IMG/VR virus record: IMGVR_UViG_3300007513_000001
Coordinates: 229,410 to 293,409 of that record
DNA: 64,000 bases
Reading direction: 5' to 3' (one strand)
Shown: positions 1-64,000 of the stretch, piece by piece
Numbering within the stretch: position 1 is the stretch's first letter
Layout: each line of letters begins with the position of its first letter
Position numbers and translations under genes: made by a program
Notes under the pieces: generated by a model
Database searches by the model: none
What the model saw: the letters and a program-made list of their open reading frames with translations, nothing else
What the model was told of the DNA's origin: nothing

Positions 1-414
1 AATGCTGAAAACATAAATGCAGCAGTTTCAGAAGAAGATACTGATAGCGTTGTTTTTCATTATGCTAGTTCTAAAAGAAATTCTGTTTCTTCTTCTACGG
101 TTCGACGCAGAAACGCTTCGGGAACCACTATTTCAGTCCCAGGCCTTTCTTTTGGAGGGCTATTAGAGAAATATAAGCCTGAAATTCTTAAAATTGATAT
201 CGAAGGAAAAGAGTATGATATTTTAGATTCGATTAAAGAGATACCAGATTTTGTAGAAGTTGTTGGTATTGAATTTCACAATACTCGAAAACCATATTCG
301 GAATATCCTTCTCGTTTTTTTCCAGAATCTACTTGGAAAAAAGTAGAGCACCCTATTTTGATGTACGGACAGAAAAAGGTTTTAGATTACACATTTTATC
401 GCAAAGTTGTTTAG
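1..414 (+). CDS. FkbM-family SAM methyltransferase, C-terminal part (runs off left edge)
   Basis: Frame 1 is open from base 1 to TAG 412-414 (not in ORF track); translation LLEKYKPEILKIDIEGKEYDIL...VVGIEFH has the FkbM KIDIEGxE motif. Confidence 0.7.
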   Translation, partial: NAENINAAVSEEDTDSVVFHYASSKRNSVSSSTVRRRNASGTTISVPGLSFGGLLEKYKPEILKIDIEGKEYDILDSIKEIPDFVEVVGIEFHNTRKPYSEYPSRFFPESTWKKVEHPILMYGQKKVLDYTFYRKVV

Positions 415-423
415 GAGAAAATA

Positions 424-840
424 ATGGTTGTTAATGGTTTTGATATTGACGGAGTGATTCACCTTGGAGATAGTGTCTGTGGAATCCGCCCTGGTCCTGG
501 TGATGTGATTATTACCGGTCGAAGTTTTGAGGAAGAGGCCGAAACTCTAGCTTTTCTTCGTCGTAATGGAATTAATAATCCAGTATTTTTTAACCAGTGT
601 CATTATGATGAAAAAACTCGTGAAGGTTCTGGTTGGCACAAAGGCGAAACTATTAAGTTGTTGCATCGAGCTGGCCTCAGCATTCGATATTTTTTCGAAG
701 ACGATGAAGTTCAAAAAGCCGAAATTGAAAGAATTTTAGCAGAAAAAGAAATCTGGAATATGCCAACCAAAGTAATTCACGTTAACAATCCACATGTAGC
801 GAAAGAGAATAGACGTCACTTAGAGGATTTACATGAGTAA
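424..840 (+). CDS. HAD-superfamily phosphatase (PNK-phosphatase-like)
   Basis: FDIDGV (DxD motif I), IITGRS (motif II), FFEDD (motif IV). Confidence 0.65.
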   Translation: MVVNGFDIDGVIHLGDSVCGIRPGPGDVIITGRSFEEEAETLAFLRRNGINNPVFFNQCHYDEKTREGSGWHKGETIKLLHRAGLSIRYFFEDDEVQKAEIERILAEKEIWNMPTKVIHVNNPHVAKENRRHLEDLHE

Positions 841-2278
841 TTCTGAGCTTCTTAAAATGACTGATAAGCAGCTTTTTGATGAAATTCCCTCTCATAAAAA
901 GCAAGATTTTATAGACTTTATAAAAGAGCTTAATCGAAGAGAGTATTTAGTTAGATTTGCAAAATCGTGCACCTTTGAAAGCTTTCAGCATTTACCTGGT
1001 ACTTCTTTTAAATTTGGTAATGGTTTTATCGTAAATGGAAAATCAGTCCCTTATTTCCACCCCAATCGTAGCTTTCATGATGAAATTATTTGGTTGAATG
1101 AAAATCTTTTCTACAACCCTCATGCTACTTTTGAAGACAAGCTCATCAACGCAGCGATTGTAAAGTTTTATGGGCCATCTAACACTTTGAAGCTTATTGC
1201 TAGCGGAACAGGAAAGAATTTTGTAGATTATAAACGATTCATAGGAGACGCTAAGTATCTTCAACAAGTTTGTGTAAATTTGGAAACAGCTGTGAAAAAT
1301 AAAGAGAAGATATACGGAACCACAGAACTAAGAACAAGCCTACAAACTGCTGCTCGAAACTACGCAAGAGACGTTGGTTCTCCAATAGATAAACTTGAAT
1401 TAATTCCGTTGGTAGATAGAAAAGTTAGATCATGTCGACCTTCTGATATTCTTTTTTGGTTTACTAAGATCGGTCCAGATTTTGTAAATTTTTATAAGAA
1501 GACTCCAAACATGGAAGAGTCTTTCAAGTTTTTAAATTCTTTTAGAGGGATTGGAAATTATTATGGTTATCATTTTAGTTGCAATCTTGCTCGTATGCCC
1601 TCCGTTGGAAATTTAATATTCAAGGGTACCCCTGGCAAAATCGATGAAGATGATGAATATGTTGTTCCGGGTGTTGGAGCGATGTCTGCGATAAATTGGT
1701 TTTATGAACACCGCGGCCACTCTATAAACACAAAAGTTGGAAAAAAATTAATAAACGCTATTCGCGAACACCAAAATGATTTCTTCGATTTAAAGAAATC
1801 TGACAATTCTAAATTTTATATGGAAAAAGTTTCTGAGCTTGGGTATTTTACTAATTTCGGCTGTGAAATATCTTGCTGCCAGTTCGGAGTTTATCGAAGA
1901 TTAAGAGAAGATAAAAAATTAGCTTTAAGAAGAGCAGCTGCACCAATTTCAAAAGAGGAAGTCAAAATGATTCTTACGCCAAAAACCCTAATGCAAAAAC
2001 TGGGTCTTATTTCAGAAGATAAGCCTTCTGAAGAACACATCCAAACCACCAATCCCGCTTTAGATTTTTCTTCTACAAGCAAAGAAGATTTAATTCTTGC
2101 TATTGTCGATGAATCTGGAGGAGCTTGTTCACATTCTGCAGTGGCAAAAATGATAGAAGAAAAGGGATATACTCAATATAAACAGTCTGGAAGCTGGAAA
2201 GAAAGCTGGGTAATAATGAGAGAATTAGTTAAAAAGGGTGCTCTAGTTAAAGATGGAAAATTTTATCGGAGGTCGTAA
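833..2278 (+). CDS. aGPT-Pplase / 5hmdU DNA kinase helical-domain-like DNA base-modification protein with C-terminal winged helix
   Basis: GIGNYYGYHFSCNL...DEYVVPGVGAMSAINW...CEISCCQFGVYRR resembles the HhH-fold aGPT-Pplase clade-1 pattern (GxFxxYq..DL...GPGA..GL...EhxLCEfxKY); last ~60 aa look like a wHTH; operon context. Confidence 0.55.
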   Translation: MSNSELLKMTDKQLFDEIPSHKKQDFIDFIKELNRREYLVRFAKSCTFESFQHLPGTSFKFGNGFIVNGKSVPYFHPNRSFHDEIIWLNENLFYNPHATFEDKLINAAIVKFYGPSNTLKLIASGTGKNFVDYKRFIGDAKYLQQVCVNLETAVKNKEKIYGTTELRTSLQTAARNYARDVGSPIDKLELIPLVDRKVRSCRPSDILFWFTKIGPDFVNFYKKTPNMEESFKFLNSFRGIGNYYGYHFSCNLARMPSVGNLIFKGTPGKIDEDDEYVVPGVGAMSAINWFYEHRGHSINTKVGKKLINAIREHQNDFFDLKKSDNSKFYMEKVSELGYFTNFGCEISCCQFGVYRRLREDKKLALRRAAAPISKEEVKMILTPKTLMQKLGLISEDKPSEEHIQTTNPALDFSSTSKEDLILAIVDESGGACSHSAVAKMIEEKGYTQYKQSGSWKESWVIMRELVKKGALVKDGKFYRRS

Positions 2279-3456
2279 TGCAAAACGTGAGGTGGGGAAC
2301 TATCATTCCCCTTATTGGGGGTAGCGCTATAGGGTGCTCTCAAGCCACTAAAAATAAGCCAGAATTTCATCTTAGTTATTCTGCTTTTGGCGCTAACGAA
2401 AAGTATTTAACCGATTATTGGAAAGACGTACCTCGTATAGTTTTAGATGAAGGTGGAGAAATCCCAAATCAGCAAATTGATTTTATCAACTCAGTTTGTC
2501 CATGCGCGGGTTTAAGTCAGCTTAATACTTCTAGAAGCAAAGATATGCGTGAATCTAAAAATTACTGGATGTACGAATCCGCTCAAAGGATAATGGGAGA
2601 ACTTAAACCGAGAGTTTACTGGGGAGAAAATGCTCCCGGCCTTTTTACTAATTCGGGTGCGTACGTACGTGACAAGCTTAAAACCCTGGCCAAAGAACAT
2701 GGTTATTCCTTTTCTCTTTATAAAACTGATACTCAAAAACATGGAATACCACAGCGAAGAGTAAGAACTTTTTATTTTTTTTGGAGAGATACTAATCCGC
2801 CTATTTTAAATTATTTTGATCAAACTCCTGTCCCTTTTGCAGAGTACATCAAAGAGATACCAGATACAGCAACTTTACAAGATCAGTTTAATATTGCGGG
2901 AAAAATTTCTGACAATTTTGATTCTTACGCTTTCGTTCTTCAGAAGTTGAAAATAACCCACAGAGAATTCGTGAAATCTAATGATTCCGGGTCTATTCAT
3001 TCAATTTTTTCTTACCTTGCTGAAAATGAACTTTTAAAAGAGTGCATAGACTGGATAGAAAAAAACAAAAATGAAGAAACAGCTGAACACAGAAGATTGA
3101 AAGCTATTTATAAAAAAGTTCAATCTGGTGGGAGATTTATGGATGCTTCTCCGGGGTATTATTATGCTAGAACTAACGCTATAGTGGGAAGGACTTTAAC
3201 GCATTTAGTTCACCCCACTGAAGATCGCGGCATGTCTATTCGAGAGCTGCTTCATATGATGGGGCTGCCTCATGACTTTGAAATGAGCGATAGAAAATCC
3301 TTGAATGTAATAGCGCAGAACGTTCCTACGTGTACAGCCCGAGATATGGCTACTCAAGTTATTGAATACTTAAACGGTGGTTTACAAATTGCAGAAAACA
3401 GTTTTTTAATGCAAAATAACTTAAAACAGGAGACCACGTTATGCGAGCCCTTGTAA
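2278..3456 (+). CDS. C5 DNA cytosine methyltransferase (divergent motif I)
   Basis: PCAGLS (catalytic motif IV), GENAPG (VI), PQRRVRTF (VIII), RGMSIRELLHMMGLP (IX), NVP (X); motif I is IPLIGG. Confidence 0.85.
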   Translation: MQNVRWGTIIPLIGGSAIGCSQATKNKPEFHLSYSAFGANEKYLTDYWKDVPRIVLDEGGEIPNQQIDFINSVCPCAGLSQLNTSRSKDMRESKNYWMYESAQRIMGELKPRVYWGENAPGLFTNSGAYVRDKLKTLAKEHGYSFSLYKTDTQKHGIPQRRVRTFYFFWRDTNPPILNYFDQTPVPFAEYIKEIPDTATLQDQFNIAGKISDNFDSYAFVLQKLKITHREFVKSNDSGSIHSIFSYLAENELLKECIDWIEKNKNEETAEHRRLKAIYKKVQSGGRFMDASPGYYYARTNAIVGRTLTHLVHPTEDRGMSIRELLHMMGLPHDFEMSDRKSLNVIAQNVPTCTARDMATQVIEYLNGGLQIAENSFLMQNNLKQETTLCEPL

Positions 3457-4427
3457 CTGGAGGTTGCGGATTTATTGGATCATGCATCTCTAAAAAATTA
3501 GTAGATTCAGGATGGGATGTTGAGATAGTTGACGATATGTCTAATGGGAATTATGAGTTTTTAGATGGCTATCGCATAAGATCAGTTCCGGTTCAGCTTG
3601 GTGAAAGTTTTGAAAACCAAGTCAAAAAGCAAGAACATCAAATTTTAGTTTTGGTTGGAGATTTTACTAGCTACGAAGTCGTTAGAAGAATTGTGGAAAA
3701 AAAATATGATGTAATATTTCATTGCGCAGCCAATCCACGCGTAGAATACTCAGTTCAAAACCCTGTTGAAACAACAGACGAAAATCTAACTAAAACAATT
3801 AAGCTTTTTACTCACTCTATTGGAAACGTCAAAAGGATAGTGTTTTCCTCTAGTTGTTCAATATACGGTGATCCGTGGACTCTTCCTACTACAGAATCTC
3901 ACGGAAAAAATCCAAATAGTCCATACGCGCTTCAAAAGCTTTGTGTCGAAGAGTTTGCGCGACTGTATTCTAAAACTTATGATTTAGACATAGCTTGTTT
4001 GCGATACTTCAATGTTTATGGCCCTTATCAATATGGAGGGTCTCCATATTCTACAGCTATCGTATCTTGGTGTGACAAAGTAAAAAATGGTTTACCGCTT
4101 CGCAGTGATGGTGATGGAACGCAGTCTAGAGATATGGTTTTTGTAGAAGACGTTGCGAGAGCAAATATTTTAGCTGCGACTCATAAAGAAAACTTTAGTG
4201 GAAAATGCATTAATATTGGAACTGGAGCTTCTTATACTAATAATCAAATTTTAGATATTTTTAAGTCTAAGTTTCCCGACATAGAAATTAGTCATGCACC
4301 AGAAAGATCCGGAGACGTAAAACACACTCAGGCATGCACAAAAGAAGCAAGGAATTTTTTAGGATTCAGAACTGAATATTCTTTAGAAGAAGGTCTAGAA
4401 AAAACTTTTGACTGGTGGGAGATTTGA
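3441..4427 (+). CDS. NAD-dependent NDP-sugar epimerase/dehydratase
   Basis: ALVTGGCGFIGS Rossmann motif, SSCSIYG, YALQK (YxxxK), LRYFNVYGP, RDMVFVEDVA. Confidence 0.95.
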   Translation: MRALVTGGCGFIGSCISKKLVDSGWDVEIVDDMSNGNYEFLDGYRIRSVPVQLGESFENQVKKQEHQILVLVGDFTSYEVVRRIVEKKYDVIFHCAANPRVEYSVQNPVETTDENLTKTIKLFTHSIGNVKRIVFSSSCSIYGDPWTLPTTESHGKNPNSPYALQKLCVEEFARLYSKTYDLDIACLRYFNVYGPYQYGGSPYSTAIVSWCDKVKNGLPLRSDGDGTQSRDMVFVEDVARANILAATHKENFSGKCINIGTGASYTNNQILDIFKSKFPDIEISHAPERSGDVKHTQACTKEARNFLGFRTEYSLEEGLEKTFDWWEI

Positions 4428-4984
4428 TGAAAAATGAATTTGTTATGTTTGTCGGACCCATGTTTGGTGGGAAAACTACTAAACTTTTAAGCGCGATAGA
4501 CAGATATCGATATCAAGGTAGAGACATTCATGTGTTTAAACCGATAGTAGATGAAAGATATTCTAAGGAAGAAATAGTAACCCATTGGGGAACTAAAATT
4601 CCAGCTACTAGAATCACCTCTCCAGTTAGCAGCCTTCATCCAGTATTTGAGCCTTTCTATCACCTTAAAGAATCTTGCGTTTTAGCAGTAGATGAAGCTT
4701 TTATGTTAGAGGGAGTTGGAAAAGTTTTGGTCGACCTGTTTAGAAGAGGCCACACAGTGCTTGTTTCTTCTCTTCAGCTTTCTTCTGATTTTACTCCATA
4801 TAAAGAGCTTCAAACCATGCTTCCGTACGCTACAAAAGTAGAAGTTTGTCCGGCAGTATGCTCTACGTGCGGCGCAGACGCGCACTATACTAAAAAGGTT
4901 GGCGGTCGTTCTGATCACGCAATCGAGGTAGGGGGATCAGAGATGTATCAGCCTAAGTGTTTAGAGCATTTTTATTTGGGATAA
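4427..4984 (+). CDS. tdk: thymidine kinase
   Basis: GPMFGGKTT P-loop, VDEAF Walker B, CSTCG zinc knuckle, GGSEMYQPKC; ATG overlaps upstream TGA. Confidence 0.93.
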   Translation: MKNEFVMFVGPMFGGKTTKLLSAIDRYRYQGRDIHVFKPIVDERYSKEEIVTHWGTKIPATRITSPVSSLHPVFEPFYHLKESCVLAVDEAFMLEGVGKVLVDLFRRGHTVLVSSLQLSSDFTPYKELQTMLPYATKVEVCPAVCSTCGADAHYTKKVGGRSDHAIEVGGSEMYQPKCLEHFYLG

Positions 4985-5019
4985 TTATGAAATTCTAGTT
5001 AATTCTAGTTATAATTTTA

Positions 5020-5460
5020 TTGAAGGATATTTTAACATTGTCAGACAAACACCACAAATCATCTTGGAAGTCTAGATCTTCTCTTGCTGTTACCCCATGG
5101 GGATCTGAGATCCGATGGGCTGCAACTGCCGGAGTAAATGGAAAATGCCTCAGCATTAACAAGGGCATGAGAACAAGCTTAAAATACTATAAGTTAAAAG
5201 ACGAAGTTCTTTTTCTTTACAAGGGGAAGATTTTAGTAACTCACGGAGATGAAAAAACTATAACGCATCCAGAAACACATCCATATGTTCAATCTATTCT
5301 TGCGCCTGGAGAAATGGTAATAGTGCAGAGCCATTGCCCTTACAGGATTGAAGCTTTAGAAGATTCTGAAGTTATTGAAATAGGCTCTCGAGGTCCAGGC
5401 GACACAGTCATGCTGGAGGATGATTTCGGGAGAGCAGATAAAGCAGATAAGGAGCTTTAA
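5020..5460 (+). CDS. cupin, mannose-6-phosphate-isomerase-like
   Basis: TPWGSE...GKCLSINKGMRTSLKYYKLKDE resembles KPWGxE...SLQxHxxKxE cupins; TTG start. Confidence 0.6.
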   Translation: MKDILTLSDKHHKSSWKSRSSLAVTPWGSEIRWAATAGVNGKCLSINKGMRTSLKYYKLKDEVLFLYKGKILVTHGDEKTITHPETHPYVQSILAPGEMVIVQSHCPYRIEALEDSEVIEIGSRGPGDTVMLEDDFGRADKADKEL

Positions 5461-6366
5461 ATGACAGTAACTGACCCATCTTCAGTCAATGTAGTGATAT
5501 ATCACGCAGACTGCACTGACGGATTCGGAGCTGCATACGCAGCTTGGAAACTACTTGGAAATAGAGCTGAATATCATGCATGTAAACATGGTAAACCACC
5601 GCCAGACGTAAAAGGAAAAGTTGTTGCTATTTTAGATTTTTCTTATGACAATGCTACAACTAAACGAATGATAGAAGACGCGGAAGGGCTGATCATCATC
5701 GATCATCATAAGTCAGCAGTCGTAGAATTGCACGATATCAGTAATGCTATTTTTGATATGGCTCATTCTGGAACAGTTCTTTCTTGGAACTTTTTTCACC
5801 CGGGAAAAGAATCTCCTAAGTTTTTGACTTATATTGAAGATCGCGATCTTTGGAAGTGGGAACTCCCATATTCAAAAGAATTTAGTGCAGCATTTGATAT
5901 GGTTCCATTTGAATTCGAGGAATTTGAAAAATTTGAAGACGATTCTGTATTCGATGACGCTGTAAAACGAGGTTCTTACATTTTGGCGTATTCAAAAACT
6001 GTTGTAAAGAAAGTTTGTGAAAAAGCTGAGCCGAGAAAGTTTGAAGGTAAGGATGTACTAGTCGTCAATGCGTCTCACTGGATGTCAGAGATTGGAGCTC
6101 GTCTTTCTCCAGACTGCGATTTTGCGATGATCTGGTATTGGGATCACGTTGCGCAGCACACTAAAGTTTCTCTAAGAGCTTTTCATGAAACTGTGGACGT
6201 TTCTGAAATTTCTAAAAAGTTCGGTGGCGGCGGCCACAAAAAAGCAGCTGGATTTCAGCTTTCCAAAAGTAAGCATGTTGAAGATTTATTTGATAAGCCG
6301 AAAACAACTAGAAAAAAATCTACTAAATCTTCAGCTAAAACTGTAAAGAAAACGGAGACTTCTTGA
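5461..6366 (+). CDS. DHH/DHHA1 phosphoesterase
   Basis: YHADCTDGFGAA, ILDFS, IDHHKS, IEDRDLW, GGGGHKKAAGF. Confidence 0.9.
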   Translation: MTVTDPSSVNVVIYHADCTDGFGAAYAAWKLLGNRAEYHACKHGKPPPDVKGKVVAILDFSYDNATTKRMIEDAEGLIIIDHHKSAVVELHDISNAIFDMAHSGTVLSWNFFHPGKESPKFLTYIEDRDLWKWELPYSKEFSAAFDMVPFEFEEFEKFEDDSVFDDAVKRGSYILAYSKTVVKKVCEKAEPRKFEGKDVLVVNASHWMSEIGARLSPDCDFAMIWYWDHVAQHTKVSLRAFHETVDVSEISKKFGGGGHKKAAGFQLSKSKHVEDLFDKPKTTRKKSTKSSAKTVKKTETS

Positions 6367-6764
6367 GACCGTCGTGGGATAAAATATGGATGGATTTCGC
6401 AAGCTCAATCGCTGAGAGATCTTACGACCCAAGATTTCAAGTGGGCGCTGTTATTATTACTGAAGACAACAGCCAAGTTTTAGCTGTTGGATATAACGGA
6501 AATTACGCTGGAGGTCCCAATGAAGTAGAATCAGAAACCCCTGGGGAATCTGGCATGCTTCATGCTGAAATTAATGCATTACTTAAAATGGATTACAACA
6601 ACCCTAAAAAGAAAAAGCTTTATCTAACTCTTTCTCCTTGTAGAATGTGCGCAAAGGCTATAATTAATAGCGGAATTAATGAAGTAGTTTATGCTGAATC
6701 TTATAGGGACCTATCGGGGATAGAACTTTTAAAAGAATGTGGCATATCTGTAAGACACGTTTGA
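6363..6764 (+). CDS. dCMP deaminase
   Basis: RPSWD N-terminus, VGYNG, HAEINA, SPCRMC zinc ligands; TTG start overlaps upstream TGA. Confidence 0.92.
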   Translation: MRPSWDKIWMDFASSIAERSYDPRFQVGAVIITEDNSQVLAVGYNGNYAGGPNEVESETPGESGMLHAEINALLKMDYNNPKKKKLYLTLSPCRMCAKAIINSGINEVVYAESYRDLSGIELLKECGISVRHV

Positions 6765-6811
6765 TTCAGAACTTAATATGTAGTAATGAATTGTAATTAA
6801 CGAGGACCGTA

Positions 6812-8212
6812 ATGTCACGATTAACTATGAAAGAGAGATTCGAGCTTTTTGCGAAGTGTGGAGCTTTCGGAAATTTAGAAGATTTAATGCTTCAAGAATC
6901 CAGCGTTTCTTTTCTAATGATAGAACAATTAGAAAATGACGACGTTCAAAAACTTAGAACGTCTATTGCTAATAGTAAAAAGGTAGTAAACCAAGCGAAA
7001 TCATCTCTAGCTGATAAGTTTCCTAAATCTTTAGGACCTTATTTGTCTGGGCATGCTTCAAACCTTGACAAGGCTGAGCAGTTAGCTTCTAAAATAGATT
7101 TGTCTAACCCGGAAGGACTTAAGGGCATGCTTTCAAGCATGCTTGGCGGCAAAGTCGACGTCGGCAGAGCTCTTCAGGGAGTGTTAGAAATTGAAGCACA
7201 GTCAAATCAATCGTTAGAAACTTTTAAAAATGCTATCGCCTTAATACACAGAAATCTTGATGGTAAGCTAGAAGACGACACGAAACTTTCGGAAATTCCA
7301 GCGGATGTGGGAATTACTTCAGATCAATTAAAAGACGCTGTTAAAAAAGCGTTTAAGGGAGCTGGCAAAAAAGGCGTATTCGCAAAGATGGCCGGCTTTT
7401 TTAAGAAAAAAGCGGCAGATATTCCTGGCGCTGAAGAGGTTGGAGAATTTCCAGCTGAAGAGTTTGCTACTGAACTTTTAGAATTACCGTTTAAAGAGCT
7501 GAAAGCTTTGGCTTCTGGCACGCAGAAATTAGAGCCTCCTGCGCCAAACGAAGATGCTATTACCGATGTAAATCAAAAAGCAGAAGAAGAAACTACAGAA
7601 ACCCCGGGAGAAGAAACTACAGAAACCCCGGGAGAAGACGCTGAAGAAACCCCTGGAGAAGATACTGAAGAGCCAGATGCTCCAGAAAACCCAGACCAAG
7701 AACAAGCGGAAAACGAAGCCGCTCTAGATGCGGCTGTTTCCGCTGAAGAAAACCAAGCCCAATCCCCCTTAAAAGCTGCCATGGACGCAGTTGATGGGTG
7801 GGTTAGTGGTCTTTCGCCATCATCTCAACAAACTCTCAAAAGAGGAAAAAGAGACGAAGAGCTTAAAACAGGGATTCAATCTGCCGTAGAGGACGTCGCC
7901 GGGGCTTTACAAAAAGCCGTGAAAGGCTCAATAGATAAGTGGGTTGGTACGCACGGTGAAACCCTTATTAAATCTAAACGTTTTAAGAAGGGAACTTTTG
8001 AAAATATGTCAGACACTATTGCTGACCTCATGGCCAATTTAATGATTTCCACTAACGAATCTGGAATACCACTTACTAAAAACAAGGTTCAAAAATCAGT
8101 TTATTCTTATTTAAACAGAAAATATTTGACTGATTACGATTCTATGATAAGTGAATCATCTAAAATTATGGATAGGTGGAATCATTTAGCGGGTTTAGAT
8201 CATGAAAATTGA
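6812..8212 (+). CDS. acidic hypothetical protein, probable virion component
   Basis: 466 aa; LMLQES/MISESS LxE sites, E/T/P/G repeat linker, C-terminal MDRWNHLAGL motif also seen at the end of 11134..12708. Confidence 0.75.
   Translation: MSRLTMKERFELFAKCGAFGNLEDLMLQESSVSFLMIEQLENDDVQKLRTSIANSKKVVNQAKSSLADKFPKSLGPYLSGHASNLDKAEQLASKIDLSNPEGLKGMLSSMLGGKVDVGRALQGVLEIEAQSNQSLETFKNAIALIHRNLDGKLEDDTKLSEIPADVGITSDQLKDAVKKAFKGAGKKGVFAKMAGFFKKKAADIPGAEEVGEFPAEEFATELLELPFKELKALASGTQKLEPPAPNEDAITDVNQKAEEETTETPGEETTETPGEDAEETPGEDTEEPDAPENPDQEQAENEAALDAAVSAEENQAQSPLKAAMDAVDGWVSGLSPSSQQTLKRGKRDEELKTGIQSAVEDVAGALQKAVKGSIDKWVGTHGETLIKSKRFKKGTFENMSDTIADLMANLMISTNESGIPLTKNKVQKSVYSYLNRKYLTDYDSMISESSKIMDRWNHLAGLDHEN
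7586..7657 (+). repeat. 24-bp coding tandem repeat (EETTETPG x2 plus a degenerate copy)
   Basis: gaagaaactacagaaaccccggga exact at 7586 and 7610, degenerate at 7634. Confidence 0.9.
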
Positions 8213-8570
8213 TAAATTAGCTAATCGTCTCTTGCACGCAAGATATAAACAGCGGCTTCTTGAAGCGATATCAGAGGTAGATGTTGTAGACGATCAAGGA
8301 AATATTATTATTGCTAAAGACTTAAAAGTTCGCCATAAAGATTCTGGTTACGAATATACGGTAGACGATGTAGTTGATGACGCCGGCGCAATTAGTGTAG
8401 TTTTAAGAGAACCTTCAGAGCCCAGGTTTGAGCCGGCTGGCTCCGAAGCGCTATTGGGCTCTCCGCCAAACCAACAGCTTGATCTAAACGAAGACGACGC
8501 TGCCGAAGAAGAAGAGGTAGTTTTTATAGTAGACCAGGCAGAATTTGAAAAGGAGTACGAAGTCAAATGA
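8202..8570 (+). CDS. hypothetical acidic protein
   Basis: ORF overlapping neighbours; RLLEA leader-like site. Confidence 0.75.
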   Translation: MKIDKLANRLLHARYKQRLLEAISEVDVVDDQGNIIIAKDLKVRHKDSGYEYTVDDVVDDAGAISVVLREPSEPRFEPAGSEALLGSPPNQQLDLNEDDAAEEEEVVFIVDQAEFEKEYEVK

Positions 8571-9253
8571 GCAATTTAGAAAGAGATATAAAAAATCAAA
8601 TTATTTCTGATTTGGGATTAGAAAATAGAGAGCTCTCTGAAGCTTATGTGACTCAAGCGAAGCAGTTTGAATTGAACACTGAATTATTGAGTTCGAAAAC
8701 TAAGAAAGTTCAGCAAGAGATGATGAATGGTTATGTTGAAACTCTTAATCACGTTGCTGCTTCACTAGATACTGCCGCAGAAGACAACGCTAATTCAGAT
8801 TCTTCAAAGTTCAGATCTTTAAAAATAGACGAAGTTTACAACATGAATGGTGCGTTTTTGTTCGGAATGCACTTTGAAAATATATCGGACCCTCAATCTA
8901 AAATAATGGTAGATTCTTTGACATTTATGCGCTTAGAGAGAGACTTTGGGACTTTTGATGAGTGGCAAAAAGATTTCATCGGTTGCGCCCTATCATCTCG
9001 CTCGGGCTGGGTAGTGACAGTTTATAACGGGTTTTTAAATCGGTACATGAATGTCTGCATTGATTCTAACGATATTAGTGTACCACTCAATTGTTATCCC
9101 CTTATAGTATTAAGCATGCACCCAGAGTCTTACGTGAGGGATTATCTGGGGGATAAGAAAGCCTATGTTTATGCGATGATGCAAGAATTTAAGTGGGACG
9201 TAGTAGAATCTAGATTCAAAAAATCTGATAAAATCAGCAAGGTGCTTAAATGA
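8567..9253 (+). CDS. Fe/Mn superoxide dismutase-fold protein lacking the metal ligands
   Basis: GYVETLN, RDFGTFDEWQKDF, SGWVV, PLIVLSM..ESYVRDY, KKAYV..FKWDVVESRF align by eye to SOD; DVWEHAYY replaced by SMHPESYV. Confidence 0.8.
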   Translation: MSNLERDIKNQIISDLGLENRELSEAYVTQAKQFELNTELLSSKTKKVQQEMMNGYVETLNHVAASLDTAAEDNANSDSSKFRSLKIDEVYNMNGAFLFGMHFENISDPQSKIMVDSLTFMRLERDFGTFDEWQKDFIGCALSSRSGWVVTVYNGFLNRYMNVCIDSNDISVPLNCYPLIVLSMHPESYVRDYLGDKKAYVYAMMQEFKWDVVESRFKKSDKISKVLK

Positions 9254-9909
9254 AAAGAGACGACCTAAAAGAATATTTCAGAAAATTTTATTCTGACACT
9301 CTTTTGACTGAGCAAGATGATTTATTTGGCGATGACGAGAACGCAGATGATGAAGCGGCAGACGAAGAAGGCGATACTGAAGCTGAAGAAGAAGCAGCTC
9401 CAGAAGAGGAAGAAGAAGAAGAAGTAGAAATCGAAGCTGGAGACGAAGTCCGATTAAACAAGCCGTTCGAAGCTCAGATAGATTCAATTCTTTCAGATTT
9501 CGAAATGGATGCTCTAAAGAGTGCACAAATTAATGTTGTTGATTCTGAAGTTACCGCAGAGTCTAAATGGTGGAAAAAATCTCTTTCTAATATTTTGCTT
9601 GAGCAAGATGAAGAAGAAGTTACTACAGAAGCTGATATAGATTTAGATTTATTTGCATCTGATGTTGCTAGGCTTATTGGAAATTATGATGTTTTGTTAG
9701 ACATGGAGTCGATTCTTTACAATAAAGCTAGAGAGCTGTTGGCGGTGAAGTATACTGAAGAAACTGCTGCTGCTTTCGATGAAATACTTCAAACTCGCTA
9801 CGGGATAGAGTTAGCAAAACCTGTAGACGGTAAAGTTTCTTCTCCCGGAGAAGAAGTACAGCCCCCTCTTTCTGTGGGCGCAACTGGTGGAGAGGGCGGA
9901 GCAGCGTGA
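9250..9909 (+). CDS. acidic hypothetical protein, probable virion component
   Basis: Very E/D-rich; LLTEQ and ILLEQ sites. Confidence 0.75.
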   Translation: MKRDDLKEYFRKFYSDTLLTEQDDLFGDDENADDEAADEEGDTEAEEEAAPEEEEEEEVEIEAGDEVRLNKPFEAQIDSILSDFEMDALKSAQINVVDSEVTAESKWWKKSLSNILLEQDEEEVTTEADIDLDLFASDVARLIGNYDVLLDMESILYNKARELLAVKYTEETAAAFDEILQTRYGIELAKPVDGKVSSPGEEVQPPLSVGATGGEGGAA

Positions 9910-10187
9910 CTAGCCCATTTCAAACTAGAAAATCTGTGCATGTTAATTTAACCACTGGTACTCATGCTGAGTTTAGAATGTCTCTTTTTGAAAGAGGTCT
10001 TTCGATGCAAGAAGTTTTTGAACATTTAGCATGTTCGATTGTTGACGGAGATTCTTACTTAAATAATCTTTTAGACAATCTTGAATATAATAAGAAATAT
10101 AGAGTAGGCACAAAGCAAATTATAAGCTCAGATTCTGAGACTATATTTGAGGAAATTAAAGCCAACAATACTTTTGGAGAAGATTAA
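9906..10187 (+). CDS. small hypothetical, possibly ribbon-helix-helix
   Basis: RKSVHVNLT strand followed by helices; GTG start overlaps upstream TGA. Confidence 0.6.
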   Translation: MTSPFQTRKSVHVNLTTGTHAEFRMSLFERGLSMQEVFEHLACSIVDGDSYLNNLLDNLEYNKKYRVGTKQIISSDSETIFEEIKANNTFGED

Positions 10188-10478
10188 ATGTTTGATTTTT
10201 TGTTTAGAGATAATAAGGCTCGCGAAAACGTAGTTAGGCTTTCTAAAGAAGTTGATTCTCTCAACAAAGAATTAAACGAAGTAAAAGAAGATTTAGATAA
10301 GATAAAAATTTCGTTAACAGAACTTCAAATGAGCTTAACTCTAGTTTTAGGTGCAACTCAAGGAGTGGCTGACGACTTAGCAGTGCTTTATACGACTGTT
10401 TTTGGATCTGAGCAGAAAAAAATATCAGCTTTGTCTTTTACAATGACAAAAACTGATGATGAAGACTACGAAAACTAA
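10188..10478 (+). CDS. coiled-coil hypothetical protein
   Basis: Heptad pattern; abuts upstream stop. Confidence 0.7.
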   Translation: MFDFLFRDNKARENVVRLSKEVDSLNKELNEVKEDLDKIKISLTELQMSLTLVLGATQGVADDLAVLYTTVFGSEQKKISALSFTMTKTDDEDYEN

Positions 10479-10501
10479 TATTTAAAAGTAGGAGGTGGTT
10501 T

Positions 10502-10693
10502 ATGAAGACACCACTTATGGATAAATTAGTTAATAAGTTAATTTCTAGGAAGTTTTTAGTTTTTCTTACGGCTACTGGACTTCTTACTTGGTCTGGATTA
10601 GATTCAGACACATGGGGCATGATCGCAATAGTCTACATTGGGGGACAATCAGTGATCGATGCTGCTTTAGCTTGGAAACATGGCGATAATTAG
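10502..10693 (+). CDS. small two-TM membrane protein (holin-like)
   Basis: SRKFLVFLTATGLL and WGMIAIVYIGGQ hydrophobic segments; SD GGAGG at 10491. Confidence 0.6.
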   Translation: MKTPLMDKLVNKLISRKFLVFLTATGLLTWSGLDSDTWGMIAIVYIGGQSVIDAALAWKHGDN

Positions 10694-11114
10694 TACAATG
10701 GCTACAGCGCTTTGGTGGATATCATTTCAAGCATGGCTTAAAAAAGCTTTGGCTTGGTGTAAGAAAAACTGGAAGCTTTTTGTGGGTATGGCTATCCCTA
10801 TATTGATAATGATTATCTCTAGGAAGCGAGTCGATCTCAAAAAAGTTTTAGATAGAACTCGAGAAGATTACGAAAAAGAATTAGATCTAATAGAAGAATC
10901 TAAACAAAAAGAGCTAGAGAAGCGAGATGAAGCTCGTAAAAATTATTTTTCTACTGTTGAAGAGATTAAAGAAAAATATGAAGAAGAAAGAAGCTCATTA
11001 GAGAAAGAAAAAACAGAAGCAATAGATAAACTTTTAGAAGAATACGCAGATGACCCCAAGGTTCTTACTGAGAAGATTAAAAGTTTAACAGGCGTAAGCA
11101 TATATAATAAATGA
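10680..11114 (+). CDS. membrane-anchored coiled-coil protein
   Basis: Hydrophobic LFVGMAIPILIMII followed by a charged helical tail. Confidence 0.7.
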   Translation: MAIISTMATALWWISFQAWLKKALAWCKKNWKLFVGMAIPILIMIISRKRVDLKKVLDRTREDYEKELDLIEESKQKELEKRDEARKNYFSTVEEIKEKYEEERSSLEKEKTEAIDKLLEEYADDPKVLTEKIKSLTGVSIYNK

Positions 11115-11133
11115 ACTAATGGAGCAAAATTAA

Positions 11134-12708
11134 ATGTCCTATTCTTTAAAAGACGTTTACGGTTTTAATAAAAAGAAATCTAACCCTAAAAAAGTCCGCG
11201 CAAGAGATGTTGCTAAGCTAATACTCAGAGAAGCTATTTTAATAGAACAAGAAGAATTAGCGAAACAAGTTCAGTCTGCTGGTGGAAAGCCTATTACTCT
11301 TGTTGTTCTTTATGGACCACCAGCGGCCGGAAAGGGAGCTGCGAAAAAAGATATAGGTACTTTCATAGGAGCTTCTGGCGAGAAAGATTTTGAGAAATGG
11401 CTAGAAGACATTGGAGACGAAGGAAACAAGCATTTCCAAGAAGAAGATGCCGCCATGGTAAATATAACTACAAAGCAAATGGCACCTGCAGTGTATGGAG
11501 AAATTTCTAAGAGAGTCTCTGCCGGAGAAAATTTTGACGACGTAGTTCAAGAATATTTTCATGTAAATGAATCTGGCAAAAAGTTTTCAGTTGCTGATAT
11601 TTTAAGCAAATCAGCTTTCGATAAACTTGAAAAGTCTGGAGGCGCAGAAGAATTTGCAAATTTCCCTCAAACCCAGGCATTCTTTACACAAGCTAGAGGT
11701 TTTTCTAAGCCTGTTGAGGGTTTATCTGACGACGTTAATAAAATGATGGGCCCAAGTGACGATTCACCCACACTTGGCATTCGAGCAGCCGCCGCTGGCA
11801 GATACATGAAAGATGTAAAATCGGAACTTCAGGGAATGTTAAGCACTGAAGAAATCGGATCTACTCCCTATGCCACAGTCTATTTAGCGGATCAAGCTGG
11901 AGAGTCTACAGCTGATACAGCTAGAATTGCAGCTCTTGGAAAAATGAAAGAAGATCCAGAATTTGACGCTCTTAAAATAATCGGTGTATATATTCATCAA
12001 CCAGCTGAAAGAACAAGGATAGCCAATCTTCATAGAGCATCTACTGGCGGCCGCCGAGTTGCTCAAAAAGAAGTTGACCGTATCTTTAAAGCGGGTCCAG
12101 AGATCGGAGCTGATGGAAACCTTGTAAATAAAGGAGCTGCTCTCGAAGCAATGGAAGGCGCTGGATTTGATCAAATTCACTTATACCACCCGCCAGACCC
12201 ATTTGATCCTGAGGGAGTTGAAGTTAATGGGCGCCCAATAGGTAATGCTATTTGCGAACCTCTTGGATCCGGCAAGGGCCACTTAGATATCGAGGGCTGT
12301 GATCAGGAATCTGAGGGATCAGCGACAGGCGCAAAATCATTGAAGGGGATGGAAAAATACGCAGTTAAGCAAGCTAAAATTCCTGATGAAGAAGTTGAAG
12401 CAGCCGGTGGCGGAATTCCCGAAGATTTAGAAGCTGAAGAAAAAGAAAAGATAATTGCTGCTTTTAACAAAATGGGCTTCAGCGGAGTTTCAAGTGGAGA
12501 TTTAGACAGCTACCTTACTACTTTAGCACCACCCAACGTAAGAGGTGCTTCTAAGCATGGAAAAGTCCCGTGGGCTGGTGATTTATTTGGAAAAGGAACA
12601 AATCCAACTGAGAAAATCACGCTTAAAGGAGAAAATGCCAGAAGTCAAAAGACTCAAGACGATGTTCTTCTTGAAAGGTGGCAACGCCTCGCGGGTTTAC
12701 TTAAGTAG
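11134..12708 (+). CDS. P-loop kinase, zeta-toxin/AAA_33-like, with large insertions
   Basis: VVLYGPPAAGKG Walker A; GVYIHQPAERTRIANLHRASTGGRRV resembles the zeta-like lid; LILREAILIEQ leader; LERWQRLAGL tail. Confidence 0.6.
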   Translation: MSYSLKDVYGFNKKKSNPKKVRARDVAKLILREAILIEQEELAKQVQSAGGKPITLVVLYGPPAAGKGAAKKDIGTFIGASGEKDFEKWLEDIGDEGNKHFQEEDAAMVNITTKQMAPAVYGEISKRVSAGENFDDVVQEYFHVNESGKKFSVADILSKSAFDKLEKSGGAEEFANFPQTQAFFTQARGFSKPVEGLSDDVNKMMGPSDDSPTLGIRAAAAGRYMKDVKSELQGMLSTEEIGSTPYATVYLADQAGESTADTARIAALGKMKEDPEFDALKIIGVYIHQPAERTRIANLHRASTGGRRVAQKEVDRIFKAGPEIGADGNLVNKGAALEAMEGAGFDQIHLYHPPDPFDPEGVEVNGRPIGNAICEPLGSGKGHLDIEGCDQESEGSATGAKSLKGMEKYAVKQAKIPDEEVEAAGGGIPEDLEAEEKEKIIAAFNKMGFSGVSSGDLDSYLTTLAPPNVRGASKHGKVPWAGDLFGKGTNPTEKITLKGENARSQKTQDDVLLERWQRLAGLLK

Positions 12709-12729
12709 CTAGAAGTTTAATATTTTCAT

Positions 12730-13179
12730 ATGATTATGAAAAAAATATTTGCGGGAATAATAAGCCTTCAGCTTATTTTCATTCCTGTTTCTGCTCACGC
12801 TGAAGAGCTAATCGCTAACGTCAATGAAGGAGATCCCGCACCATTTAGTGGTACGCTGTTTAATCCAGAAGCTAGCGCTAGAGTAATAATAGAGTTGGAG
12901 CACGCAAATGCAGCTTGCGACCTTAGAATATCAGAGGCAACTGATAGTTTAACTGCTCGCCATACTTTTGAATTAGAAGTACTTCAATCTTCGCTAACAA
13001 GTTGCAATGATTTATGTACGGCTAGATTAGATATTCGACAGAATCAAATTGATTTTCTAAACCAGGAATTAACTAAGCAAAAGCCAGCAAACCAAACGCT
13101 TTATTTTATAATTGGGGCAGTGCTGGGAGTTGGCTTAACTTTGGGTACTTCTTACGCATATTCAAATATTGTAAATTAG
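12730..13179 (+). CDS. exported/membrane coiled-coil protein
   Basis: Signal peptide, EGDPAPFSGTLF motif, C-terminal TM helix. Confidence 0.7.
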   Translation: MIMKKIFAGIISLQLIFIPVSAHAEELIANVNEGDPAPFSGTLFNPEASARVIIELEHANAACDLRISEATDSLTARHTFELEVLQSSLTSCNDLCTARLDIRQNQIDFLNQELTKQKPANQTLYFIIGAVLGVGLTLGTSYAYSNIVN

Positions 13180-13217
13180 CTTTCATCTACATACTTAGTT
13201 ATGTTCACGGAGTCATT

Positions 13218-14258
13218 ATGCCCAAGAGTAAAAGATCCAACTTATTAAAAACGATAGACAGCATTCTGTTCGAAGACGTATGGCAAAAGTACGGTTCCGA
13301 ATATATGTCTCATCCAATGGATCAAAAAGATTTTGAAGATACCACAGTACCACCAAGCTTGCCCATACAAGCTTTGGATCAAATGGCAACTCAGCTTACA
13401 GTAGAGCGTCCGCCAGTTGAAGATCCCGATTATATTCCTGATGGCGTAGAAGAGCTTTCTAGATCTGCTAGCACCCTTGCGCAGCAAGTTCCGAGAGATC
13501 AAGTCGCTTTTTTCTACGAGAAGATAAAAAAAGATTTAGAAGTTGCAATTGAAAATGAAAACAATCCAGAAACAGTAACTACTAAAAAAGAAGAAGAAGA
13601 GGCGGAAGAAGCTTCGCAGGCAGTTGAAAAAATGGACGAAACTAAAAACTTAAGAAGATATTTAAAAGGTTTGCTAAAAGAACAAGGTCGAGGACCTTCT
13701 GATTGGTCTCAGTTTAAACTGGGTAAACATTATGATGAAGATGAGCCAGAGGAATGGGAACTAGAAGACGAAGATCCACAACCCGCTGGAGGCTCTAATA
13801 AAGATACTATAAAGGGCAAACACATAGCAAAATACTACGGGAAAGCTGGTCCATCAGGAGTAAACGTATCTAGCGATAGATTAATGCAGAATTTTCTCGC
13901 CCCACTTTTTAGCGTACCCTCAGAAGATTTAAGAGATGCAATGGATTATATTCGTTATTTCTATCGCGAGCACGCTACCGGAGAAGAGCCACAAGGATCT
14001 GAGCAGTCATTTGTGAGTTATGTTCTTAAAAAAGTGGTGAAAGATTTAGTTAAAAAGAATCCTGACATAACTCAAACTCTTTTGCCTGCGGTTGTACAGC
14101 ACGTTAAAGAAATGCCAGATAAACAATTTTCAAAACTCATAGACAAAGCTTCGAAAGAATCTTCTAGTGAAATTAAAGCTAGGGGAGAACTTGCGGATAC
14201 TTTAGAAAGAGAAGATCCAGAACAATTTGAGGTCCTTCAAGATTTAGGGCTAGCTTAA
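13218..14258 (+). CDS. hypothetical protein, probable virion component
   Basis: 346 aa; ILFED and internal NLRRYLKGLLKEQ motifs. Confidence 0.75.
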   Translation: MPKSKRSNLLKTIDSILFEDVWQKYGSEYMSHPMDQKDFEDTTVPPSLPIQALDQMATQLTVERPPVEDPDYIPDGVEELSRSASTLAQQVPRDQVAFFYEKIKKDLEVAIENENNPETVTTKKEEEEAEEASQAVEKMDETKNLRRYLKGLLKEQGRGPSDWSQFKLGKHYDEDEPEEWELEDEDPQPAGGSNKDTIKGKHIAKYYGKAGPSGVNVSSDRLMQNFLAPLFSVPSEDLRDAMDYIRYFYREHATGEEPQGSEQSFVSYVLKKVVKDLVKKNPDITQTLLPAVVQHVKEMPDKQFSKLIDKASKESSSEIKARGELADTLEREDPEQFEVLQDLGLA

Positions 14259-14638
14259 TGAACCTTCAAGATGTCTTAAAAGAGTATTTTGAAACTGAAG
14301 ATTCTCCAAGGTCTTCTTTGAATGAGAGCATGGGCATGTTTTGTTCAGTTCCGGTGCAGCCAACGCAAAGAGACGATTGGGAAGTTGTGGCTAGTCCAAA
14401 CCGCTTGAATAAAACATATGAATTTGAAAATTCGCAAATTCTTAAAGCTTTTTTACTAGAAATGCTAGACTATCAAGAGTCTGTTTCTCATCATGGTAAA
14501 TTTATTGTAGATTATCCAAAGGTCACCGTAGAAGTATATACACATGATCTAGACGATGTCACTGAAATAGATTTGGAATGGTCAAAAATGGCTGACAATA
14601 TATACAGAGACGTTAATGACTATGCCCCAAGATACTGA
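14258..14638 (+). CDS. pterin-4a-carbinolamine dehydratase (PCD)-like
   Basis: W...LNKTYEF...ESVSHHGKFIVDYPKVTVEVYTHD: HH...TH triad; N-terminal extension ending SLNES. Confidence 0.8.
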   Translation: MNLQDVLKEYFETEDSPRSSLNESMGMFCSVPVQPTQRDDWEVVASPNRLNKTYEFENSQILKAFLLEMLDYQESVSHHGKFIVDYPKVTVEVYTHDLDDVTEIDLEWSKMADNIYRDVNDYAPRY

Positions 14639-15032
14639 TCCAGAGTTGTCTAGAGTCCTTTCGAATCCAGACAACTTGATAATAAGCGAGTCTCTTCTAG
14701 AGAGGCTTCCGACAAAAAAAGAGCCCCTACTACAAAGATGCAGTTTAAAAATTAACGACGCTTTGTATTCTGGTTTTTGTTTGCAGATAAATTTTCAAAA
14801 AGATAAAGCAAAAATTTCTATAGAGCTAGAATCTAATGAGCCTAAATTTAAATTTATAGATTCTAATTTTCCAAATTCTCTCTTTCAGCACCGCGTTTCT
14901 ATTACGTTAGACGAAGAAGAAAAAATCATAACTGGTAAACTGCTTGAAGTTTCTTATGATTTATCTCTAAGCTCTAAATGTATAATGTCGTTAGAGATAT
15001 ATAATTACCAATTGGAGGGTCATCATGGCTGA
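14616..15032 (+). CDS. hypothetical protein
   Basis: ORF packed in operon. Confidence 0.65.
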   Translation: MTMPQDTDPELSRVLSNPDNLIISESLLERLPTKKEPLLQRCSLKINDALYSGFCLQINFQKDKAKISIELESNEPKFKFIDSNFPNSLFQHRVSITLDEEEKIITGKLLEVSYDLSLSSKCIMSLEIYNYQLEGHHG

Positions 15033-15195
15033 TGAATTCGATTTTTCTAAATTCGTGAAAGATATAGAAAAAAGAGAGAACGAAGCTAAAAAGAAAAGGC
15101 TTCAACATCAAGAAGGTCAAAAAGACCATCCTATTAGAAAGCTGAATATTCTCACTAGAGAACTATGGCAAAATCGTATTAAATGGAGAAAATAA
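15025..15195 (+). CDS. small hypothetical protein (56 aa, not in ORF track)
   Basis: ATG 15025 after GGAGGG; MADEFDFSKFVKDIEKRE...RIKWRK; TAA overlaps next ATG. Confidence 0.7.
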   Translation: MADEFDFSKFVKDIEKRENEAKKKRLQHQEGQKDHPIRKLNILTRELWQNRIKWRK

Positions 15196-15845
15196 TGAAT
15201 TTTTCTCAATTAGACGAAATAACAAAATCTTCAGTAACGCAAGCTATTAAAGAATTATACACTCAGCTGCTAGAAGAAAAAGAACAAACAACACAACATA
15301 AAACATCTTCTGAAATAGATGACCTCAATCTTAGAGCTAAAAAAGAAGCTCAATCTACCGATGAAGAAGAAGAAGAAGAAAAAGTAGTAGTAAAATCTAC
15401 ATCTACTGAAAAAGCTTCTTCAGAAGAAAAACCTGAAATCGTCGTTCCTGAAAAGCTGCCTGACGTTTTAGAGCCAGAATCTATCATTAAATCTATAAAC
15501 GTGATAAGATCTGGAAACTCTTTAAAAGATGCGGGCGTTCAAGAGAGATTCCAAATTTATTTTGATAAATTAGATCCCGCAGAAAAAGTAGCTCTTAAGG
15601 GATTTTTAGACGGGCTCGCCCAAGTTATAGCTGGTGATATACCTGGACAAGATGCTGTTGCACCTTCGTCTCCGCCATATAACGTCTCAATGAAAGACAA
15701 ACCTTTACAAAAAAAATCTAGCGCTAAATCATCTCCAGATGCTGGGCTTGCTGTCGGCAATAGCCAACCAGACGCTCCTATTATTGTCGGAGAAAGTGCT
15801 AATAAACAATGGGTTAAAAATGTATTCTCAAAAAATAAAAAATAG
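15195..15845 (+). CDS. acidic hypothetical protein
   Basis: ATG overlapping upstream TAA; QLLEE site. Confidence 0.7.
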   Translation: MNFSQLDEITKSSVTQAIKELYTQLLEEKEQTTQHKTSSEIDDLNLRAKKEAQSTDEEEEEEKVVVKSTSTEKASSEEKPEIVVPEKLPDVLEPESIIKSINVIRSGNSLKDAGVQERFQIYFDKLDPAEKVALKGFLDGLAQVIAGDIPGQDAVAPSSPPYNVSMKDKPLQKKSSAKSSPDAGLAVGNSQPDAPIIVGESANKQWVKNVFSKNKK

Positions 15846-15852
15846 TCTTTTT

Positions 15853-15981
15853 GGCGGGCGGCCGTTCCTATCTCAGGTCGACCATAGGTTAAGCTACATT
15901 TCGCTACTTTCTGGTGCTTCTCCCAGCGACTTAAGTCGCTATCAACCCCAAGCAGGATAGTTAGCTAGCCGGTCGTCCGCC
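15853..15981 (+). ncRNA. candidate small structured RNA, family unknown
   Basis: GC-rich intergenic island; GGCGGGCGGCCG (15853-64) pairs with CGGUCGUCCGCC (15970-81) with two G-U pairs on + (A-C mismatches on -); internal CCUAU/AUAGG and AGCGAC-UUAA-GUCGCU hairpins. Confidence 0.5.
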
Positions 15982-16002
15982 TCTTATATAGTAGATAAAA
16001 TA

Positions 16003-16263
16003 ATGAAAACTCTTAGAAAACTAATAAAAGAAATGATTGCCCAAGAAGATTCTTGGAGAAGGGTGGATGGCTCTGTAGTTCCGTTTGGCTGCCCAGAGTG
16101 CGTTGATGATATTACTGGTAGAATAGAAGATACTTCTACGCTAAGAGATCAAATACCTAAGGGGTCTGCAGATCGCGCTCATTTAAATGGCGTGTTAGCT
16201 TTTTTAAGAAAAAAGAACAGACAAGCTCAAAAACTTACGCATAATTTTGAGGATAATCTGTAA
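16003..16263 (+). CDS. small protein with leader MKTLRKLIKEMIAQE and CxxC
   Basis: Leader motif; GCPECV. Confidence 0.7.
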   Translation: MKTLRKLIKEMIAQEDSWRRVDGSVVPFGCPECVDDITGRIEDTSTLRDQIPKGSADRAHLNGVLAFLRKKNRQAQKLTHNFEDNL

Positions 16264-16288
16264 AAAACTCCCTTTTTTATGGTATAAT
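16259..16288 (+). promoter_or_regulatory. conserved promoter TGTAAAAA-N10-TTRTGGTATAAT, copy 1
   Basis: Identical spacing in four intergenic copies; upstream of 16314. Confidence 0.75.
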
Positions 16289-16313
16289 ATATCTATAATA
16301 AGGAGTAACGTCT

Positions 16314-17594
16314 ATGGGTGGTGTAGGTAAACATCTGAGTCATACTTGGGAAAACCTTGATATGACATTTGGAGAACTAAAAGGAATTCTTTCTGAGGCA
16401 AGTCTGGGAACACTGGAGGTTGTCGAGAAGTTTGACGGAGTTAACTTGCACTTTTGCGTTGACTCTCGTGGAATTCCACGATTCGCAAGAAACGATACGC
16501 ATAAAATGGGCGGCGGTCTCAATTTGAGAGAGCTTAGAGATTTCTTTGAAGGTCACCCAGCCCAGTCAACATTTGTGCGGGGTGCTACGGCAATTTGCGA
16601 GATGCTCACCGATGTTTGGTGGCCTCTTGGATTCACACGAAGAAATTGGGTTAATTGTGACGTCATCGACACAAAGAGGCCTCAATTACTTAATTATTCT
16701 CGCCCCGCAATTACTCTTCACGAAGTCGCTTCTTTTGATTCTTCTGGCAAAAAGTTAAACGTTAGTGAAAGCGTCCAAAATCAATTTAAGCGACTCATAG
16801 AATCAATGCCAGCAGCAGTCTCTTTTGATGGAGAAGAATTCGACGTTGTTGGGCCTCAAAAGATAGAGCTCAATCCGGTTGCTGGCACAGAAATCTATGA
16901 TAGCGTGCTGCAGGCTATTTCTCACTGTCAATCAGCGACGCAAGTTAATAACGAAGATACTCTTCGAGAGTTTGCTTATCGCTCTATTTACGCTGGAGTT
17001 ACAAGCCAGATGAATATTTCAGAAAGACGAGCTAAAGATCTTGCTAATCTCATTGTTGGATATGACTCTCCAAAACTAGTAGAGATTAAAAAAGGTTTAA
17101 ATCCCTCAGTAGCAAAACTAGTTTCTTCTGTTGGAAGAGCTAACGTAAGAGGCAAAGTAATAGCTGAAGCAATCCTTCCTATTGAAACCGCAATATCAAC
17201 CCTTGGATCTTATATGCTGGATGGAGTATCTTCGGTACTTGTAGATAATCCTTCTGGAGAATGCGATAGAATCAAACTTGAATACATTTCAGCGCGCACT
17301 GTTTGCGAAAGCATTGATGATGGATATCAAGCACAAAGAATGGAGATCGTAGAAAAACATGTAAGAAAAATAGAGCTTGAAAATTATTCTTTGGAAAATT
17401 CGACATTTCAAGGCTTTGCAATTGAGGGTGTTGTTTTCGAACAATCCGGACAAAAATACAAACTGACAGGCCACTTCGCTGCAATCAATCAAATAGTCGG
17501 AACCACTCGCTACGGCCGAGGAAAAATTCCTGCTCTTGATGGAAACTCAGCAGAAAAGCAATATTCTATTTTAGAGAATCTGTCAGTCGGATAA
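16314..17594 (+). CDS. ligase-like (KxDG) nucleotidyltransferase of unknown substrate
   Basis: VVEKFDGVN motif I with adenylatable Lys; IEGVVF motif IV; YKL motif V; no OB domain recognised. Confidence 0.55.
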   Translation: MGGVGKHLSHTWENLDMTFGELKGILSEASLGTLEVVEKFDGVNLHFCVDSRGIPRFARNDTHKMGGGLNLRELRDFFEGHPAQSTFVRGATAICEMLTDVWWPLGFTRRNWVNCDVIDTKRPQLLNYSRPAITLHEVASFDSSGKKLNVSESVQNQFKRLIESMPAAVSFDGEEFDVVGPQKIELNPVAGTEIYDSVLQAISHCQSATQVNNEDTLREFAYRSIYAGVTSQMNISERRAKDLANLIVGYDSPKLVEIKKGLNPSVAKLVSSVGRANVRGKVIAEAILPIETAISTLGSYMLDGVSSVLVDNPSGECDRIKLEYISARTVCESIDDGYQAQRMEIVEKHVRKIELENYSLENSTFQGFAIEGVVFEQSGQKYKLTGHFAAINQIVGTTRYGRGKIPALDGNSAEKQYSILENLSVG

Positions 17595-18158
17595 TAGAGC
17601 TTCTACGTTTTGATCTACGGTGTATTGAGAATAGCCTCTGTGGGTGTACACTAGTTCCATGTCTTCGTTAATGTAGAAAAAGGTTGGCCAACTTTCAAGA
17701 GGCCACCCGTGGGGATCTGAGGGCTTAAGTAAACTTCTGTTACCAGCTAATACTGGTTCTGATATATTAAAAGTTTCTGCCCACCAAGTCAAATTGTTTG
17801 TTGTTGGATCTTCTCCAAAACTATTTTCTATTAATACAGTTATGTAATTTATTTCTGGAAAAGCAGCTACTGTTTCATCTATTCCACCAGCTGCAGATTG
17901 ACAAGGGCCACACCACATAGCAGAAAAATCTAATACGATTGGCTCTCCATAAAAATCATACAAATTAACTTCGTTTCCGTTTTGATCTTTTAGAGAAAAA
18001 TTGCAAGGATGACTCCCCACTTCAGCATCACAAGAATCCCAAGTTGCAAATGGGTATGGGTCTTGTTCACCGTCATCGATAATAACTGGAGTGGGTCCGC
18101 ACCCATTACATCCGATCAGGCAAGTTGCTAAAATAATTGCAGAAAGTATTTTTTTCAT
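17583..18158 (-). CDS. TlpA/redoxin-family lipoprotein
   Basis: Lipobox LIGC; DFSAMWCGPC; SWPTFFYI; start moved to ATG at 18158 after an SD. Confidence 0.85.
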   Translation of the reverse strand: MKKILSAIILATCLIGCNGCGPTPVIIDDGEQDPYPFATWDSCDAEVGSHPCNFSLKDQNGNEVNLYDFYGEPIVLDFSAMWCGPCQSAAGGIDETVAAFPEINYITVLIENSFGEDPTTNNLTWWAETFNISEPVLAGNRSLLKPSDPHGWPLESWPTFFYINEDMELVYTHRGYSQYTVDQNVEALLSD

Positions 18159-18177
18159 AATGTCCTCTTTGTTTTTT

Positions 18178-19788
18178 TTATTGGCAAGACCAAATAGCAT
18201 AATTAATGTTTATAGAGCTTCCATCGGCAGGTGATATTGAGAAAATAATCGTATTAGAAGAAGCTTCATAAGACCAATCAGATGAAACTACTCCATCAAC
18301 AGTCACCTCTATAGTGTCTTCAATTGGTGTATCAGATAGTGCAAACGCTAGTTGAGCGAGTGATTCTCTAGCCAATGTATCCATTGTGCTGCTCCAATCC
18401 GAAGCGCATATTGACATGAAAGTTCCACCTAAATCGTTTACTACGTCATAATAACCATCGCCAAACTGCGCCCCTCCATTAGTGGAACATCCAGAAGGAT
18501 AATCTCCAGCAATTGCGTGAGCAACAACGAGGTCTGAAGAGCTTTTTAAAGTGGAAAGATTAGAAGAATAATCGGATGGTGACTTCGTAGGATCACGATA
18601 TGATTGGGATCCATCAGCTTCATCAGAAACATATACCACGACTAATCTTGCATCTGTTCGAAAAAATCCAGTTGAAGAAGTTGGAGAAGCATCTCCACCA
18701 TTGGTAGATTCATACGCTGCCCATAATCCAGCTTCAAGTGCGCTTCCCCTTGTTCCAATATAGTCGATTTGATCGTTGAATTCTGTTACAGGGTCAGGTG
18801 TCGAATTAGTAATAATATCGCCTACGAAATCAGGACTATCAGTAGTGATAAGCGCTATTTGATAAGAAACCCCCGCTGCGGAGAAAGCATTCATAAATGT
18901 GTCAAAGTTGTTCTGGAGATTTGTTTGATTTCCTCCCATGGATCCGGAGTTGTCAATAACAAAAAGAATATCTACGTCTACAGTTCCATCTTGTGTAAAA
19001 GAATCTGTTACCCAAGCCTCGACTTCTCCGAGTCCGTCTTGATCTGCAAAAGCCGTTGGTGTAGCTGGATCGTTAGACGAGATTTCTATATATGAAGCGT
19101 CGTCTAAAGTATCTACAGGGATATAATCTACATTAAGCTCTATTGTGTCTCCAGGAGAAACAGTGATAGGTAGTGCTCCCCATGAAGATTCATATTCTTG
19201 TATAGAAAAATCTACGGGCAAGCTGGCAAAAAACTCAATATCTGAAATTATAAGATTTGAGTTTCCGATATTTCCTATTTCTACTGGAATTGTATCATCA
19301 CATCCAAGATAAATTTTTCCGAAATCGTGGTAGTCTGGAGAAACTGTAATAACTGGTGCATCTCCAGATCCATCGAGAGTAACATTAACAATAGGCTCAT
19401 CTTCATCGTTAGAAACAATGCTAATTGTTTCGTAGTTAGTCTCATATGTCCCGGGAGAGTAAGAAACTATCAGAGCTACAGAGTTCAATGGCTCCACAAT
19501 GCCAGTCGGCATAGATGTCAACGCGAAATTAGAATTTCCACTATGAAGATATATGTTAGAAATGTTGAGATCACCATTGCCGACATTGTCAATATTGATA
19601 ATAACATCTTGAGTTTCACTCCCTGCGCTTAGCGCTCCATAGCTGTGATGCGTGGGGTCTACTTCAATTTCAGGTGCCGTAATTCCAGGCTCTGCAGGTT
19701 CAACGTCTGGAGATATTTTATAGTCACTAGTACAGCTAATTGAAAGCAAAAATAAAGAAGAAAAAAAGAATTTAGTCCACGTATACAT
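18178..19788 (-). CDS. lipoprotein with two Ig-like (choice-of-anchor D/ASH-like) domains and a VWA domain
   Basis: Lipobox SISC; two repeats with NVGNGDL/NIGNSNL and SNDEDEP/SNDPATP; MIDAS DILFVIDNSGSM; VYVSDEAD; SD GGAGG. Confidence 0.8.
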   Translation of the reverse strand: MYTWTKFFFSSLFLLSISCTSDYKISPDVEPAEPGITAPEIEVDPTHHSYGALSAGSETQDVIINIDNVGNGDLNISNIYLHSGNSNFALTSMPTGIVEPLNSVALIVSYSPGTYETNYETISIVSNDEDEPIVNVTLDGSGDAPVITVSPDYHDFGKIYLGCDDTIPVEIGNIGNSNLIISDIEFFASLPVDFSIQEYESSWGALPITVSPGDTIELNVDYIPVDTLDDASYIEISSNDPATPTAFADQDGLGEVEAWVTDSFTQDGTVDVDILFVIDNSGSMGGNQTNLQNNFDTFMNAFSAAGVSYQIALITTDSPDFVGDIITNSTPDPVTEFNDQIDYIGTRGSALEAGLWAAYESTNGGDASPTSSTGFFRTDARLVVVYVSDEADGSQSYRDPTKSPSDYSSNLSTLKSSSDLVVAHAIAGDYPSGCSTNGGAQFGDGYYDVVNDLGGTFMSICASDWSSTMDTLARESLAQLAFALSDTPIEDTIEVTVDGVVSSDWSYEASSNTIIFSISPADGSSININYAIWSCQ

Positions 19789-20659
19789 TATATCCCACCT
19801 CCACGAGAGATCCATAGTCTGGAGTAGTGTCAAGTTTTACCGTATTTGTTTCTTCTGTGTAAGTCCATTCATAAATTGGGAATCTGTCAACATAGACGAT
19901 AATTGATTCTAAAATAGGTTCCGGTTCGCTCAACTGGATAGAGTTTTGTTGTTGGGTGAGATAAGAAGATTCCGATAGCCAAACCGACCAATCGTCGGTT
20001 TGCAAGTCTACAGTATCTTTTCCATATAGGTTAGCTAGCTCAATATATTTGAATCCTATTTCTTGAGCCCAACCATTCCCAGTTCCATCGTCTGGATTTA
20101 CAACACAGACTACATCATGTCTTACATCTTGAAATTCGTCATGCATCCAATCGTAGAATAAATCAGAGGTGATAGCGCTTTGTTCATCTTCATCAGAAAT
20201 CAAAAATAACAGAAAGTCCGCCTCTTGACGCCTGAAGTCGTATAAATCTATGTTCGAAAAAAAAGTATAAGTAGAAGCAAAACCTTCTTCTGGCATTGTC
20301 ATTGGAAGAAGGCCAGGCGCCATGAGCATGTCAATCGCTGAAGACGATGCATCATACGGGCCTGTATAAGATAGGTTGCTTGGGTCCATGGTAATATACC
20401 CAAATCGATAGTCAAGAGTGAGAGATTCAATATCTGCTCTCAATATATCCATTCCGTCTGCAACATCGTCATAATTGTCGCTCATAGAACCCGAGGTATC
20501 TAGTACGACTAAGACATCTAGCTCTTCTAGCTGTACTGGTTGAATATAAGAGTCAACAACTACTCTTACTTCGTGGTTATCAGTAACTTGATAATCGGGA
20601 GAGCATCCTACTGAAAAGATAAAAAATAAATAAGCTGCAATTTGAAAAATTGTTTTCAT
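19772..20659 (-). CDS. VWA-domain lipoprotein, paralog of 18178..19788
   Basis: Lipobox SVGC; LDVLVVLDTSGSM; LISDEDEQS; shared C-terminal W.Y....NT module. Confidence 0.8.
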   Translation of the reverse strand: MKTIFQIAAYLFFIFSVGCSPDYQVTDNHEVRVVVDSYIQPVQLEELDVLVVLDTSGSMSDNYDDVADGMDILRADIESLTLDYRFGYITMDPSNLSYTGPYDASSSAIDMLMAPGLLPMTMPEEGFASTYTFFSNIDLYDFRRQEADFLLFLISDEDEQSAITSDLFYDWMHDEFQDVRHDVVCVVNPDDGTGNGWAQEIGFKYIELANLYGKDTVDLQTDDWSVWLSESSYLTQQQNSIQLSEPEPILESIIVYVDRFPIYEWTYTEETNTVKLDTTPDYGSLVEVGYNVYVD

Positions 20660-21447
20660 AAGCTTCTAAGTGTGTCTTTTATTCTTCTTACTTCGCTTCT
20701 AGTTAAAGGGCAAATATAAACTAAAGTTTCCAGAGCTTGCGGCCGGCCAGCAAAGCTCTCTACTCCCAGAGCCCAAACTAAACCCGTTAAGTTTCCGCTA
20801 GAGTCGAAAACTCCTGCGCCGCTTGAACCTGGCCAGACAAACCCTTGTACTAAAATTGAGTTGTTGTAGTTTGTTGCGGTTCCGCTAACGATTCCAGTAG
20901 AAGTAAGGAGATTGTATGAGCTGGGGTAACCAGTATATACTACTTCGCTCCCTACAAGCCAATCTTCTACGTCTTTAAAATCTAAAGATACTGGAGTAAG
21001 ATTTCTCATTCTGGGAACTGAAAGAACCGCAATATCATAATTCTCAGAAACATAAACCGTGTGAGCAATTGTAGAAAAAGAGTTTTCACTGCTTATTAAA
21101 AGAACAGCTTCGTTATCTACAACATGTTTGGCAGTAAGAATATAGTAAGATCCTTGAAATTTAAAATATGTTCCGGATCCATGTCCCATGGTGTGTGCGC
21201 GATCTTGAGTCGGGAGCTGTGCTAATTTATGTACTTTAACTGCAGAATCTCTGCTAAGCCTATGGTGAAAATCTAAAGATCGCAATGAAGCTTGCTCTTG
21301 AATCAGCATAGGGCTATCGGCAGCTTCTGTTTGCGGCGCTTCCGGGGTGCTGTCAATTATTAAATTTTTGTCTTTCGCTGTGACTCCAACCAAGATAGCA
21401 AAAGTGAAGAATGAAAAGATTATAAGCCTTTTGACTAGTTTAGACAT
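20656..21447 (-). CDS. trypsin-like serine protease, exported
   Basis: Signal anchor; ILTAKHV, YDIAVL, PGSSGAGVF catalytic triad motifs. Confidence 0.88.
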   Translation of the reverse strand: MSKLVKRLIIFSFFTFAILVGVTAKDKNLIIDSTPEAPQTEAADSPMLIQEQASLRSLDFHHRLSRDSAVKVHKLAQLPTQDRAHTMGHGSGTYFKFQGSYYILTAKHVVDNEAVLLISSENSFSTIAHTVYVSENYDIAVLSVPRMRNLTPVSLDFKDVEDWLVGSEVVYTGYPSSYNLLTSTGIVSGTATNYNNSILVQGFVWPGSSGAGVFDSSGNLTGLVWALGVESFAGRPQALETLVYICPLTRSEVRRIKDTLRSL

Positions 21448-21597
21448 TGCGGGGACCTCTATAAATAGTTATTCAAAAAAAGAGGTCAAAGAACCCATAT
21501 CCTAAATTTTTTTATAATCATTAATATAATTGGAAGTAATGTTGGACACAAGGGTACCCTTTTGAATAGTTAATAAGGAAAAAAGGTTTCAAAAAAA

Positions 21598-22818
21598 ATG
21601 AATGAACAAACGCTCAGAAGATTTATTCGCCAAGAAATAAAATCTCAGAAAAAATTAATCAACGAAGAGATGATCTATTATGACAGGGGTGAGTTTTTTG
21701 ACGCCTTTATCGGACCGTGGATAAATGTTCTTAAAGTAATAAAAAACGAAAGTCAAAAAACTTTAGCAAATGTTAAGACTTCTTTTCAAATATTTTTTAC
21801 TCTTAATGATAAAAAAGCAAAAGAAATTCTAGCAAAAAATAGAGACAGAGTCAAAGCGATCAACGCAAAAACTGATGCTATTTTAAAAACAATGCCGATA
21901 AGTAACGATTTCGCTGCCGCTGCTTTTATTATGAATCCTGCCGCTTTTTTAGTTGCGAATCACGGAGCTGATTTTGCGAAAGGAACCGTAGATTATTTGA
22001 AGGGCGCTGGATTTGGCGACTTTTTACCCGAAGAGGGAGCTTATGAAGCAGAAAAAAGAAAGCAGGGTGACAAAGGCCCAATTGCTAAAGCTCTTCAAGG
22101 CTTAGAGCAAATCTTTCTTCTCGCTGGCGCAACTAATCCAGGGCCTTTATTATCAGAACAAGAAGCAGAACAAGAAGAAAAACCTGAAGAAGCTGCTGAA
22201 GAAAACGAAATATCACCCGATCTTATAATGAGAGCCATGGAAGAAACGGGAGACTTAAAGAAAATAAGCAGCTTGAAAAAAGAAATGCTCAATTCCTTCT
22301 TTGAGGGTAGCGATGGCATCAACGCTATTCCAGAATTAGCTTCGAGTCAAATAAAGTTTCTAAATGATTTAGCAGCTTCTACTAATTTAAAAGAATTAGA
22401 ATCGGGGTTGCAAAAATTTAAAACCGCTGCTCCAGAAGCAGATTTAGGTGATATTGCTAAGCTGCCAGAGACGCTTAAGAATGATGCTATAAACATTTCT
22501 AAAAATGAAGAAGCTATGGAGAAAATCAATAAGACATTCCGCGAAGAAAAAGGCTTGAAAGAAGATGAAGAAATAAACACTTCAGAGATGGAAGAATATA
22601 TCAGCAAATTAGCTTTCGGCCAAGCTATGTCTAGCGTACAAGAAGGAGCAAAAACAAATATACAAAATATAGTTAAATGGGCTCAGGGATCTATAGATAG
22701 TAGTGTAAAAGATTTGATAGATGGAATGAAAGAGGCCACACCCGGAGTCAAGATCGACGCAAATGACCCAGAGCTCAAGAAGCTGATATCTACCGCTAAA
22801 AGTAAAATATCTGCTTAG
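21598..22818 (+). CDS. hypothetical protein with leader, probable virion component
   Basis: MNEQTLRRFIRQEI..LINEE leader; internal LLSEQ. Confidence 0.75.
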   Translation: MNEQTLRRFIRQEIKSQKKLINEEMIYYDRGEFFDAFIGPWINVLKVIKNESQKTLANVKTSFQIFFTLNDKKAKEILAKNRDRVKAINAKTDAILKTMPISNDFAAAAFIMNPAAFLVANHGADFAKGTVDYLKGAGFGDFLPEEGAYEAEKRKQGDKGPIAKALQGLEQIFLLAGATNPGPLLSEQEAEQEEKPEEAAEENEISPDLIMRAMEETGDLKKISSLKKEMLNSFFEGSDGINAIPELASSQIKFLNDLAASTNLKELESGLQKFKTAAPEADLGDIAKLPETLKNDAINISKNEEAMEKINKTFREEKGLKEDEEINTSEMEEYISKLAFGQAMSSVQEGAKTNIQNIVKWAQGSIDSSVKDLIDGMKEATPGVKIDANDPELKKLISTAKSKISA

Positions 22819-22878
22819 TTTATCGTAAGTTAACATTTTTTCTTTGTGTTTAAAATAGACATACAACAGGAGATTTAT

Positions 22879-23244
22879 ATGTCTAAGCAAGACCAACCTT
22901 CGAGATGGGTACCAGAAATAATGTACGAAGAAGCCGGCGATGGTCTTTCTTCTCACATTCCTTTTATTCAAGTTCCATCTGAAGAAGACATGCCACGCAT
23001 GTTATTTATTTTTGAATCAAGAGAAACTGGCGAATTTGAACCTGGACAAAACGGTGAAGATTTACCAGTGACTGAGTTAGACTTGCACCAATATGCAGAT
23101 ATGGCAATTCTTAAAGAAAATCTACAATCCGCCGAGTACGATAATGTGAGACTTGCCCTCGGTCTCGAACCCCTGGTAAGCGCTTTAGAAAAGGGTAAAA
23201 AAGTTACGCAGAATATTAGACAAAATCTTGAAAATTCTCACTAA
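22879..23244 (+). CDS. hypothetical protein
   Basis: ATG 22879 after SD AGGAG. Confidence 0.7.
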   Translation: MSKQDQPSRWVPEIMYEEAGDGLSSHIPFIQVPSEEDMPRMLFIFESRETGEFEPGQNGEDLPVTELDLHQYADMAILKENLQSAEYDNVRLALGLEPLVSALEKGKKVTQNIRQNLENSH

Positions 23245-23256
23245 ATGTAGTATAAT
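23228..23256 (+). promoter_or_regulatory. sigma70-type promoter
   Basis: TTGAAA-N17-TATAAT upstream of 23281. Confidence 0.55.
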
Positions 23257-23280
23257 ATCCTTAATATAGGAGGATATTTA

Positions 23281-23931
23281 GTGCAGCCAATTTCAAAACA
23301 AATGTCTCGTGCAGCTCTGGAAAAAATGTCAAATTTTCATGAAGCTATTCGCAATCTTTATGCAGAGCAGAATCTTGAATTTTTCGAGGATTTGGGCCGG
23401 AGAAATATTCTGATGTCTCGACCGCAAGAAAAGTTTTTTGCAGAAGAACTTAAGAAAAAATATCCGCTTGCTCATGCAGATGGCAAAACAGGCCAGCCCG
23501 ATATTATAGTCCCAGAAATTGACCGAGAAATAGAGTGCAAAATTACTTCTAAAGGAAAATCTGGAGGCTGGAGTCTACAAACAGATTACAACACTCTTAA
23601 ATCTAAGGGCAGTTTAGATTATCTTTATGTGCTATGTAGTCCCGAGTTTGATCAATTTTCAGTTCTTTATTTCGAGGGCCTCGATATTTCTGATTTTAGA
23701 AATCCATCTCCAGGATCCCGCGGAAAGTCTCAAATGGTTCTATGGAAATCTATCAAGAAATGTACCGTACTTTGGGGCGAGATAGAAAATATAAGCGATG
23801 AAAATCGAGAAAAAGTAGAAAAACTCATAGCGCAAAATCCAAGCGATTACGATATGAAAAAATTGATTAAACGAAAAAACTTTTGGAACACTTCGCCAGA
23901 TCGGTTTAGATTTATTTTGAAGGGGATCTAA
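23281..23931 (+). CDS. PD-(D/E)xK restriction-endonuclease-like protein
   Basis: GQPDIIV...EIECKITS; SD GGAGG; GTG start. Confidence 0.55.
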   Translation: MQPISKQMSRAALEKMSNFHEAIRNLYAEQNLEFFEDLGRRNILMSRPQEKFFAEELKKKYPLAHADGKTGQPDIIVPEIDREIECKITSKGKSGGWSLQTDYNTLKSKGSLDYLYVLCSPEFDQFSVLYFEGLDISDFRNPSPGSRGKSQMVLWKSIKKCTVLWGEIENISDENREKVEKLIAQNPSDYDMKKLIKRKNFWNTSPDRFRFILKGI

Positions 23932-24368
23932 TGAAACAATATGAAGTCGGTTCAATTTTGTATTTGATACCAGAGTCTAATTTTATGTCTATACCTGTTC
24001 AGGTTGTAGAAGAAGTCATTAGAAAATCTATAAGTGGCGAAACTATAGATCACTATGTTCAAATTCCAAACAAAGAAGAACGGGTTTTATTGCGAGATAT
24101 AAAAGCTGATATTTTTCAAGATTTAGAAGAAGTAAAGACGCACCTATTAGAATTAGCTACGAGAAAAGTAGAAAAAATTATATCTCAAACTGAAGAATTA
24201 ACTCTCCAAAATTTTGAAGTAGTTGTTAAAAAATCGAATTCTACTAAAAAAAATAATCGTAGATCCAAAAAGAAATCCGGGGCTCTGAAATCAAACCAAA
24301 TAGAACTGGGCAATGGGCAAAAAGCTAATATTGTAATGTCTGATGAAATACGGGAGATTCTTTCATGA
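23931..24368 (+). CDS. hypothetical protein (SH3-like N-terminus)
   Basis: YEVGSILY start; overlaps neighbours. Confidence 0.65.
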   Translation: MKQYEVGSILYLIPESNFMSIPVQVVEEVIRKSISGETIDHYVQIPNKEERVLLRDIKADIFQDLEEVKTHLLELATRKVEKIISQTEELTLQNFEVVVKKSNSTKKNNRRSKKKSGALKSNQIELGNGQKANIVMSDEIREILS

Positions 24369-25186
24369 AAGTTCTAGTTTTAGACGGCTACAATCTTTTA
24401 CATCGATCGCGATGGTCGATGGCTGCAAAGCGTGCTGGAGAATACGGCATGACGTTTGCTTTTTTTAGGTCTCTTAAAACTCTGGTGGAGAAGTTTGAGC
24501 CAGATAAGATTTATTTCGTTTTAGAAGGGTATCCAAAATCCAGACACTCTACAGTTTCAGATTATAAAGCTAATAGAGAAAAGATGACTGATGAAAGTTT
24601 CATTACTCAGAAAGATGAAATTATAGAGATTTGCAAAACGTGCTTTCCTTTAACAGTTATACGTCATCCCGACTACGAGTGTGACGACACAATTGCTTAT
24701 CTAGCTAGAGGAAGGCACCTCCACGACAACGTGACAATTGTATCGACAGACACAGACTTTATTCAGCTTTTGCAGTGTCCAAACGTGTCTCTATACAACC
24801 CTATTAAAAAGCAATTTTTAGAGAATCCCCCTTACAATTATGTTCACTGGAAAGCATTAAGGGGAGATTCTGCTGATAATATTTCGGGATTCTCTGGGAT
24901 CGGAGATAAGAGGGCTGCGAAGATTTTAGAAAGCCAAGAGTCTTTTTTAAAGTTTATGAAAACTCAAGAAATTAGAGAAAAATTTGCAACTAACTGTTTT
25001 CTAATAAGTCTGCATGATTATCTTTTAAAAAATGATTTAGAAAATTTGGAAGAAGTTGAATCTGAGTTTAGCTGGAAGCAGTGCCGAAAGTTTTTCTTAA
25101 AGCGAGATTTTAATTCAATGACTAAATCTCAATATTCGAAAACTTTTGAACGAGTTTTTAACAGAGTAGGAAAACAAGATGAATAA
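24365..25186 (+). CDS. 5'-3' exonuclease (PolA N-terminal / T4 RNase H-like)
   Basis: LVLDGYNLLHR, YECDDTI, STDTDFIQL, ALRGDSADNISGFSGIGDKRA (H3TH). Confidence 0.92.
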   Translation: MKVLVLDGYNLLHRSRWSMAAKRAGEYGMTFAFFRSLKTLVEKFEPDKIYFVLEGYPKSRHSTVSDYKANREKMTDESFITQKDEIIEICKTCFPLTVIRHPDYECDDTIAYLARGRHLHDNVTIVSTDTDFIQLLQCPNVSLYNPIKKQFLENPPYNYVHWKALRGDSADNISGFSGIGDKRAAKILESQESFLKFMKTQEIREKFATNCFLISLHDYLLKNDLENLEEVESEFSWKQCRKFFLKRDFNSMTKSQYSKTFERVFNRVGKQDE

Positions 25187-25367
25187 TTTAAACGAAGATA
25201 TTATAGCTCTATTGAGGAGTGGAGGGTATATTTCTAAAGATGAAATAGCTTATAAGAAGGGTGATTTACTCATAGCTGAAAATGTTATTTCAAGTGAGAA
25301 AAGAGTGTTGGATAATGTTCCAAGTACGGTTGTGGAAGCGAACAGCAAGAGAATCTTAAAGGGATAA
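25179..25367 (+). CDS. small hypothetical protein
   Basis: Packed between exonuclease and groEL. Confidence 0.65.
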   Translation: MNNLNEDIIALLRSGGYISKDEIAYKKGDLLIAENVISSEKRVLDNVPSTVVEANSKRILKG

Positions 25368-25372
25368 TTTAG

Positions 25373-26992
25373 ATGCAGATTAATAAGACTCTGCTTTTTG
25401 ATGCTGAGGCTAGAAAAGAGATATTAGATGGCGTTGAGACTATAGCAAAAGCAGTAAAGAGTACGATGGGACCAAACGGTCAGACGGTAGTTATAGAAAG
25501 AGAAGGAGCTCCGCCGATCTTAACTAAAGACGGCGTTACGGTTGCTCATGCTGTAAATTTGAGCAGCAATTTTAAAAACCTTGGAGTTCAAATGGTCAAG
25601 CAAGCAGCTGCTCAAACTGCTGAAGAAGCTGGCGATGGCACAACTACTTCGACTGTTTTAACTCACACTCTAACTGCTGAAGGGATGAAATTAATTTCGG
25701 CGGGGTATAAGAGCTCTGAAATTAGAGCTGGTATGAAATGGGCAGTAGAAGAAATTTTGAAAGATCTTGAAAATAGATCTCAACCAGTTCGCGAAGATGA
25801 TGACATAATCAACATCGGGGCTATTTCTGCTAATGGAGATAGAAAGATTGGAGAGCTCTTGCTAGAAGCAATGAAGTCTGTGGGTCCAGAAGGAGTAATT
25901 TCTATTGAAGAAGCGAAAGGGTTTACTACTTCTTTGAAAACAGTAGACGGATTCCAGCTTGACAGGGGATACATTTCTCCATATTTTGTGACTAATCACG
26001 ATAGACTGAGTGTAGAATTTTCTAATCCAAAAATTTTGTTAGCCAATAAGACAATATCTAGTGTAACTGAACTTTTGCCACTTTTAGAACAAGCTCACAA
26101 AAATTCGATTCCATTAGTTATTGTAGCTAATGACGTAGACGGAGAAGCTTTAAAAACTTTGGTGGTTAATCACTCAAAGGGAATAGTGAAAGTTTGTGTT
26201 GTGAGGGCGCCAGAGTTTGGGGATGGCAGAGTAGACAGCATGAGCGATCTTTCTTTATTGTTCGGCACTAAGGTGGTTTTTTCTGGAGAAGAAATACATC
26301 AAAACATAGAAGATTTGGGAACATGCGAAAGAATAGAAGTGTTTAGATCTAAATCTATTTTTGTTGGACCGTCTTGCGAAGATTCTGATTTAGAAGATAG
26401 AGTATCCAATATTCAAAACATGCTAATTTCTCCAGAAACTGAAATAAATCAAAAACTTCTTTTGTCTCGAAGGTTAAGCAGATTGCAGGGCGGAATTGCA
26501 GTTATTAGAGTTGGCGGACATACAGAGCTAGAATTAAAAGAGCGAAAAGATAGAGTTGAAGATGCGCTCCATGCAACTCAAGCTGCGGCCGCTAAAGGGA
26601 TTTTACCGGGTGGCGGAATTGCTTTAGTCAGATCTTCAAGAAATATATTAGATAGGTTTGAAGATATTGCTCCATCGGGCTCTACTGAAGATTTCGGCGC
26701 CGGAGTAAGAGTTGTAATGTCGGCTTGTGAATCTCCGCTCCGTCAAATAGTTTCAAATTCCGGCGGAGCTCCAGATGTAGTATTTAATAGAGCTCTCAAT
26801 CCCGAAGAAGCTGATGAAGGATATGATGCCCGGAAAGGCGAGTTTGTTAATATGTATAATAGGGGTATCATCGATCCCTATAGCGTTGTAAGCTCTGCTT
26901 TGAAGAATGCATGCTCAGCAGCATGTTCAATTATTTCTATCGGATGTGCAATGGTTGAGGAAAAAGATGCAAGTATTGATAAATTAAGTTGA
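25373..26992 (+). CDS. groEL: chaperonin GroEL, divergent
   Basis: TKDGVTVA, AGDGTTT, ISANGD, DRGYISPYF, LQGGIAVIRVGG, RKDRVEDAL, PGGG, GIIDP; no GGM tail. Confidence 0.97.
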   Translation: MQINKTLLFDAEARKEILDGVETIAKAVKSTMGPNGQTVVIEREGAPPILTKDGVTVAHAVNLSSNFKNLGVQMVKQAAAQTAEEAGDGTTTSTVLTHTLTAEGMKLISAGYKSSEIRAGMKWAVEEILKDLENRSQPVREDDDIINIGAISANGDRKIGELLLEAMKSVGPEGVISIEEAKGFTTSLKTVDGFQLDRGYISPYFVTNHDRLSVEFSNPKILLANKTISSVTELLPLLEQAHKNSIPLVIVANDVDGEALKTLVVNHSKGIVKVCVVRAPEFGDGRVDSMSDLSLLFGTKVVFSGEEIHQNIEDLGTCERIEVFRSKSIFVGPSCEDSDLEDRVSNIQNMLISPETEINQKLLLSRRLSRLQGGIAVIRVGGHTELELKERKDRVEDALHATQAAAAKGILPGGGIALVRSSRNILDRFEDIAPSGSTEDFGAGVRVVMSACESPLRQIVSNSGGAPDVVFNRALNPEEADEGYDARKGEFVNMYNRGIIDPYSVVSSALKNACSAACSIISIGCAMVEEKDASIDKLS

Positions 26993-26995
26993 TTT

Positions 26996-27025
26996 TGTAA
27001 AAATTGCCAAGTATTATGGTATAAT
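26996..27025 (+). promoter_or_regulatory. conserved promoter, copy 2 (sigma-factor operon)
   Basis: TGTAAAAATTGCCAAGTATTATGGTATAAT. Confidence 0.75.
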
Positions 27026-27052
27026 ATCTATATTAACAAAAGGAGAAGGGTT

Positions 27053-27331
27053 TTGAGCCGTAAATATAAATCCAATTCACGAGACAGGTCAAATCTCAGG
27101 GCTTCAGAAGAAATTGTTTATCTTCCGGAGTATGAGGTATCGAGGCGATATGAGTCGCTAGTTCGCCTTATTGAAGGCCGAGGTTTTTCTAAAAGGAAGA
27201 GACAAGAGCTAGAAACTGAAGCTTGTTATCTTTTTAGAGAGCTCGAGTACAGAAAAGCAAGAAAAGTTGCACACTCTATGTATCTTAAAAATCTTAACAA
27301 CCGGAAAAGTGGAGGATATCGACGTGGCTGA
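27053..27331 (+). CDS. basic hypothetical protein
   Basis: TTG start after AGGAG; overlaps sigma gene start. Confidence 0.7.
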   Translation: MSRKYKSNSRDRSNLRASEEIVYLPEYEVSRRYESLVRLIEGRGFSKRKRQELETEACYLFRELEYRKARKVAHSMYLKNLNNRKSGGYRRG

Positions 27332-28085
27332 TTTGGCATCATATTTTGAACAAGTGGGAAGAACTGCCCTTTTAACTAAAGAACAAGAAGTTCAGCTCTC
27401 GCAGAGAATTGAGAAGGGCGACCGCCAAGCTAGGGATCACATGATTCAAGCGAATCTTAGGCTAGCAATCTCAATCGCTAAGAAATACCAGCACTCTGGA
27501 TGCTCTTTGGAAGACTTGATTCAAGAGTCGTCAATGGGTCTCATCAAAGCTGTTGATAGATTTGATTGGCGAAAAGGCTTTAAGTTTTCTACTTACGCAT
27601 GTTGGTGGATTAAACAAGCGGTGAGAAAGCACGTAGCTTCTCATTCGGGATCGATTAAACTTCCTACTCACGCTAAAAATCTTTTGTGGAAAGTCCAGTC
27701 TACTTCTAAAGAATACGAAGAAGAGTTTGGAGTTGCTCCGACTATGGAAGAACTTTCGGATTTGCTTGGAGTAAAAAAAGATACTCTGGAATCTATTATC
27801 ATGTCTTCACGATGGACTTTGTCTCTTGACAAAGAGATCGGCAACAAGAATGAGGGGGGTTCCAGAACTCTCAAGGAAGTCATTCCAGATGATAAAGAGT
27901 CTTTTGAGCTTAGTCTAGACAAAGCAAAAATTTCTCAAATTATTAGAGAAGCTTTTTCTCATCTTTCGCTAAGAGAAGAAAAGGTTTTGCGACTGCGTTT
28001 TGGAATCGATGAAATTTCTGGTTCTAAAAATGAGTTTTATTTGACCAACGAAGAAATTTCAACTATGAAAAAGAGGAGAGCATAA
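27324..28085 (+). CDS. RpoD-like sigma70 factor lacking region 4.2
   Basis: GTG 27324 after GGAGG; LLTKEQEVQL (1.2), ANLRLAISIAKKY (2.1), DLIQESSMGLIKAVDRFD (2.2), FSTYACWWIKQA (2.3/2.4), region 3, LSLREEKVLRLRFG (4.1), then stop before the HTH. Confidence 0.9.
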   Translation: MADLASYFEQVGRTALLTKEQEVQLSQRIEKGDRQARDHMIQANLRLAISIAKKYQHSGCSLEDLIQESSMGLIKAVDRFDWRKGFKFSTYACWWIKQAVRKHVASHSGSIKLPTHAKNLLWKVQSTSKEYEEEFGVAPTMEELSDLLGVKKDTLESIIMSSRWTLSLDKEIGNKNEGGSRTLKEVIPDDKESFELSLDKAKISQIIREAFSHLSLREEKVLRLRFGIDEISGSKNEFYLTNEEISTMKKRRA

Positions 28086-28088
28086 ATC

Positions 28089-28367
28089 ATGAGCATGCCA
28101 AAAGGATACCAAAGCGAACACGGATACGCAACTGTTTCTTCGGAAGAAGGTTGTATGGGCTATCGAGAAATTGCTGAAAAAATGACAGATGAGGGTGATA
28201 AAATGAATCACTCTACTGCCAGGAATGTTTTTCTCCGTGCGATGGAGAAGCTTGCTTCTCCAGTTTGCAAAATTTATGGTGAGAAAAATTATTCTGCGAT
28301 GGCTAGAGATCCAAGGTTTCAATCATGTATGCAAGAGATTATTGAAGACCTCGGGGTTGATATTTAA
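28089..28367 (+). CDS. sigma region-4.2-like HTH protein
   Basis: GYREIAEKM...NHSTARNVFLRAMEKLA; in frame with sigma gene after TAA-ATC; own SD AGGAG at 28073. Confidence 0.6.
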   Translation: MSMPKGYQSEHGYATVSSEEGCMGYREIAEKMTDEGDKMNHSTARNVFLRAMEKLASPVCKIYGEKNYSAMARDPRFQSCMQEIIEDLGVDI

Positions 28368-28382
28368 TAATAGGAGAACATT

Positions 28383-28793
28383 ATGTCTGTTTCTTGGGAA
28401 TTTTTTGCTGGTCGAAGATCAGTGTCATTGAGAGAGATTTTAGAAGCTGAGGGTATTTCTTCGTATGAAGAATTGGTCATTTCGCTTAAACACATGGGAG
28501 TACGCGCGCCCTTGGAGAAAGAAGTAGCTTGGATGTTTAATGAGAAATCTGATAAGATTCAAGTTCCTTGCGATCCGAATATGACTGCGGAAGAAATGCA
28601 AGAAGCTCGGAAAGAAATTACTAACATTATTATAGAGGGAGATCCAGAAGCTTTAGTGCCTCAAATTAAAGCGGAACTCCCAACTGGAGGAATTAAGCCG
28701 CTTGATGCCAGCAAAGGAGGAGTCAGCAAAGAAGAAAAGACTCCCCAAAGGAGGAAGAGAAGAACTCGCAAAACTACTAAAGCGGAGAAGTGA
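28383..28793 (+). CDS. hypothetical protein
   Basis: SD AGGAG; basic tail. Confidence 0.7.
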   Translation: MSVSWEFFAGRRSVSLREILEAEGISSYEELVISLKHMGVRAPLEKEVAWMFNEKSDKIQVPCDPNMTAEEMQEARKEITNIIIEGDPEALVPQIKAELPTGGIKPLDASKGGVSKEEKTPQRRKRRTRKTTKAEK

Positions 28794-29035
28794 TGAAGGT
28801 TTCACTTCCTCACGGATCTGAGCTCGACACTGAGACAAATGAAATAAAGATTAATTTAGGGAGCGTGATTTTAAATTTTTCTCTTGAAGAATGGGAAGAA
28901 TTTATAACTATAATAAGTGACATTGATACAGTGCTTCAATCTAATTTAAAAGCTGAATCTTTTATTTGTCCGTCTTGCGGTTCTGCGAATAATTCTTACG
29001 AATATAATGAGCCAACTGAAGAAGAATATAATTGA
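28790..29035 (+). CDS. small protein with CPSC zinc knuckle
   Basis: FICPSCGS. Confidence 0.65.
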   Translation: MMKVSLPHGSELDTETNEIKINLGSVILNFSLEEWEEFITIISDIDTVLQSNLKAESFICPSCGSANNSYEYNEPTEEEYN

Positions 29036-29264
29036 AAAAGATGGCACTCTAGTAAAGCTAAAGCCTGGTAAATACCTTAAAAGCAAATATGAGCGTGCTC
29101 CAAAAGCAAACAGTAATTTTCTAGAACTCAAAGAAAGTAAAGAAGCTTTGATTTTAGAAAATCTCGGAGGCTACAATTCTTCTTTAGCGCGCTCAGCTTA
29201 TCTTTCTCTTTTAGATAGCGAACTAGTTATTGTTTGGCAAGATCAATTCGAGAAGATTAAATGA
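29007..29264 (+). CDS. small hypothetical protein
   Basis: Overlapping operon ORF. Confidence 0.6.
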   Translation: MSQLKKNIIEKDGTLVKLKPGKYLKSKYERAPKANSNFLELKESKEALILENLGGYNSSLARSAYLSLLDSELVIVWQDQFEKIK

Positions 29265-29443
29265 ATATAGAAAAGTGGATTCCAAACAGTGTTCTTTATG
29301 GAGCTATTGGCGTGAATTATGTGTTGGCTTTATTTGGAGCTTATGTAGCTTCTACAGAAATAATGATATTATCAATAGTTTCAATCGCTAGCTGTGGAGT
29401 ATCTCTTTGGGCAAGAGCTAAACAAAAAAATGATAAAAGCTAA
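29261..29443 (+). CDS. small two-TM membrane protein
   Basis: Two hydrophobic helices. Confidence 0.65.
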   Translation: MNIEKWIPNSVLYGAIGVNYVLALFGAYVASTEIMILSIVSIASCGVSLWARAKQKNDKS

Positions 29444-29479
29444 AATGTCAAATATAATATATGCACCAATGGGAGATTT

Positions 29480-30148
29480 ATGTCTTATAGAAAACCACTT
29501 CAATGGCCCAATAGCTTGCTTAAATTAAAAGCTGAAGATGTTACGCCTGATACCAGTCTTTCTAATCTTTTTGAAGATATGGTAGATACTTTAAAAATTG
29601 AAAGAGGCGCTGGATTAGCGGCGCCGCAGATTAATCAAAGCTTGAATGTGATAATGATAGACGTTGCAGAGTGGGAAGAGTCTGCTGCGTTCATTCAGAA
29701 GCTTTCTGAGGAACTTGTCGAAGAAAGATATTGGTTCTTATTGAACCCAAGGTTGGATTTATCAGAAGAGCGGCAGCGTTGGTCTGAAGGGTGTCTATCA
29801 GTCCCGTGGGTCAGCGCTGAAGTAGAAAGATCGTCTGTGTGCTCAGTAAGTTATTTGACAAGAGATTTTGAATCGAAAGAAATTAATTTACCATGGCCTC
29901 TTTCAGGTGCTGTACAACATGAATTTGATCATTTAGAAGGAAAGCTTTTTTTAGATAGAGTTAGCCGTCTTAAGTCTAGTCGTCTTAAGAAGTTTATCAC
30001 TAAAAAGAGAAAAAAGATAAAAGATGTTAGAGAAGATTTGCTTCGAGACCCCGAAGAAAAAAAGATTGGCGGAAAAAAGAGAAATTTAACCCTCAGTAAG
30101 AAAGAGGTTAAAAGAAGAAAGCTTTCAAGAAAAATTAATTCTCGCTGA
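29480..30148 (+). CDS. def: peptide deformylase
   Basis: GAGLAAPQ, EGCLSV, QHEFDHLEG; long basic C-terminal tail. Confidence 0.95.
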   Translation: MSYRKPLQWPNSLLKLKAEDVTPDTSLSNLFEDMVDTLKIERGAGLAAPQINQSLNVIMIDVAEWEESAAFIQKLSEELVEERYWFLLNPRLDLSEERQRWSEGCLSVPWVSAEVERSSVCSVSYLTRDFESKEINLPWPLSGAVQHEFDHLEGKLFLDRVSRLKSSRLKKFITKKRKKIKDVREDLLRDPEEKKIGGKKRNLTLSKKEVKRRKLSRKINSR

Positions 30149-30229
30149 GATAAATTATTTTGAATTATTTTGCAAAAAAATTGAATAAAATGGGCCTCTC
30201 ATACGGCTAATAGACAGCAGGAGGGAAAA

Positions 30230-30517
30230 ATGACTGCTTTAATTTTAATCGGAACAATGTTTTTAGGGGCTCCAGAAGCCCATGCTCACGCACCACGGCG
30301 CCACCAACGAACAACGGCCGCTCAAGTGCAAATTAATTTTCACTGGGCTTGGGTAAAGGGGCGTTGGTCCCATGGGACCTGGGTAAATGGTCATTGGACT
30401 CGTCGTCCCGGACCACATCCAGATGCTCATCAGCATGATATGCGCTGGATTCCTGGTCACTATGAGGGCAGAGGGCCACGCAAGCACTGGGTGCCAGGAC
30501 ACTGGTCTCGTAAGTAA
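30230..30517 (+). CDS. exported WxxGxW-repeat protein
   Basis: Signal peptide; WVKGRW, WVNGHW, WIPGHY, WVPGHW. Confidence 0.8.
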   Translation: MTALILIGTMFLGAPEAHAHAPRRHQRTTAAQVQINFHWAWVKGRWSHGTWVNGHWTRRPGPHPDAHQHDMRWIPGHYEGRGPRKHWVPGHWSRK

Positions 30518-30544
30518 ATCTTTCGTCTTTATATTTAATTGCGT

Positions 30545-30796
30545 ATGACAACGCAAGAAATACAAAATAATCGGTTTTTCCGCTACTGCCTTCGAAGGTA
30601 TGAATCTTTTGGCCCTTCTCAATTAGAAGAAGCTAAATTAAAGCTTATTCTTCGCATGACAACTAACACTGGTTGGGAACCCGAAGCTTTTTGGGAGCTT
30701 TTTGAAGACTTGTTAAAAAGTAATAATTGGTCTGAAGCTCAAGTCTGTGCTTACTTTGAAGTTTGTAGCATAGGCGAACTTGAAGTGGAGTTATAA
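30545..30796 (+). CDS. small hypothetical protein
   Basis: ORF track 30539; second ATG chosen. Confidence 0.55.
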   Translation: MTTQEIQNNRFFRYCLRRYESFGPSQLEEAKLKLILRMTTNTGWEPEAFWELFEDLLKSNNWSEAQVCAYFEVCSIGELEVEL

Positions 30797-30799
30797 ATT

Positions 30800-30910
30800 A
30801 TGGCATTGAAAGAATATACTATCATCGGAGCTTTTGCGGCTTTTTTGTTTGTGGTTTGTTTTAAGACAACGATGTTTCTAGGCGATTTGCTTGGATCTTT
30901 TGTGTACTAG
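30800..30910 (+). CDS. 36-aa hydrophobic peptide (not in ORF track)
   Basis: MALKEYTIIGAFAAFLFVVCF...; fills the gap after a GGAG. Confidence 0.5.
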   Translation: MALKEYTIIGAFAAFLFVVCFKTTMFLGDLLGSFVY

Positions 30911-30935
30911 CATTATATTTATCGGAGAGGTAAAA

Positions 30936-31133
30936 ATGCCAATTGAAGAACTAATACAATACGCAGTTAGCAATCGTCAATACAGCGAAGAGCTATCAGA
31001 AGAACTTTCTACTTACGGTATTTCTGAACTTCTTAAGCACGTAGATTATCCTACTGCTCTAGTTATTTTAGAGAGAGCGCAAGAGGGAATAATGAGAGCC
31101 AGACATACGCTTAACATGTTTGGAAGAGATTAA
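30936..31133 (+). CDS. small hypothetical protein
   Basis: ATG after GAGG SD. Confidence 0.6.
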   Translation: MPIEELIQYAVSNRQYSEELSEELSTYGISELLKHVDYPTALVILERAQEGIMRARHTLNMFGRD

Positions 31134-31190
31134 GCTCTAAGATGTACTAGTCGAATAGCTGGTTATAATCGTATAAGAGGTTATAACCAC

Positions 31191-31553
31191 ATGAAGTTTG
31201 ATCACATAGCTTTAAGCTGCAAATCTATTATTTCGTCTGTGGAGTGGTATGTCCGCCGCTTTAATGCCGAAATTTTGTATGAAGATACGACATGGGCGAT
31301 GTTGAATGTTGGCGGTCAGCGCGTAGCACTCACTATTCCAACTGAACATCCAGCTCATATTGCTATCAATGTAGAGTCTTTTGATAATTTTCCCGAAGGC
31401 TCAGAAATTAAGTTCCATCGGGATGGAAGCATGTATTGTTACGTGACAGATCCCGACAACAACACAGTAGAATACATTTATTGGCCAAAGGAGGCGCGAA
31501 ATGAGCGAAACAACAAAACAACAGAAAAAGTGGAAGACTGGGAGAGTATTTAA
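31191..31553 (+). CDS. VOC/glyoxalase-family protein
   Basis: FDHIAL, HIAI, YVTDPDNNTVE. Confidence 0.85.
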   Translation: MKFDHIALSCKSIISSVEWYVRRFNAEILYEDTTWAMLNVGGQRVALTIPTEHPAHIAINVESFDNFPEGSEIKFHRDGSMYCYVTDPDNNTVEYIYWPKEARNERNNKTTEKVEDWESI

Positions 31554-31764
31554 TTCTTTTCTAGAAGCTGATGAGTTTAGGAAAACATTGTTAGAGCAAG
31601 ACTTATCGAATATGCTCCTTGTAAAAGTGCGCCGGTGTGGAGACGGCGGATCTAAATTTAAAATCAAGACGTGGACTCCACCAGCTCAAAAGAAAAAGAT
31701 TGAAGATAAAAAGTCTAATAAGAATAATAATAAGCCCACTAGAAAGAAGAAAAATACCCGCTAG
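31501..31764 (+). CDS. basic hypothetical protein
   Basis: SD GGAGG at 31489. Confidence 0.7.
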   Translation: MSETTKQQKKWKTGRVFNSFLEADEFRKTLLEQDLSNMLLVKVRRCGDGGSKFKIKTWTPPAQKKKIEDKKSNKNNNKPTRKKKNTR

Positions 31765-31799
31765 CGAAATAGTTATTTGAAGTTGTAGGGAAATGATTC

Positions 31800-33818
31800 A
31801 TGAGAAGAAGAAGAAATCGTAAAATTTTAGATTCTATACTTTTAGAAGAATTACTTGTAGAAGCTAGCAATTCTATTAGTGCTAGCACCATGAGACAAGC
31901 TGTCCAAGAAGCCTTGAAAAGTACTGGTCAGTTTGATTTTCCGGAATCGTCTAACAGTCGTCAAAAAAGTCGCGGGATAAGGATAAACCCATCTTCCGCT
32001 TTAGATGAAAAAACTAAAGATGAAATCACCAGAGCGCTGAAAGACGCTGCGGCAACTGTGGGGTTGAAACTTGGAGAACTTGCGCTTCCAAAAAGCACGC
32101 CTGCAGGACGCAAAAAACCGGTTTCCGGAACCTTTTATTCTTGGCCGATCGCTAATATTAGAGAATGGCTTCAAAAATCTAGAGGGCCACAAATCAAAAC
32201 CGGCGCGTACTGGATTCAAAAAGTGCTAGGAGACCGCGATCTACCTTCTATTCATAAAGAGATGAGAACTAGTTCGAAGACATTGGACGATGAGTTTATT
32301 GTTGTCAACGCTCGGTCCCTTCAAAATAAGCTCTTCACCGGACAGGGCTTAGGCGAGTTGGCCGAGCACGCGACAGCTGCAGCTATCAATGGCGAGTCCG
32401 GGGCTGTAGACGCGTTAAATCCTTCGGGTGGATTCTATGATGCTGTTGAGGGCGCTATACTTAATAATTCTTGGAAAAAAGCAGACGATAATCTCAAGGC
32501 TTCTTTTGCAGAGGCTTATACAAAAATGCGGGATAAAGCTTCTGCTAACATAGGGAAGATTGCCGGACAGGGTTTCGATTTTGGCGCTGCTCAAGTTGAA
32601 GGTGGCGGTTCTTCTTACGATGTTGTGACAACAACTGCACTCGTCCACGTAAAATATGATGATCCAAGCCGACTTTCTGGATTGCAGCAAAAAACAGAAG
32701 ATCCTTCATCAGGTAAGGTTTCCAAAGCAAAGAAAAGTACGCCTGATGAAGAAGTCGCTTTTGGAGCTTCAGACAGATATTGGAAGAATCAACGCGCAGC
32801 TTTCAAAGAGGCTATAAACAAAGCAGGCGTAAGAAAAGACAAAGAGCTGTTAGGGGAATGGGGTTTTTATGAAGTTCTTTTAAACGGTGGGCCATATACT
32901 AAAATACAACAATCTACTGATCCGGCAATCGAAGCATGGAAAGCATCTGTTACACCTGGTGAAATCGCCGATAAATTAATTCAAGATATCAAACGCGAAT
33001 TCGGCGAGAGCCAAAGAAAAGACGCTCAAGGCAACCAAATGCCACAATTTTATTTTAGTTATTTTCCACTGGGAGAAGACGATTATAGGTTAAAAATAGA
33101 GTCAGTTGAATTTGGAGATACGCGGGGTCCTGCAGATATAGCAGGGTCAATTACTCTTTACTCTCCCGATGGACAGCAGACTACAGTAAGAAATTTAGAA
33201 ATAGTAATGAACCCCTCTTACAAGGGAAGAGAGGGAGGAACTCAAATAGGCAAAGTGTATAATGCAGTTTCTGGTAATAGAACTATTTTTGAAATAGAGT
33301 TTCGAGCCGAAAATTCAGCAAAGCCAATCCAGGTTCACCGAGGCGACGGTTTCAGTGTTGAGCCCGAATCTACTGATACAGCTATGGCCACAGTTTTAGT
33401 AAATGAAATTAGAAAGATGATTCGAAGAATTATTCGAGAAGAGAATGAAAGATCTAACATTTCGTTTTGTGATCGCGTAGCTGAATCTCTTCTCTTAGAA
33501 GAGCTTACAAAATCTGATAAAAAAGAAATCGAAAAAATGATTAAAAAGAGAATCGAAGCTGATAGATCTGAACAGAAAAAGATAATTCAAAAAGAGATGG
33601 CAGTTGAGCTTAAAAAGAATTTGGGCAAAGATTTTTTTGGAAATCCAAATAAGCTGCATAAAGCAATCCAAGAAATCGCGAATGAAGAATTGATGAAAGA
33701 ATTTTCTAAGGGCAAAGCAAGAGACGAAGTTGTTGATATTACTAAAAAGGTTCTTAAGAAATTTTATAGAGAAATTTCGTTTAGCTCGAATATCGTCATT
33801 GACAGAGTTAAACTCTAA
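31800..33818 (+). CDS. large multi-module hypothetical protein, probable virion component
   Basis: ILLEELLVEA near N-terminus; IRKMIRRIIREE and LLLEEL precede a ~100-aa C-terminal module. Confidence 0.8.
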   Translation: MRRRRNRKILDSILLEELLVEASNSISASTMRQAVQEALKSTGQFDFPESSNSRQKSRGIRINPSSALDEKTKDEITRALKDAAATVGLKLGELALPKSTPAGRKKPVSGTFYSWPIANIREWLQKSRGPQIKTGAYWIQKVLGDRDLPSIHKEMRTSSKTLDDEFIVVNARSLQNKLFTGQGLGELAEHATAAAINGESGAVDALNPSGGFYDAVEGAILNNSWKKADDNLKASFAEAYTKMRDKASANIGKIAGQGFDFGAAQVEGGGSSYDVVTTTALVHVKYDDPSRLSGLQQKTEDPSSGKVSKAKKSTPDEEVAFGASDRYWKNQRAAFKEAINKAGVRKDKELLGEWGFYEVLLNGGPYTKIQQSTDPAIEAWKASVTPGEIADKLIQDIKREFGESQRKDAQGNQMPQFYFSYFPLGEDDYRLKIESVEFGDTRGPADIAGSITLYSPDGQQTTVRNLEIVMNPSYKGREGGTQIGKVYNAVSGNRTIFEIEFRAENSAKPIQVHRGDGFSVEPESTDTAMATVLVNEIRKMIRRIIREENERSNISFCDRVAESLLLEELTKSDKKEIEKMIKKRIEADRSEQKKIIQKEMAVELKKNLGKDFFGNPNKLHKAIQEIANEELMKEFSKGKARDEVVDITKKVLKKFYREISFSSNIVIDRVKL

Positions 33819-33860
33819 GCAGCTCATTGTTATACTGGTTTTATTAATCGGAATCTTACA

Positions 33861-34622
33861 ATGTTAGATCAATTATCAATGCTTTTAGAGATTTATGAAG
33901 ATCGCGGAATAAAGTCACGAGAGTACTACTTTATGCGAGATATGGAATATAACCTTAAGAGAGACAGGAATATCTCAGAGGGCCAGCTTGCTTGGCTAGA
34001 TAAGATTCTGAAAAGAGGCGCACCCCAACCTGTGGATCATGATTCTTTAGCAAAAATAGAGTCTTTGCTGGAATTGGGGAAAGCTTCTTCTTCAAAGAAT
34101 AAAGTTTTACTTAATCTGCGCAGTCAAGTATATAGTGGAAAAACTCTGACAGCAAAACAACAAAATCTTATAGCTGAAATAGAATCTCAATTGATTACGT
34201 TTCAACCCTTTATTAAAGATTCTGCGACTATAAAAGAGATGAAATGCATTATAAAGCTTTCTAAGTCTCGCCCTAACACCTACTGGAGAATGCGGCCCCA
34301 ACAACACCAAGCTATCTCAGAAATAGGAGATTGGCTAGAGTGGAATCAAGCGAAAAAAACGATTAGAGAGCCAACACTAGACAAGACTTCTTATAAAAAA
34401 ATGCAAGGTATATTCCGTAGGCAGCTTTCTGTTTTGAGAGAATCGCCACACCCCGAGGGGTCAATGCGAGCTATAAAGACAGGAAGTGTATATCACACCG
34501 CAGTCGTAGTGGGTCCGCCGTATATTTCAAGCGAAGGAAATATTTTGCACCCCGTGCTAGTCAACGGACGCGTTAGAGGCGCGAGAACGTTATATGCGTC
34601 ATCGTATGTAAATAATGGGTAA
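33861..34622 (+). CDS. hypothetical protein
   Basis: 253-aa ORF; ISEGQL/LTAKQQ repeats. Confidence 0.7.
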   Translation: MLDQLSMLLEIYEDRGIKSREYYFMRDMEYNLKRDRNISEGQLAWLDKILKRGAPQPVDHDSLAKIESLLELGKASSSKNKVLLNLRSQVYSGKTLTAKQQNLIAEIESQLITFQPFIKDSATIKEMKCIIKLSKSRPNTYWRMRPQQHQAISEIGDWLEWNQAKKTIREPTLDKTSYKKMQGIFRRQLSVLRESPHPEGSMRAIKTGSVYHTAVVVGPPYISSEGNILHPVLVNGRVRGARTLYASSYVNNG

Positions 34623-34664
34623 GTTTGTTATACTTAATGGTCTATTTTTTGAGAGTAAAAAACA

Positions 34665-34907
34665 ATGTTTAAATTAACCACAAGTTCGATCTTTGCCCTT
34701 CTTTCTATTTTGGGTTTCGGATATTCTGTTTCTAGTTATTCAAATCCAGCTTCAAGTAGCGAGATTTCGAAAGTTCAATCACCTTTGCCCAAAGGGGATT
34801 CTTTCAAGCTTATAAAAAGCCCGCTTATCAAAGTTAACGGTGTTAAGTTAGATGAATCCAAAACTTACACGCTCGCAGAAATAGAAAATCGCATTAAGAA
34901 TTTATAA
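34665..34907 (+). CDS. small exported protein
   Basis: Signal-peptide-like N-terminus. Confidence 0.6.
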   Translation: MFKLTTSSIFALLSILGFGYSVSSYSNPASSSEISKVQSPLPKGDSFKLIKSPLIKVNGVKLDESKTYTLAEIENRIKNL

Positions 34908-34967
34908 CATTTTGTACAGCGAATCCTTTTTTTTTATAATTTAAAAAAAGGAGGGGCATTATGCCAG

Positions 34968-35333
34968 GTGTACTATCGAGCTAAAGAATTGGCGATTAAT
35001 AATGGGCGTACTTATCATCTTGCTGCTATTTTGAGGCGAAATGGTAGAGTCGTTCGCATTGGTGAAAATACTCATAAGACTCATCCTAGATTTAAACGCC
35101 AATACAAAGACGGGACTTGGGGTTCTCATATGCATGCTGAAATGAATGTTCTTCGTTTTGCCAAGCCTGGTGATGAGCTAGAAGTTATCCGATTTACTAA
35201 ATGCAATCACGAACGAACAATGGCGCGCCCATGCGATCTCTGCATGGAAGAAATTAAAAAGTCGAAGATTAAAAAAGTTAGGTACACTAATTGGGATGGT
35301 GAGTGGGAGGAGTTTAGAGTAGATGGCGATTAA
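34968..35333 (+). CDS. zinc-dependent cytidine-deaminase-fold protein
   Basis: HAEMNVL and ARPCDLC; GTG start. Confidence 0.85.
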   Translation: MYYRAKELAINNGRTYHLAAILRRNGRVVRIGENTHKTHPRFKRQYKDGTWGSHMHAEMNVLRFAKPGDELEVIRFTKCNHERTMARPCDLCMEEIKKSKIKKVRYTNWDGEWEEFRVDGD

Positions 35334-35541
35334 GAAAAATGACTTAGTGAAATTTAAAGATTCTAGGCTGTACGAAGTTTTGGGAATTCAGTTCGGTTCT
35401 CCGCTTATTGTTGTGCGTGGACCTTACGAGGGTAGAAATTATAATCCGGGAAAAAATACTGCACTAGCTATTGTTGTGGACTTAATGGCTGGTGTTTCTA
35501 TTCTAGAAAAGATTAAAGTTGATGAATTAGAAAGGGTGTGA
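35323..35541 (+). CDS. small SH3-like hypothetical protein
   Basis: IKKNDLVKF start. Confidence 0.6.
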
Positions 35542-35545
35542 TTAT

Positions 35546-36367
35546 ATGCCAAAAGATCCGTTCGCTATTTTGGGAATAAGCAGAAAAGCTTCAGAAAAAG
35601 AAATTAAAGCTGCTTATAGAAAACTGGCAGTAAAATATCATCCTGATAAAAACCCTGATAATCCAGAAGCAATAAGAAAATTTAAAGAAATTACTGAAGC
35701 TTACGAAAGAGCTCTCAATCCGCCAGCACACCACCCACCTCCGCAGGGCTTTGATTTTAGAGATCCCTTTTCTTCATTTTTTGATGAAGCGTTTTTTGGA
35801 GCAAATCGTTTTGCAGATATACCTCTAGACAATGAACTTACTTGTAAGATAAGTTTTATAGAGGCAGTTCGCGGAGGGAAAATTCATATTAGGTATGATA
35901 GGCTACATTCTACTCCTCGAGGATTTCAAGCTAAAAATCAAGAAGCGATAATTACTATTCCACCCGGAGTTAAAAACGGTCAAATTCTTCGAATGAGAGG
36001 GCTTGGGAATATTTCTAGAGCTCGCAAGGGAGACTTGTATGTGCACATTAGCTGTCCATCAGAAACATCAGAGTTTTCTCGGAGAAATTTAGATATTTTC
36101 TCTACAAAAGAAGTAGATTATCTAGACGCCATTTTGGGTTGTAGACTTAGAGTAAAGACGATTCACGGCTCTCGAGATATTACACTTCCCCGTTTTCACG
36201 ATGTAAATATTCCCATTGTTATAAAAGGCGCAGGTATAAGAGCGGGAGACTCTTCTGGAAGCCATTGTATTCAGCTTAGAATAAAAACATCTTCTAAAAT
36301 TTCCAAAGAAGAAGAGCTTCTTTTATTAAAAATTAGAGAAACAAGAAATGGACCCCATAGCTCTTAA
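35546..36367 (+). CDS. dnaJ: DnaJ/CbpA-type co-chaperone without zinc finger
   Basis: J-domain with YHPD, G/F region, [20 protein letters not shown]. Confidence 0.92.
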
Positions 36368-36713
36368 AAACCTAATTATTTCCTTTATCTTATTTACGTG
36401 CATGCACGCGTGCGTCTGGTGGTCTACAAACGCTCAATTTATGGGAGAGGCTTTAAAAGATAAAAGTCTAGAGATAAGTTTAGCTCTTTCTATTCCTATT
36501 ACATTATTTGCATATTACGCTGCTCGTTATTCATATGGTTCTTTAGGAGAGTCTTTATGGGCTATTCGGTTTATTGGTTTTGGAACTTCTTATTTAATTT
36601 TTCCACTTTTTACTTGGGCTTTTTTTGGTGAATCTATGTTTACCTTGAAAACAACGATCTGTATCTTTCTTTCTTTCTTAATTGTTGCCATTCAGGTATT
36701 CTGGCCCAACTAG
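36348..36713 (+). CDS. small four-TM membrane protein
   Basis: Four hydrophobic helices, SMR/DMT-like size. Confidence 0.7.
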
Positions 36714-36753
36714 CGTGATAATTAGTTCGTGATACCCTTTATCGGATTTTAAT

Positions 36754-37191
36754 ATGGCAAATAAAAAATTGAAGAATCCAGACCTGACATACGCCAGGGG
36801 CAATAAGAAAAATCTCATACTAGATAAACCCTCGAAGTCTCGAGGATATATGAGCGGAAAAGATGTTACCTGGACAGGTGAAGATGCAAACGACACAATT
36901 CACGACTATTTATCTTCTATGGAGATGGTAGAGAATTCACTGCGCCAATTCATAAGAGAAGTAATGCAAAGTCATACCAACGAGCCGATAGTAGGCGACA
37001 GAATAATAAACGTGAACCCTCAGTGTAAACATTACTTAAGTAAAGGAATAGTTACTGATGTGAGTAATCTTCCAAAAGACAAAGGGACAACGGCAACCTA
37101 CATAGTCGTGAACGCAGGTCCAACGTACGAAGAGGGAGATTTTTTAACTAAGACCTTAGATCAACTAGAATTAGATCTGGGCAAGGAGTAA
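36754..37191 (+). CDS. two-module hypothetical protein
   Basis: Internal ENSLRQFIREV linker, then an SH3-like module (VGDRIIN). Confidence 0.7.
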   Translation: MANKKLKNPDLTYARGNKKNLILDKPSKSRGYMSGKDVTWTGEDANDTIHDYLSSMEMVENSLRQFIREVMQSHTNEPIVGDRIINVNPQCKHYLSKGIVTDVSNLPKDKGTTATYIVVNAGPTYEEGDFLTKTLDQLELDLGKE

Positions 37192-37197
37192 TTTATT

Positions 37198-37605
37198 ATG
37201 TTAGAAATTTTATGGAATTTAGTATCTGGAACTTTTATCTCGCTTTGGGGACTAGTTTCAAGTGTAGCAGTTTTTGCTACAGATCTTTTAGTTCATTTGC
37301 ACACTGAAGCTCCCCGATTAGAGGGTTTGTTAGTTGGCATACTTTTAGCTTGGCTTATGGTACGCAGAGACAAGCATCCGCTTTTGAGAGTGCTCAGTGC
37401 CCCGCTTAAGCTAGTAGTTGACATTTTGGATCTTGCTTGGGACCAAGTAGTCGAAGTCGTTTCTGACTTGTGGGGAACTGTAACGGGCTGGGTTTCTGGT
37501 GTTTACAGCTGGGTTAAAGGAAAAGTGACCGGCGTCTACGATCAAGTTTTAAAAGTGCTTACGAGTTTAAAAGATAGATTAGTTAACTTGGGTAAGAAAG
37601 AGTAA
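37198..37605 (+). CDS. membrane protein
   Basis: Hydrophobic and amphipathic helices. Confidence 0.7.
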   Translation: MLEILWNLVSGTFISLWGLVSSVAVFATDLLVHLHTEAPRLEGLLVGILLAWLMVRRDKHPLLRVLSAPLKLVVDILDLAWDQVVEVVSDLWGTVTGWVSGVYSWVKGKVTGVYDQVLKVLTSLKDRLVNLGKKE

Positions 37606-37610
37606 GAGGT

Positions 37611-37982
37611 ATGAAAATCACAAAAAGACAGCTTGGAAGAATTATTAGAGAAGCAATTATAGCCGAAGCCGGTTATGATCAGTTGCCTTTCAAAGATGGT
37701 CAACCATGGCGAGACCCAGACGTTCCATACGACGTGGCTGCAAACCTTCTTCAGCGAGATCTTGAACAAGCTGTTTCTGACGAACTAGATAGAGAGCTTA
37801 CTGACCAAGAAATGGATGATGCTGGTTATTTCGAAGAGGAGAGCTGGCCTTTAAGATTCGGCTATACAGACAAGACCGGTGAAGAAGTCGAGTTCATAGC
37901 CAACAATAGTGCCGATGCAGACGAATTTTTCGCAATGTTCTTTAAAGAATATGGAAGAGACCACCCCTACTCAGTGAATTAG
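37611..37982 (+). CDS. MKITKRQL-leader acidic protein
   Basis: MKITKRQLGRIIREAIIAEA followed by an acidic body. Confidence 0.8.
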   Translation: MKITKRQLGRIIREAIIAEAGYDQLPFKDGQPWRDPDVPYDVAANLLQRDLEQAVSDELDRELTDQEMDDAGYFEEESWPLRFGYTDKTGEEVEFIANNSADADEFFAMFFKEYGRDHPYSVN

Positions 37983-37990
37983 GAATTACA

Positions 37991-38230
37991 ATGAAAGTGA
38001 CAAAACAGCAGTTAAAAGAAATTATCAAAGAATACAAAGAATTATTGCGGCCAGGGCATGTAGATGGCCAACCGTGGAGCGGCACACTAGAAGATCTAGC
38101 GACTGTCCAAAGCAAGACTTGGGGACATGGAGAAGTTGTTGATAAAAAAGGCTACAGAGATATAGTCAACCACGCCAGAGATTTAACAGCTGGAAAAGCA
38201 AAAAGCCCAGTCAGAAAATACGGAAAGTAA
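37991..38230 (+). CDS. MKITK-type leader small protein
   Basis: MKVTKQQLKEIIKEY. Confidence 0.75.
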   Translation: MKVTKQQLKEIIKEYKELLRPGHVDGQPWSGTLEDLATVQSKTWGHGEVVDKKGYRDIVNHARDLTAGKAKSPVRKYGK

Positions 38231-38231
38231 T

Positions 38232-39047
38232 ATGCCAGAGAGCACTTACGAAAAATTTAAAGTGCTTGGATATGTTCGTCCAGCAGAGGTGTTTCATACT
38301 CTTCTCGAATGGGAAAAGATCGTTTTAGAGTTGATAGATTTACAATCGGGAGGTTTAGATACCAGAGCGGGAGAAATCAGCTGCAAGCACGCATCTTTTT
38401 GTTCTGCTGCTGACTTTGATAGGTTTGTAGAAATAATAAATGTTTATTTTGGTTATCAGCTGAACGTCGAAACAGAAAGATATGACCTACTAACTCAAAA
38501 AAATGTATTAGATTTCATAGAAGATTTTGTTAATCATCGATTTTGGGGTTTTGAGCAAGAATTTTCTTCTTATTTTCCAGATATTTCTCGTCTTAAGTTC
38601 GCATATTTCTATTCTCGCGGAGACATGGAGCCTTACGTAATGCTTGATGAAGAATACACAGATCAGTTTTATGGTTCAGAACCAGTAGTAAAACCCGTGT
38701 GCCATTTTACCAGCCCCAAAGGGCTAGAAAGACTCAACACAGCAATACAAAACGGAGAAGCTTTTGATATATCTACTTACACTGTAGCAGAGCGCCCTTT
38801 TTTCAGAAAAGAGTCTACAGTGACAGTAGAAATGATCGGACATGTAAGAGCTGCTTTTCGAAGCGATATAAAGTCTTTAGCTTTAGACAATGGAAGAAGA
38901 GCTTGCAACATGTATAGACTTCAATATCCGGGAAAAAACCAAAGTAATATTTGCCAAGACTTAACTACTTGTGACGATGAAGAAGTGATTACTAATTTAT
39001 GGAACGAGTATATTGCGACTCCGCTAAGAATTACTCGCGTTATCTAG
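38232..39047 (+). CDS. hypothetical protein, possible ADP-ribosyltransferase-like C-terminal domain
   Basis: VCHFTSPKGL...FDISTYT...NEY. Confidence 0.6.
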   Translation: MPESTYEKFKVLGYVRPAEVFHTLLEWEKIVLELIDLQSGGLDTRAGEISCKHASFCSAADFDRFVEIINVYFGYQLNVETERYDLLTQKNVLDFIEDFVNHRFWGFEQEFSSYFPDISRLKFAYFYSRGDMEPYVMLDEEYTDQFYGSEPVVKPVCHFTSPKGLERLNTAIQNGEAFDISTYTVAERPFFRKESTVTVEMIGHVRAAFRSDIKSLALDNGRRACNMYRLQYPGKNQSNICQDLTTCDDEEVITNLWNEYIATPLRITRVI

Positions 39048-39371
39048 CGGCTTTATATTTTCTCTAAAGATTTTTACGAAAGTTCCTTGTATTAAAATTT
39101 CGTAAACATCATAAGAAAACCATTGAGGGTCTCTAGATATTTGTGTAGGCCGGCCAATGTATTTGTTAATAGTCGCGATATCGCCATCTTCAACTACTAT
39201 TTTCCTGCCGTAAAAATCGTCAAAAGAAGGAAAACTATAAAGGTCAATTTCTTCCCAGAGAACGACTTTACCGCCAGCATAAGCAGCGCTGTTAGCGAAT
39301 CCGTCGGGCGTATAAGTTAGTCCGCCAACTGTAATGCTAACAAGTTGACCATTTTGAAGTTTTTCTTTCAT
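39024..39371 (-). CDS. hypothetical protein
   Basis: Isolated minus-strand ORF filling the gap between plus genes. Confidence 0.65.
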   Translation of the reverse strand: MKEKLQNGQLVSITVGGLTYTPDGFANSAAYAGGKVVLWEEIDLYSFPSFDDFYGRKIVVEDGDIATINKYIGRPTQISRDPQWFSYDVYEILIQGTFVKIFRENIKPLDNASNS

Positions 39372-39442
39372 TTGCTGAGACCTTTAATTAAATAGGTCTT
39401 TTAGATATAATTGTTTTAAATCATTTAACGAGGAGAACTGAA

Positions 39443-39637
39443 ATGATAAAGCCGGGCGATCGTGTTTATATCTGGAACAGGATGGATATGACGGGAGAAG
39501 TGTTATCTGTAAAAGCTAAACGGGTGAAAACTTGGTTTGTCGGGGGAACTTCTGGTACCTCTTCTAGCGCTACTGTTCGCTTTGACAATGGAGAAACTTT
39601 AGAAATTGAAACTTCTGAGTTGATGAGACTAGAATGA
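39443..39637 (+). CDS. small SH3-like protein
   Basis: IKPGDRV...VRFDNG; SD GAGGAG. Confidence 0.7.
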   Translation: MIKPGDRVYIWNRMDMTGEVLSVKAKRVKTWFVGGTSGTSSSATVRFDNGETLEIETSELMRLE

Positions 39638-39930
39638 CAAACCAACTTGAGTTTCTTTTTTCAAGTTTAAAATCTATAAGCAGAGATACAGCTTTGCTAG
39701 AAATGTTCGATTGGAACGAAGAAAATTTAGAAAAATTTAATGAAGAAGTAGCTAGAGCATTAACTCTTTACGAAATGTCTAACCCGCAAGCTTTAGTAGA
39801 TTTTTTAGTAGAAACCGCAAGGCCCTACACTGTAGAATTCTTGCAAGACAATTTAGAGTCTATGATGCAAAATTTAGTTGAACAATCTATTGCTGAGTTA
39901 AATAATTTACAAGATGCTCAGGATAACTAA
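39634..39930 (+). CDS. hypothetical protein
   Basis: Overlapping operon ORF. Confidence 0.65.
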   Translation: MTNQLEFLFSSLKSISRDTALLEMFDWNEENLEKFNEEVARALTLYEMSNPQALVDFLVETARPYTVEFLQDNLESMMQNLVEQSIAELNNLQDAQDN

Positions 39931-40778
39931 TGAAGAAAAATATTGATAAAACTGGAAAAACTGCCACACTCTACAAGTTTGATAAGCTTGATTCTCCAAA
40001 TAAAGAAAAGAGTGATAGCGATAAGCTTGGAATTATTTTAGATTTAGAAACGACCGGACTCTCGAGAGAGCATGACGAGATAATTGAAGTTGCTTTTCGG
40101 CCGTTTTATTTTTGCTCTCAGTTTTTTGAAGTTACTAGCTTAGCTAGAAAGTTTACTCTCTATAATGAGCCATCTTCACCAATTAGAGAAGAGATAACAG
40201 AAATAACTGGAATTACTAACGAGATGGTTGCCGGGCAAAAGATAGATTGGAACTGGTTAAGAAATATGCTGAATTCTGCAGACTACATTATTTGCCATAA
40301 CGCTGGTTTCGATCGCGGGTTTTTAGATACTACGCTAGAAAAAGAAGGAGTCACCCCTACCGAAAACGCAGTTTGGACTTGCTCAATGAAGCAAATTGAC
40401 TGGATGTCTTTTTGCCGACCATCAAAAGCTTTGGAAGTTTTATGTGCTTGGTCTGGGTTTTTCTATGATTCTCATCGTGCGCACGTTGACGTGGATGCTT
40501 TGCTTCATTTGCTTCGAAGAGAAAATAAAATAGCTGAGCTAATCGAAAATGCTTCAACTGCAGATTATAGGGTCTTTGCTATGAATTCTCCTAGAGACAT
40601 GAATCACCTTCTTAAGCGTCGGTGGTACCGCTGGGATCCTAGCGTCAACATGTGGTGGAAAAATTTCAGCGTTGAAGAAGAAGCTAAAAAAGAAACAGAG
40701 TGGCTAAAGGAGAACATAAATGGAGTCGAACCGCAAATATTTCCACTAGAACCAAAATATCGTTTTGCACCCGAATAA
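39930..40778 (+). CDS. DnaQ-like DEDDh 3'-5' exonuclease
   Basis: ILDLETTGL, HNAGFDRGFL, HRAHVDVDA. Confidence 0.92.
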   Translation: MKKNIDKTGKTATLYKFDKLDSPNKEKSDSDKLGIILDLETTGLSREHDEIIEVAFRPFYFCSQFFEVTSLARKFTLYNEPSSPIREEITEITGITNEMVAGQKIDWNWLRNMLNSADYIICHNAGFDRGFLDTTLEKEGVTPTENAVWTCSMKQIDWMSFCRPSKALEVLCAWSGFFYDSHRAHVDVDALLHLLRRENKIAELIENASTADYRVFAMNSPRDMNHLLKRRWYRWDPSVNMWWKNFSVEEEAKKETEWLKENINGVEPQIFPLEPKYRFAPE

Positions 40779-40796
40779 TTACTACAGAGGTGTAAC

Positions 40797-41249
40797 ATGT
40801 CATCCACTGTATCTAAATCTACTCTTACTGTAATAATTGATGAAAGCGTTAAGCTAAAAGACAACGAATTTAAATCGCGGCAATCAGTTAAAATCAACAA
40901 TATTAATGAAATAAGCCAAAGGCTAGTCAGCGTTCCGACTTCCCAAATTACATTGCTTCAACTGAGTTCTTCTGTAGGCTCAGGAACTTATAAGACTAGC
41001 GATTTAAAATATTTGAGAATGACTAACTTAGATAATGAAAATTATATTAGGCTGTCTTTTACTTCGGGATCGTCTGGAAACGGTTTCGATGTAAAGCTGG
41101 GAGCGCTTCAAAGCTATATTGTTACTAACGCTTCGATTAGCGGATCAGCTGCTGGTGGAACTTTCGATTCTTTTACTAATTTCGATACTTTGAAAGCTGA
41201 TGCTAATACAGCGGCTTGTAATTTAGAATTATTTTTAGCTTCTAAATGA
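40797..41249 (+). CDS. beta-rich hypothetical protein
   Basis: S/T-rich 150-aa ORF with SD GAGG. Confidence 0.7.
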   Translation: MSSTVSKSTLTVIIDESVKLKDNEFKSRQSVKINNINEISQRLVSVPTSQITLLQLSSSVGSGTYKTSDLKYLRMTNLDNENYIRLSFTSGSSGNGFDVKLGALQSYIVTNASISGSAAGGTFDSFTNFDTLKADANTAACNLELFLASK

Positions 41250-41279
41250 AAATTAGGGTTTAGATTGTTATAATATTAT

Positions 41280-41810
41280 ATGCAAGGGCATAGGTCTTCT
41301 ACGAGAAAACATCGATATAGAGAAAAACAAAAAACTGCTGAATATATGTCGGTTGAATTATGCACGATTAATTTCCAACACGAAGATAATTTAGGTTTTT
41401 TAATTCGAGCAGCCGCTTGTTTTGGAGTAAAGAGAATTCACGTTATCGGGTCTATTCCAAGTAGATCTATTCTTAATCCTCTTTCTGGAAGTTTATATGA
41501 TTATGTGGAACTCAAACAATATAAAAAACCTGCAGATTTTTTAAAATTCATCAACGAAGAAAATATACCGCTCATTGCAGCAGAGATTTCAGATAATTCA
41601 ATTCCTATTTACGATATAGATTTTTCTGATTTTGGTAATTTTTGTTTGGTGGTCGGTAACGAATCAATCGGAATTCCGTTCGAGATATTTAGAAAAAGTT
41701 TGCCAGTGCAAGTACCAATGCCGGGAGTAGGATATTGTTTAAATACGTCACAAACTGCAAACGTCGCTCTTTACGAAATTATGCGACAAAAGAAAAATTC
41801 CGAAAAATAA
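41280..41810 (+). CDS. SpoU/TrmH-family RNA 2'-O-methyltransferase
   Basis: NLGFLIRAAACFG, LVVGNESIGI, VPMPGVGYCLN. Confidence 0.9.
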   Translation: MQGHRSSTRKHRYREKQKTAEYMSVELCTINFQHEDNLGFLIRAAACFGVKRIHVIGSIPSRSILNPLSGSLYDYVELKQYKKPADFLKFINEENIPLIAAEISDNSIPIYDIDFSDFGNFCLVVGNESIGIPFEIFRKSLPVQVPMPGVGYCLNTSQTANVALYEIMRQKKNSEK

Positions 41811-41949
41811 AAACAAAATATGAAGAAAAATCATTTTTGTTCGACGAATGGATTATGGGAATGACAGTAGCTGGCTGCATAATTACGATTATAGTGGGAA
41901 GAGAAATAAAACATTCAGTCAAGCGCCGTTTTAATAGAGGGGAGAAAAA

Positions 41950-42555
41950 ATGAAAATAGGGTTAGTGCCAGTTTCAGCAAAGCCTTATCATGCTGGTCAC
42001 CACGCTTTAGTTGAGCTTGCGGCATCTCAAAATGATAAAGTTTTACTTTTTGTTTCTGTTTCTGGTAGACATCGTCCTGGAGAATTTCCTATTGATGGAT
42101 CTGACATGTACCAGGTGTGGACTTCTTATTTAGAGGGTGCAATGCCGGGAAACGTGGAAATAGCATATGGCGGATCTCCAGTTAGAAAAGTTTATGAAGA
42201 AGTTGGAGAAGCTTGCGACTCAGGCTCAGAAGATGTGTATACGATTTATTCAGATCCAGAAGATACATCTACAAATTATTCCCAAGGGTATAGGGACAAA
42301 TATATGCAGCCACTCTGCGATCTTGGCCAAGTTAGATTTGCTTCAGAAGTAGACCCCAGCTCCGTTACCAGAGGCGTCGGCACCCCTGATATTTCCGGAA
42401 CAAAAGTAAGAACTTATTTAGAGAGTGGAGACTTTAATAGCTTCGCTGCAGCAATGCCCTCTGGTGTCGACGCTCAGGCAATTTTCGATATTCTCACTAA
42501 GAAAGTTTCTGAGAATATTTTGAAAAGTTACGTTTCTGCTATTTTAAAAATGTAA
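41950..42555 (+). CDS. HIGH-class nucleotidyltransferase (cytidylyltransferase-like)
   Basis: KPYHAGH, ISGTKVR (KMSKS-like); C-terminal ENILKSYVSAIL motif. Confidence 0.75.
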   Translation: MKIGLVPVSAKPYHAGHHALVELAASQNDKVLLFVSVSGRHRPGEFPIDGSDMYQVWTSYLEGAMPGNVEIAYGGSPVRKVYEEVGEACDSGSEDVYTIYSDPEDTSTNYSQGYRDKYMQPLCDLGQVRFASEVDPSSVTRGVGTPDISGTKVRTYLESGDFNSFAAAMPSGVDAQAIFDILTKKVSENILKSYVSAILKM

Positions 42556-42580
42556 AAAGTCTTAGTTTTTGTGGTATAAT
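42551..42580 (+). promoter_or_regulatory. conserved promoter, copy 3
   Basis: TGTAAAAAGTCTTAGTTTTTGTGGTATAAT. Confidence 0.75.
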
Positions 42581-42608
42581 AAAGATAATAAAGCAGTGAG
42601 ATAACACC

Positions 42609-42902
42609 TTGCACGATCTATTTATCCGAGATTTTTATCTTCAGCGAGGAATGGTTCCCGTAGAGGGATTTTCACCAGAAGAAATCGAGTCTTTTAACAA
42701 GAGACTGCAATCTCTTTCACCTGAAGACCGCCGCAAAGCGAAGAGAAAATTTAGAAAGTTCGTTAGAAAGCTTGAGAAGAAAAATAAAGATTTTATTTCT
42801 TCTTTTGACGGGTCAAACCCATCACCAGCTAAAAAGAACCAAAGAAGAAAAAATGTTCACCGACATATCTGCGAAACTATTAGGAAGGAAATGAATGACT
42901 AA
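42609..42902 (+). CDS. basic hypothetical protein
   Basis: TTG start downstream of promoter. Confidence 0.65.
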   Translation: MHDLFIRDFYLQRGMVPVEGFSPEEIESFNKRLQSLSPEDRRKAKRKFRKFVRKLEKKNKDFISSFDGSNPSPAKKNQRRKNVHRHICETIRKEMND

Positions 42903-43086
42903 ATATATGTTTAACGTTATTGTACTTTATACAGCTTACATCTTGGGGGGCATTTTTGGGCTCCACCATTTCTGCCGCGGTAAAATATTTTTAGGCTTCC
43001 TTTATCTAGGGACTTTGGGGCTTTTTGGCTTGGGGCTTTTGTTTGATTTATTCGCGATTCCTTTCTACGCGAGAAATTTCACATGA
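42895..43086 (+). CDS. TM2-domain membrane protein
   Basis: LGGIFGLHHFCRGK...GFLYLGTLGLFGLGLLFDLF. Confidence 0.85.
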   Translation: MTKYMFNVIVLYTAYILGGIFGLHHFCRGKIFLGFLYLGTLGLFGLGLLFDLFAIPFYARNFT

Positions 43087-43463
43087 GTAAAAAGTCAAAA
43101 GCTCAAATTAAAAAAGATTCTCTAAAAAAAGAGATAGAAGATCTAGAAGAAAAATTAGCTAATTTAGAAAATAAGGTGGATAAAGTTTGGAATTCTCGCC
43201 TTGATTCTCTTCTAGATAAACAAATTAGAAAATTACAATATCTAGAAATGAAACTAGACAAAGGAATTTCAGCGTTAGAATCAACTAAAAGAAAAGTTAG
43301 AGATGCTGGAACTTCTGGTTATTATAGTTGCCATCATGATATTATGGAAGCATGTAACTCAGTATATTCAGCCTGTGCTCACCTTTCAGAGCTCAAGATG
43401 ATAGAAGCTTCAATTAAGGAAATCATTAGAAAAGATGCAAAAAAAGATTCACCTCTTAAGTAA
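43083..43463 (+). CDS. coiled-coil hypothetical protein
   Basis: Heptad pattern. Confidence 0.65.
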   Translation: MSKKSKAQIKKDSLKKEIEDLEEKLANLENKVDKVWNSRLDSLLDKQIRKLQYLEMKLDKGISALESTKRKVRDAGTSGYYSCHHDIMEACNSVYSACAHLSELKMIEASIKEIIRKDAKKDSPLK

Positions 43464-44064
43464 AGTACCTCGAAAAATTGTTCTTGCATGTTCTGGAGGT
43501 TGTGATTCTATGGCTGCATTAGACTTTTTACTTTCTGGAAAGAAAGAAGTCATTGTCGCATATTTCAATCACGGCACTCAGCACGGCCGTGAAGCAGAAG
43601 AGTTTGTAAGAGCTTACTGTGAAGAAAGAAGTCTGAAGCTTTTCGTGGGATCTTGTTCAAAACAAAAAAAGCAAACACAATCGCTAGAAGAATATTGGAG
43701 AGAAGAACGGCTAAGTTGGCTTAATCACGTTTCTGAAGTTGAGTGCGCCCCAGTTGTTACATGTCATCATTTAGATGATGCTGTAGAGTGGTGGATTTTT
43801 TCTTCTTTTCACGGAAATGGTAAGGTTATCCCTCCCGTTCGAAAGCCATTCCTTCGGCCGTTTCTCCTTACAAGAAAAGATACTTTAGTTTCTTGGAACA
43901 CTCGCAAAGAGGTTCCCTGGATTGAAGATCCGTCAAATGAAAAAACAGAGTTCATGAGAAATTATATTCGGCATGAGCTAATTCCCAGAGTGCTAAATGT
44001 AAATCCTGGAATTCATAAAGTAGTAGCAAAAAAGATTAAAGATTTGCATGAAAACTCGTTATAA
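43435..44064 (+). CDS. tilS: tRNA(Ile)-lysidine synthetase, catalytic domain only
   Basis: LACSGGCDS PP-loop, YFNHG, CHHLDDAVE, RPFL, WIEDPSN, RNYIRH; 209 aa, no C-terminal tRNA-binding domains. Confidence 0.9.
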   Translation: MQKKIHLLSKVPRKIVLACSGGCDSMAALDFLLSGKKEVIVAYFNHGTQHGREAEEFVRAYCEERSLKLFVGSCSKQKKQTQSLEEYWREERLSWLNHVSEVECAPVVTCHHLDDAVEWWIFSSFHGNGKVIPPVRKPFLRPFLLTRKDTLVSWNTRKEVPWIEDPSNEKTEFMRNYIRHELIPRVLNVNPGIHKVVAKKIKDLHENSL

Positions 44065-44452
44065 AAAGGGGGACATTATTTTAGCGAAATCCCCAGCTGG
44101 CGATGCTATACTTCCAGTACACCACAAGCTTGTTCGAAGAGTTGTTGTAGAACCTCAAAAAGGTCAGCAAGCTGGCTTTAAAACAACTATGGATTGGCCA
44201 GGATACGCTGGTTGGGATACCGTTTTAGTTTCGGCTGAAGAAATAAAATACCTGAAGCAAGAATGGTGTATTCCATACACTGAGCCCGAGAAAGATTCTG
44301 TCTTCGTTTATGATTGTTGCATTTTGAAAAAAGTGAAAAAAGTTAAAGTATCGCAAAAAATTTTAAACAAATTAGCTTCGAGAAAAAAAATTAAAAGAGG
44401 AAGAAATGCCAAAAGCAAAAAAGCAAAAAAGAGTAGTTCGAAAAAAGTCTAA
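44048..44452 (+). CDS. hypothetical protein (SH3-like, basic tail)
   Basis: YKKGDIIL start. Confidence 0.65.
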   Translation: MKTRYKKGDIILAKSPAGDAILPVHHKLVRRVVVEPQKGQQAGFKTTMDWPGYAGWDTVLVSAEEIKYLKQEWCIPYTEPEKDSVFVYDCCILKKVKKVKVSQKILNKLASRKKIKRGRNAKSKKAKKSSSKKV

Positions 44453-44741
44453 AAAATCTATTAAGATTGACTCAGGCCCTTTGGAGTACGGGGGCTGGAA
44501 AATTGGAGATGTGGCTTGGTGGTGTATGACTTCAGAAGCTACTCCACACCAGGGCATAATTGCTAGATTTCATCCAGAAGATAATGTCGGTCCCGCTGTT
44601 TCTCTTGACGATACTGCCGGTGGCCGCAGAGTAGCGCTGATGCAGTTTATTTTCGACACTAAGAAAGCTGCTAAAGCTTCAAGACCTGAATTTATTGAGT
44701 TTTGGCAAAACTACAGAAACCAAAGAGATCAAAAGAAATGA
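44406..44741 (+). CDS. hypothetical protein (SH3-like)
   Basis: WKIGDVAW. Confidence 0.65.
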   Translation: MPKAKKQKRVVRKKSKKSIKIDSGPLEYGGWKIGDVAWWCMTSEATPHQGIIARFHPEDNVGPAVSLDDTAGGRRVALMQFIFDTKKAAKASRPEFIEFWQNYRNQRDQKK

Positions 44742-44923
44742 TTGAAATTTTTAGTAGCGCGCCTGTTTGGGTTTTGGTTCTAACACTTCCATTTAAAATT
44801 TGGGCTTCATGGGAAGCAGCCCAACGAGACCAATTCGGTTGGTTTATTTTGTTTTTTCTAACTTGGCTATATGCTATTCCCGAGATAGTGTATTTGGTTT
44901 GGTTTAAAAAGAGTCGCTGGTAA
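44738..44923 (+). CDS. small membrane protein (DUF5652-like)
   Basis: KIWASWEAAQRDQFGWFILFF...PEIVYL; ATG overlaps upstream TGA. Confidence 0.65.
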   Translation: MIEIFSSAPVWVLVLTLPFKIWASWEAAQRDQFGWFILFFLTWLYAIPEIVYLVWFKKSRW

Positions 44924-44934
44924 CGGAGAATTAA

Positions 44935-45159
44935 GTGTATAAAGTTTGCGATTGTTGTAGTGAGTTGTTTTTTGAAAACGAAGAGCATAGTTTTTTCGAA
45001 GATTTTGGTTTCGTTTGTTTTCTTTGTTTAGATGAAGGATTTGAACTTCCGAAATCAGAAGACGACGTTGACAAAGAGCCTGGTGAAAAAGAAACATCTG
45101 CTTTGGCTAATGAAAAAATTCCGCTAACAAAATTTCCAAAAATTAATCTAAATTCTTGA
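44935..45159 (+). CDS. small Cys-rich zinc-binding protein
   Basis: CDCC and CFLC; GTG after GGAG. Confidence 0.6.
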   Translation: MYKVCDCCSELFFENEEHSFFEDFGFVCFLCLDEGFELPKSEDDVDKEPGEKETSALANEKIPLTKFPKINLNS

Positions 45160-45199
45160 TGAAAAAATCAGGCTCCGGATTTATAATCTAATCAGTTGA

Positions 45200-45277
45200 A
45201 GGCCCATAGCTCAATCAGGTCAGAGCATTTGTCTCATAAACAAAGGGTTCCGGGTTCGAGTCCCGGTGGGCCTACCA
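45200..45277 (+). tRNA. tRNA-CAT, probably Ile2 (TilS substrate) rather than Met
   Basis: Acceptor AGGCCCA/TGGGCCT, anticodon arm TTTGT-CTCATAA-ACAAA, T-arm CCGGG-TTCGAGT-CCCGG, encoded CCA; C4:G69 and C5:G68. Confidence 0.92.
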
Positions 45278-45290
45278 CTTTAAAAAGAGG

Positions 45291-46348
45291 GTGCAAGTGA
45301 ACAGTCCAGTAATTCGTCCGCAAGTATTAAAACTCAGAAGCGTCTGGAAGAATGAAGCTACAGATTTTACTCCATGGATGGCTTCCAATGAGGGCATATC
45401 TTGGCTATGCCAGGATCTTGGTATTGAAAGCTTGAAGGTAGAGGGTGTTGAAGTAGATACTGACGAAGGCAAAAGAATTGATATTTTAGCCGCTCTTCCA
45501 AACGGAGATTCCATTGTTATAGAAAATCAATTTAATGCAGCAGACCACAGGCACTTTCACAACATCCAACACTATGCTGTTTCGTCTAATTCTAATACAG
45601 TTATTTGGATTGCAGAATCGTTTCCGAGTCTTTACGTAAAGCTTATTGAATCTATTAACGCTTCTGACTGGATTGACATCGTTGGTGTAGTTGCAAGAGT
45701 TAACTCCGCAGGAGGCCCTCTTCCAACGCTACAGTTTGAAGTGATTTCAGCAAGTGAAGAAGCTCTAGAGAGAATGAAAGGAGACAGTGATGTCGAAGCA
45801 ACCGTTGCAGATAACGACGCTCTTTCCAGTTTCTATAAAGATTATTTTGACCAGCTTAAGCCTGCTTTAGATTCTTATCTTAGGGGCACAACGCCCCACA
45901 AACGAGGCACAAAAAAGAAGTGGCGCAGTTATGCTGAATGGAACTTCGAAAAAGGCGCTTGGATGAAATGGCAAATTTGCTTTAATCAACAGCGAGGCCG
46001 CCCGGGAGAGTATAGGGTTTCAATTCTTTTTAATCATATTGAAGATGAAAAGAATTTGGAGAGACTAAATTACATTAAGCAAAATAAAGATAGCTTGCTT
46101 TCTGGCATCTCGGTAGATTTTGTCGAAGATTGGGATTCTACTGTTGGCTGCCGAGGGCAAAAAGTTCATTTTAAATTTCCGCGTGAAGTTAACTATCGAA
46201 ATATTTCTCCTAGCGATAAAATTGAATTAGTTGATTGGACAAAAGATTTGATGCGTAATATTACGAAAAATGCATCTAATCTGGACATTAAATCGTGCTC
46301 TGGCGCTAATACTTACTCTAAGAATGGAGTAAACAATCATCTTTCTAT

Positions 46349-46358
<10 letters not shown>
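45291..46358 (+). CDS. DUF4268-type PD-(D/E)xK endonuclease-like protein
   Basis: WKNEATDFTPW, RIDILA, IVIENQ, DHRHFHNIQHY; stop codon lies inside tRNA-Asn. Confidence 0.75.
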
Positions 46359-46424
<66 letters not shown>

Positions 46425-46441
46425 TCTTTCGAGGTATATAA

Positions 46442-48031
46442 ATGTGCGGATTTTTAACTTATTTTGGAGAAAATGCAGACGTTAAAAAGCTCGCAAAATT
46501 TTCTTCTAAAATTCAATATAGGGGACCAGACAACACTAAAGATGTTTTAGTTAACGAAAAGCTTTTTATGTCTTTTCACAGATTGGCTATTATTGATGTA
46601 ACAGAATTAGGAGATCAACCCCTGCGCCACCCGGACGACGCTGGTTTAGTTTTGGTGTGTAACGGAGAAATCTATAACTACAAAGCACTTATTCAGCAAT
46701 ATAATTTTAAGCCAGGGTCAAATTCAGATTGCGAAGTTATTTTGCATCTTTATAAAAAGTTTGGGATTAAAAAAGCGGTAGAACAACTTGACGGAGTTTT
46801 TGCTTTTTCTTTATACGATTCTAACAAAGATGTTTTATATGCAGCTAGAGATCCCCATGGTGTTCGTCCATGCTTCTTAGCTTTAGAAAAAGATTTTTCA
46901 GCTATCGCTAGTGAAGCTAAAGTTCTAAAAGATATTTCAGATAACATTACTCATTTTCTGCCAGGCACTTGGTGGTCATCAGAATACCCTAACGTTATGA
47001 GCTCCTATTTTAATGTGGAACACAATCCCGTAATTTCAGTGTCGGAAAAAGATGCTTGCGAAAAAATAAAATCGCTTTTAACAGAATCTGTCAGAAAAAG
47101 AATGATGTCAGAAAGAGAAGTGGGGTGTTTGTTATCGGGCGGTTTAGACTCTAGTTTGATTTCTTCTCTAGTTGCTTCAATGTGCGATGACCCTAAAAAA
47201 CTTAAGACTTTTTCTATTGGAATGGAAGGAAGTCCAGATTTAGAATATGCTCAAAAAGTCGCAGCTCATATCGGTTCTGACCATCACAGCATCCAGCTTT
47301 CTCAACAAGATTTTTTAGACGCGATTGACGTAGTGATTTATAATATAGAATCTTACGATACAACCACCGTAAGAGCGAGCGTGGGAAACTATTTAGTTTC
47401 CAAGTACATTAGAGAAAATACTGACGTAAAAGTAGTATTCAACGGAGACGGAGCAGATGAAGTCTGTATGGGGTATGTATATAATGTCAATGCTCCATCT
47501 ACCGAAGATTTCTATTCAGAAAATCATCGCCTGTTAAAAGAAATATACTTGTTTGATGTTTTGAGATCAGATAGAAGTATTAGCTCAAACGGCCTCGAAG
47601 CTAGAACTCCTTTCTTAGATAAAAGTTTTACAAAATACTATATGTCCATACCGCCAAAAATGAAGATGTTTGGTTTAGATAAGCCAGAAAAATATCTCCT
47701 CAGGAAATCTTTCGACGGGACTGGATTGTTGCCAGACGAGGTTTTATGGAGGAGTAAGTGCGCATTTTCCGATGGCGTCAGTAGTATTAAAAATTCCTGG
47801 CATAAGACTCTTAAAAGCTTTATAGATTCTCAAATATCTGATGAGCAATTCGAAAATGAAAAAGATTCTTTTGATTGCTGCAAGCCAGTTTTGAAAGAGA
47901 GCTATTTTTACCGAAAAATATATGAAAACCACTTCGGAGATTCCATGAATTTGATACCTCACTTCTGGATGCCCAAGTGGACTATAGCTAATGACCCTTC
48001 AGCTAGAGAACTAGAAAACTATAAAGAATAA
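46442..48031 (+). CDS. asnB: glutamine-hydrolysing asparagine synthetase
   Basis: N-terminal MCG, RGPD, FHRLAI, NGEIYNY, ARDP, LSGGLDSS, YDTTTVRAS, GDGADE, EARTPFLD, WMPKW..DPSAR. Confidence 0.97.
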   Translation: MCGFLTYFGENADVKKLAKFSSKIQYRGPDNTKDVLVNEKLFMSFHRLAIIDVTELGDQPLRHPDDAGLVLVCNGEIYNYKALIQQYNFKPGSNSDCEVILHLYKKFGIKKAVEQLDGVFAFSLYDSNKDVLYAARDPHGVRPCFLALEKDFSAIASEAKVLKDISDNITHFLPGTWWSSEYPNVMSSYFNVEHNPVISVSEKDACEKIKSLLTESVRKRMMSEREVGCLLSGGLDSSLISSLVASMCDDPKKLKTFSIGMEGSPDLEYAQKVAAHIGSDHHSIQLSQQDFLDAIDVVIYNIESYDTTTVRASVGNYLVSKYIRENTDVKVVFNGDGADEVCMGYVYNVNAPSTEDFYSENHRLLKEIYLFDVLRSDRSISSNGLEARTPFLDKSFTKYYMSIPPKMKMFGLDKPEKYLLRKSFDGTGLLPDEVLWRSKCAFSDGVSSIKNSWHKTLKSFIDSQISDEQFENEKDSFDCCKPVLKESYFYRKIYENHFGDSMNLIPHFWMPKWTIANDPSARELENYKE

Positions 48032-48091
48032 ATTTTATACACTTTTGGTGTTGTGGGTATAGTTTCTTAATCTACGTTTAAGGAGATAAAA

Positions 48092-48391
48092 ATGCTAGAT
48101 AAAATTAAGTCACTTTTGACGAAATACAAGGTACACGTAAGCGTTGTTGGTGGGGCTTTAGTTATTGCTACTGTTTACGGCCAGTGCACTTTAGAGCCAA
48201 ACGTTGAAGCAGTTGAAGAAGCAGTTGAAGAAGCTGCCGATCAAGCAGCTAACTCAACCACGTCTAACGAAGACAAAAAGGTTGAAGCGGCAGCGGCAGA
48301 TGCAGCTATCATGACTGAAGACGCGACTAACGCATCTGAAAATGAAAGTGCTGATACCACTACAGAAGCTACAGAGACTAAAGAAGATTAA
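48092..48391 (+). CDS. small lipoprotein-like acidic protein
   Basis: Hydrophobic N-terminus ending YGQC; A/T/E-rich tail; SD AGGAG. Confidence 0.7.
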   Translation: MLDKIKSLLTKYKVHVSVVGGALVIATVYGQCTLEPNVEAVEEAVEEAADQAANSTTSNEDKKVEAAAADAAIMTEDATNASENESADTTTEATETKED

Positions 48392-48409
48392 AAATAATTA
48401 TGTTTTTTA

Positions 48410-48438
48410 TTGAACAACAGAGTTTTGAAGTTTAAAAT
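48410..48438 (+). promoter_or_regulatory. sigma70-type promoter upstream of the large ncRNA candidate
   Basis: TTGAAC-N17-TAAAAT. Confidence 0.5.
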
Positions 48439-48480
48439 AAAACATAATTTACTAAACGTTCTTTAACATTGCTAATAAAA

Positions 48481-49132
48481 GACCTTAGTTCTTGGGTCTA
48501 CAAACCTGGATGAGATTACCGATCTCCAGGCGCTAGCGAAAGCTGGTGATAGAGAAAACCTCGCTCAGGAAAAAGCTGTTCTTACGGACCTGCCCGCCTG
48601 ACTAAGAGAGGGGATGCGTAAAGGAGGGTGGTACCTCTGAAAATCATCCAGTGATTCGATGCATGGGTTCCCATACCACTGGGAAAATACTGCTGAGAGT
48701 ATCCGCGGACTTGTAGGTTCATCGTGGAAACGGGATAAGGGGACTAACCAAGAAAAAGTCTTGGGAAGAGAGGTTAATACCTTTTAGAATCTAACTGTCG
48801 GTGATAGAAGTCTCTCTGGCGGAATCGGAAACGAGACCGTCGTCCCGAAAGGGGTCGTATGGACATCCTCCCAAGGTTTGGAAATGCGACGCGCAACTAA
48901 GAGGTGAAGTGTACAGCTCACTCAAAGGCGCGCAGAATATCATAATACGACAGTAAGGCGTGCTGTTCCGTAGTCTTACGGCTAAGAACAGGGAGAAAGC
49001 TCGCGAACGGCGTTACTTGCCGGTGTGCTTACATCTAACCCAAAGGGGACAGGCTCAAAAGGCTTGATGATCACGAGCAGAGAGAATAGAAGTGCTAAAA
49101 CTCTCCCCCTTTTTAACAAGACCCGAGAGGGC
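48481..49132 (+). ncRNA. large highly structured ncRNA candidate (~650 nt; ROOL/GOLLD size class or new)
   Basis: No credible ORF, GC-richer than flanks, more than 12 visible helices, several GNRA-capped (CUAGC-GAAA-GCUGG, CGU-GGAA-ACG, UCG-GAAA-CGA, CCC-GAAA-GGG, CCC-GAGA-GGG); lies in the tRNA region. Confidence 0.75.
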
Positions 49133-49144
49133 AAAGAGAAAAAA

Positions 49145-49573
49145 ATGACAGTAGAAATCGGTAGCAAAGTAGTAGTTCATTATAAAGGAACATTAAACAA
49201 CGGTGAAGAATTCGACAGCTCATATTCAAGAAATGAGCCGCTAAGTTTTACCGTAGGAAACGGAGAAACAATCGCGGGTTTTGATTCTGCTGTTGTTGGG
49301 ATGTCTATTGGGGAAGTAAAAAATATTACCCTGAGCCCATCCGAAGGGTATGGGGACGTAAATCCAGAAGCGTTTCAAAAGATTTCAAAGAATCAGTTTC
49401 CGTCAGATTTTGAACCATCAGCTGGCACTTTAGTCGAGGGAATCAATACCCAAGGCCAAAAAGTTAGAGCCATCATTGCAGAAGTTTTTGACGAAGATTT
49501 AGTTCTTGATTTTAATCACCCGATGGCTGGAAAAGAGATGAATTTCGAAATTCAGCTAGTCAACTGCGAATAA
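49145..49573 (+). CDS. FKBP-type peptidyl-prolyl isomerase with insert-in-flap domain (SlyD/SlpA-like)
   Basis: VVVHYKGTL, FDSS, IAGFDSAVVGM, EGYG, LDFNHPMAGK; start moved to ATG 49145. Confidence 0.93.
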   Translation: MTVEIGSKVVVHYKGTLNNGEEFDSSYSRNEPLSFTVGNGETIAGFDSAVVGMSIGEVKNITLSPSEGYGDVNPEAFQKISKNQFPSDFEPSAGTLVEGINTQGQKVRAIIAEVFDEDLVLDFNHPMAGKEMNFEIQLVNCE

Positions 49574-49580
49574 ACAAACT

Positions 49581-49656
49581 GCGGGAGTAGCTCAATTGGT
49601 AGAGCTTCAGCCTTCCAAGCTGATTGTTGAGGGTTCGATTCCCTTCTCCCGCTCCA
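49581..49656 (+). tRNA. tRNA-Gly (TCC)
   Basis: GCGGGAG/CTCCCGC, TCAGC-CTTCCAA-GCTGA, U73, encoded CCA. Confidence 0.97.
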
Positions 49657-49666
49657 TGGAGGTAAA

Positions 49667-49804
49667 ATGGCTAGGGTAAAAATATCAGATTTAGTTCATC
49701 AACAAAAGATTCTTGAAGACAAAATTAAGAAGATACAAATTGTTCTTTGGTCTACTGTTTTGTTTGTTGCAGTTTTTGGATATAAAGTATTGTTTGCCGT
49801 TTAG
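49667..49804 (+). CDS. 45-aa single-TM protein (not in ORF track)
   Basis: ATG after GGAGG; MARVKISDL...IVLWSTVLFVAVFGYKVLFAV. Confidence 0.6.
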   Translation: MARVKISDLVHQQKILEDKIKKIQIVLWSTVLFVAVFGYKVLFAV

Positions 49805-49814
49805 GGGAGACTTA

Positions 49815-50045
49815 ATGAAGACTTTAGTTAAAAAAGGGTCGATAGCCTATCTTAGTCACACTGGTCATAAAGGATTCAGGTATCCATCAAAAGATTCAGA
49901 AAAACTTCTTTTTGATGTAGAGGCTGAGCGAGTTTCTTGGGTTGGCGGTGGAGAAAAATTGACTCCCGTCAAAATTCCAGAATCATCAATTTTAGCTTTG
50001 GGAGATTCTGAAAAATCTGTCGTAGTTTGGGTTCATAAAAATTGA
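49815..50045 (+). CDS. small hypothetical protein
   Basis: ATG after GGGGAG. Confidence 0.65.
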   Translation: MKTLVKKGSIAYLSHTGHKGFRYPSKDSEKLLFDVEAERVSWVGGGEKLTPVKIPESSILALGDSEKSVVVWVHKN

Positions 50046-50077
50046 ACATCTAGCTATTTTAGTTAGAATTAATTTAT

Positions 50078-50154
50078 GCGCCCGTAGCTCAGCTGGATAG
50101 AGCAACGGCCTTCTAAGCCGTGGGCCGCAGGTTCGAATCCTGCCGGGCGTGCCA
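50078..50154 (+). tRNA. tRNA-Arg (TCT)
   Basis: GCGCCCG/CGGGCGT, ACGGC-CTTCTAA-GCCGT, TTCGAAT, encoded CCA. Confidence 0.97.
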
Positions 50155-50179
50155 TTTATAATTTGCAGGAGGAGATGTT

Positions 50180-50251
50180 GTGGAAGTTATTGGAGCGATT
50201 GCCATCAGCAGCATGATTGGCTTGACAGCATTAGCGTCAATTTTTGAATAG
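50180..50251 (+). CDS. 23-aa hydrophobic peptide (not in ORF track)
   Basis: Strong SD AGGAGG 7 nt before GTG; MEVIGAIAISSMIGLTALASIFE. Confidence 0.45.
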   Translation: MEVIGAIAISSMIGLTALASIFE

Positions 50252-50259
50252 GGTTTATA

Positions 50260-50508
50260 ATGAGTTATTGGAAGCGAGAAATTAAAAATTTTTTTATCTC
50301 TCCTGAATCAAGTCGCGTACACTGCACGACAGATATTGATTCGTTGGGGAAAATTGAGATTAACATCGGCCGCAGTATGACATTAAGGCTTTCTATGAAA
50401 GATGCTATGGCTTTGCGAGACGCGATTGCTATTAGTGTTATTAAAATTCAAGATGAGATGAATTATTCTCAAGACCATTCGAGAGTTACAAATGGAGATA
50501 TGGGATGA
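50260..50508 (+). CDS. small hypothetical protein
   Basis: Operon ORF. Confidence 0.6.
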   Translation: MSYWKREIKNFFISPESSRVHCTTDIDSLGKIEINIGRSMTLRLSMKDAMALRDAIAISVIKIQDEMNYSQDHSRVTNGDMG

Positions 50509-50735
50509 GTAAAATGGTGTCGATTTTTCTATCAACTTTAATTTATGTTGGAATGATTGATAATCTCGAGGGCGATTATGCAGCAGTTGAGATGTCTAAT
50601 CAGCAGGGAGAAATAACTCGATTAGAAATTCCTATTTTGCTTTTTCCGTGCGAAGTTTCAGAAGGAGACTACTTTTATACTTTTGAAATCGACGGAGTTC
50701 GAGAAATTCGCTGTGGCGAACCACCAACTGATTAA
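50505..50735 (+). CDS. DUF3006-like small protein
   Basis: IDNLEGDYAAVE...IPILLFP..VSEGD. Confidence 0.6.
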   Translation: MSKMVSIFLSTLIYVGMIDNLEGDYAAVEMSNQQGEITRLEIPILLFPCEVSEGDYFYTFEIDGVREIRCGEPPTD

Positions 50736-50745
50736 AGGAGAAAAC

Positions 50746-50982
50746 ATGTCACAAGGTGTTACTGTAATTGAAGAGTTTATTGAAAAGCTTTTTGCGCTAG
50801 AAAACGAGCAAAAGCTCCTATCAGAAGATAGGAAGCTTCTTATTGCTGATTATAAAGGGAAGCTAGATGTAAAAGCAGTACAAGCTGCAATTCGAATCGC
50901 TAAAATTAAATCAAAAGTAGACAGTTCTGATGAAGAGCTTCATAATATGGTTAATACCGTAGAAAGAAACATCAGTCTGTAA
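50746..50982 (+). CDS. GapR/DUF2312-like DNA-binding protein
   Basis: FIEKLFALENEQKLLSEDRK..IADYKGKLDVKAV..AIRI; ATG after AGGAG. Confidence 0.65.
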   Translation: MSQGVTVIEEFIEKLFALENEQKLLSEDRKLLIADYKGKLDVKAVQAAIRIAKIKSKVDSSDEELHNMVNTVERNISL

Positions 50983-51007
50983 AAAAAGCCTCTTTTTATG
51001 GTATAAT
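50978..51007 (+). promoter_or_regulatory. conserved promoter, copy 4
   Basis: TGTAAAAAAAGCCTCTTTTTATGGTATAAT. Confidence 0.75.
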
Positions 51008-51038
51008 AATACTATAAGGAGGAGGGATAAGACCTCAA

Positions 51039-51479
51039 ATGAAAATTCTTTTTCTACACGGCTTAGAATCTAAACCTGGCGGAACTAAAGCGAAAGCTCT
51101 AGAAAAGGCTGGGCATAAAGTCTTGAATCCAGCACTTCCTAAAGATTCTCTAGAAGAATCTATTGCGATTGCGCAAGGGATCATAGATAGAGACTGGCCA
51201 GATATTATCGTCGGTTCCAGCAGGGGCGGGGCAATTGCAACAGCAGTAGATAGCAAAGGTGCTAGATTGATTCTGATTGCCCCAGCCTGGAAGTTATATG
51301 GTATAACACCAAGAGCTGGTTCGGATACAACAGTGTTACACTGTCCTACTGATGATATAGTTCCCTATGAACATACAAAAGAATTAGCTGAAAAAACTGG
51401 AGCTAAAATTATAGAGTGCGGAGAGTGTCACCGAATGAGTGATAACGATGCTTTGAGTTCTCTAGTAGAATCAGTTTGA
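51039..51479 (+). CDS. YqiA-like alpha/beta hydrolase
   Basis: FLHGLES, VGSSRGG nucleophile elbow, DDIV, CHRM. Confidence 0.85.
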   Translation: MKILFLHGLESKPGGTKAKALEKAGHKVLNPALPKDSLEESIAIAQGIIDRDWPDIIVGSSRGGAIATAVDSKGARLILIAPAWKLYGITPRAGSDTTVLHCPTDDIVPYEHTKELAEKTGAKIIECGECHRMSDNDALSSLVESV

Positions 51480-51487
51480 TTTAACTT

Positions 51488-51516
51488 AAAATGCACCGAA
51501 CATTCGGTGCATTTTT
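51488..51516. terminator. intrinsic terminator, symmetric
   Basis: AAAATGCACCGA-ACAT-TCGGTGCATTTT(T). Confidence 0.85.
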
Positions 51517-51623
51517 GTATATTTTTAGTATCCATTTTGTATTTCGTGATTATTTTTAAATTAGCTAAAATTTTGCTGATAAGGAAATTTTGGTACAAAC
51601 TTGCTTATTAAAGGAGTAAAAGC

Positions 51624-53498
51624 ATGGGTAAAGTTATTGGAATTGATTTGGGCACGACAAATTCGTGCGTGGCTGTAGTCGAGGGTACAAACCCTATAGT
51701 TATAGCTAATGAAGAAGGAAGCAGAACAACTCCTTCCGTTGTGAGCTATAATGATACCGGAAGACTAGTAGGAATAGCAGCTCGTAGACAAGCTATCGTT
51801 AACCCCGAATCTACCGTGTATTCTGTGAAGCGTTTTATGGGAATGAGATTTGACGAATCTAAAACAGAGGTCGAAAAAGTTCCTTACGAAATAGTTTCTG
51901 GAGATAGCGGAGAGTGCCGAATAAAAATTAAAGATAGCAAACTGTCTCCTTCTGAAATATCAGCGCAGATTTTAACTAAGCTAAAGAGGAGTGCTGAAAG
52001 ATATTTAGGCACGACTGTAGACGAAGTCGTTATTACAGTACCAGCTTATTTTAATGACTCACAGCGTCAAGCAACTAAAGATGCTGGAAAAATTGCTGGG
52101 TTAGAAGTTAAAAGGATCATTAACGAACCGACAGCTGCAGCTTTAGCTTACGGCATGGATAAAGCTGGCGAGCAAAAGGTTGCTGTTTTTGACTTGGGCG
52201 GTGGTACATTTGATATCTCAATTTTAGAAATATCAGATGGAGTTGTCGAAGTTTTGAGCACGAATGGAGATACTCACCTTGGGGGCGACGACGTAGATCA
52301 ACTTTTGATTGATTGGCTATTTAAAACTTTTGAGGCGGACACCGGAATAGATCTTTCTAAAGATAGCATGGTTATTCAAAGGCTTAGAGAAGCAGCTGAA
52401 AAAGCTAAAATAGAGCTCTCTACAGCGCAGCAAACTGAAATCAATCTTCCCTTCTTGACAGCTGACGCGACCGGTCCGAAACATCTAACTGCGAATTTGA
52501 CAAGATCAAAGTTTGAACAAATGATAGATTCTTTTGTTCAAAATACACTGGTTCCGGTTAAAAATGCGCTCGAAGATGCAAATATTGCCAAAGAAGAAAT
52601 TGATGAAGTGATTCTTGTTGGAGGGTCTACTAGAATTCCAGCTGTTAGAGATAGAGTTGAGAAGTTTTTCGGCAAAACTGCAAATAGTTCGGTTAATCCA
52701 GACGAAGTTGTTGCTCTTGGAGCAGCAGTGCAGGGAGGCGTATTTTCAGGAGACGTTAATGACGTGCTTCTTCTTGACGTTACCCCCTTATCTTTGGGCA
52801 TTGAAACCTTGGGAGGTGTAACAACATTTTTAATTAATCGAAACACCACGATTCCAACTTCTAAATCAGAAACCTTCAGCACGGCAACAGATAATCAGCC
52901 AGCGGTTGATATACACGTCTTGCAGGGAGAGAGAAAGTTTTCTAAAGACAACAGAACTCTTGGAAATTTTCAATTAGCTGGCATCCCTCCAGCTCCTCGA
53001 GGTTTACCACAAATCGAGGTAACTTTTGATATCGACGCGAATGGTATTTTGTCAGTTTCTGCAAAAGACAAAGCTACTGGAAAAGAGCAGAGTGTAAGAA
53101 TCGAAGGCCAATCTGGGCTTTCAGATAGTGATATATCTGATATGATTAAAAATGCCGAGGCTGCTGCAGAAGAAGACGAAAAGAAGTTTAAGGTTATAGA
53201 AGAAAGAAATAAGTTAGACACTCTTGTATACCAAGCTCAAAAAGCAATGAAAGAAAATCAAGACAACATGACGGAAGATTCTAAATTTTCTCTTGGGGAA
53301 TTTATTATCGCTGCCGAAAGTGCTTTAGACAGCGATAGTTTAGATGAGCTTAACCTAGCGTTTAATAATTTGCAGTCTAAGCTTCATGAAATAAGTTCAG
53401 AACTTTACCAATCGTCAACTACCGCTGAAGATTCTAGCGACACGAGCGATGATTCAGGTGATATTATAGACGCTGATTTTGAAGATGTTGACTCTTGA
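51624..53498 (+). CDS. dnaK: Hsp70 chaperone DnaK
   Basis: [69 protein letters not shown] tail. Confidence 0.98.
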
Positions 53499-53542
53499 GT
53501 GTCTTTTGGTATATTTATAATGAAGTAAACTGAGGGTGCGAG

Positions 53543-54373
53543 ATGCGCTTTTTAAAAGAATACATTTCTCAAGTTTTAAAAGAAGCTACGAAATTACCAG
53601 ACGATTTTTATAAACCTTTAGAAAGCGCCATCGCATCATCTCAGTTTTGGACTTTTGCCAACGGTCCGGAAGACGCAGATTTCAATCGGGTCGGCGGAGA
53701 AGATGTAGACCAGACAGAAGCCGCAGAAGTTTTAGGGTACGCTCTTTTAGATTTTTTTAGATCTATAAAATATCCTCTTATACCTCTCGTAAGGTCTCCC
53801 GATGTCGGAGTAAAAGGTAACGATAAATTCTTGGTGGGAAAAGGTCACCGATATTATCCAGACAAGATTGTTGCTGGTGGACAAATGGGTTTGACTGATA
53901 CGGGTAGGAGAATTCTGTATCTAGACCTGATGGTTTATGATGAAGATATCGACACAAACGATATTTCTGCTAATTCTGTAGTTTCAGACGTCGCTTCAGT
54001 TGTAAGACATGAATTAATTCATGCAGATCAATATGATAAAAGAGCTAAAAAACAGAAGACAACGAGAGTAAAAGCTAAAAAAGCTTATGAGGAAGATGGA
54101 AGTATTGTAACTTCAGATGACAGACACCAATATCTTTCTTCGCACATCGAAATCGATGCATATGCTCATGAATTTGCAGAACAGTTGCTTCAAGATTTCG
54201 GTTTAGAAAGGGCGCTACAGTTAATAAGAACTTCTAACAAGGCAGAAGACTTGCCGGTTTCAGATCAATTAGAAGAATATCTAAAGGGGATATCAAGCAA
54301 AAAAGCTTTTAGAAATCTGATGGGAAAAGTTTACACTCAAATAATGGATTTAAAAGATAGAAAAATTTATTAA
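53543..54373 (+). CDS. leader-bearing zincin-like metalloprotease
   Basis: MRFLKEYISQVLKEA leader; RHELIHADQY (HExxH) and EIDAYA. Confidence 0.65.
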   Translation: MRFLKEYISQVLKEATKLPDDFYKPLESAIASSQFWTFANGPEDADFNRVGGEDVDQTEAAEVLGYALLDFFRSIKYPLIPLVRSPDVGVKGNDKFLVGKGHRYYPDKIVAGGQMGLTDTGRRILYLDLMVYDEDIDTNDISANSVVSDVASVVRHELIHADQYDKRAKKQKTTRVKAKKAYEEDGSIVTSDDRHQYLSSHIEIDAYAHEFAEQLLQDFGLERALQLIRTSNKAEDLPVSDQLEEYLKGISSKKAFRNLMGKVYTQIMDLKDRKIY

Positions 54374-54454
54374 TATTTTATTTTACTAAACATTATAGAT
54401 TTTCGGTATAAGCAGTTCATAAAATGATATTTAGTGATATCGAGTGGGAAAAAA

Positions 54455-55099
54455 ATGCAGCTAGTCAGAAAATATGTAAGAGCTCTTTTAATAGAGCAGC
54501 TAGAAGCGGAGCTTCAAACACCCTCTACGGGAGTCCCAAAAGGCGTTTGGACACTACTTCAGCCAGGTAGCCCAGAGTTTGAACAAGCTAGAATAGAACT
54601 AAATGATTTGATCACCATGGCTTATTCGAACATTGGCGGTCATTTAAAGATAACTAGTCCCGAAAGTTTGAACAGATATCAATTTTGGGTCGTCCAAGAT
54701 TTAGATGACGACGACCAAATAGATGTAGCCCTCTTTGGCAAGCCTGATATTGGTGGAAACAAACTTGGAGGAATAGGGCATGATGGATCTAGTGCTGCGA
54801 AGTCTGCATATAAAAACAAATCTGCAGAGCTTCGTTCTGGTGGAGAAGTAGCAGGAGTTGGAAATTGGTGGGGTGAAGTTAGTGGAAAAGCTGCATATGC
54901 AGTTTTGTCTCGTGGCGCACCCGCAATTACCGACGAAGCTCATGTCCGAACTCTTCTTGCTGGCGACCTTATCGTTTGGCACGGGATGCACCCAGATCCT
55001 GATGCTCCACCACTGTTTAAAGCTAACCCCGGATGGTACACTAAGACTTTTAGAGATGGTTCTGAACATACAAAAATAATAGCTGGGAGCCCGACGTGA
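54455..55099 (+). CDS. leader-bearing hypothetical protein
   Basis: MQLVRKYVRALLIEQ leader. Confidence 0.75.
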   Translation: MQLVRKYVRALLIEQLEAELQTPSTGVPKGVWTLLQPGSPEFEQARIELNDLITMAYSNIGGHLKITSPESLNRYQFWVVQDLDDDDQIDVALFGKPDIGGNKLGGIGHDGSSAAKSAYKNKSAELRSGGEVAGVGNWWGEVSGKAAYAVLSRGAPAITDEAHVRTLLAGDLIVWHGMHPDPDAPPLFKANPGWYTKTFRDGSEHTKIIAGSPT

Positions 55100-55344
55100 A
55101 AATCACAAAACTCCAACTCAGAAGAATAATTGCAGAAGCTATCGACTTAGATATCGAAAAGGGCGACGTTATTCTTACAGGAAGATTTAAAAATAAGAGA
55201 ACTATTGTAAAAGATATCGGAGTAGACGATTTAGGTCAACCCACTATTAATGGAATGAAAGTCCTGAATTTTAGAATTGAAAAACTTATGCCCAAAGATA
55301 AATGGAGCCAAAAATCTAAAGAAGCTCTTAAGGATAAAAAATGA
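55096..55344 (+). CDS. MKITK-leader small protein with SH3-like body
   Basis: MKITKLQLRRIIAEA; GDVILTGRFKN. Confidence 0.8.
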   Translation: MKITKLQLRRIIAEAIDLDIEKGDVILTGRFKNKRTIVKDIGVDDLGQPTINGMKVLNFRIEKLMPKDKWSQKSKEALKDKK

Positions 55345-55646
55345 GAATTACAAAACTGCAGCTTAAAAGAGTGATAAGAGAAGCTATAAACGAAAGCCAG
55401 TGGCAAGACAATATAGATGATTTTCTTTCTGACCGCGAAGCTAATCCTCACGATGGAGGCATGTACGGCGAAGATGAAGAAGACCGAAAATGGAGTGAAG
55501 CCGAATACGACCGCGGCTACCAGGACGGCTATGATGCTCTTCCACCCGCCGGCGACGCCTCAGCAGATTACGATGTGGGCTACGAAGACGGGAACAACGA
55601 TGGCAACGCTGAATCAGAGCGTGATTATGAAATGGGGTACAGATAA
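55341..55646 (+). CDS. MKITK-leader highly acidic protein with YxxGYxxG repeats
   Basis: MRITKLQLKRVIREA; YDRGYQDG, YDVGYEDG, YEMGY. Confidence 0.8.
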   Translation: MRITKLQLKRVIREAINESQWQDNIDDFLSDREANPHDGGMYGEDEEDRKWSEAEYDRGYQDGYDALPPAGDASADYDVGYEDGNNDGNAESERDYEMGYR

Positions 55647-55949
55647 ATGAAAATTACAAAGAGACAAATCAGAAGAATTATTAGAGAAGAGAAGCGAAAG
55701 GTCTTACGAGAGGGTATTACCCAAGAAGAGGCTTTGGCCGTCGCTATCCAAGACTACGTTATAGCGCTCCAAGACCAGATGGACTTCGACTCCGTCCAGG
55801 ACTTCCTACCAGATGTTATTGGTCAAGTCGAGGATTGGTTTGCAAATGAAGCTATCGCAGAAGAGTTCGCTGATGGCGAGAGCGGTGAATACGACCTTGA
55901 TCCGAATGATCAAGCATATGCTGCCGGTCGGCCATGGGAGCATAACTAA
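55647..55949 (+). CDS. MKITK-leader acidic protein
   Basis: MKITKRQIRRIIREE..VLREG. Confidence 0.8.
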   Translation: MKITKRQIRRIIREEKRKVLREGITQEEALAVAIQDYVIALQDQMDFDSVQDFLPDVIGQVEDWFANEAIAEEFADGESGEYDLDPNDQAYAAGRPWEHN

Positions 55950-55950
55950 A

Positions 55951-56352
55951 ATGAAAATCACGAAAAGACAGCTTAGAAGAATTATTAGAGAAGAGCTAGA
56001 TTACGGCGAGTTTCAGAGAGATCCAGAAGTTCAAGCGGCTCTACAAGCCGCAGGATTTAATCAAGACGGCAGCTTTGGAATGGAAGGCTATCCTGGACCA
56101 AGCGATTGGCAACTATACTCCCCGGAAAATATGGAGCAAGCCGAAAGGTGGATTGATGCTGCTATTGCAATGAATGATGCATTACGAAAAGCCGAAACTG
56201 CTTTAGACCGCGGCGAATATAGCTCAGCCCAAGATGCCTGGTATGATATAATTTATCCAGTGCAAAAAGAATATAGTGATACCGGGGCAGCCGATACAGA
56301 GGGCAGAGAGGTCGCCGGTGACTGGTTAGAACAAGCGGGATTTTCGTGGTAA
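55951..56352 (+). CDS. MKITK-leader acidic protein
   Basis: MKITKRQLRRIIREE; start moved from 55813. Confidence 0.8.
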   Translation: MKITKRQLRRIIREELDYGEFQRDPEVQAALQAAGFNQDGSFGMEGYPGPSDWQLYSPENMEQAERWIDAAIAMNDALRKAETALDRGEYSSAQDAWYDIIYPVQKEYSDTGAADTEGREVAGDWLEQAGFSW

Positions 56353-56353
56353 A

Positions 56354-56644
56354 ATGAAAATTACAAAAAGAAAACTCAGAAGAATTATCCGGGAAGAAAA
56401 AGAACTTCTTTTAAAAGAAGCAATTAAATTTCCGTGGGGCGAAACTGACCCAGAATATCCTGACGATAATGCTGTATTACCACCGACTAGAAAAATAGAA
56501 TTTAAGTGGGGGCCAGGTGGCTTGGAAATGGAAATGCGTATGAACGGAGAGAAAATTCTTGGTTTTACGCGGCAATCACAAGTCGACGAATTAATTGAAC
56601 AACTAGAGGGTCTACTTGCTGGACCAATGAGGACATCACCATGA
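56354..56644 (+). CDS. MKITK-leader protein
   Basis: MKITKRKLRRIIREE..LLKEA. Confidence 0.8.
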   Translation: MKITKRKLRRIIREEKELLLKEAIKFPWGETDPEYPDDNAVLPPTRKIEFKWGPGGLEMEMRMNGEKILGFTRQSQVDELIEQLEGLLAGPMRTSP

Positions 56645-56922
56645 AAATCACAAAAAGACAACTCAGAAGAATCATCAAAGAAGAAAGACGGCTCTTAAAA
56701 GAGCAGGGTGATCCTATCGCTGACCAGCTTCTTGGAGATTTCGTTACAGATTTAGCTAGTGGGCTAATGGATATGTATGATCCCCAAGACGCAAATCGAG
56801 TTGGATCTGAAGAAGATTTTTATGAAGCAGTAACGACAATAACAGTTGAGGTAGAAGACCTTGTACGCCAGCGATTAAATGATTTATGGTCTGGCGATTT
56901 AAAACTAGAGCTAATGAAATGA
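56641..56922 (+). CDS. MKITK-leader acidic protein
   Basis: MKITKRQLRRIIKEE..LLKEQ. Confidence 0.8.
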   Translation: MKITKRQLRRIIKEERRLLKEQGDPIADQLLGDFVTDLASGLMDMYDPQDANRVGSEEDFYEAVTTITVEVEDLVRQRLNDLWSGDLKLELMK

Positions 56923-57134
56923 AAATCACAAAAAGACAACTCCGGCGCCTGATTAAAGAAGTTCTACAAGAAGATAAGTCTGGGAAAGGAGCTTGCCCAG
57001 ATTCCGGGTGCATTAAGAAAAGTGGCGATGATTGGAGAATTATCAGTAACAAAACTGGTAAAATGTGGCCACAGAAATACAAAACGAGAAAAAGCGCAGA
57101 AAATGCGCTAGACGCTTATCATGCGAGTAGATGA
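56919..57134 (+). CDS. MKITK-leader basic protein
   Basis: MKITKRQLRRLIKEVLQE; ATG overlaps upstream TGA. Confidence 0.8.
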   Translation: MKITKRQLRRLIKEVLQEDKSGKGACPDSGCIKKSGDDWRIISNKTGKMWPQKYKTRKSAENALDAYHASR

Positions 57135-57166
57135 TATTCTAGAAAATAAAATCTAATAAAATTAAA

Positions 57167-59938
57167 ATGTTATCAATTAATGGAATACCGATCAAGATCA
57201 AAGTAGCTCGAGACGACAAATCTCGAGCTCATGGTCTTATGGGGGTAAAGAGTATGCCGGAAAACGAGGGTATGCTTTTCGTTTTTTCAGAGTCGAAACC
57301 TAGATCTTTTTGGATGAAAGATACTCTGTTTCCGCTTTCTATTGCTTACATTGACGAAGACCATAAGATTATCAACATTGAAGACATGAAGCCACACGAT
57401 ACTTCTAGTGTTGTCTCTGCTTCACCCGCGATATGCGCATTAGAAATGAACCGAGGGTGGTTTAGAAACAACGGCATCCGACCGGGAGACGCTGTTGACG
57501 GAATCAAAAGGGTTTATAGTGAATCTATTTTAAGGAAATCTATTAGACTATTGTTGAGAGAATCATCTACACCCACACGAACTTCATTTGATATTCCTAT
57601 ACCTGCTGATTTAAAAGATATTCATTCACGAATTAAGTACGCGGGTCGAGAATTATTTTTAGTTGGTGGTGCTGTTCGAGATGCGCTTATGGGTAAAACC
57701 CCTAAAGATTATGACGTAGCAACAAATGCGAGTCCTGAAGCCGTTATAAAAATATTGCAAAAAGATCCAAGTCTTAGGTTAGATTTAACTGGTAAACAGT
57801 TTGGAGTAGTGAGAGTAAAAACTAGTGACGGTGGAGAATACGAAATAGCTACTTTTAGAGAAGACATAGGAAAAGGTAAGTCTACAAAGGTAAAATTTTC
57901 TACGATTGAAAACGATGTTAAAAGAAGAGATTTAACAATTAATGCGCTGTTCTACGATATGGATTCTAAAGAAATCGTAGATTATGTCGGCGGAATTGAA
58001 GACATTGAAAACGGAATAATCCGAGCAGTAGGAAACCCAACTCAAAGATTTGACGAAGATAGAATTAGAATTTTGAGAGCCGTCAGATTTGCTGGGAGGA
58101 TGGGATCAAATTTAGACCCGCAAACTAAGCAAGCTATTTTAGACGACAACAAACTAATAGATACGGAAACTGGTCAGCAGATACCAGCTGATAGAATCAC
58201 TGAAGAGTTTGTAAAAGGGATAAAGTCAGCGCAAGATCCCGTTGGGTTTTTAGCTACTATAAATGACCTCGGTCTTTTTGATCAAATTTTGCCAGGCTTA
58301 GAGCTGAATTTTAGTACTTCTGGAACAACTGACCACATAGCTCAATTGGCTGCGTTGTTAAATAATAATTCTACAGATTCTATATCTTCGACTTTAAAAA
58401 GAATGAGATATTCTAACGATGAACGGAATATCATTAATTTTTTAATTAGTTTTGGAAATATTAATCGAGACACTGCTCCAGCGCTTAAAAAAGATTTCAA
58501 GCGCTACAAGATACCAGAAAGTCATTTAATAGAATATGCAGCGGCTTCAGACAGCCTTTCACAAAATAAACTGGATTCGTTTCTGCAGTTTGCTTCTGAG
58601 CCACCAGCTGGAAACTCTAAAGAATTAATGGCTAAAGGAATCAAAGGGCGAGATCTTGGTGTTGCTCTTGCCGCAGCAGAGGGAGATGCTTTTGCGAAGT
58701 TGATTGGCGAGTCAGTAATCGTTAGGCTTTTGACGGAAGCCGCCAAAGGACCACAAGATCTGCCTGACGGAATATTTGTACAGATCAAGCCCGACGATTG
58801 GGGCGTTCGAGTCGCTTATGTAAACAAGCTCAATAATGTGCTCTCGATGGAAGCTGACATTCGGGGCGTAGTTATGGTAGAAAGGCTTTCAGAAGATGAT
58901 ACGGATTTAGGGCCGTGCGACGACGCATGGATGATCGGATCTTCAGAGGCAGCCCCTGGTTGGGGCCCAATGCTTTACGATGTTGCTATGGAATATGCTA
59001 CTATGAAAGGCGGCGGGCTTATGGCAGATCGAGGTTCAGTCTCTCCAAAGGCTCGTAATGTGTGGGACTATTACATGAATAATCGCGGTGACGTTACAGG
59101 AATCCAGATGGATGACCGCAAAAACACTCTCACACCAGAGGAAGAAGATAATTGTAGCCAAAAGGTTGCCGGTCTTGACAATCGGTCACAACAGGATAAG
59201 TCGAAGCTATCCCCAGCCGGCACTTACAAGACAGATTGGGTTGACTCTCCTTTAAGCAAACGCTGGACAAAACCACCCACCACCATCGAGGCTTTAAGAG
59301 CTGCAGGCAAACTCGTCTGGCATGAAGCGGGCGATCATCTTCCACTCAGAGATTTGGATGCAGAAGGTCCAATCTTGCACTTGGAAAATTTCGTGAAAGA
59401 AATATTAAAAGAAGAAACTTTTAGAATTCTAATACCGAGCCCTCCTTCTGAAAAAGAAAGGTTAAAAGAGCTTCCATACGTAGTTCAAAAAAATCAAAAT
59501 CCGAGCTTTAGCCCAGAGATTTTGAAGACGTTAGATAAGAGAGTTTCAAAGTTATTTAATTTTTTAATAGTGAGCGCTGGATATCCGGACGTTTTTGAAA
59601 GAATAAAAGAAACAAAAAACAGCATAAAACCAATTATCAAGTTTCACAAAAATTATTTTGATTGTCTCCGACCAGATGAATTAGCGGATTCTTATGGGCT
59701 AGATTTTCCTGTTAGCTATTTGGACAGTGCGCAGAGTCCGTCTTATCCTTCGGGTCATACAACCCAAGCGTTTTACTTAGCACATGTTTTGGCAAGTGAA
59801 TATCCAGAAATTTCAGAAGATTTTTATAATTTAGCTCAAATGGTGGCCGACTCTAGAATAGAACATGGGGTGCATTTACCTTCAGACAATGAAGCGGGAA
59901 AACTTCTTGCAAAAACTATATACGGGTGGGAAGTTTAA
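57167..59938 (+). CDS. cca: four-domain fusion: DUF192 + CCA-adding enzyme + GNAT-like domain + PAP2 phosphatase
   Basis: GLM..EGMLF..FWMKDT..PLSIAYI..ALE (DUF192); VGGAVRD..KDYDVAT, EIATFR, RRDLTINA, FDEDRIRILRAVRF (class II CCA); GWGPMLYD..SVSPKARNVW (GNAT-like); K..RP, PSGH, SRIEHGVHLPSD (PAP2). Confidence 0.88.
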   Translation: MLSINGIPIKIKVARDDKSRAHGLMGVKSMPENEGMLFVFSESKPRSFWMKDTLFPLSIAYIDEDHKIINIEDMKPHDTSSVVSASPAICALEMNRGWFRNNGIRPGDAVDGIKRVYSESILRKSIRLLLRESSTPTRTSFDIPIPADLKDIHSRIKYAGRELFLVGGAVRDALMGKTPKDYDVATNASPEAVIKILQKDPSLRLDLTGKQFGVVRVKTSDGGEYEIATFREDIGKGKSTKVKFSTIENDVKRRDLTINALFYDMDSKEIVDYVGGIEDIENGIIRAVGNPTQRFDEDRIRILRAVRFAGRMGSNLDPQTKQAILDDNKLIDTETGQQIPADRITEEFVKGIKSAQDPVGFLATINDLGLFDQILPGLELNFSTSGTTDHIAQLAALLNNNSTDSISSTLKRMRYSNDERNIINFLISFGNINRDTAPALKKDFKRYKIPESHLIEYAAASDSLSQNKLDSFLQFASEPPAGNSKELMAKGIKGRDLGVALAAAEGDAFAKLIGESVIVRLLTEAAKGPQDLPDGIFVQIKPDDWGVRVAYVNKLNNVLSMEADIRGVVMVERLSEDDTDLGPCDDAWMIGSSEAAPGWGPMLYDVAMEYATMKGGGLMADRGSVSPKARNVWDYYMNNRGDVTGIQMDDRKNTLTPEEEDNCSQKVAGLDNRSQQDKSKLSPAGTYKTDWVDSPLSKRWTKPPTTIEALRAAGKLVWHEAGDHLPLRDLDAEGPILHLENFVKEILKEETFRILIPSPPSEKERLKELPYVVQKNQNPSFSPEILKTLDKRVSKLFNFLIVSAGYPDVFERIKETKNSIKPIIKFHKNYFDCLRPDELADSYGLDFPVSYLDSAQSPSYPSGHTTQAFYLAHVLASEYPEISEDFYNLAQMVADSRIEHGVHLPSDNEAGKLLAKTIYGWEV

Positions 59939-59939
59939 G

Positions 59940-62414
59940 ATGACTGTGTTACGTGATCACATAAGAGCGCTGCTTGCGGAAGAAACAAAAGCATCCCGTG
60001 CAGTTCCGGAACTGGGCCTCTGGTTACCTAAAAACTTTAACGATCTCATAGAAAAGAAATACCCAGCCTATGCAATCCCAGATGAAGAGTGGGACGAAGG
60101 GTCTATTTCTTGGTGGATGCATGCAGAGTCGATCGAGGACGCGTGGCAGAAGAGAAATCAAGAAATTTCTGGCGACAAAACAATGGCCGTAGCAAAGACT
60201 GCATCCGGTGTTGGTGGTGGCATGACCGGTGTGGGTATCAGCGGCCTCCTCTACGCTGGTGGCCTCATCGTCGACGCTCTTGGCGGCGGCGGTATGGCAT
60301 CGCTTGCTTTAAAACTGCTTGGAGCCAAGGGCATTTTTCTTTCGATCGGCCATGAAGCCCTTAAAAAAGGTGGGTTTGATACCAAGCTAAGGCGAGAATT
60401 TCAGAAAGAAATTAGGTGGGATGAAAATCTTCTAAAAGGTATAAAAGAATCTGAGGCAGAGGCAGTCGAAAATGCTTACATGGAGTATTTTTGGGATATG
60501 ATTAAAAATAAGCCTCACGCGCACTTTGGGGTGGAGTTCGAAGACATAAACGATTTTTACCTGAGGACATCAGAAAGTGATATGCTACAGCCGACTGGAA
60601 CGAGGAAAGTTCGTGTGCCATCTCAGGACGAAAAAGATCTAGCTAAGCTTATAGCCACAAACCCTTCTGCTGGTGCTTCAAATAGGTTAAGGGGTCGTGA
60701 CTCGAGAGAAGCCCAAGCAGGAATGAGACAATTGTCGCAGAATGAACTGCGGAAATATATTCGTTCCCTACTAAGTGAATCCACCCAATACGACGATCAC
60801 TTCAAGCCGCTCATGGATTCTGGTTATGACGGTATCAAGCAAGCAATAGAATTAGCAGATAGTCTCGGTATGTCGCCTCGAGAATTACCGTGGAATGATG
60901 ATACGTTAAACGCTTATTTGTTTTATGCTCCAGGTGAAGATACACTTGAAAAGCTGACCAAAATTGGCTGGACTACCGAAGAATGGGTAGAACAGGGCCG
61001 AAGAGCTTTTGAAGACCGTGAGAGAGAATTAGGCTTGCGGGAATCAGCTGATTATGACGATGATTATTCATCTTCAATGGAGGCCATGCTTGCAATGCTG
61101 GTCGTTGATCAAGCTCAGGATAATGGAGCCGAACAGGCATTGATGATGTTTGAACCAATGGCATTGAGTGATGATCCAGAATATCAATTAGATCTAGATT
61201 TGTTAGCAGCAGAAATTTCTCAGAGATTGCAGCCCCATACAGAAAAATACCAGAAATATGATGGCGTGGACAAGTTCGGTGTTCTGCTTGTGTGGCAATC
61301 TACCGTAGATGAGATAATCAAATTTGTAACTGGAGATGGCATCAACCGAAGCTTTCGGCCTTCTTGGAAATCTTTCGAAAGAGAGGAAGATGTATCAGAA
61401 ATGCTGGGGCCAGTGTTAAGGCAAACAGTGACTGCGTGGAAAAAGAAAGAGCAAGGCAAGCCTGCAATGGCAGACCACGAGGAAGAGTGGGTTGTTCGCG
61501 AGTGTGTAAGAAGAATATTGACAGAGCAGATTAATTCAGTTTTAGACAAGATCGTTAAGCTTGTTGAGACAGGTCATGGAAATCAAGCTTTCGAAATCAT
61601 GGTTATGATGCCAGAAGAATTAGACACGGCCATGGTGATCACTACACTTCGAAAAGAATTAGCTAATTTACGCGCCATAACACGATCACCAGAGCCACAC
61701 CAGTGGGCTTACTCTAGATATAGAAAAAAGCTTCCTGATCCAGAGTGGGATAAGTTTGTTAAGTTTGCCCGTGGCTTTTCTGATTTTATCGGTTACCAAG
61801 GAAGTATGCTCGATCCGAATAATCATAACCCTCAACATCGGGCGCGCCCGCGCGATCCACTTGCCAAAACACATGACAGGTGGCCTTCAGCCGAAGATAT
61901 GATACAGATGCTACAGCAAAAAATTGGCGGTGAGACTATTAAAGAAGCAGCACGCCCGAACTATGTAACTGGCCATGGAATATTTGATGATCGGAGCCCA
62001 ACTGAAAATGAAAAGAAATTACTTGATGTGTTTGTTGGAAGTGGCGCCCAGGCTTTGGAGTTAGCTGAATTAACTGGCCACGATGAGCTAGCATCTTGGA
62101 TGCACAAGATAATAGATCCCATCCGTGAGAGAATTAAAACAATTGAAGATACAGTGGCGCTTATACAGTCTGATGAAATTACAGAGCGATGGAAGATAGA
62201 AGATATTTCGATAAAACTTGAAAATGAGGCTGAAGAAATACTTCGTGGCTACTATCCGTCAAGCAAGCTACACGACAGCTGGGAAGACAGTGTATTCGAA
62301 ATGGCGGATTATATTTGGTACCACGGTGTAGATTACGATAGCTACAACGTCGCCTCAGAAACCAAGTCAAAACAAGACTTAGACAAGATAAAGATGTGGG
62401 CAGGTGTCGCATGA
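59940..62414 (+). CDS. multi-module polyprotein-like ORF of leader-separated helical modules
   Basis: MTVLRDHIRALLAEE leader; internal LRKYIRSLLSES, LGLRES, VRECVRRILTEQ, TIKEA; start moved from 59865. Confidence 0.8.
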   Translation: MTVLRDHIRALLAEETKASRAVPELGLWLPKNFNDLIEKKYPAYAIPDEEWDEGSISWWMHAESIEDAWQKRNQEISGDKTMAVAKTASGVGGGMTGVGISGLLYAGGLIVDALGGGGMASLALKLLGAKGIFLSIGHEALKKGGFDTKLRREFQKEIRWDENLLKGIKESEAEAVENAYMEYFWDMIKNKPHAHFGVEFEDINDFYLRTSESDMLQPTGTRKVRVPSQDEKDLAKLIATNPSAGASNRLRGRDSREAQAGMRQLSQNELRKYIRSLLSESTQYDDHFKPLMDSGYDGIKQAIELADSLGMSPRELPWNDDTLNAYLFYAPGEDTLEKLTKIGWTTEEWVEQGRRAFEDRERELGLRESADYDDDYSSSMEAMLAMLVVDQAQDNGAEQALMMFEPMALSDDPEYQLDLDLLAAEISQRLQPHTEKYQKYDGVDKFGVLLVWQSTVDEIIKFVTGDGINRSFRPSWKSFEREEDVSEMLGPVLRQTVTAWKKKEQGKPAMADHEEEWVVRECVRRILTEQINSVLDKIVKLVETGHGNQAFEIMVMMPEELDTAMVITTLRKELANLRAITRSPEPHQWAYSRYRKKLPDPEWDKFVKFARGFSDFIGYQGSMLDPNNHNPQHRARPRDPLAKTHDRWPSAEDMIQMLQQKIGGETIKEAARPNYVTGHGIFDDRSPTENEKKLLDVFVGSGAQALELAELTGHDELASWMHKIIDPIRERIKTIEDTVALIQSDEITERWKIEDISIKLENEAEEILRGYYPSSKLHDSWEDSVFEMADYIWYHGVDYDSYNVASETKSKQDLDKIKMWAGVA
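60783..60893 (+). repeat. 37-codon module duplicated at 63456..63566
   Basis: TQYDDHFKPLMDSGYDGIKQAIELADSLGMSPRELPW vs TEYDSHFKPLMDSGFDGIKQAMELADSLGITSQELPW (29/37 identical). Confidence 0.9.
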
Positions 62415-62935
62415 ACCCACTCCGTGAATACATAAGGGAAATGCTTACTGAAGCCAGCACAGAGGAGAAGACCGCTTCGATCAACGATATGCTCAATGCT
62501 GAAAAAGAGGTAGCCAAGCTTACCAATATATTTTGGGGCAGCGGCGCCCAGGGGCTCCAGCTGGCTGAGATGGTGGGAGCGACTGATAAAGATGGGATCC
62601 CGCTTTCTGAGATTTTTGATGAAATTGTTAATGATGTCGTTTGGCTAATTGAAGAGGTGGAAAAGTTCGGAGAAGAATTTAAGAAAACACCACCCAAAAC
62701 CCATTGGGCCGCTACAAACAGTGACAAGCACATGGAGACGATTCAACGGCAAATCATAGATGAGATCGCAATGACAGGATTATATCCCGGTATCTCAGAC
62801 GAACTACACGATCATCTTGTACATGTTGCTACGAAAGCTGTTTGGAGCATTGTGCCTCACCCATGGGGTAAAGTGGATACCGAGCAAGGTGCAAGATCAT
62901 TGGCTTGGCTCAAGAAATGGGCAGGTGTCGCGTGA
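62411..62935 (+). CDS. leader-bearing helical protein, paralog of the last module of 59940..62414
   Basis: MNPLREYIREMLTEA; FWGSGAQGLQLAE; KKWAGVA end shared. Confidence 0.8.
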   Translation: MNPLREYIREMLTEASTEEKTASINDMLNAEKEVAKLTNIFWGSGAQGLQLAEMVGATDKDGIPLSEIFDEIVNDVVWLIEEVEKFGEEFKKTPPKTHWAATNSDKHMETIQRQIIDEIAMTGLYPGISDELHDHLVHVATKAVWSIVPHPWGKVDTEQGARSLAWLKKWAGVA

Positions 62936-63417
62936 ACCTGCTCCGTGAATACATAAGAGTTCTAGTCGAGAAAAGTGAAGGTGAAGACCCTGTGCGCGAA
63001 GACAGAATGAAAGTATCCCAGATGTTCTGGAACATCGGCGCAGGTATGGGAATTCGGCTGGCAGAAATGACTCCAGGCTTGGAAGATCTTGCTGCTGAGT
63101 TTGAAGAGTTTCGGATTCTCGTGGAGGAGTTTATTGATCTTAGTGAGAGATTTATGGCCCAACCTCCGAAAGACAGCGCTGTGCAATGGACCATCCAGAT
63201 ACGCACAATTAAAAAGAATATTCAAACAAGAGCAGCAGAACTGCACTGGCACCGGCCGGGTCACGCAGCCGATAAAGAACTCGATTCTGCGCACCGCCGC
63301 TGGGTGCAGATGTTTTTAGAGGCACTCCGGTGGGCACACTGGACCCATACTCAAGGCGCACACGCACATTCAGACCAAGAAGAATATGAAGCTCTAAAAG
63401 ACTGGATAGTTGTATGA
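62932..63417 (+). CDS. leader-bearing helical protein, same paralog family
   Basis: GTG start overlapping TGA; MNLLREYIRVLVE; MFWNIGAGMGIRLAE. Confidence 0.8.
   Translation: MNLLREYIRVLVEKSEGEDPVREDRMKVSQMFWNIGAGMGIRLAEMTPGLEDLAAEFEEFRILVEEFIDLSERFMAQPPKDSAVQWTIQIRTIKKNIQTRAAELHWHRPGHAADKELDSAHRRWVQMFLEALRWAHWTHTQGAHAHSDQEEYEALKDWIVV
62933..62969 (+). repeat. 37-bp exact direct repeat at gene starts (second copy 63415..63451)
   Basis: tgaacctgctccgtgaatacataagagttctagtcga; partial third copy at 62412. Confidence 0.95.
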
Positions 63418-64000
63418 ACCTGCTCCGTGAATACATAAGAGTTCTAGTCGAAGCCACCGAATACGACTCTCACTTCAAACCACTCATGGACTCAGGCTTC
63501 GATGGCATCAAGCAAGCAATGGAACTAGCCGATAGTCTGGGCATAACCTCTCAAGAATTGCCTTGGGACATGGGTTCGATTGATGAGTACGCATGGGAGA
63601 TGCGGGATGACGTACCATGGCCAGAAGTTTTAGAACCCACCGGTTGGACTGAAAAAGATTATCGAAACGCTTTTGATGCTAAATGGAAGAGCATCCCCGG
63701 TGCACAACCTCATTGGGACTTGACCGAGCAGAAGGTTCTAGCTCAAGGGATGTGTTTTCCGTTCGCAATTGAGAAAGCTGAAGAGTGGTTTGAAGACCAT
63801 TTTACGAAGGGTGGCCCTGGTCGCAAGCCAAAGAGGCATCCGGCTCTGAACAACATGGACAAGTTCAAGGTTGTGCATGGGAAGGTAACTGACAAGTGGG
63901 AGAAGCCACCGAAACCTATCGTTCATGCATGGGTGGAAATGGGTGACTTGGTCTTTGATGACCAAACGAAACACACGAAACCCGACGGCATTCCGAAAGA
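63414..64000 (+). CDS. leader-bearing two-module protein ending in a transglutaminase/papain-like domain (runs off right edge)
   Basis: Not in ORF track; MNLLREYIRVLVEA, duplicated module, DLTEQ, then GMCFPFA...VVHG...HAWVE..D..FD. Confidence 0.7.
   Translation, partial: MNLLREYIRVLVEATEYDSHFKPLMDSGFDGIKQAMELADSLGITSQELPWDMGSIDEYAWEMRDDVPWPEVLEPTGWTEKDYRNAFDAKWKSIPGAQPHWDLTEQKVLAQGMCFPFAIEKAEEWFEDHFTKGGPGRKPKRHPALNNMDKFKVVHGKVTDKWEKPPKPIVHAWVEMGDLVFDDQTKHTKPDGIPK

Follow-up and report, generated by a model that had tools for sequence, protein, structure and literature searches.

A marine jumbo phage (IMG/VR record IMGVR_UViG_3300007513_000001) carries a conserved gene set that includes an inositol-making enzyme pair, a methyltransferase, an esterase-like protein and a predicted DNA-base-flipping enzyme, next to a putative dCMP hydroxymethylase. 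The best reading, held with a probability of about 0.5, is that the module decorates 5-hydroxymethylcytosine (5hmC) in the phage DNA with an inositol-derived group through post-replicative transfer of a free, phage-made, possibly O-methylated inositol. No published description of such a system was found. The module also occurs in T4-like phages of Aeromonas. For phages 44RR, 31 and 25, genes 42 and 56 but no glucosyltransferase are reported, and any further modification of their hmC is described as unknown (PMC2993671).

Genes at the start of the window

The stretch analysed, here called the window, comprises 64,000 nucleotides (positions 229,410 to 293,409 of the record), and all coordinates refer to it unless genome positions are stated. 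A sequence-only reading had described nine contiguous, mostly overlapping genes in positions 1-6764, and this observation was confirmed, with all nine genes located on the + strand. The window opens within a gene for an FkbM-family SAM methyltransferase, of which it holds only the C-terminal part (1-414). The full gene spans genome positions 229107-229823 and starts 303 nt upstream of the window (PF05050, E 1e-14; TIGR01444, 81 bits). It is followed by a small HAD-like phosphatase of 138 aa (424-840), which has no Pfam hit and is supported by PHROG 415 'polynucleotide kinase' (E 4e-7) and an N-terminal FDIDGV motif.

The next gene (833-2278) encodes a helix-hairpin-helix (HhH) protein of 481 aa, which matches PF18723 HMUDK_hel with 30.4 bits against a cut-off of 25. 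Its AF2 model has a pLDDT of 89.8 and resembles PaMx11 gp46 (PUGT, PDB 8z2m) with Z 9.9, QNG1 with Z 9.2, and MjOGG with Z 8.0. In BFVD, the SP10 5-hmdU DNA kinase and HMUDK_hel proteins are matched at prob 1.0. The HhH motif N251-G259 (NLARMPSVG, 1583-1609) is nearly invariant in an alignment of 41 sequences. A putative catalytic dyad, E345-x3-C349 (GCEISCCQF, 1865-1879), is invariant in the same alignment and shares the E-x3-C-[KQE]-[WF] motif with E243/C247 of PaMx11 gp46 and with PaMx11 gp50. These residues are essential in M6 gp51 and ViI gp247 (PMC8989533), while alanine substitutions of gp46 E243 and C247 lowered its DNA binding (PMC11472151). The C-terminal residues ~410-481 (2060-2275) form a predicted winged-helix domain with VIA Z 10-11 to the DNA-binding domains of MecI, Fur and Zur. 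This domain is present only in the sub-lineage of the window, as most homologues stop at ~380-420 aa. The 481-aa protein contains no P-loop kinase domain, and no PF18748 kinase was detected anywhere in the 293-kb genome.

The start of a divergent C5-cytosine-methyltransferase-like gene (2278-3456; PF00145, 70 bits) overlaps the stop of the HhH gene in the sequence TAATG, with GGAGG 5 nt upstream. The motifs PLxGG, PCAGLS, ENAP, QxRxR and QNVP are invariant. It is followed by an NAD-dependent NDP-sugar epimerase/dehydratase (3441-4427; PF01370, 165 bits; GalE model 174 bits, below its cut-off) and a thymidine kinase (TK; 4415-4984; PF00265, 111 bits). A small cupin-like protein (5020-5460) is supported by PHROG 7851 only (E 7e-15), without a Pfam, NCBIfam or PDB sequence match, and its earlier label as an isomerase is unverified. 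A DHH/DHHA1 phosphoesterase (5461-6366) matches PHROG 4771 with E 3e-77, with PF02272 above its cut-off (30.8 vs 25.9 bits) and PF01368 below it (22 vs 28.1). The last gene is a dCMP deaminase (6363-6764; PF00383, 82 bits). The gene overlaps are real, namely 833/840, 2278/2278, 3441/3456, 4415/4427 and 6363/6366.

The conserved module and its inferred target base

The functional unit differs from the one originally proposed and lies mostly upstream of the window, at genome positions 225301-231687. It comprises a predicted dCMP hydroxymethylase (genome 225301-226146), DUF6378, a 352-aa Rossmann+SGNH protein termed N352 (genome 226842-227900), a myo-inositol-1-phosphate synthase (MIPS; genome 227903-229105), FkbM, HAD and the HhH protein. 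In 75 viral loci carrying the HhH protein, MIPS is present in 71, N352 in 68, HAD in 64, FkbM in 51 and DUF6378 in 45. At 55% identity these loci form 7 lineages, and MIPS, HAD and N352 are present in 7 of 7, while FkbM is present in 4 of 7. Among isolated phages, the HAD gene occurs in exactly the same 19 records as the MIPS gene.

The proteins are further tied together by natural fusions. ORF233c of Aeromonas phage 31 is an N352::HhH fusion, and the SGNH::HhH arrangement is found in Aeromonas phages 31/44RR2.8t. The proteins P0077 and P0142 are FkbM::HhH fusions, and P0144 is an FkbM::HhH::N352 triple fusion (prob 100, E 3.5e-84), encoded on a 5.7-kb contig with the order MIPS, HAD, fusion, a protein of 188 aa, and thymidylate synthase (TS) homologue.

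The remaining genes of the window are less closely associated. Orthologues of the C5-methyltransferase-like gene lie beside the module in 20 of 75 loci and 3 of 7 lineages, making it an optional partner, and it also occurs without the module in S-TIM5-type cyanophages. The epimerase, TK, cupin and DHH genes accompany the module only in the close relatives of the window, with the epimerase in 2 of 7 lineages and TK, cupin and DHH in 1 of 7. A dCMP deaminase lies near the module in 4 of 7 lineages, as ordinary nucleotide metabolism. These neighbours give no evidence for a glycosylated base here, in contrast to the sequence-only reading, which had included sugar-nucleotide enzymes in the pathway.

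Upstream DNA had been named beforehand as the place to look for a hydroxymethylase. The TS homologue found there is closest to CMP/dCMP hydroxymethylases (5jnh, E 2e-22; T4 gp42, E 3e-18). It carries L143D, a retained D169, and N177D, as does every module-linked TS homologue, and this signature for dCMP hydroxymethylation is defined in PMC13326640. All five larger genomes examined have this second TS homologue, and the phage also keeps ThyX and TK. The precursor base is therefore taken to be 5hmC and not 5hmdU, an inference from signature residues.

The MIPS matches M. tuberculosis Ino1 (PDB 1GR0), an actinobacterial-type inositol-3-phosphate synthase, with E 1e-88 over 347 residues. Like that enzyme with its inositol monophosphatase, it is paired with a phosphatase, but here a minimal HAD protein and not an IMPase-fold enzyme. 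However, it scores below the TIGR03450 equivalog cut-off (324 vs 638 bits), and the five-membered-cyclitol synthase Ari2 (6K96, E 6e-48) is the next relative, so the ring product is not certain. The Aeromonas phages lack MIPS, but have an SGLT/YidK-type Na+:solute symporter directly upstream of the fusion gene. N352 has a predicted SGNH fold (prob 1.0) with Z 10-12 to carbohydrate O-acetyl esterases/transferases and an invariant GDSH.

Proposed pathway and competing readings

The interpretation in the sequence-only reading, a base-hypermodification operon outside the described pathways, is partly supported. Membership of the HhH protein in the HMUDK_hel/aGPT-Pplase HhH superfamily, its lack of a kinase, and the resemblance of the locus to an undescribed hypermodification pathway hold, whereas the precursor base and the composition of the unit had to be corrected. 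In the pathway proposed here, the TS homologue makes 5hm-dCMP, which is incorporated as 5hmC. MIPS and the HAD protein, the latter as inositol-1-phosphate phosphatase, would then make free myo-inositol from glucose-6-phosphate. The HhH protein, as the 5hmC group transferase, would bind DNA, flip out the 5hmC and attack C6 with Cys349, with Glu345 as the acid, which is the chemistry that amino-acid:DNA transferases use on phosphorylated 5hmU. A hydroxyl of the cyclitol would add to the exocyclic C5 methylene, giving an ether-linked inosityl-methylcytosine. N352 may take the place of the P-loop kinase, either activating the 5-CH2OH group as an ester or acylating/deacylating the adduct, and FkbM may O-methylate the adduct or the cyclitol. 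The C5-methyltransferase-like protein is regarded as an accessory, either for ordinary 5mC formation or as a second C6-thiolate enzyme acting on 5hmC. The likely biological role is protection of phage DNA from host nucleases.

The steps of this pathway are inferred. The hydroxymethylase step rests on signature residues, the inositol supply on homology and co-occurrence, and the transferase step on fold, motif and fusions, whereas the roles of N352 and FkbM are guesses. The adduct, the linkage and even the DNA-level site of action are likewise inferences and not measured chemistry. PF18723 scores above its cut-off in all members tested, but proteins of this family have no demonstrated activity, and M6 gp55 was dispensable in vitro (PMC8989533). 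No kinase or other proven activator of the hydroxymethyl group is present, and an SGNH enzyme in that role has no precedent. One T4-like locus has an NTP-transferase nearby, which hints at an NDP-activated donor rather than a free one. Furthermore, seven GT1/GT2 glycosyltransferase matches lie 115-145 kb away in the phage's own genome and could decorate hmC instead. No T4-type dCTPase was found, which leaves the extent of C replacement undefined, and a complex prediction for N352 and HhH gave no answer.

Among the alternatives, none of which appears likely, the least improbable is that the inositol genes form an auxiliary metabolic module making a free, possibly methylated, cyclitol for the infected cell, for example an osmolyte. 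The HhH, SGNH and FkbM proteins would then act on something other than inositol, such as another decoration of hmC DNA, or a nucleotide or nucleoside. Indeed, MIPS and HAD occur without the HhH protein in Menderavirus 7-deazaguanine clusters, Caulobacter phage Cr30 and Ralstonia phage RP13, so inositol may serve another purpose. In addition, the Aeromonas phages have the fusion enzyme without MIPS, and the nucleoside glycosylase QNG1 is a comparably good fold match. This is countered by the presence of MIPS and HAD in 7 of 7 lineages, directly adjacent even in the 5-gene contig L107, by the sugar/polyol-type symporter in the position of the synthesis genes in Aeromonas phages, and by the E-x3-C dyad, which fits pyrimidine C6 chemistry and not glycosylase chemistry. 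Somewhat more doubtful is a nucleotide-activated donor, such as CDP- or UDP-inositol or a sugar, transferred by the N-terminal Rossmann-like domain of N352 or by glycosyltransferases encoded elsewhere, with the HhH protein only presenting the base and the epimerase supplying the donor in this lineage. An NTP_transferase lies next to the module in locus L006, Aeromonas phage 25 pairs an N352 homologue with UDP-galactopyranose mutase and has no HhH protein, giant-virus proteins combine an N352-like model with glycosyltransferase domains, and the GT1/GT2 genes are also in line with this view. However, the HAD phosphatase conserved in all lineages argues for a free, dephosphorylated cyclitol, and the invariant Glu/Cys dyad in the HhH protein argues for catalysis and not mere presentation of the base. 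Moreover, no fold search of the window's own N352 model gave a glycosyltransferase match for the N-terminal domain, and the epimerase is not conserved with the module.

Two further readings are considered improbable. A thymidine hypermodification based on 5hmdU, as in M6, ViI or PaMx11, draws on the Pfam family name and on fold relatives that all come from 5hmdU systems. Against this, the only TS homologue apart from ThyX has Asp at the N177 position, which makes it dCMP-specific, the module-linked TS homologues in other phages carry the same signature, ThyX and TK are kept, and the genome has no PF18748 kinase and no PF18724 transferase. Alternatively, the region could be an ordinary nucleotide-metabolism and replication block with an orphan Dcm-type methylase, and virion DNA would carry at most 5mC or 5hmC. 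The region does sit among RNR, ThyX, dUTPase, TK, dCMP deaminase, DnaE, DnaB and RecA, and the DNA assembled from short-read marine metagenomes in several studies. Such a block does not explain the strict co-occurrence and repeated fusions of MIPS, HAD, FkbM, N352 and the HhH protein across 7 lineages of unrelated phage types.

Relation to described systems

The thymidine hypermodification systems combine 5-HMUDK with an amino-acid:DNA transferase of aGPT-Pplase clade 2 (PF18724), such as M6 gp51, ViI gp247 and PaMx11 gp46/PUGT. With these the module shares the HhH DNA-glycosylase-like fold, an E-x3-C dyad at the equivalent C-terminal helix, a TS-family hydroxymethylase encoded beside it, a free small molecule as the likely nucleophile, and post-replicative logic. 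It differs by lacking a PF18724 match and a P-loop kinase, and by its predicted dCMP-specific hydroxymethylase. The glycine-binding residues W146/K150 of gp46 are replaced by Y/Y/H, and the partners are MIPS, HAD, FkbM and an SGNH protein instead of PLP, radical-SAM or FAD enzymes. PF18723 proteins include the helical domain of the SP10 5-hmdU DNA kinase and the standalone PaMx11 gp50, M6 gp55, phiW-14 and phiRSL1 proteins. The same E-x3-C-x-F motif is seen in gp50 (EVEHTLCEF), and such proteins are likewise found fused to, or next to, a second catalytic module. In the present case this module is an SGNH protein and/or FkbM and not a P-loop kinase, and the context is cytosine rather than thymine.

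Phage clusters of C5-methyltransferase, TET/5mYOX and glycosyltransferase also encode a C5-methyltransferase homologue in a cytosine-hypermodification neighbourhood. No Tet_JBP match was found in the genome, although the control for that search was silent, and 5hmC would here come from the nucleotide pool. The methyltransferase-like protein has PCA instead of PCQ and an atypical motif I. In T4-like phages, hmC or hoC is decorated by the T4 alpha/beta-glucosyltransferases or, in RB69/DLP3, as arabinosyl-5-hydroxycytosine. The module contains no GT-B glycosyltransferase, its TS homologue has D169 (hydroxymethylase) and not the D169N of 5hodCMP synthases, and its inferred donor pathway makes a carbocyclic polyol and not an NDP-sugar. 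Shared with these phages are a pre-replicative TS-homologue step followed by post-replicative decoration of the C5 substituent and, with RB69/DLP3, a small HAD-type phosphatase in the donor pathway.

Gene content of the locus and its surroundings

The 293,409-bp IMG/VR virus record is rated complete and has direct terminal repeats, and the window is its last 64 kb (229410-293409), with a G+C content of about 38%. Near-identical sequence is held by marine and seawater metagenomes from several studies, where public sequencing runs contain the locus only as assembled contigs. A megablast search of the region against 50,697 phage records found nothing. The locus considered here covers window positions 1-6764, corresponding to genome 229410-236173. 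The nine genes named in the sequence-only reading are all present on the + strand with short overlaps, and its observation is thus confirmed. Family scans confirmed six of them, namely HMUDK_hel for 833-2278, a C5 DNA methylase for 2278-3456, an extended-SDR epimerase for 3441-4427, thymidine kinase, DHH/DHHA1 and dCMP deaminase. PHROGs added a HAD/PNK-phosphatase-like protein (424-840) and a cupin-like protein (5020-5460). The first 414 bases are the end of an FkbM methyltransferase gene that starts 303 nt upstream of the window and scores above the cut-offs of PF05050 (55 bits) and TIGR01444 (81 bits). The stop of the HhH gene (833-2278) and the start of the methyltransferase-like gene overlap as TAATG, with GGAGG just upstream. 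A promoter and terminator scan gave no more sites than shuffled sequence.

The 40 kb upstream of the window were also analysed. In genome coordinates, an upstream block with DnaB, RNR, ClpP, an amidase, ThyX, a sulfotransferase-like protein and Fpg/Nei is followed by a DnaE-type polymerase (221666-225265), a divergent thymidylate-synthase (TS) homologue (225301-226146), DUF6378 (226143-226424), dUTPase (226411-226845), a 352-aa protein termed N352 (226842-227900), a myo-inositol-1-phosphate synthase (MIPS; 227903-229105), and FkbM with the window genes from 229107 onwards.

The HhH protein and the genes that accompany it

The HhH protein has 159 homologue clusters at 90% identity and 66 clusters in a representative library of 1.84 billion proteins. 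Those with a record of origin come from phage genomes or from viral or metagenomic contigs. Most members comprise 380-420 aa, while the sub-lineage of the window adds about 100 residues. The window protein is the single copy in the genome and scores 30.4 bits against PF18723 (HMUDK_hel, gathering cut-off 25 bits), with relatives at 28.9-56.9 bits. Every family member tested exceeds this cut-off, while none hits PF18724, the amino-acid:DNA transferases of aGPT-Pplase clade 2. For PF18724 there was no hit even at E<=10, and none elsewhere in the genome. Neither a P-loop domain in the protein nor a PF18748 kinase anywhere in the 293-kb genome was found, and the usual association of PF18723 with a P-loop 5-hmdU DNA kinase is absent.

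An AlphaFold model built on 41 sequences has a pLDDT of 89.8. A Foldseek search of the PDB with the full model gave nothing significant, whereas VIA-align and BFVD comparisons revealed relatives. The predicted core (residues 24-379) best matches PaMx11 gp46/PUGT, the 5-phosphomethyl-dU glycinyltransferase (8z2m, Z 9.9, 230 residues), followed by the queuosine glycosylase QNG1 (Z 9.2) and the archaeal MjOGG (Z 8.0). The added C-terminal residues ~410-481 form a winged helix in the model (Z 10-11 to MecI and Fur). Among viral models, Aeromonas phage 31 ORF233c, the SP10 5-hmdU DNA kinase, several HMUDK helical domain proteins, including those of phiW-14, phiRSL1 and Lucky3, and aGPT-Pplase clade 1 all match at prob 1.0. 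At the sequence level, a profile search of the PDB found no link from the HhH family to PaMx11 gp46 or gp50, and hhalign was not significant. The link therefore rests on Pfam, fold and motif.

The 41-sequence alignment shows a nearly invariant HhH motif (NLARMPGVG) and an invariant G-x-E-I-x-x-C-Q. Glu345 and Cys349 are invariant, with the spacing and the following aromatic residue of gp46 E243/C247 (EVETILCKW) and of the PF18723 protein PaMx11 gp50 (EVEHTLCEF). This equivalence is based on the motif and the aligned range of the fold match rather than on a residue-level superposition. The Glu/Cys pair is essential in M6 gp51 and ViI gp247, where the Cys is proposed to attack pyrimidine C6 and create an exocyclic C5 methylene (PMC8989533). 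In gp46, alanine substitutions of E243 and C247 lowered DNA binding (PMC11472151). The residues of gp46 that hold glycine, W146 and K150, correspond to Y243/Y244/H247 here, which fits a different co-substrate.

To identify partners, 79 viral loci and several further contigs were collected, and their ORFs were compared with the genes of the window. Of the 75 loci that hold the HhH gene, 71 have MIPS, 68 have N352, 64 have the small HAD protein, 51 have FkbM, 45 have DUF6378, 23 have a TS homologue within 9 kb, and 20 have the methyltransferase-like gene. Clustering of the HhH proteins at 55% identity gives seven lineages. MIPS, HAD and N352 lie near the HhH protein in all seven, FkbM, a TS homologue within 9 kb and dCMP deaminase in four each, the methyltransferase-like gene in three, DUF6378 and the epimerase in two each, and thymidine kinase, cupin and DHH in one each. 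Gene order is largely kept as N352 - MIPS - HAD - FkbM - HhH. Fusions confirm the functional link: ORF233c of Aeromonas phages 31 and 44RR2.8t (795 aa) is N352 (33% identity, E 4e-53) followed by the HhH core (42% identity), the homologues P0077 and P0142 are FkbM::HhH, and the homologue P0144 (981 aa) is FkbM::HhH::N352. The 5.7-kb contig of P0144 reads MIPS - HAD - fusion - 188 aa - TS homologue and is the module in its most compact form. Overall, the module recurs in marine, freshwater and other viromes in at least seven lineages of large phages.

The TS homologue is closest to the CMP hydroxymethylase MilA and to T4 dCMP hydroxymethylase, not to thymidylate synthases. In E. coli ThyA numbering, N177D gives dCMP specificity, L143D/E gives hydroxymethylation, and D169N marks the 5-hydroxy-dCMP synthases of RB69 and DLP3, as defined in a 2026 study (PMC13326640). 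The phage's own protein retains the catalytic Cys, reads DYPCTH...MRSNDAVFGFCND and has Asp at all three positions, as does every module-linked homologue that could be found, including gene 42 of Aeromonas phage 31 and the divergent second TS homologue in each of the four IMG/VR viral records scanned whole. The predicted product is therefore 5hm-dCMP, not 5hm-dUMP and not 5-hydroxy-dCMP. The phage keeps ThyX and TK, so thymidine supply is normal.

The MIPS matches PF01658 with 78 bits and M. tuberculosis Ino1 (1GR0) at E 1e-88. However, it scores 323.6 bits against TIGR03450, below the equivalog cut-off of 638 bits, and the five-membered-cyclitol synthase Ari2 is its second-best PDB relative. 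The HAD protein carries an FDIDGV motif, and its only family match is PHROG 415 at E 4e-7, without a Pfam, NCBIfam or PDB sequence match. Among isolated phages, MIPS and the HAD protein occur in exactly the same 19 records, which is read as a synthase-phosphatase pair yielding a free cyclitol. The Aeromonas phages lack MIPS and gave no HAD match at E<=1e-3. Instead, they have an SGLT/YidK-type Na+:solute symporter directly upstream of the fusion gene, which fits import of the same kind of substrate. A free nucleophile is what amino-acid:DNA transferases use.

A model of N352 built on 19 sequences has a pLDDT of 92.2. Residues 154-352 are predicted to form an SGNH fold (Foldseek prob 1.0; VIA Z 10-12 to carbohydrate O-acetyl esterases and peptidoglycan O-acetyltransferases). 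GDSH (160-163), GNIDIRHH, and E325 and H331 are invariant, the latter two replacing a canonical block V DxxH. The N-terminal Rossmann-like domain, with an invariant S31-H32, has no informative match. In the fusions, N352 occupies the place that the P-loop kinase has in 5-HMUDK. Its chemical role is a guess, either ester activation of the hydroxymethyl group or acylation/deacylation of the adduct. Complex prediction for N352 and the HhH protein gave no answer and is not evidence either way. In Aeromonas phage 25 (NC_008208.1 150841-154112), which has gene 42 but no glucosyltransferase, a standalone N352 homologue without the HhH protein lies next to a UDP-galactopyranose mutase and a 358-aa protein. 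N352 can therefore also work in sugar-type contexts, and a galactofuranose-type decoration of hmC is possible in this phage.

The methyltransferase-like protein (2278-3456) scores 70 bits against PF00145, above the cut-off. Its Pro-Cys (PCAGLS), ENAP and QxRxR motifs are invariant in eight sequences, and QNVP is also kept. It has PCA for PCQ and PLxGG for the FxGxG of motif I, and no invariant Asp or Glu between residues 15 and 117, where SAM-binding motifs II and III are expected, so its sequence neither establishes nor excludes SAM binding. Orthologues lie beside the module in three lineages (34% identity, E 7e-80), but also occur without it in S-TIM5-type cyanophages and a Pseudoalteromonas phage. 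In cyanophage S-TIM5 (NC_019516.2 137304-141741; 32% identity), a TS homologue with N177D (dCMP-specific) and Cys at the L143 position lies 2 kb away. The protein is treated as an optional accessory. It may be an ordinary 5mC methylase for residual cytosines, or it may act on 5hmC by the same C6-thiolate chemistry, an idea based on reported in vitro work with M.HhaI-type enzymes.

DUF6378 (93 aa) is far better conserved than its neighbours, with 57-65% identity where they have 26-40%, and is fused to DUF4406, a nucleoside-deoxyribosyltransferase-like domain, in other phages. Its EExxER and DNLLDA motifs suggested a small MazG-like NTP pyrophosphatase, meaning a dCTPase, but a PDB profile search, hhalign against gp56 of Aeromonas phage 31 and an Atlas search gave no support. 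Likewise, searching the phage's own genome with gp56 for a T4-type dCTPase gave only a chance hit inside DnaB.

Inferred chemistry and its standing

What the analysis itself establishes are the gene content, the co-occurrence and fusions, the signature residues and the family and fold matches, and the existence of the conserved module is close to certain. The catalytic roles of the HhH protein, the HAD protein, N352 and FkbM, action on DNA and the product are inferred from sequence and predicted structure. Action on 5hmC in DNA is more likely than not. The overall mechanism, in which a free, phage-made and possibly O-methylated inositol would be transferred to 5hmC, is assigned a probability of about 0.5. 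The specific product, an ether-linked, possibly O-methylated, inosityl-methylcytosine made by an HMUDK_hel-family enzyme with an SGNH-type partner instead of a kinase, is rather doubtful, although not excluded. The interpretation in the sequence-only reading, which proposed a modified base outside the described pathways from a mix of helical protein without a kinase, C5 methyltransferase and sugar-nucleotide enzymes, is partly supported: the missing kinase and the relation to base-hypermodification proteins hold, while the methyltransferase-like gene is optional and the epimerase accompanies only two of seven lineages.

Several findings weigh against the inositol-based mechanism. PF18723 has no proven activity, and M6 gp55 was dispensable in vitro (PMC8989533). 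The MIPS-HAD pair also occurs without the HhH protein in Caulobacter phage Cr30, in Ralstonia phage RP13 and in Stenotrophomonas Menderavirus phages. In the latter, as in vB_SmaM_Ps15 (NC_070951.1 83412-88938), the pair sits inside a 7-deazaguanine DNA-modification cluster of GTP cyclohydrolase, MIPS, HAD, QueC, a DpdA/TGT-like transglycosylase and QueE, which could mean a cyclitol-bearing deazaguanine. Cr30 gp122/gp123 and RP13 ORF122 were considered as hidden homologues of N352 or the HhH protein and rejected, and the window's cupin is not related to the Cr30 'cysteine dioxygenase'. One T4-like locus has an NTP-transferase and a nucleoside phosphorylase next to the module. Furthermore, the jumbo phage has seven matches to GT1/GT2 glycosyltransferase families spread over about 30 kb (genome 83000-113100), which could act on DNA, the virion or the host envelope. 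No TET/JBP match was found, but the control genomes were silent too, so this result is weak.

The closest known system is thymidine hypermodification by 5-HMUDK plus amino-acid:DNA transferase. The locus shares with it the fold superfamily, the Glu/Cys dyad, a hydroxymethylase partner and probably the use of a free nucleophile, but differs in the base (cytosine), in lacking a kinase, and in all accessory enzymes. By Pfam and fold, the HhH protein belongs to PF18723 and not to PF18724, and its partner TS homologue has the N177D signature rather than that of a dUMP hydroxymethylase. Literature searches for inositol, FkbM or AADT together with phage cytosine modification found no description of this module, although they did not extend to Iyer et al. 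2013, which defined these families. None of the module's Pfam names appears in the text or supplements of the MetaGPA study of modified-cytosine viromes (PMC8670742).

If correct, the product would be the first DNA base decorated with a carbocyclic polyol, adding a cyclitol as a new chemical class to phage DNA hypermodification and an enzyme logic that needs neither a kinase nor a glycosyltransferase, with free inositol made by the phage or imported. It would give PF18723, whose members were dispensable in the only reconstitution reported, its first function and extend aGPT-Pplase-type chemistry from thymine to cytosine. According to a 2010 review, Aeromonas phages 44RR, 31 and 25 have genes 42 and 56 but no glucosyltransferase, and nothing was known about further modification of hm-dCMP in gene 42-encoding phages that lack glucosyltransferases (PMC2993671); the review asked how Aeromonas T4-like phages that make hm-dCMP but lack glucosyltransferases protect their DNA. 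The module would supply the missing hmC-decorating enzyme of phages 31 and 44RR2.8t, whereas phage 25 carries only the SGNH-type partner. As phages 31 and 44RR2.8t are in culture collections, this question becomes directly testable. New base-modifying enzymes are also useful as tools, and such modifications affect restriction, CRISPR targeting and the sequencing of phage DNA.

Further genes of the jumbo phage

In the replication block upstream of the window, the sulfotransferase-like protein (PF00685 E 7e-8) lies directly before a complete Fpg/Nei DNA glycosylase (genome 217502-219144). Within the window, a 228-aa protein at 8567-9253 has an Fe/Mn superoxide dismutase C-terminal domain (PF02777, E 3e-12). 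The phage also encodes a GroEL-type chaperonin (25373-26992; PF00118, 219 bits) and a full-length Hsp70/DnaK (51624-53498; PF00012, 832 bits). Four tRNA genes (Met, Asn, Gly, Arg) lie at 45200-50154, and an asparagine synthase at 46442-48031. A 923-aa protein at 57167-59938 combines DUF192, a CCA-adding/poly(A) polymerase head domain and a C-terminal PAP2 phosphatase domain. At the end of the genome (window 60001-64000), the G+C content rises to 45-47%, against about 38% elsewhere.

Follow-up and report, generated by a model that had tools for sequence, protein, structure and literature searches.

The window analyzed here is a stretch of 64,000 nucleotides forming the last 64 kb of a 293,409-bp IMG/VR virus record with direct terminal repeats. 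The genome encodes a T4-type large terminase and gave no match to an NCLDV capsid, and is therefore a tailed jumbo phage, with the nearest cultured relatives by large terminase, Flavobacterium phage 'immuto' and Microcystis phage Mel-JY01, being only 41% identical. It carries 8 tRNAs, a tmRNA, a protein with a CCA-adding enzyme domain, a TilS-like PP-loop protein, asparagine synthase, GroEL, Hsp70 and an FKBP-type isomerase. Within the window, a coding-poor stretch lies in a same-strand tRNA island, surrounded by the following features:

48092–48391 (+): 99-aa acidic ORF immediately upstream.
48410–48438 (+): sigma-70-like promoter match TTGAAC-N17-TAAAAT, weakly supported, about 20 nt upstream of the conserved RNA.
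48457–49114 (+): conserved structured RNA of about 655 nt, from an invariant GUUCUUU motif to a terminal hairpin and its U-tract.
49145–49573 (+): FKBP-type (SlyD-like) peptidyl-prolyl isomerase gene immediately downstream.
49581–49656 (+): tRNA-Gly, which with tRNA-Met (45200), tRNA-Asn (46349) and tRNA-Arg (50078) forms the same-strand tRNA island.

An earlier note, made from the sequence alone, had flagged positions 48481–49132 as a roughly 650-nt ornate noncoding RNA candidate in the tRNA region, and this observation is confirmed by our analysis. The longest ORF in the stretch is 51 aa and no ORF is conserved across homologs, which rejects a protein-coding reading. The GC content is about 49% (0.48–0.51) compared to about 37% in the surroundings, and the + strand folds better than dinucleotide shuffles (z –4.47) while the – strand does not (z –0.50). 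The promoter match that the note described is present, but it is only a 9/12 consensus match and is shared only with the closest relative (L091/L002; L numbers denote homologous loci), while in some other loci a tRNA gene sits at this position instead.

We next asked whether the RNA belongs to a known family. At gathering thresholds, Rfam 15 finds only the four tRNAs in the window, a permissive search of 48300–49250 at E≤10 gave three meaningless hits, and ten diverse family members gave nothing relevant at E≤1, so that no match was found to ROOL, GOLLD, RNase P RNA, tmRNA, group I and II introns, OLE, raiA, HEARO or IMES RNAs. The ROOL (RF03087) and GOLLD (RF02032) models, searched across the whole 293-kb genome, found nothing at E≤10 with 18 and 50 candidates scored, respectively, though in the ROOL search the control genomes also gave no hit, such that the sensitivity of the search was not independently shown. 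A group II intron model (RF01998) gave only noise. ARAGORN finds no tmRNA at this position, though it does find one elsewhere in the genome. Full-text literature searches found no description of such an RNA.

To collect homologs, we first followed the neighboring asparagine synthase, which led to one close relative whose contig ends inside the RNA. Exact-pattern scans of viral contigs with conserved stretches then gave nine more copies, and one scan of metagenome contigs with a 20-mer from the most conserved block returned 103 stretches, all of them marine. A profile search with nhmmer confirmed the RNA in about 115 loci, of which 91 are full length and 73 are distinct, with one contig (L260) carrying two divergent copies. 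Together with the window this gives 74 distinct full-length sequences, at 64–87% identity to the window. In contrast, blastn of the region against 50,697 phage records found nothing, so no cultured carrier is known, and a scan of 185,579 prokaryote species' genomes for the invariant 19-mer gave one real hit, a 101-kb contig binned into a Halobacteriovorax MAG that is the same contig as viral locus L128, the other two hits being chance matches with no RNA. Three related contigs that share the upstream asparagine synthase (55–69% identity) but are only 37–66% complete lack the RNA by blastn and by a 3-mismatch pattern search, an absence that carries no weight at this completeness. Between two phages whose large terminases are 63% identical in amino acids, the RNA is about 85% identical in nucleotides, which points to strong constraint.

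The window and the 73 distinct copies were aligned over 842 columns, and the structure was examined both by a structure-blind covariation scan (G-test with APC correction over 246,051 column pairs) and by an RNAalifold consensus. The scan puts stacked antiparallel pairs at the top of the list, and 47 of the 179 pairs in the consensus, which form about 37 helices, are among the 252 column pairs above the 99.9% quantile. Of 13,167 pair cells, 96.9% are canonical, compared to 38–45% when the 3′ partners are slid by 1–3 columns, and 103 pairs carry double compensatory changes, compared to 32–51 in the slid controls. G·U cells outnumber A·C cells 1840 to 136, which identifies the + strand as the RNA. 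The elements of the RNA, all on the + strand, are:

48481–48498: hairpin whose loop UUCUU (48489–93) forms pseudoknot PK1 with GAGAA (48552–56).
48505–48530: helix CCUGGA/UCCAGG with an inner 3-bp stem.
48531–48548: variable-length hairpin, mostly capped by a GAAA tetraloop.
48559–48611: three-part domain with stems 48559–62/48608–11, 48565–69/48597–601 and 48575–79/48584–88, whose loop UUCUU (48579–83) forms PK2 with AAGAG (48604–08).
48612–48703: two hairpin arms, 48612–49 and 48651–703, whose apical loops GUGGU (48628–32) and ACCAC (48675–79) form a 5-bp kissing interaction, PK3.
48718–48740: block conserved in every copy collected, containing a GAAA-capped hairpin (48721–36) with an internal G·G; candidate functional core.
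48748–48764: hairpin CCAAGA/UCUUGG, whose tip carries an inserted stem–loop in some clades and whose 3′ strand overlaps PK6.
48760–48875: PK6, a long-range pairing of CUUGGGA (48760–66) with the 7-nt loop UCCCAAG (48869–75).
48817–48853: two adjacent GAAA-capped hairpins, 48817–42 and the invariant CCC-GAAA-GGG at 48844–53.
48901–48923: hairpin with the 5-nt loop GUACA (48911–15), holding an invariant self-complementary GUAC.
48963–48991: long hairpin CUGUUC...GAACAG of 11 pairs.
48999–49078: 3′ domain closed by a 7-bp stem (48999–49005/49072–78), with hairpins at 49008–22, 49039–47 and 49050–66 and the helix 49032–35/49066–69.
49080–49114: terminal hairpin (49080–84/49101–05) followed by C5U5, whose loop AAGU (49090–93) kisses GCUU (49027–30), forming PK4.

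Of the eleven helices listed in the earlier note, nine are supported by the alignment. CCUGGA/UCCAGG (48505–10/48525–30) has compensatory changes at all 6 pairs, all of them in the top 0.1% of column pairs, and the GAAA-capped hairpin at 48531–48, GGAUG/CAUCC (48612–17/48644–49) enclosing GAGG/CCUC (48623–27/48634–38), CCC-GAAA-GGG (48844–53), CUGUUC/GAACAG with its inner stem (48963–75/48980–91; 97% canonical, 6 pairs with compensatory changes), CGGC/GCCG (49008–11/49019–22) and GAGAG/CUCUC (49080–84/49101–05) are likewise supported. CCAAGA/UCUUGG (48748–53/48759–64) is conserved but competes with a second conserved pairing, while GAGGUGA/UCACUC is correct only for its outer three pairs, the inner stem being 48908–10/48916–18. 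The remaining two are not supported: for CCAGUG/CACUGG with AUGG/CCAU, covariation supports 48668–73/48680–85 instead, and the last CCC-GAGA-GGG (49122–32) lies outside the conserved unit, which is slightly shifted from the boundaries the note had given. In the 48817–42 hairpin 7 of 9 pairs covary, and the stem of the GUAC hairpin is supported by compensatory AGU/GCU to GGU/ACC changes in the L202 group of loci. Four hairpins carry GAAA tetraloops. In the 48718–40 block 22 of 23 columns are invariant, though a 20-nt stretch of this block was the search pattern that retrieved most members, so its full invariance is partly by construction and copies that differ in it would have been missed; copies found with other patterns carry it too.

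Beyond the nested structure, to which the helix 49032–35/49066–69, missed by RNAalifold, can be added, five pseudoknots or loop–loop contacts are supported by compensatory changes and fail the slid controls. PK1 is 99.5% canonical with 3 of 5 pairs showing compensatory changes (62% canonical when slid by 1), PK2 is 99.2% canonical with 3 of 5 pairs compensatory, PK3 is 97.3% canonical with 3 compensatory pairs (27–39% when slid), PK4 is 98% canonical with C–G to U–A swaps on two pairs, and PK6 is 99.2% canonical with compensatory UCAUGGU/ACCAUGA in the divergent clade. Another candidate, PK5 (48756–59/49015–18), is only moderately supported at 89% canonical. The RNAalifold helix 48460–64/48992–96 is invariant and is broken in three sequences, and so remains unsupported, while the closing helix of the single-sequence minimum-energy fold, which paired the 5′ end with 49120–32, is not conserved and was dropped.

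One feature of the structure remains unexplained. The segment 48759–66 can pair either with 48748–53, as a local hairpin, or with 48869–75, as PK6, and these pairings are largely mutually exclusive. Both are possible in all 50 distinct versions except one that was not parsed, and in the divergent clade, where the hairpin forms as CUAUGAC/GUCAUGG, all three strands changed together: CUAUGAC, GUCAUGGU and ACCAUGA. This may be a folding intermediate, a functional switch or a partly shared arrangement. Such an alternative pairing, together with a terminator-like hairpin at the end of the RNA and an FKBP gene starting 31 nt further on in the window, could indicate a cis-acting leader or conformational switch controlling the downstream gene (FKBP or tRNAs). 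We consider this very unlikely, since the downstream feature differs between loci (FKBP, a tRNA, other ORFs, or nothing within 3 kb), FKBP is upstream in 8 loci, the RNA accumulates without coverage of the downstream ORF (see below), and at 650 nt and about 37 helices it far exceeds any known leader.

To examine expression, we mapped the contigs of four sequencing runs, three marine metatranscriptomes and one DNA run, onto window positions 46400–51900. The three RNA runs have contigs only in the bins 48424–49159, with summed word depths of tens to hundreds and with faint tRNA signals as the only exceptions; within the RNA, the metatranscriptome contigs cover 48523–49077 only. The flanking ORFs in 46400–48423 and 49160–51900, including asparagine synthase, the acidic ORF, FKBP and the downstream ORFs, have zero coverage in those runs, whereas the DNA run covers the whole stretch at about 4–5×. 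In one RNA run the contigs from 48573 to 49074 are identical to the window, and variant contigs carry paired changes at 48627/48634, 48668/48685 and 48671/48682, which are the two sides of predicted pairs. At least 14 metatranscriptome runs from nine studies hold the conserved core. These are assembled contigs that give neither strand nor ends, but the flanking zero coverage rules out DNA carry-over. The earlier note had set a lack of transcripts and of covarying homologs as grounds for refutation; transcripts and covarying homologs were both found. That the stretch is not an RNA gene at all, but a chance GC-rich spacer, a decayed protein gene or a DNA-level element, is contradicted by the compensatory covariation, the strand-specific G·U excess, the transcript-only coverage and the lack of a conserved ORF, with nothing in its favor beyond the absence of experimental data from a cultured system.

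Across the family, the RNA lies on the same strand as its neighbors. In L217 it lies exactly between tRNA-Met and tRNA-Gly, in L218 and L231 tRNA-Met ends where the RNA begins, in the L126 group tRNA-Ser ends 6–10 nt upstream, and in L233 tRNA-Gly starts right after the U-rich tail, so that abutting tRNA genes bound the ends of the RNA in L217, L218, L231 and L233. Overall, 10 of 67 loci have a tRNA ending within 60 nt upstream, 4 of 70 have one starting within 60 nt downstream, and 14 of 27 loci with 1 kb on both sides have a tRNA within 1.5 kb, while several loci have no tRNA within 3 kb. Processing from tRNA precursors therefore cannot be the universal maturation route. In a clade without adjacent tRNAs, the terminal hairpin is GC-rich and followed by U7–9, like an intrinsic terminator, though the window's own hairpin is not called a terminator by a terminator scan.

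No single protein family is adjacent in all loci. The most frequent protein neighbor is the SlyD-like FKBP isomerase, which flanks the RNA in at least 22 loci besides the window, on either side but always on the same strand, followed by the acidic ORF, conserved at its upstream position in about 12 loci. An RNA–protein complex is therefore not excluded, in which the RNA would be the subunit or scaffold for one of these phage proteins or for a host machine such as the ribosome; the near-invariant 23-nt block could be a protein-binding site, and GOLLD has been reported to bind ribosomes in pull-downs. However, among 27 loci with at least 1 kb on both sides only 6 have an FKBP ORF within 1 kb, whole clades lack both genes nearby, and adjacency may simply be inherited synteny among related phages. 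We regard this reading as unlikely, though it is the strongest of the alternatives. A ribozyme, for example one that processes or modifies RNAs of the tRNA cluster or cleaves a host RNA, is somewhat less likely still: the size, the pseudoknotted compact fold and the near-invariant core block are typical of large ribozymes and the RNA sits among RNA-processing substrates, but there is no match to RNase P, group I or II introns or any self-cleaving class in Rfam, there are no flanking exons or intron-encoded protein, and nothing in our data points to a substrate.

The niche of this RNA matches what is published for ROOL and GOLLD, namely a phage genome, a tRNA island, no constant protein partner, and several pseudoknots and kissing loops. 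ROOL is about 600 nt, is encoded by phages and prophages, often near tRNA islands, is highly pseudoknotted and abundantly expressed, and has no known protein partner, but it is described from rumen, Firmicutes and related hosts, whereas this family occurs in marine T4-like jumbo phages and shows no sequence or structure match to it. GOLLD is a large phage RNA next to tRNA genes in which kissing loops and A-minor contacts dominate the architecture, and some GOLLDs are marine and follow tRNA-Met, one characterized example (env-38) coming from a marine sample downstream of tRNA-Met, as some members here also follow tRNA-Met directly. [quoted passage not shown] A highly divergent homolog of GOLLD or ROOL that the Rfam models are too narrow to recognize remains possible but improbable. 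The earlier note had proposed either a divergent member of ROOL or GOLLD or a new class; its interpretation is supported, and it is the second option that the evidence favors. As far as context goes, the RNA works like that kind of RNA without being a detectable member of either family. Among other RNAs, the stable RNA species 1 and 2 (rnaC, rnaD) of phage T4 are non-tRNA RNAs of unknown function encoded within the tRNA cluster of a T4-type phage and matured from tRNA precursor transcripts, but they are only about 120–140 nt and simple in structure, while OLE and raiA are large, ornate, very abundant bacterial RNAs of unclear biochemical function, defined by covariation, but are cellular rather than phage RNAs, and OLE works with membrane protein partners.

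Taken together, our data establish, with near certainty, a genuine structured and expressed noncoding RNA of uncultured marine T4-like jumbo phages: it is transcribed and accumulates far above the neighboring mRNAs, its fold of about 37 helices plus at least five pseudoknots or loop–loop contacts is maintained by compensatory evolution, and it lies on the same strand as flanking genes, often inside tRNA gene clusters and in some genomes directly between two tRNA genes. The rest of our explanation, which we hold as a whole to be more likely than not, is inferred. From gene order only, we infer that the RNA is made as part of, or next to, tRNA-cluster transcripts and that, where tRNAs abut it, its ends are cut by RNase P at a downstream tRNA and by a 3′-end tRNA nuclease at an upstream one, while elsewhere its ends would be set by its own promoter and its terminal hairpin with U-tract. 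By analogy with ROOL and GOLLD, which use kissing loops for assembly, it would then fold through GNRA tetraloops and kissing loops into a compact, stable, trans-acting RNA particle that acts without a dedicated phage protein, possibly as a homo-oligomer, and would serve the phage's translation and tRNA programme during infection. For ROOL, a contact first read from covariation as tertiary proved to be quaternary by cryo-EM, and PK3, PK4, PK6 and the GUAC loop are candidates of that type. For a homo-oligomeric RNA-only nanocage like that of ROOL, the only leads here are the invariant self-complementary GUAC loop and the covarying loop–loop contacts. The conserved alternative pairing around 48748–48766 sits less easily with this view, since it suggests a switch that a purely architectural RNA would not need. 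A more far-reaching possibility, which we consider only tentatively, is that this is an independent class of self-assembling or catalytic giant phage RNA, in which these seemingly intramolecular contacts would be quaternary bridges building an RNA-only particle and the either/or pairing would be a built-in switch that gates assembly or activity during infection.

Giant ornate phage RNAs in tRNA islands are already known as a kind of element, but this family is not detectably related to either known class, occurs in a different phage group and environment, and shows its own architecture. Only a handful of very large ornate bacterial and phage RNAs are known, none with an established biochemical function, and this family adds to them with a deep natural alignment of 74 distinct sequences, unusually clean covariation and direct evidence of high expression in the ocean. 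It offers a well-defined target for cryo-EM and chemical probing. It shows that giant structured RNAs in tRNA islands recur across different phage groups and are not confined to the phages of Firmicutes and mycobacteria. Its genomic company of tRNAs, tmRNA, CCA-adding enzyme and chaperones gives a testable link to takeover of translation, which may help with the question of what ROOL- and GOLLD-type RNAs do.

Outside the window, ARAGORN calls a phage-encoded tmRNA at positions 72354-72761 of the phage's own genome (G000:C1), which also has a second group of four tRNAs (Leu, Lys, Thr, Pro) at 7.6-9.9 kb. Across the terminal repeat, this second group lies about 21-29 kb beyond the tRNA island of the window. 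The phage additionally carries an unusual set of translation and protein-folding genes within the window:
window 25373-26992, GroEL
window 43435-44064, a TilS-like PP-loop ATPase
window 46442-48031, asparagine synthase
window 49145-49573, a SlyD-like FKBP isomerase
window 51624-53498, Hsp70/DnaK
window 57167-59938, a 923-aa protein with a CCA-adding tRNA nucleotidyltransferase domain

We also examined the immediate surroundings of the RNA across the homologous loci. Immediately upstream of the RNA, at window 48092-48391 and in about 12 other loci, lies a conserved small protein with a hydrophobic N-terminus and a very acidic Ala/Glu/Thr-rich tail, which has no Pfam family. On the other side of the RNA, a conserved hairpin with a 7-bp stem (GAGGCAU/AUGCCUC) and a 10-nt loop sits between the 3′-end of the RNA and the ribosome-binding site of the FKBP gene at positions 12700-12745 of L126, one of the loci carrying the RNA, and at the same position in at least 13 other loci (L092, L123, L186, L230, L202, L213, L244, L182 and others). 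This hairpin is absent from the window and is not called a tRNA by ARAGORN. In L217, a further locus in which the RNA lies next to a tRNA array, the array includes a tRNA-Asp call of 95 nt (positions 8291-8385), which is unusually long for that tRNA.

One metagenome contig, L260, carries two divergent copies of the RNA about 7 kb apart (positions 5362-6090 and 12992-13717), with the second copy having a different insertion in the 3′ domain. In addition, a phage-like contig carrying the RNA (L268, PBIO01000025.1) is binned into a metagenome-assembled genome labelled Halobacteriovorax sp., and is the same 101,404-bp contig as the viral locus L128. This is either a binning artefact or a hint at the host.

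Within the RNA itself, three-way covariation was observed between window 48748-48766 and window 48869-48875, where one strand can pair with either of two partners, and all three strands changed together in the divergent clade. This could be a switch or a folding intermediate. Separately, the motif GUUCUU occurs three times in the RNA, at the 5′-end (window 48458-64) and in two hairpin loops (window 48488-93 and 48578-83), with each copy facing a purine-rich AGAGAA-like partner (window 48992-98, 48552-57 and 48604-09, respectively). The similarity of these sequences could allow partner exchange within a molecule or between molecules.

What the first reader, a model, noticed from the sequence alone, without database searches (positions are those of the whole stretch)
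53543..64000. Capsid-targeting / protease-cleavage leader system loading a cargo of small proteins and enzymes
Seen: 13 of 14 consecutive genes start with an amphipathic basic helix carrying [LIV]-x-E (MRFLKEYISQVLKEA, MQLVRKYVRALLIEQ, MKITKRQLRRIIREE x7 variants, MTVLRDHIRALLAEE, MNPLREYIREMLTEA, MNLLREYIRVLVE x2); the fourteenth (57167) carries it internally three times; bodies are unrelated. Known: T4 internal proteins have a 10-aa capsid targeting sequence (MKTYQEFIAE) removed by prohead protease gp21 after (L/I)-x-E, and IPI* is injected to block GmrSD. Inference: an expanded, portable address tag that routes many cargos (peptidase, CCA enzyme, phosphatase, transglutaminase-like, acidic mimics) into the head for ejection at time zero.
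Basis: partly seen in the sequence, partly recalled or inferred. Interest (0 to 1): 0.88.

Follow-up and report, generated by a model that had tools for sequence, protein, structure and literature searches.

The report
Head-targeting leader tag on phage cargos
A marine jumbo T4-like phage puts the same 14-residue N-terminal tag, ending in the cut site of its T4-type head protease, on more than 20 otherwise unrelated proteins, most likely to load them into the capsid; the tag marks thousands of candidate packaged proteins in uncultured phages.

Summary
Thirteen of 14 consecutive + strand genes (53543-64000) start with a 14-residue amphipathic leader ending in [LIV]-x-E. A matrix scan gives 24 hits in the window against 1.1 in shuffles. 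The array runs on to about window-equivalent 68,275.

Conservation is at the peptide level: it starts at the start codon, stops after about 14 codons, and is rich in synonymous changes.

The window comes from a 293-kb marine viral contig. That contig also carries a T4-type head module: large terminase, gp20 portal, Peptidase_S77 (gp21) prohead protease and two gp23 capsid genes. In smaller related contigs, leader genes sit directly beside the S77 protease. A leader profile matches 8,116 protein clusters.

The 923-aa ORF is a fusion of leader-tagged modules. Its internal leader copies align with the N-terminal leaders of stand-alone homologues.

Best reading: a T4-type capsid-targeting propeptide, removed by the head protease after Glu14 and greatly expanded here, including on a CCA-adding-type enzyme. 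Packaging, cleavage and ejection are inferred, not shown. Similarity to T4's own targeting sequence is only marginal. I rate it a new variant of a known kind, interest about 0.7.

The parts
53543..54373 (+). Leader gene 1 (276 aa). Class-2 leader MRFLKEYISQVLKE; the body has an HELIH motif at 54008-54022.
   Evidence: 22.5 bits. No Pfam, PHROG, NCBIfam or PDB hit. Body pI 5.2.
54455..55099 (+). Leader gene 2 (214 aa). Class-2 leader MQLVRKYVRALLIE.
   Evidence: 20.6 bits. No family hit.
55096..57134 (+). Seven small class-1 leader genes, consensus MKITKRQLRRIIxE. Starts: 55096 (GTG), 55341, 55647, 55951, 56354, 56641, 56919. Lengths 71-133 aa. Five bodies are acidic and two basic.
   Evidence: 24-34 bits each; synonymous codon changes; pI. 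The homologues of 56641 keep the leader while their bodies diverge.
57167..59938 (+). 923-aa multi-module ORF, in order: DUF192 (aa 9-110), leader copy (aa 119-132), CCA-adding/poly(A) polymerase-type nucleotidyltransferase (aa 163-378), degenerate junction leader (aa 514-524), module 3 of unknown function, and PAP2 phosphatase (aa 825-915).
   Evidence: Pfam, NCBIfam, matrix scores, split homologues and the alignment.
57521..57562 (+). Internal leader copy 1 of the 923-aa ORF (ESILRKSIRLLLRE).
   Evidence: 14.7 bits. It aligns column for column with the N-terminal leader MNLLREYIRELVES of stand-alone CCA-type homologues.
58706..58738 (+). Junction leader remnant (GESVIVRLLTE) between the CCA domain and module 3. 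It keeps the L-T-E motif followed by AAKG.
   Evidence: -0.6 bits alone. It aligns with VGEVRKYVRELLTE-type junction leaders and with the MNLLREYIRELLTEAAKG start of stand-alone module-3 genes.
59940..62414 (+). 824-aa ORF with an N-terminal class-2 leader (MTVLRDHIRALLAE) and two internal leader copies at 60738-60779 and 61485-61526. It looks like another fusion of tagged modules.
   Evidence: 23.4, 20.9 and 13.7 bits. Its segments are paralogous to the genes at 62411 and 63414.
62411..62935 (+). Leader gene (174 aa), MNPLREYIREMLTE.
   Evidence: 30.3 bits.
62932..63417 (+). Leader gene (161 aa, GTG start), VNLLREYIRVLVEK.
   Evidence: 26.9 bits.
63414..64000 (+). Leader gene (515 aa in full, cut by the window end), MNLLREYIRVLVEA. 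The array continues outside the window to about 68,275.
   Evidence: 27.4 bits.
37611..38230 (+). Two further class-1 leader genes outside the flagged region: 37611-37982 (MKITKRQLGRIIRE) and 37991-38230 (MKVTKQQLKEIIKE).
   Evidence: 26.1 and 20.0 bits.
13641..13682 (+). Internal leader-like copy (TKNLRRYLKGLLKE) inside the 346-aa ORF 13218-14258.
   Evidence: 17.4 bits. Not followed up.
33399..33440 (+). Internal leader-like copy (VNEIRKMIRRIIRE) inside the 672-aa ORF 31800-33818.
   Evidence: 15.5 bits. Not followed up.

Best explanation
The leader is a capsid-targeting propeptide of the T4 kind. It is a 14-residue amphipathic helix with hydrophobic residues at positions 3/4, 7/8 and 11/12, basic residues at 5 and 9, and Glu at 14.

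Proposed mechanism:
- The leader docks the newly made protein onto the scaffolding core of the assembling prohead.
- The phage's gp21-type (Peptidase_S77) serine protease then cuts after the [LIV]-x-Glu14 motif and frees the mature cargo inside the head.
- In the two long ORFs, leader copies at the module junctions would be cut in the same way, so these ORFs would act as polyproteins of several cargos.
- The cargos are small, mostly acidic proteins; a CCA-adding-type nucleotidyltransferase; a PAP2 phosphatase; DUF192; and a widespread unknown module. By analogy with T4 they are probably ejected with the DNA.

Shown here: the tag, its modularity, its peptide-level selection, its link to T4-type head genes, and the protease in the same genome.

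Inferred: docking, cleavage, presence in the virion, and ejection.
For: **1. The leader is real and selected as a peptide.**
- 24 matrix hits against 1.1 in shuffles, all on the + strand.
- Nucleotide identity is 26-31% in the 30 bases upstream, 77% (class 1) and 57% (class 2) across the 14 leader codons, and 26-29% downstream.
- Class 1 shows 76 synonymous against 65 non-synonymous codon differences.
- Met1, Gln7, Leu8, Ile12 and Glu14 are invariant in 32 class-1 leaders from different contigs. These were picked with a DNA pattern that already fixes Met1, Gln7, Ile12 and Glu14 and limits position 8 to NTN codons, so that invariance is partly circular.
- Glu14 is also invariant in 33 class-2 family members gathered by body homology, which is independent of that pattern.

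**2. The window's own genome has the machinery.** The contig IMGVR_UViG_3300007513_000001 carries:
- T4-type large terminase;
- Portal_T4, E = 4e-76;
- Peptidase_S77, Pfam E = 5e-24;
- an acidic scaffold-like protein;
- two Gp23 capsid genes, E = 8e-75.

The protease matches the solved T4 gp21 structure 5jbl at 1.4e-13.

**3. Neighbours of leader genes elsewhere.** In that lineage one to three leader genes sit directly beside the protease.

**4. Modularity.**
- Module 3 of the 923-aa ORF occurs as a stand-alone gene with a class-1 or a class-2 leader.
- 114 of 120 members of that family start with MNLLREYIRELLTEAAKG-like leaders.
- 46 of 120 close CCA-domain homologues start with a leader, and 37 have a second leader right after the domain, followed by differing modules.

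**5. Match to T4 knowledge (PMC9026906).**
- T4 targeting sequences are 10-19 residue N-terminal propeptides.
- gp21 cuts after L/I-X-E, often at a Glu-Ala bond.
- The class-2 leaders of the module-3 family end in L-T-E followed by Ala.

**6. Structure.** AlphaFold2 models the leader as a detached helix (residues 3-13, low pLDDT) in front of a confident fold. The hydrophobic moment is in the top 2% (class 1) and top 5.5% (class 2) of shuffles.

**7. A cultured relative.** Flavobacterium phage immuto has leader-like starts, one of them in a gene just upstream of its S77 protease.
Against: - There are no virion proteomics, cleavage data or expression timing for any member.
- T4's own targeting sequence scores only marginally against the leader matrices (z about 2.2-2.7, top 1% or so of windows). 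Homology of the tag itself is therefore unproven.
- In the jumbo lineage of the window, none of 80 S77 loci has a strong leader gene within 2.5 kb of the protease. The array lies elsewhere on the contig, between dnaK and metabolic genes.
- Most bodies are acidic (pI 4.1-5.4), unlike the basic T4 internal proteins.
- The 923-aa ORF has no leader at its very N-terminus, so it would need an internal copy for targeting. Nothing I read on T4 covers that case.
- [LI]-x-E is a short, common motif.
Confidence: 0.62

Rival explanations
1. The leader does target proteins to the prohead, but the tagged proteins are scaffold or core 'filler', like T4 gp67, gp68 and gp22. They are chopped up and lost or kept as peptides at maturation. 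They are not functional cargo delivered to the next host.
For: - In the smaller-contig lineage the leader genes occupy the gp67/gp68 position beside the protease.
- Most bodies are short and very acidic.
- T4 core proteins are cut into many fragments (PMC9026906).
- The head module of the window's genome has a leader-like small ORF right after the protease (L164:11065-11496).
Against: - Leaders are attached to intact enzyme domains. The CCA-type nucleotidyltransferase is tagged in 46 of 120 close homologues, and the conserved module-3 fold in 114 of 120. Tagging enzymes only to destroy them makes little sense.
- The array turns over between relatives, as expected for conflict genes rather than structural ones.
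Confidence: 0.17
2. The leader is an interaction tag unrelated to the capsid. It might be a client or recruitment tag for the phage's own chaperones (DnaK, DnaJ, GroEL), an oligomerisation helix, or an address for some other phage-built compartment.
For: - The array starts 45 bases after dnaK (51624-53498), and the window also encodes DnaJ and GroEL.
- Tubulin-like genes recur near leader genes in 10 loci.
- The tag is a basic amphipathic helix, a common kind of binding element.
Against: - The invariant C-terminal [LIV]-x-E is unexplained by this idea.
- The recurrent neighbours are terminase, portal and S77 protease.
- Leader copies sit at module junctions of fusion proteins, which points to a cleavage role.
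- No shell protein of a nucleus-like compartment turned up in the parts of the genome I scanned, but I did not look for one specifically.
Confidence: 0.1
3. The repeat is a nucleotide-level element at gene starts, such as a translation-initiation enhancer, a recombination site or a promoter-linked box, and not a functional peptide.
For: The class-1 codons are A-rich and 77% identical across copies.
Against: - There is no conservation upstream of the start codon (26-31% identity).
- There are many synonymous differences.
- Class 2 uses different codons but keeps the same hydrophobic pattern and Glu14.
- In-frame internal copies exist.
- The leader is kept across bodies only 35-40% identical.
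Confidence: 0.02

Closest known systems
T4 capsid targeting sequence on internal proteins IPI, IPII, IPIII and Alt, removed by the gp21 prohead protease
   Same: - A short N-terminal propeptide on otherwise unrelated proteins.
- It ends in (L/I)-x-E.
- The genome encodes a gp21-type Peptidase_S77 with a T4-type portal, terminase and gp23 capsid genes.
- The tagged set differs between relatives, as in the T-even phages (PMC3012670, PMC9026906).
   Different: - 14 residues in two sequence classes, with only marginal similarity to the T4 sequence.
- More than 20 tandem tagged genes, against three or four in T4.
- Cargos are mostly acidic and include enzyme domains.
- Leader copies occur inside long fusion ORFs.
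- The host phage is a distant, uncultured marine jumbo relative of T4. Its closest cultured relatives by capsid protein are Microcystis phage Mel-JY01 and Flavobacterium phage immuto.
Inner-body and ejection proteins of phiKZ-like giant phages (phiKZ, 201phi2-1, SPN3US), processed by a diverged gp21 homologue
   Same: - Many head-internal proteins, some of them paralogous.
- N-terminal propeptides cut after Glu, sometimes at several redundant sites.
- A large mass of packaged and ejected proteins in a jumbo head (PMC9026906, PMC7411985).
   Different: - The motif there is S/A-x-E. Here the P3 residue is Leu, Ile or Val, as in T4.
- No shared, nearly invariant 14-residue leader is described for those phages.
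- The protease here matches the T4-type Pfam family directly.
Polyvalent proteins of phages and conjugative elements (multi-domain proteins delivered with the DNA), as cited in PMC7824862
   Same: Long ORFs that join several unrelated enzyme domains likely to act early in the new host. A phage peptidase is proposed to process them.
   Different: Here the joints carry a recognisable leader that also serves as the N-terminal tag of single-module genes. The domains found here are CCA-type nucleotidyltransferase, PAP2 and DUF192.
Cargo-loading peptides of encapsulins and encapsulation peptides of bacterial microcompartments
   Same: A short helical tag that brings diverse cargos into a protein shell. 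The encapsulin shell has the same fold as phage capsids. This comparison rests on my own knowledge.
   Different: Those tags are not removed by a protease and serve a permanent cellular compartment. No such shell operon is present here.

Membership tests
T4-type capsid targeting sequence / internal protein system | Short (10-19 aa) N-terminal propeptide shared by proteins with unrelated mature parts | tested here: met
   A 14-aa leader sits on 13 of the 14 consecutive genes in the flagged region, on six more just beyond the window end and on two at 37611 and 37991. The bodies are mostly unrelated by BLASTP.
T4-type capsid targeting sequence / internal protein system | Propeptide ends in the gp21 cleavage motif (L/I)-x-E | tested here: met
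   Ile12 and Glu14 are invariant in 32 class-1 leaders, but the DNA pattern used to collect them already fixes both. In 33 class-2 family members gathered by body homology, Glu14 is invariant and Leu12 is present in at least 90%. The motif itself is taken from PMC9026906.
T4-type capsid targeting sequence / internal protein system | Same genome encodes a gp21-type (Peptidase_S77) prohead protease within a T4-type head module | tested here: met
   L164 lies on the window's own contig and carries Peptidase_S77 (5e-24), Portal_T4 (4e-76), Terminase_6N and two Gp23 genes. It matches PDB 5jbl at 1.4e-13, with His and Ser at the two positions where that crystal chain has Ala. That these are the catalytic residues is my inference.
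T4-type capsid targeting sequence / internal protein system | Sequence similarity of the leader to the T4 IPII/IPIII/IPI targeting sequences | tested here: inconclusive
   The T4 N-termini fetched from NC_000866 score -0.6 (IPII and IPIII) and -6.1 (IPI) on the class-2 matrix. The null mean is -13.1 with sd 4.6, so IPII and IPIII fall in about the top 1% of windows.
T4-type capsid targeting sequence / internal protein system | [quoted passage not shown] | not testable with these tools
   This needs virion mass spectrometry or in vitro cleavage. There is only indirect support: adjacency to the protease in 16 loci and a detached leader helix in the model.
T4-type capsid targeting sequence / internal protein system | The tag is sufficient to direct a foreign protein into the head (portability) | not testable with these tools
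   There is a natural surrogate only. The same module carries class-1 or class-2 leaders in different genomes, and 8,116 clusters carry the leader.
T4-type capsid targeting sequence / internal protein system | Mature proteins are ejected into the host with the DNA | not testable with these tools
   No data. This is inferred from T4 (PMC9026906).
phiKZ-like inner-body / ejection protein system | Propeptides cut at S/A-x-E | tested here: not met
   The P3 residue is Ile, Leu or Val in all leaders.
phiKZ-like inner-body / ejection protein system | Virion and non-virion multisubunit RNA polymerases and a nuclear-shell protein | not tested
   Only about 97 kb of the 293-kb contig was read. None was seen there, and a sigma-70-type factor is present instead.
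Encapsulin cargo-loading peptide | Cargo gene next to an encapsulin shell gene, with a tag that is not cleaved | tested here: not met
   No shell gene lies near the array. The capsid genes are gp23-type within a full phage head module.

The most novel reading that the evidence does not exclude
The leader defines a very large, unannotated set of proteins that distant T4-like phages of the sea and other habitats load into their heads and eject with the DNA. The set includes protease-processed polyproteins and a tRNA 3'-end repair (CCA-adding-type) enzyme that would be active before any phage gene is expressed. If so, a single 14-residue tag could be used to mine thousands of first-minute counter-defence and takeover proteins from metagenomes.
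Probability: 0.35. Interest if true: 0.85.

Novelty: new variant of a known kind. Interest (0 to 1): 0.7.

Why it matters
Proteins that a phage carries in its head act before any phage gene is read. T4 IPI*, which blocks a restriction enzyme, is an example. Such proteins are hard to recognise from sequence.

Here a short, nearly invariant tag marks them. It matches at least 8,116 protein clusters (at 50% identity) in public metagenomes, and no Pfam or PHROG family covers it. If the tag really means 'packaged', three things follow.
- It gives a simple sequence handle for finding candidate injected counter-defence proteins in uncultured phages.
- It shows that tagged cargos can be strung into polyproteins.
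- It suggests that RNA-repair-type enzymes may be delivered together with the DNA.

It may also offer a second natural targeting tag for loading foreign proteins into phage heads in the laboratory.

Tried and rejected
- **Cultured phage matches.** BLASTN of the array against 50,697 cultured phage records found nothing. TBLASTN of the bare leaders found nothing either, because the queries are too short.
- **Literature.** A full-text search for the leader letters found no paper.
- **A head module inside the window.** I suspected 6.8-17.6 kb (466, 228, 219 and 524-aa ORFs). I rejected it: the 228-aa ORF is superoxide-dismutase-like, and the rest have no hits.
- **The Trypsin_2 gene at 20656-21447 (- strand) as the leader peptidase.** Rejected. 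It has an N-terminal signal-like sequence, and its three neighbours have lipoprotein-like starts, so it is probably exported.
- **T4 late promoter TATAAATA.** Not enriched in the window or in the head module.
- **A TMTAGAAW box.** It lies upstream of the terminase, portal, scaffold-like gene and 57167. It is not significant in the window (26 against 21 expected) and borderline in L164.
- **Fold search of the module-3 model.** Nothing significant, only weak acetyltransferase-like rows.
- **PHROG scan of leader proteins next to the protease, and of the two unknown neighbour families.** No hits.
- **Leader genes next to the protease in the jumbo lineage.** Found in 0 of 80 loci.
- **NCBIfam and PDB sequence searches of the bodies.** Only the nucleotidyltransferase and PAP2 were recognised.


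Full report
**1. What the window is**

The window is identical to marine metagenome contigs. It comes from IMG/VR contig IMGVR_UViG_3300007513_000001, 293,409 bp. Nearly all genes are on the + strand.

The window encodes:
- DnaK, DnaJ, GroEL and an FKBP-type protein;
- a sigma-70-type factor and asparagine synthase;
- four tRNAs;
- a C5 DNA methylase and a 5-hmdU-kinase-like protein.

It has no nucleotide match among cultured phages and almost no PHROG hits.

**2. The observation**

Thirteen of the 14 consecutive genes from 53543 to the window end begin with a 14-residue leader. There are two classes:
- class 1: MKITKRQLRRIIxE, seven genes;
- class 2: MNLLREYIRELLxE-like, six genes.

The two classes align without an offset. 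Both have hydrophobic residues at positions 3/4, 7/8 and 11/12, basic residues at 5 and 9, and [LIV]-x-E at 12-14.

A matrix built from the leaders gives 24 hits of at least 9 bits in the six-frame translation. Shuffles give 1.1. All hits are on the + strand.

Further copies:
- Two more leader genes lie at 37611 and 37991.
- In-frame internal copies lie at 13641, 33399, 57521, 60738 and 61485.
- The array continues past the window. Loci L001 and L007 are identical to the window where they overlap. They add six more leader-bearing genes up to about window-equivalent 68,275. A PALP enzyme gene and an IMPDH-family gene follow.

**3. Peptide or DNA element?**

The evidence points to a peptide.
- Pairwise nucleotide identity is 26-31% in the 30 bases upstream of the start codon.
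- It is 77% (class 1) and 57% (class 2) across the 14 leader codons.
- It is 26-29% just downstream.
- Class 1 pairs differ by 76 synonymous and 65 non-synonymous codons.
- The hydrophobic moment is high: top 2% and 5.5% of shuffles.
- In an AlphaFold2 model of one cargo (pLDDT 80, pTM 0.83), the leader is a separate, low-confidence helix (residues 3-13) in front of the folded body.

**4. How widespread it is**

- Homologues of the small gene at 56641 keep the leader while the body diverges.
- Many unrelated small marine proteins share only the leader, and some carry two copies.
These hold 234 leader ORFs with a median length of 106 aa.
- A profile of 32 class-1 leaders matched 8,116 clusters (E up to 0.001) among 1.84 billion representative proteins. 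The best hits have two or three leader copies each.
- A relative on a 289.8-kb contig has 17 leader-type starts among 18 consecutive genes, with partly different bodies.

**5. The link to T4-type head assembly**

I clustered the large ORFs next to leader genes in the IMG/VR stretches. The recurrent families were:

| Neighbour family | Loci |
|---|---|
| T4-type large terminase | 36 |
| gp20 portal | 24 |
| Peptidase_S77, the T4 gp21 prohead protease family | 16 |
| SbcCD-like nuclease | 14 |
| Primase | 11 |
| Tubulin-like protein | 10 |

Three unknown families also recur.

In those loci the order is terminase, portal, two unknown genes, one to three leader genes, then the protease. Sometimes more leader genes follow the protease. 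This is the position of the core proteins gp67 and gp68 in T4.

I then searched with the protease of a 273-kb relative. That search found an S77 protease on the window's own contig, at 161,480-182,079 (L164). It sits in a full T4-type head module:
- terminase and Portal_T4 (4e-76);
- Peptidase_S77 (5e-24; PDB 5jbl, T4 gp21, 1.4e-13);
- an acidic scaffold-like protein rich in [LI]-x-E;
- two Gp23 capsid genes.

At least five jumbo contigs carry both leader arrays and this protease.

The closest cultured relatives by capsid protein are Microcystis phage Mel-JY01, the Flavobacterium immuto phages, RM378 and XacN1. Phage immuto has MKKSQLRQIIKEA and MKKSQIVKAVQEVLEE starts. The second is in a small gene two genes upstream of its S77 protease.

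**6. The long ORFs are fusions of tagged modules**

The 923-aa ORF contains, in order: DUF192, a class II nucleotidyltransferase (CCA-adding or poly(A) polymerase type, below NCBIfam equivalog cut-offs), an unknown module, and PAP2.

*First internal copy.* Residues 119-132 align column for column with the N-terminal leader of stand-alone homologues of the nucleotidyltransferase. Of the 120 closest homologues:
- 46 start with a leader, of either class;
- 37 have a second leader right after the domain;
- after that second leader come different modules in different proteins.

*Second internal copy.* Residues 514-524 are a shortened version of that junction leader. It keeps L-T-E followed by AAKG.

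*Module 3.* The module after the junction is a stand-alone gene in other contigs, with a class-1 or a class-2 leader, and it has a stand-alone paralogue in the same genome. In that family 114 of 120 members start with MNLLREYIRELLTEAAKG-like leaders, although the bodies fall to 35-40% identity.

**7. Mechanism**

What is known for T4 (PMC9026906, PMC3012670):
- The targeting sequence is a 10-19 residue N-terminal propeptide that binds the scaffolding core.
- gp21 removes it after L/I-X-E.
- The internal proteins of T-even phages are diverse, and only this sequence is conserved among them.

The features found here fit that scheme point by point. The same family of protease is present in the same genome. 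I therefore take the leader to be a prohead-targeting propeptide cut after Glu14, and the junction copies to be cut sites that release modules.

Docking, cleavage, presence in virions and ejection are all inferred.

**8. Points against**

- The T4 sequence itself, fetched from NC_000866, scores only marginally on the leader matrices.
- In the window's lineage the array is not next to the protease.
- The bodies are mostly acidic.
- No timing signal was found.

**9. Cargo functions**

Apart from the nucleotidyltransferase, PAP2 and DUF192, the bodies have no family, PDB or significant fold match. The first gene has only an HExxH motif.

A packaged CCA-type enzyme would fit the RNA-repair theme described for jumbo phages (PMC7824862). 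That reading is speculation.

**10. Verdict**

This is a new, much expanded variant of the T4 capsid-targeting system, in a distant, uncultured lineage.

Noticed in passing
window 17583-21447 (- strand): This is the only minus-strand cassette of annotated genes in the window. It holds a Trypsin_2 peptidase with a signal-like N-terminus and three proteins with lipoprotein-like starts. One of those has Ig-like and VWA domains. A similar Trypsin_2 gene with a minus-strand neighbour is present in the 289.8-kb relative (L009:14118-17094). It looks like a set of exported proteins, possibly acting on the host envelope.
   Followed up: partly
window 25373-26992, 35546-36367, 49025-49573, 51624-53498: The phage carries a full chaperone set: GroEL-type chaperonin, DnaJ, an FKBP-type isomerase and DnaK. 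The dnaK gene ends 45 bases before the first leader gene.
   Followed up: no
L164:14790-16688 and L164:16782-18671 (same contig as the window): Two adjacent Gp23-family capsid genes of 632 and 629 aa have identical sequence over the first 100 residues printed. They could be a recent duplication or a gp23/gp24-like pair.
   Followed up: no
window 60001-64000: G+C rises to 0.45-0.47 in the class-2 leader part of the array, against 0.35-0.42 in the rest of the window.
   Followed up: no
window 57138-57145; L164:5458, 7108, 12999: A TMTAGAAW box lies 29-78 bases upstream of the 923-aa ORF and of the terminase, portal and scaffold-like genes. It is not significant in the window and borderline in the head module. 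It may be a shared promoter element.
   Followed up: partly
L027 (IMGVR_UViG_GVMAG-S-1030632-100_000001): Three leader genes lie on a 17-kb contig that was binned as a giant-virus metagenome-assembled genome. This is probably a phage contig placed in the wrong bin.
   Followed up: no
L042:1009-2145 and nine other loci: A tubulin/FtsZ-family gene (Pfam 33.5 bits, at the cut-off) recurs near leader genes in 10 IMG/VR loci.
   Followed up: no
window 833-3456, 4415-4984, 6363-6764: Several nucleotide-metabolism genes cluster here. Two have Pfam support: a 5-hmdU DNA kinase-like protein and a C5 cytosine methylase. A thymidine-kinase-like and a deaminase-like ORF were judged by eye only. Together they hint at modified DNA bases.
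   Followed up: no
window 13218-14258 and 31800-33818: Two large ORFs with no family hit carry strong in-frame internal leader copies, at 13641 and 33399. They may be further fusions of tagged modules far from the main array.
   Followed up: no
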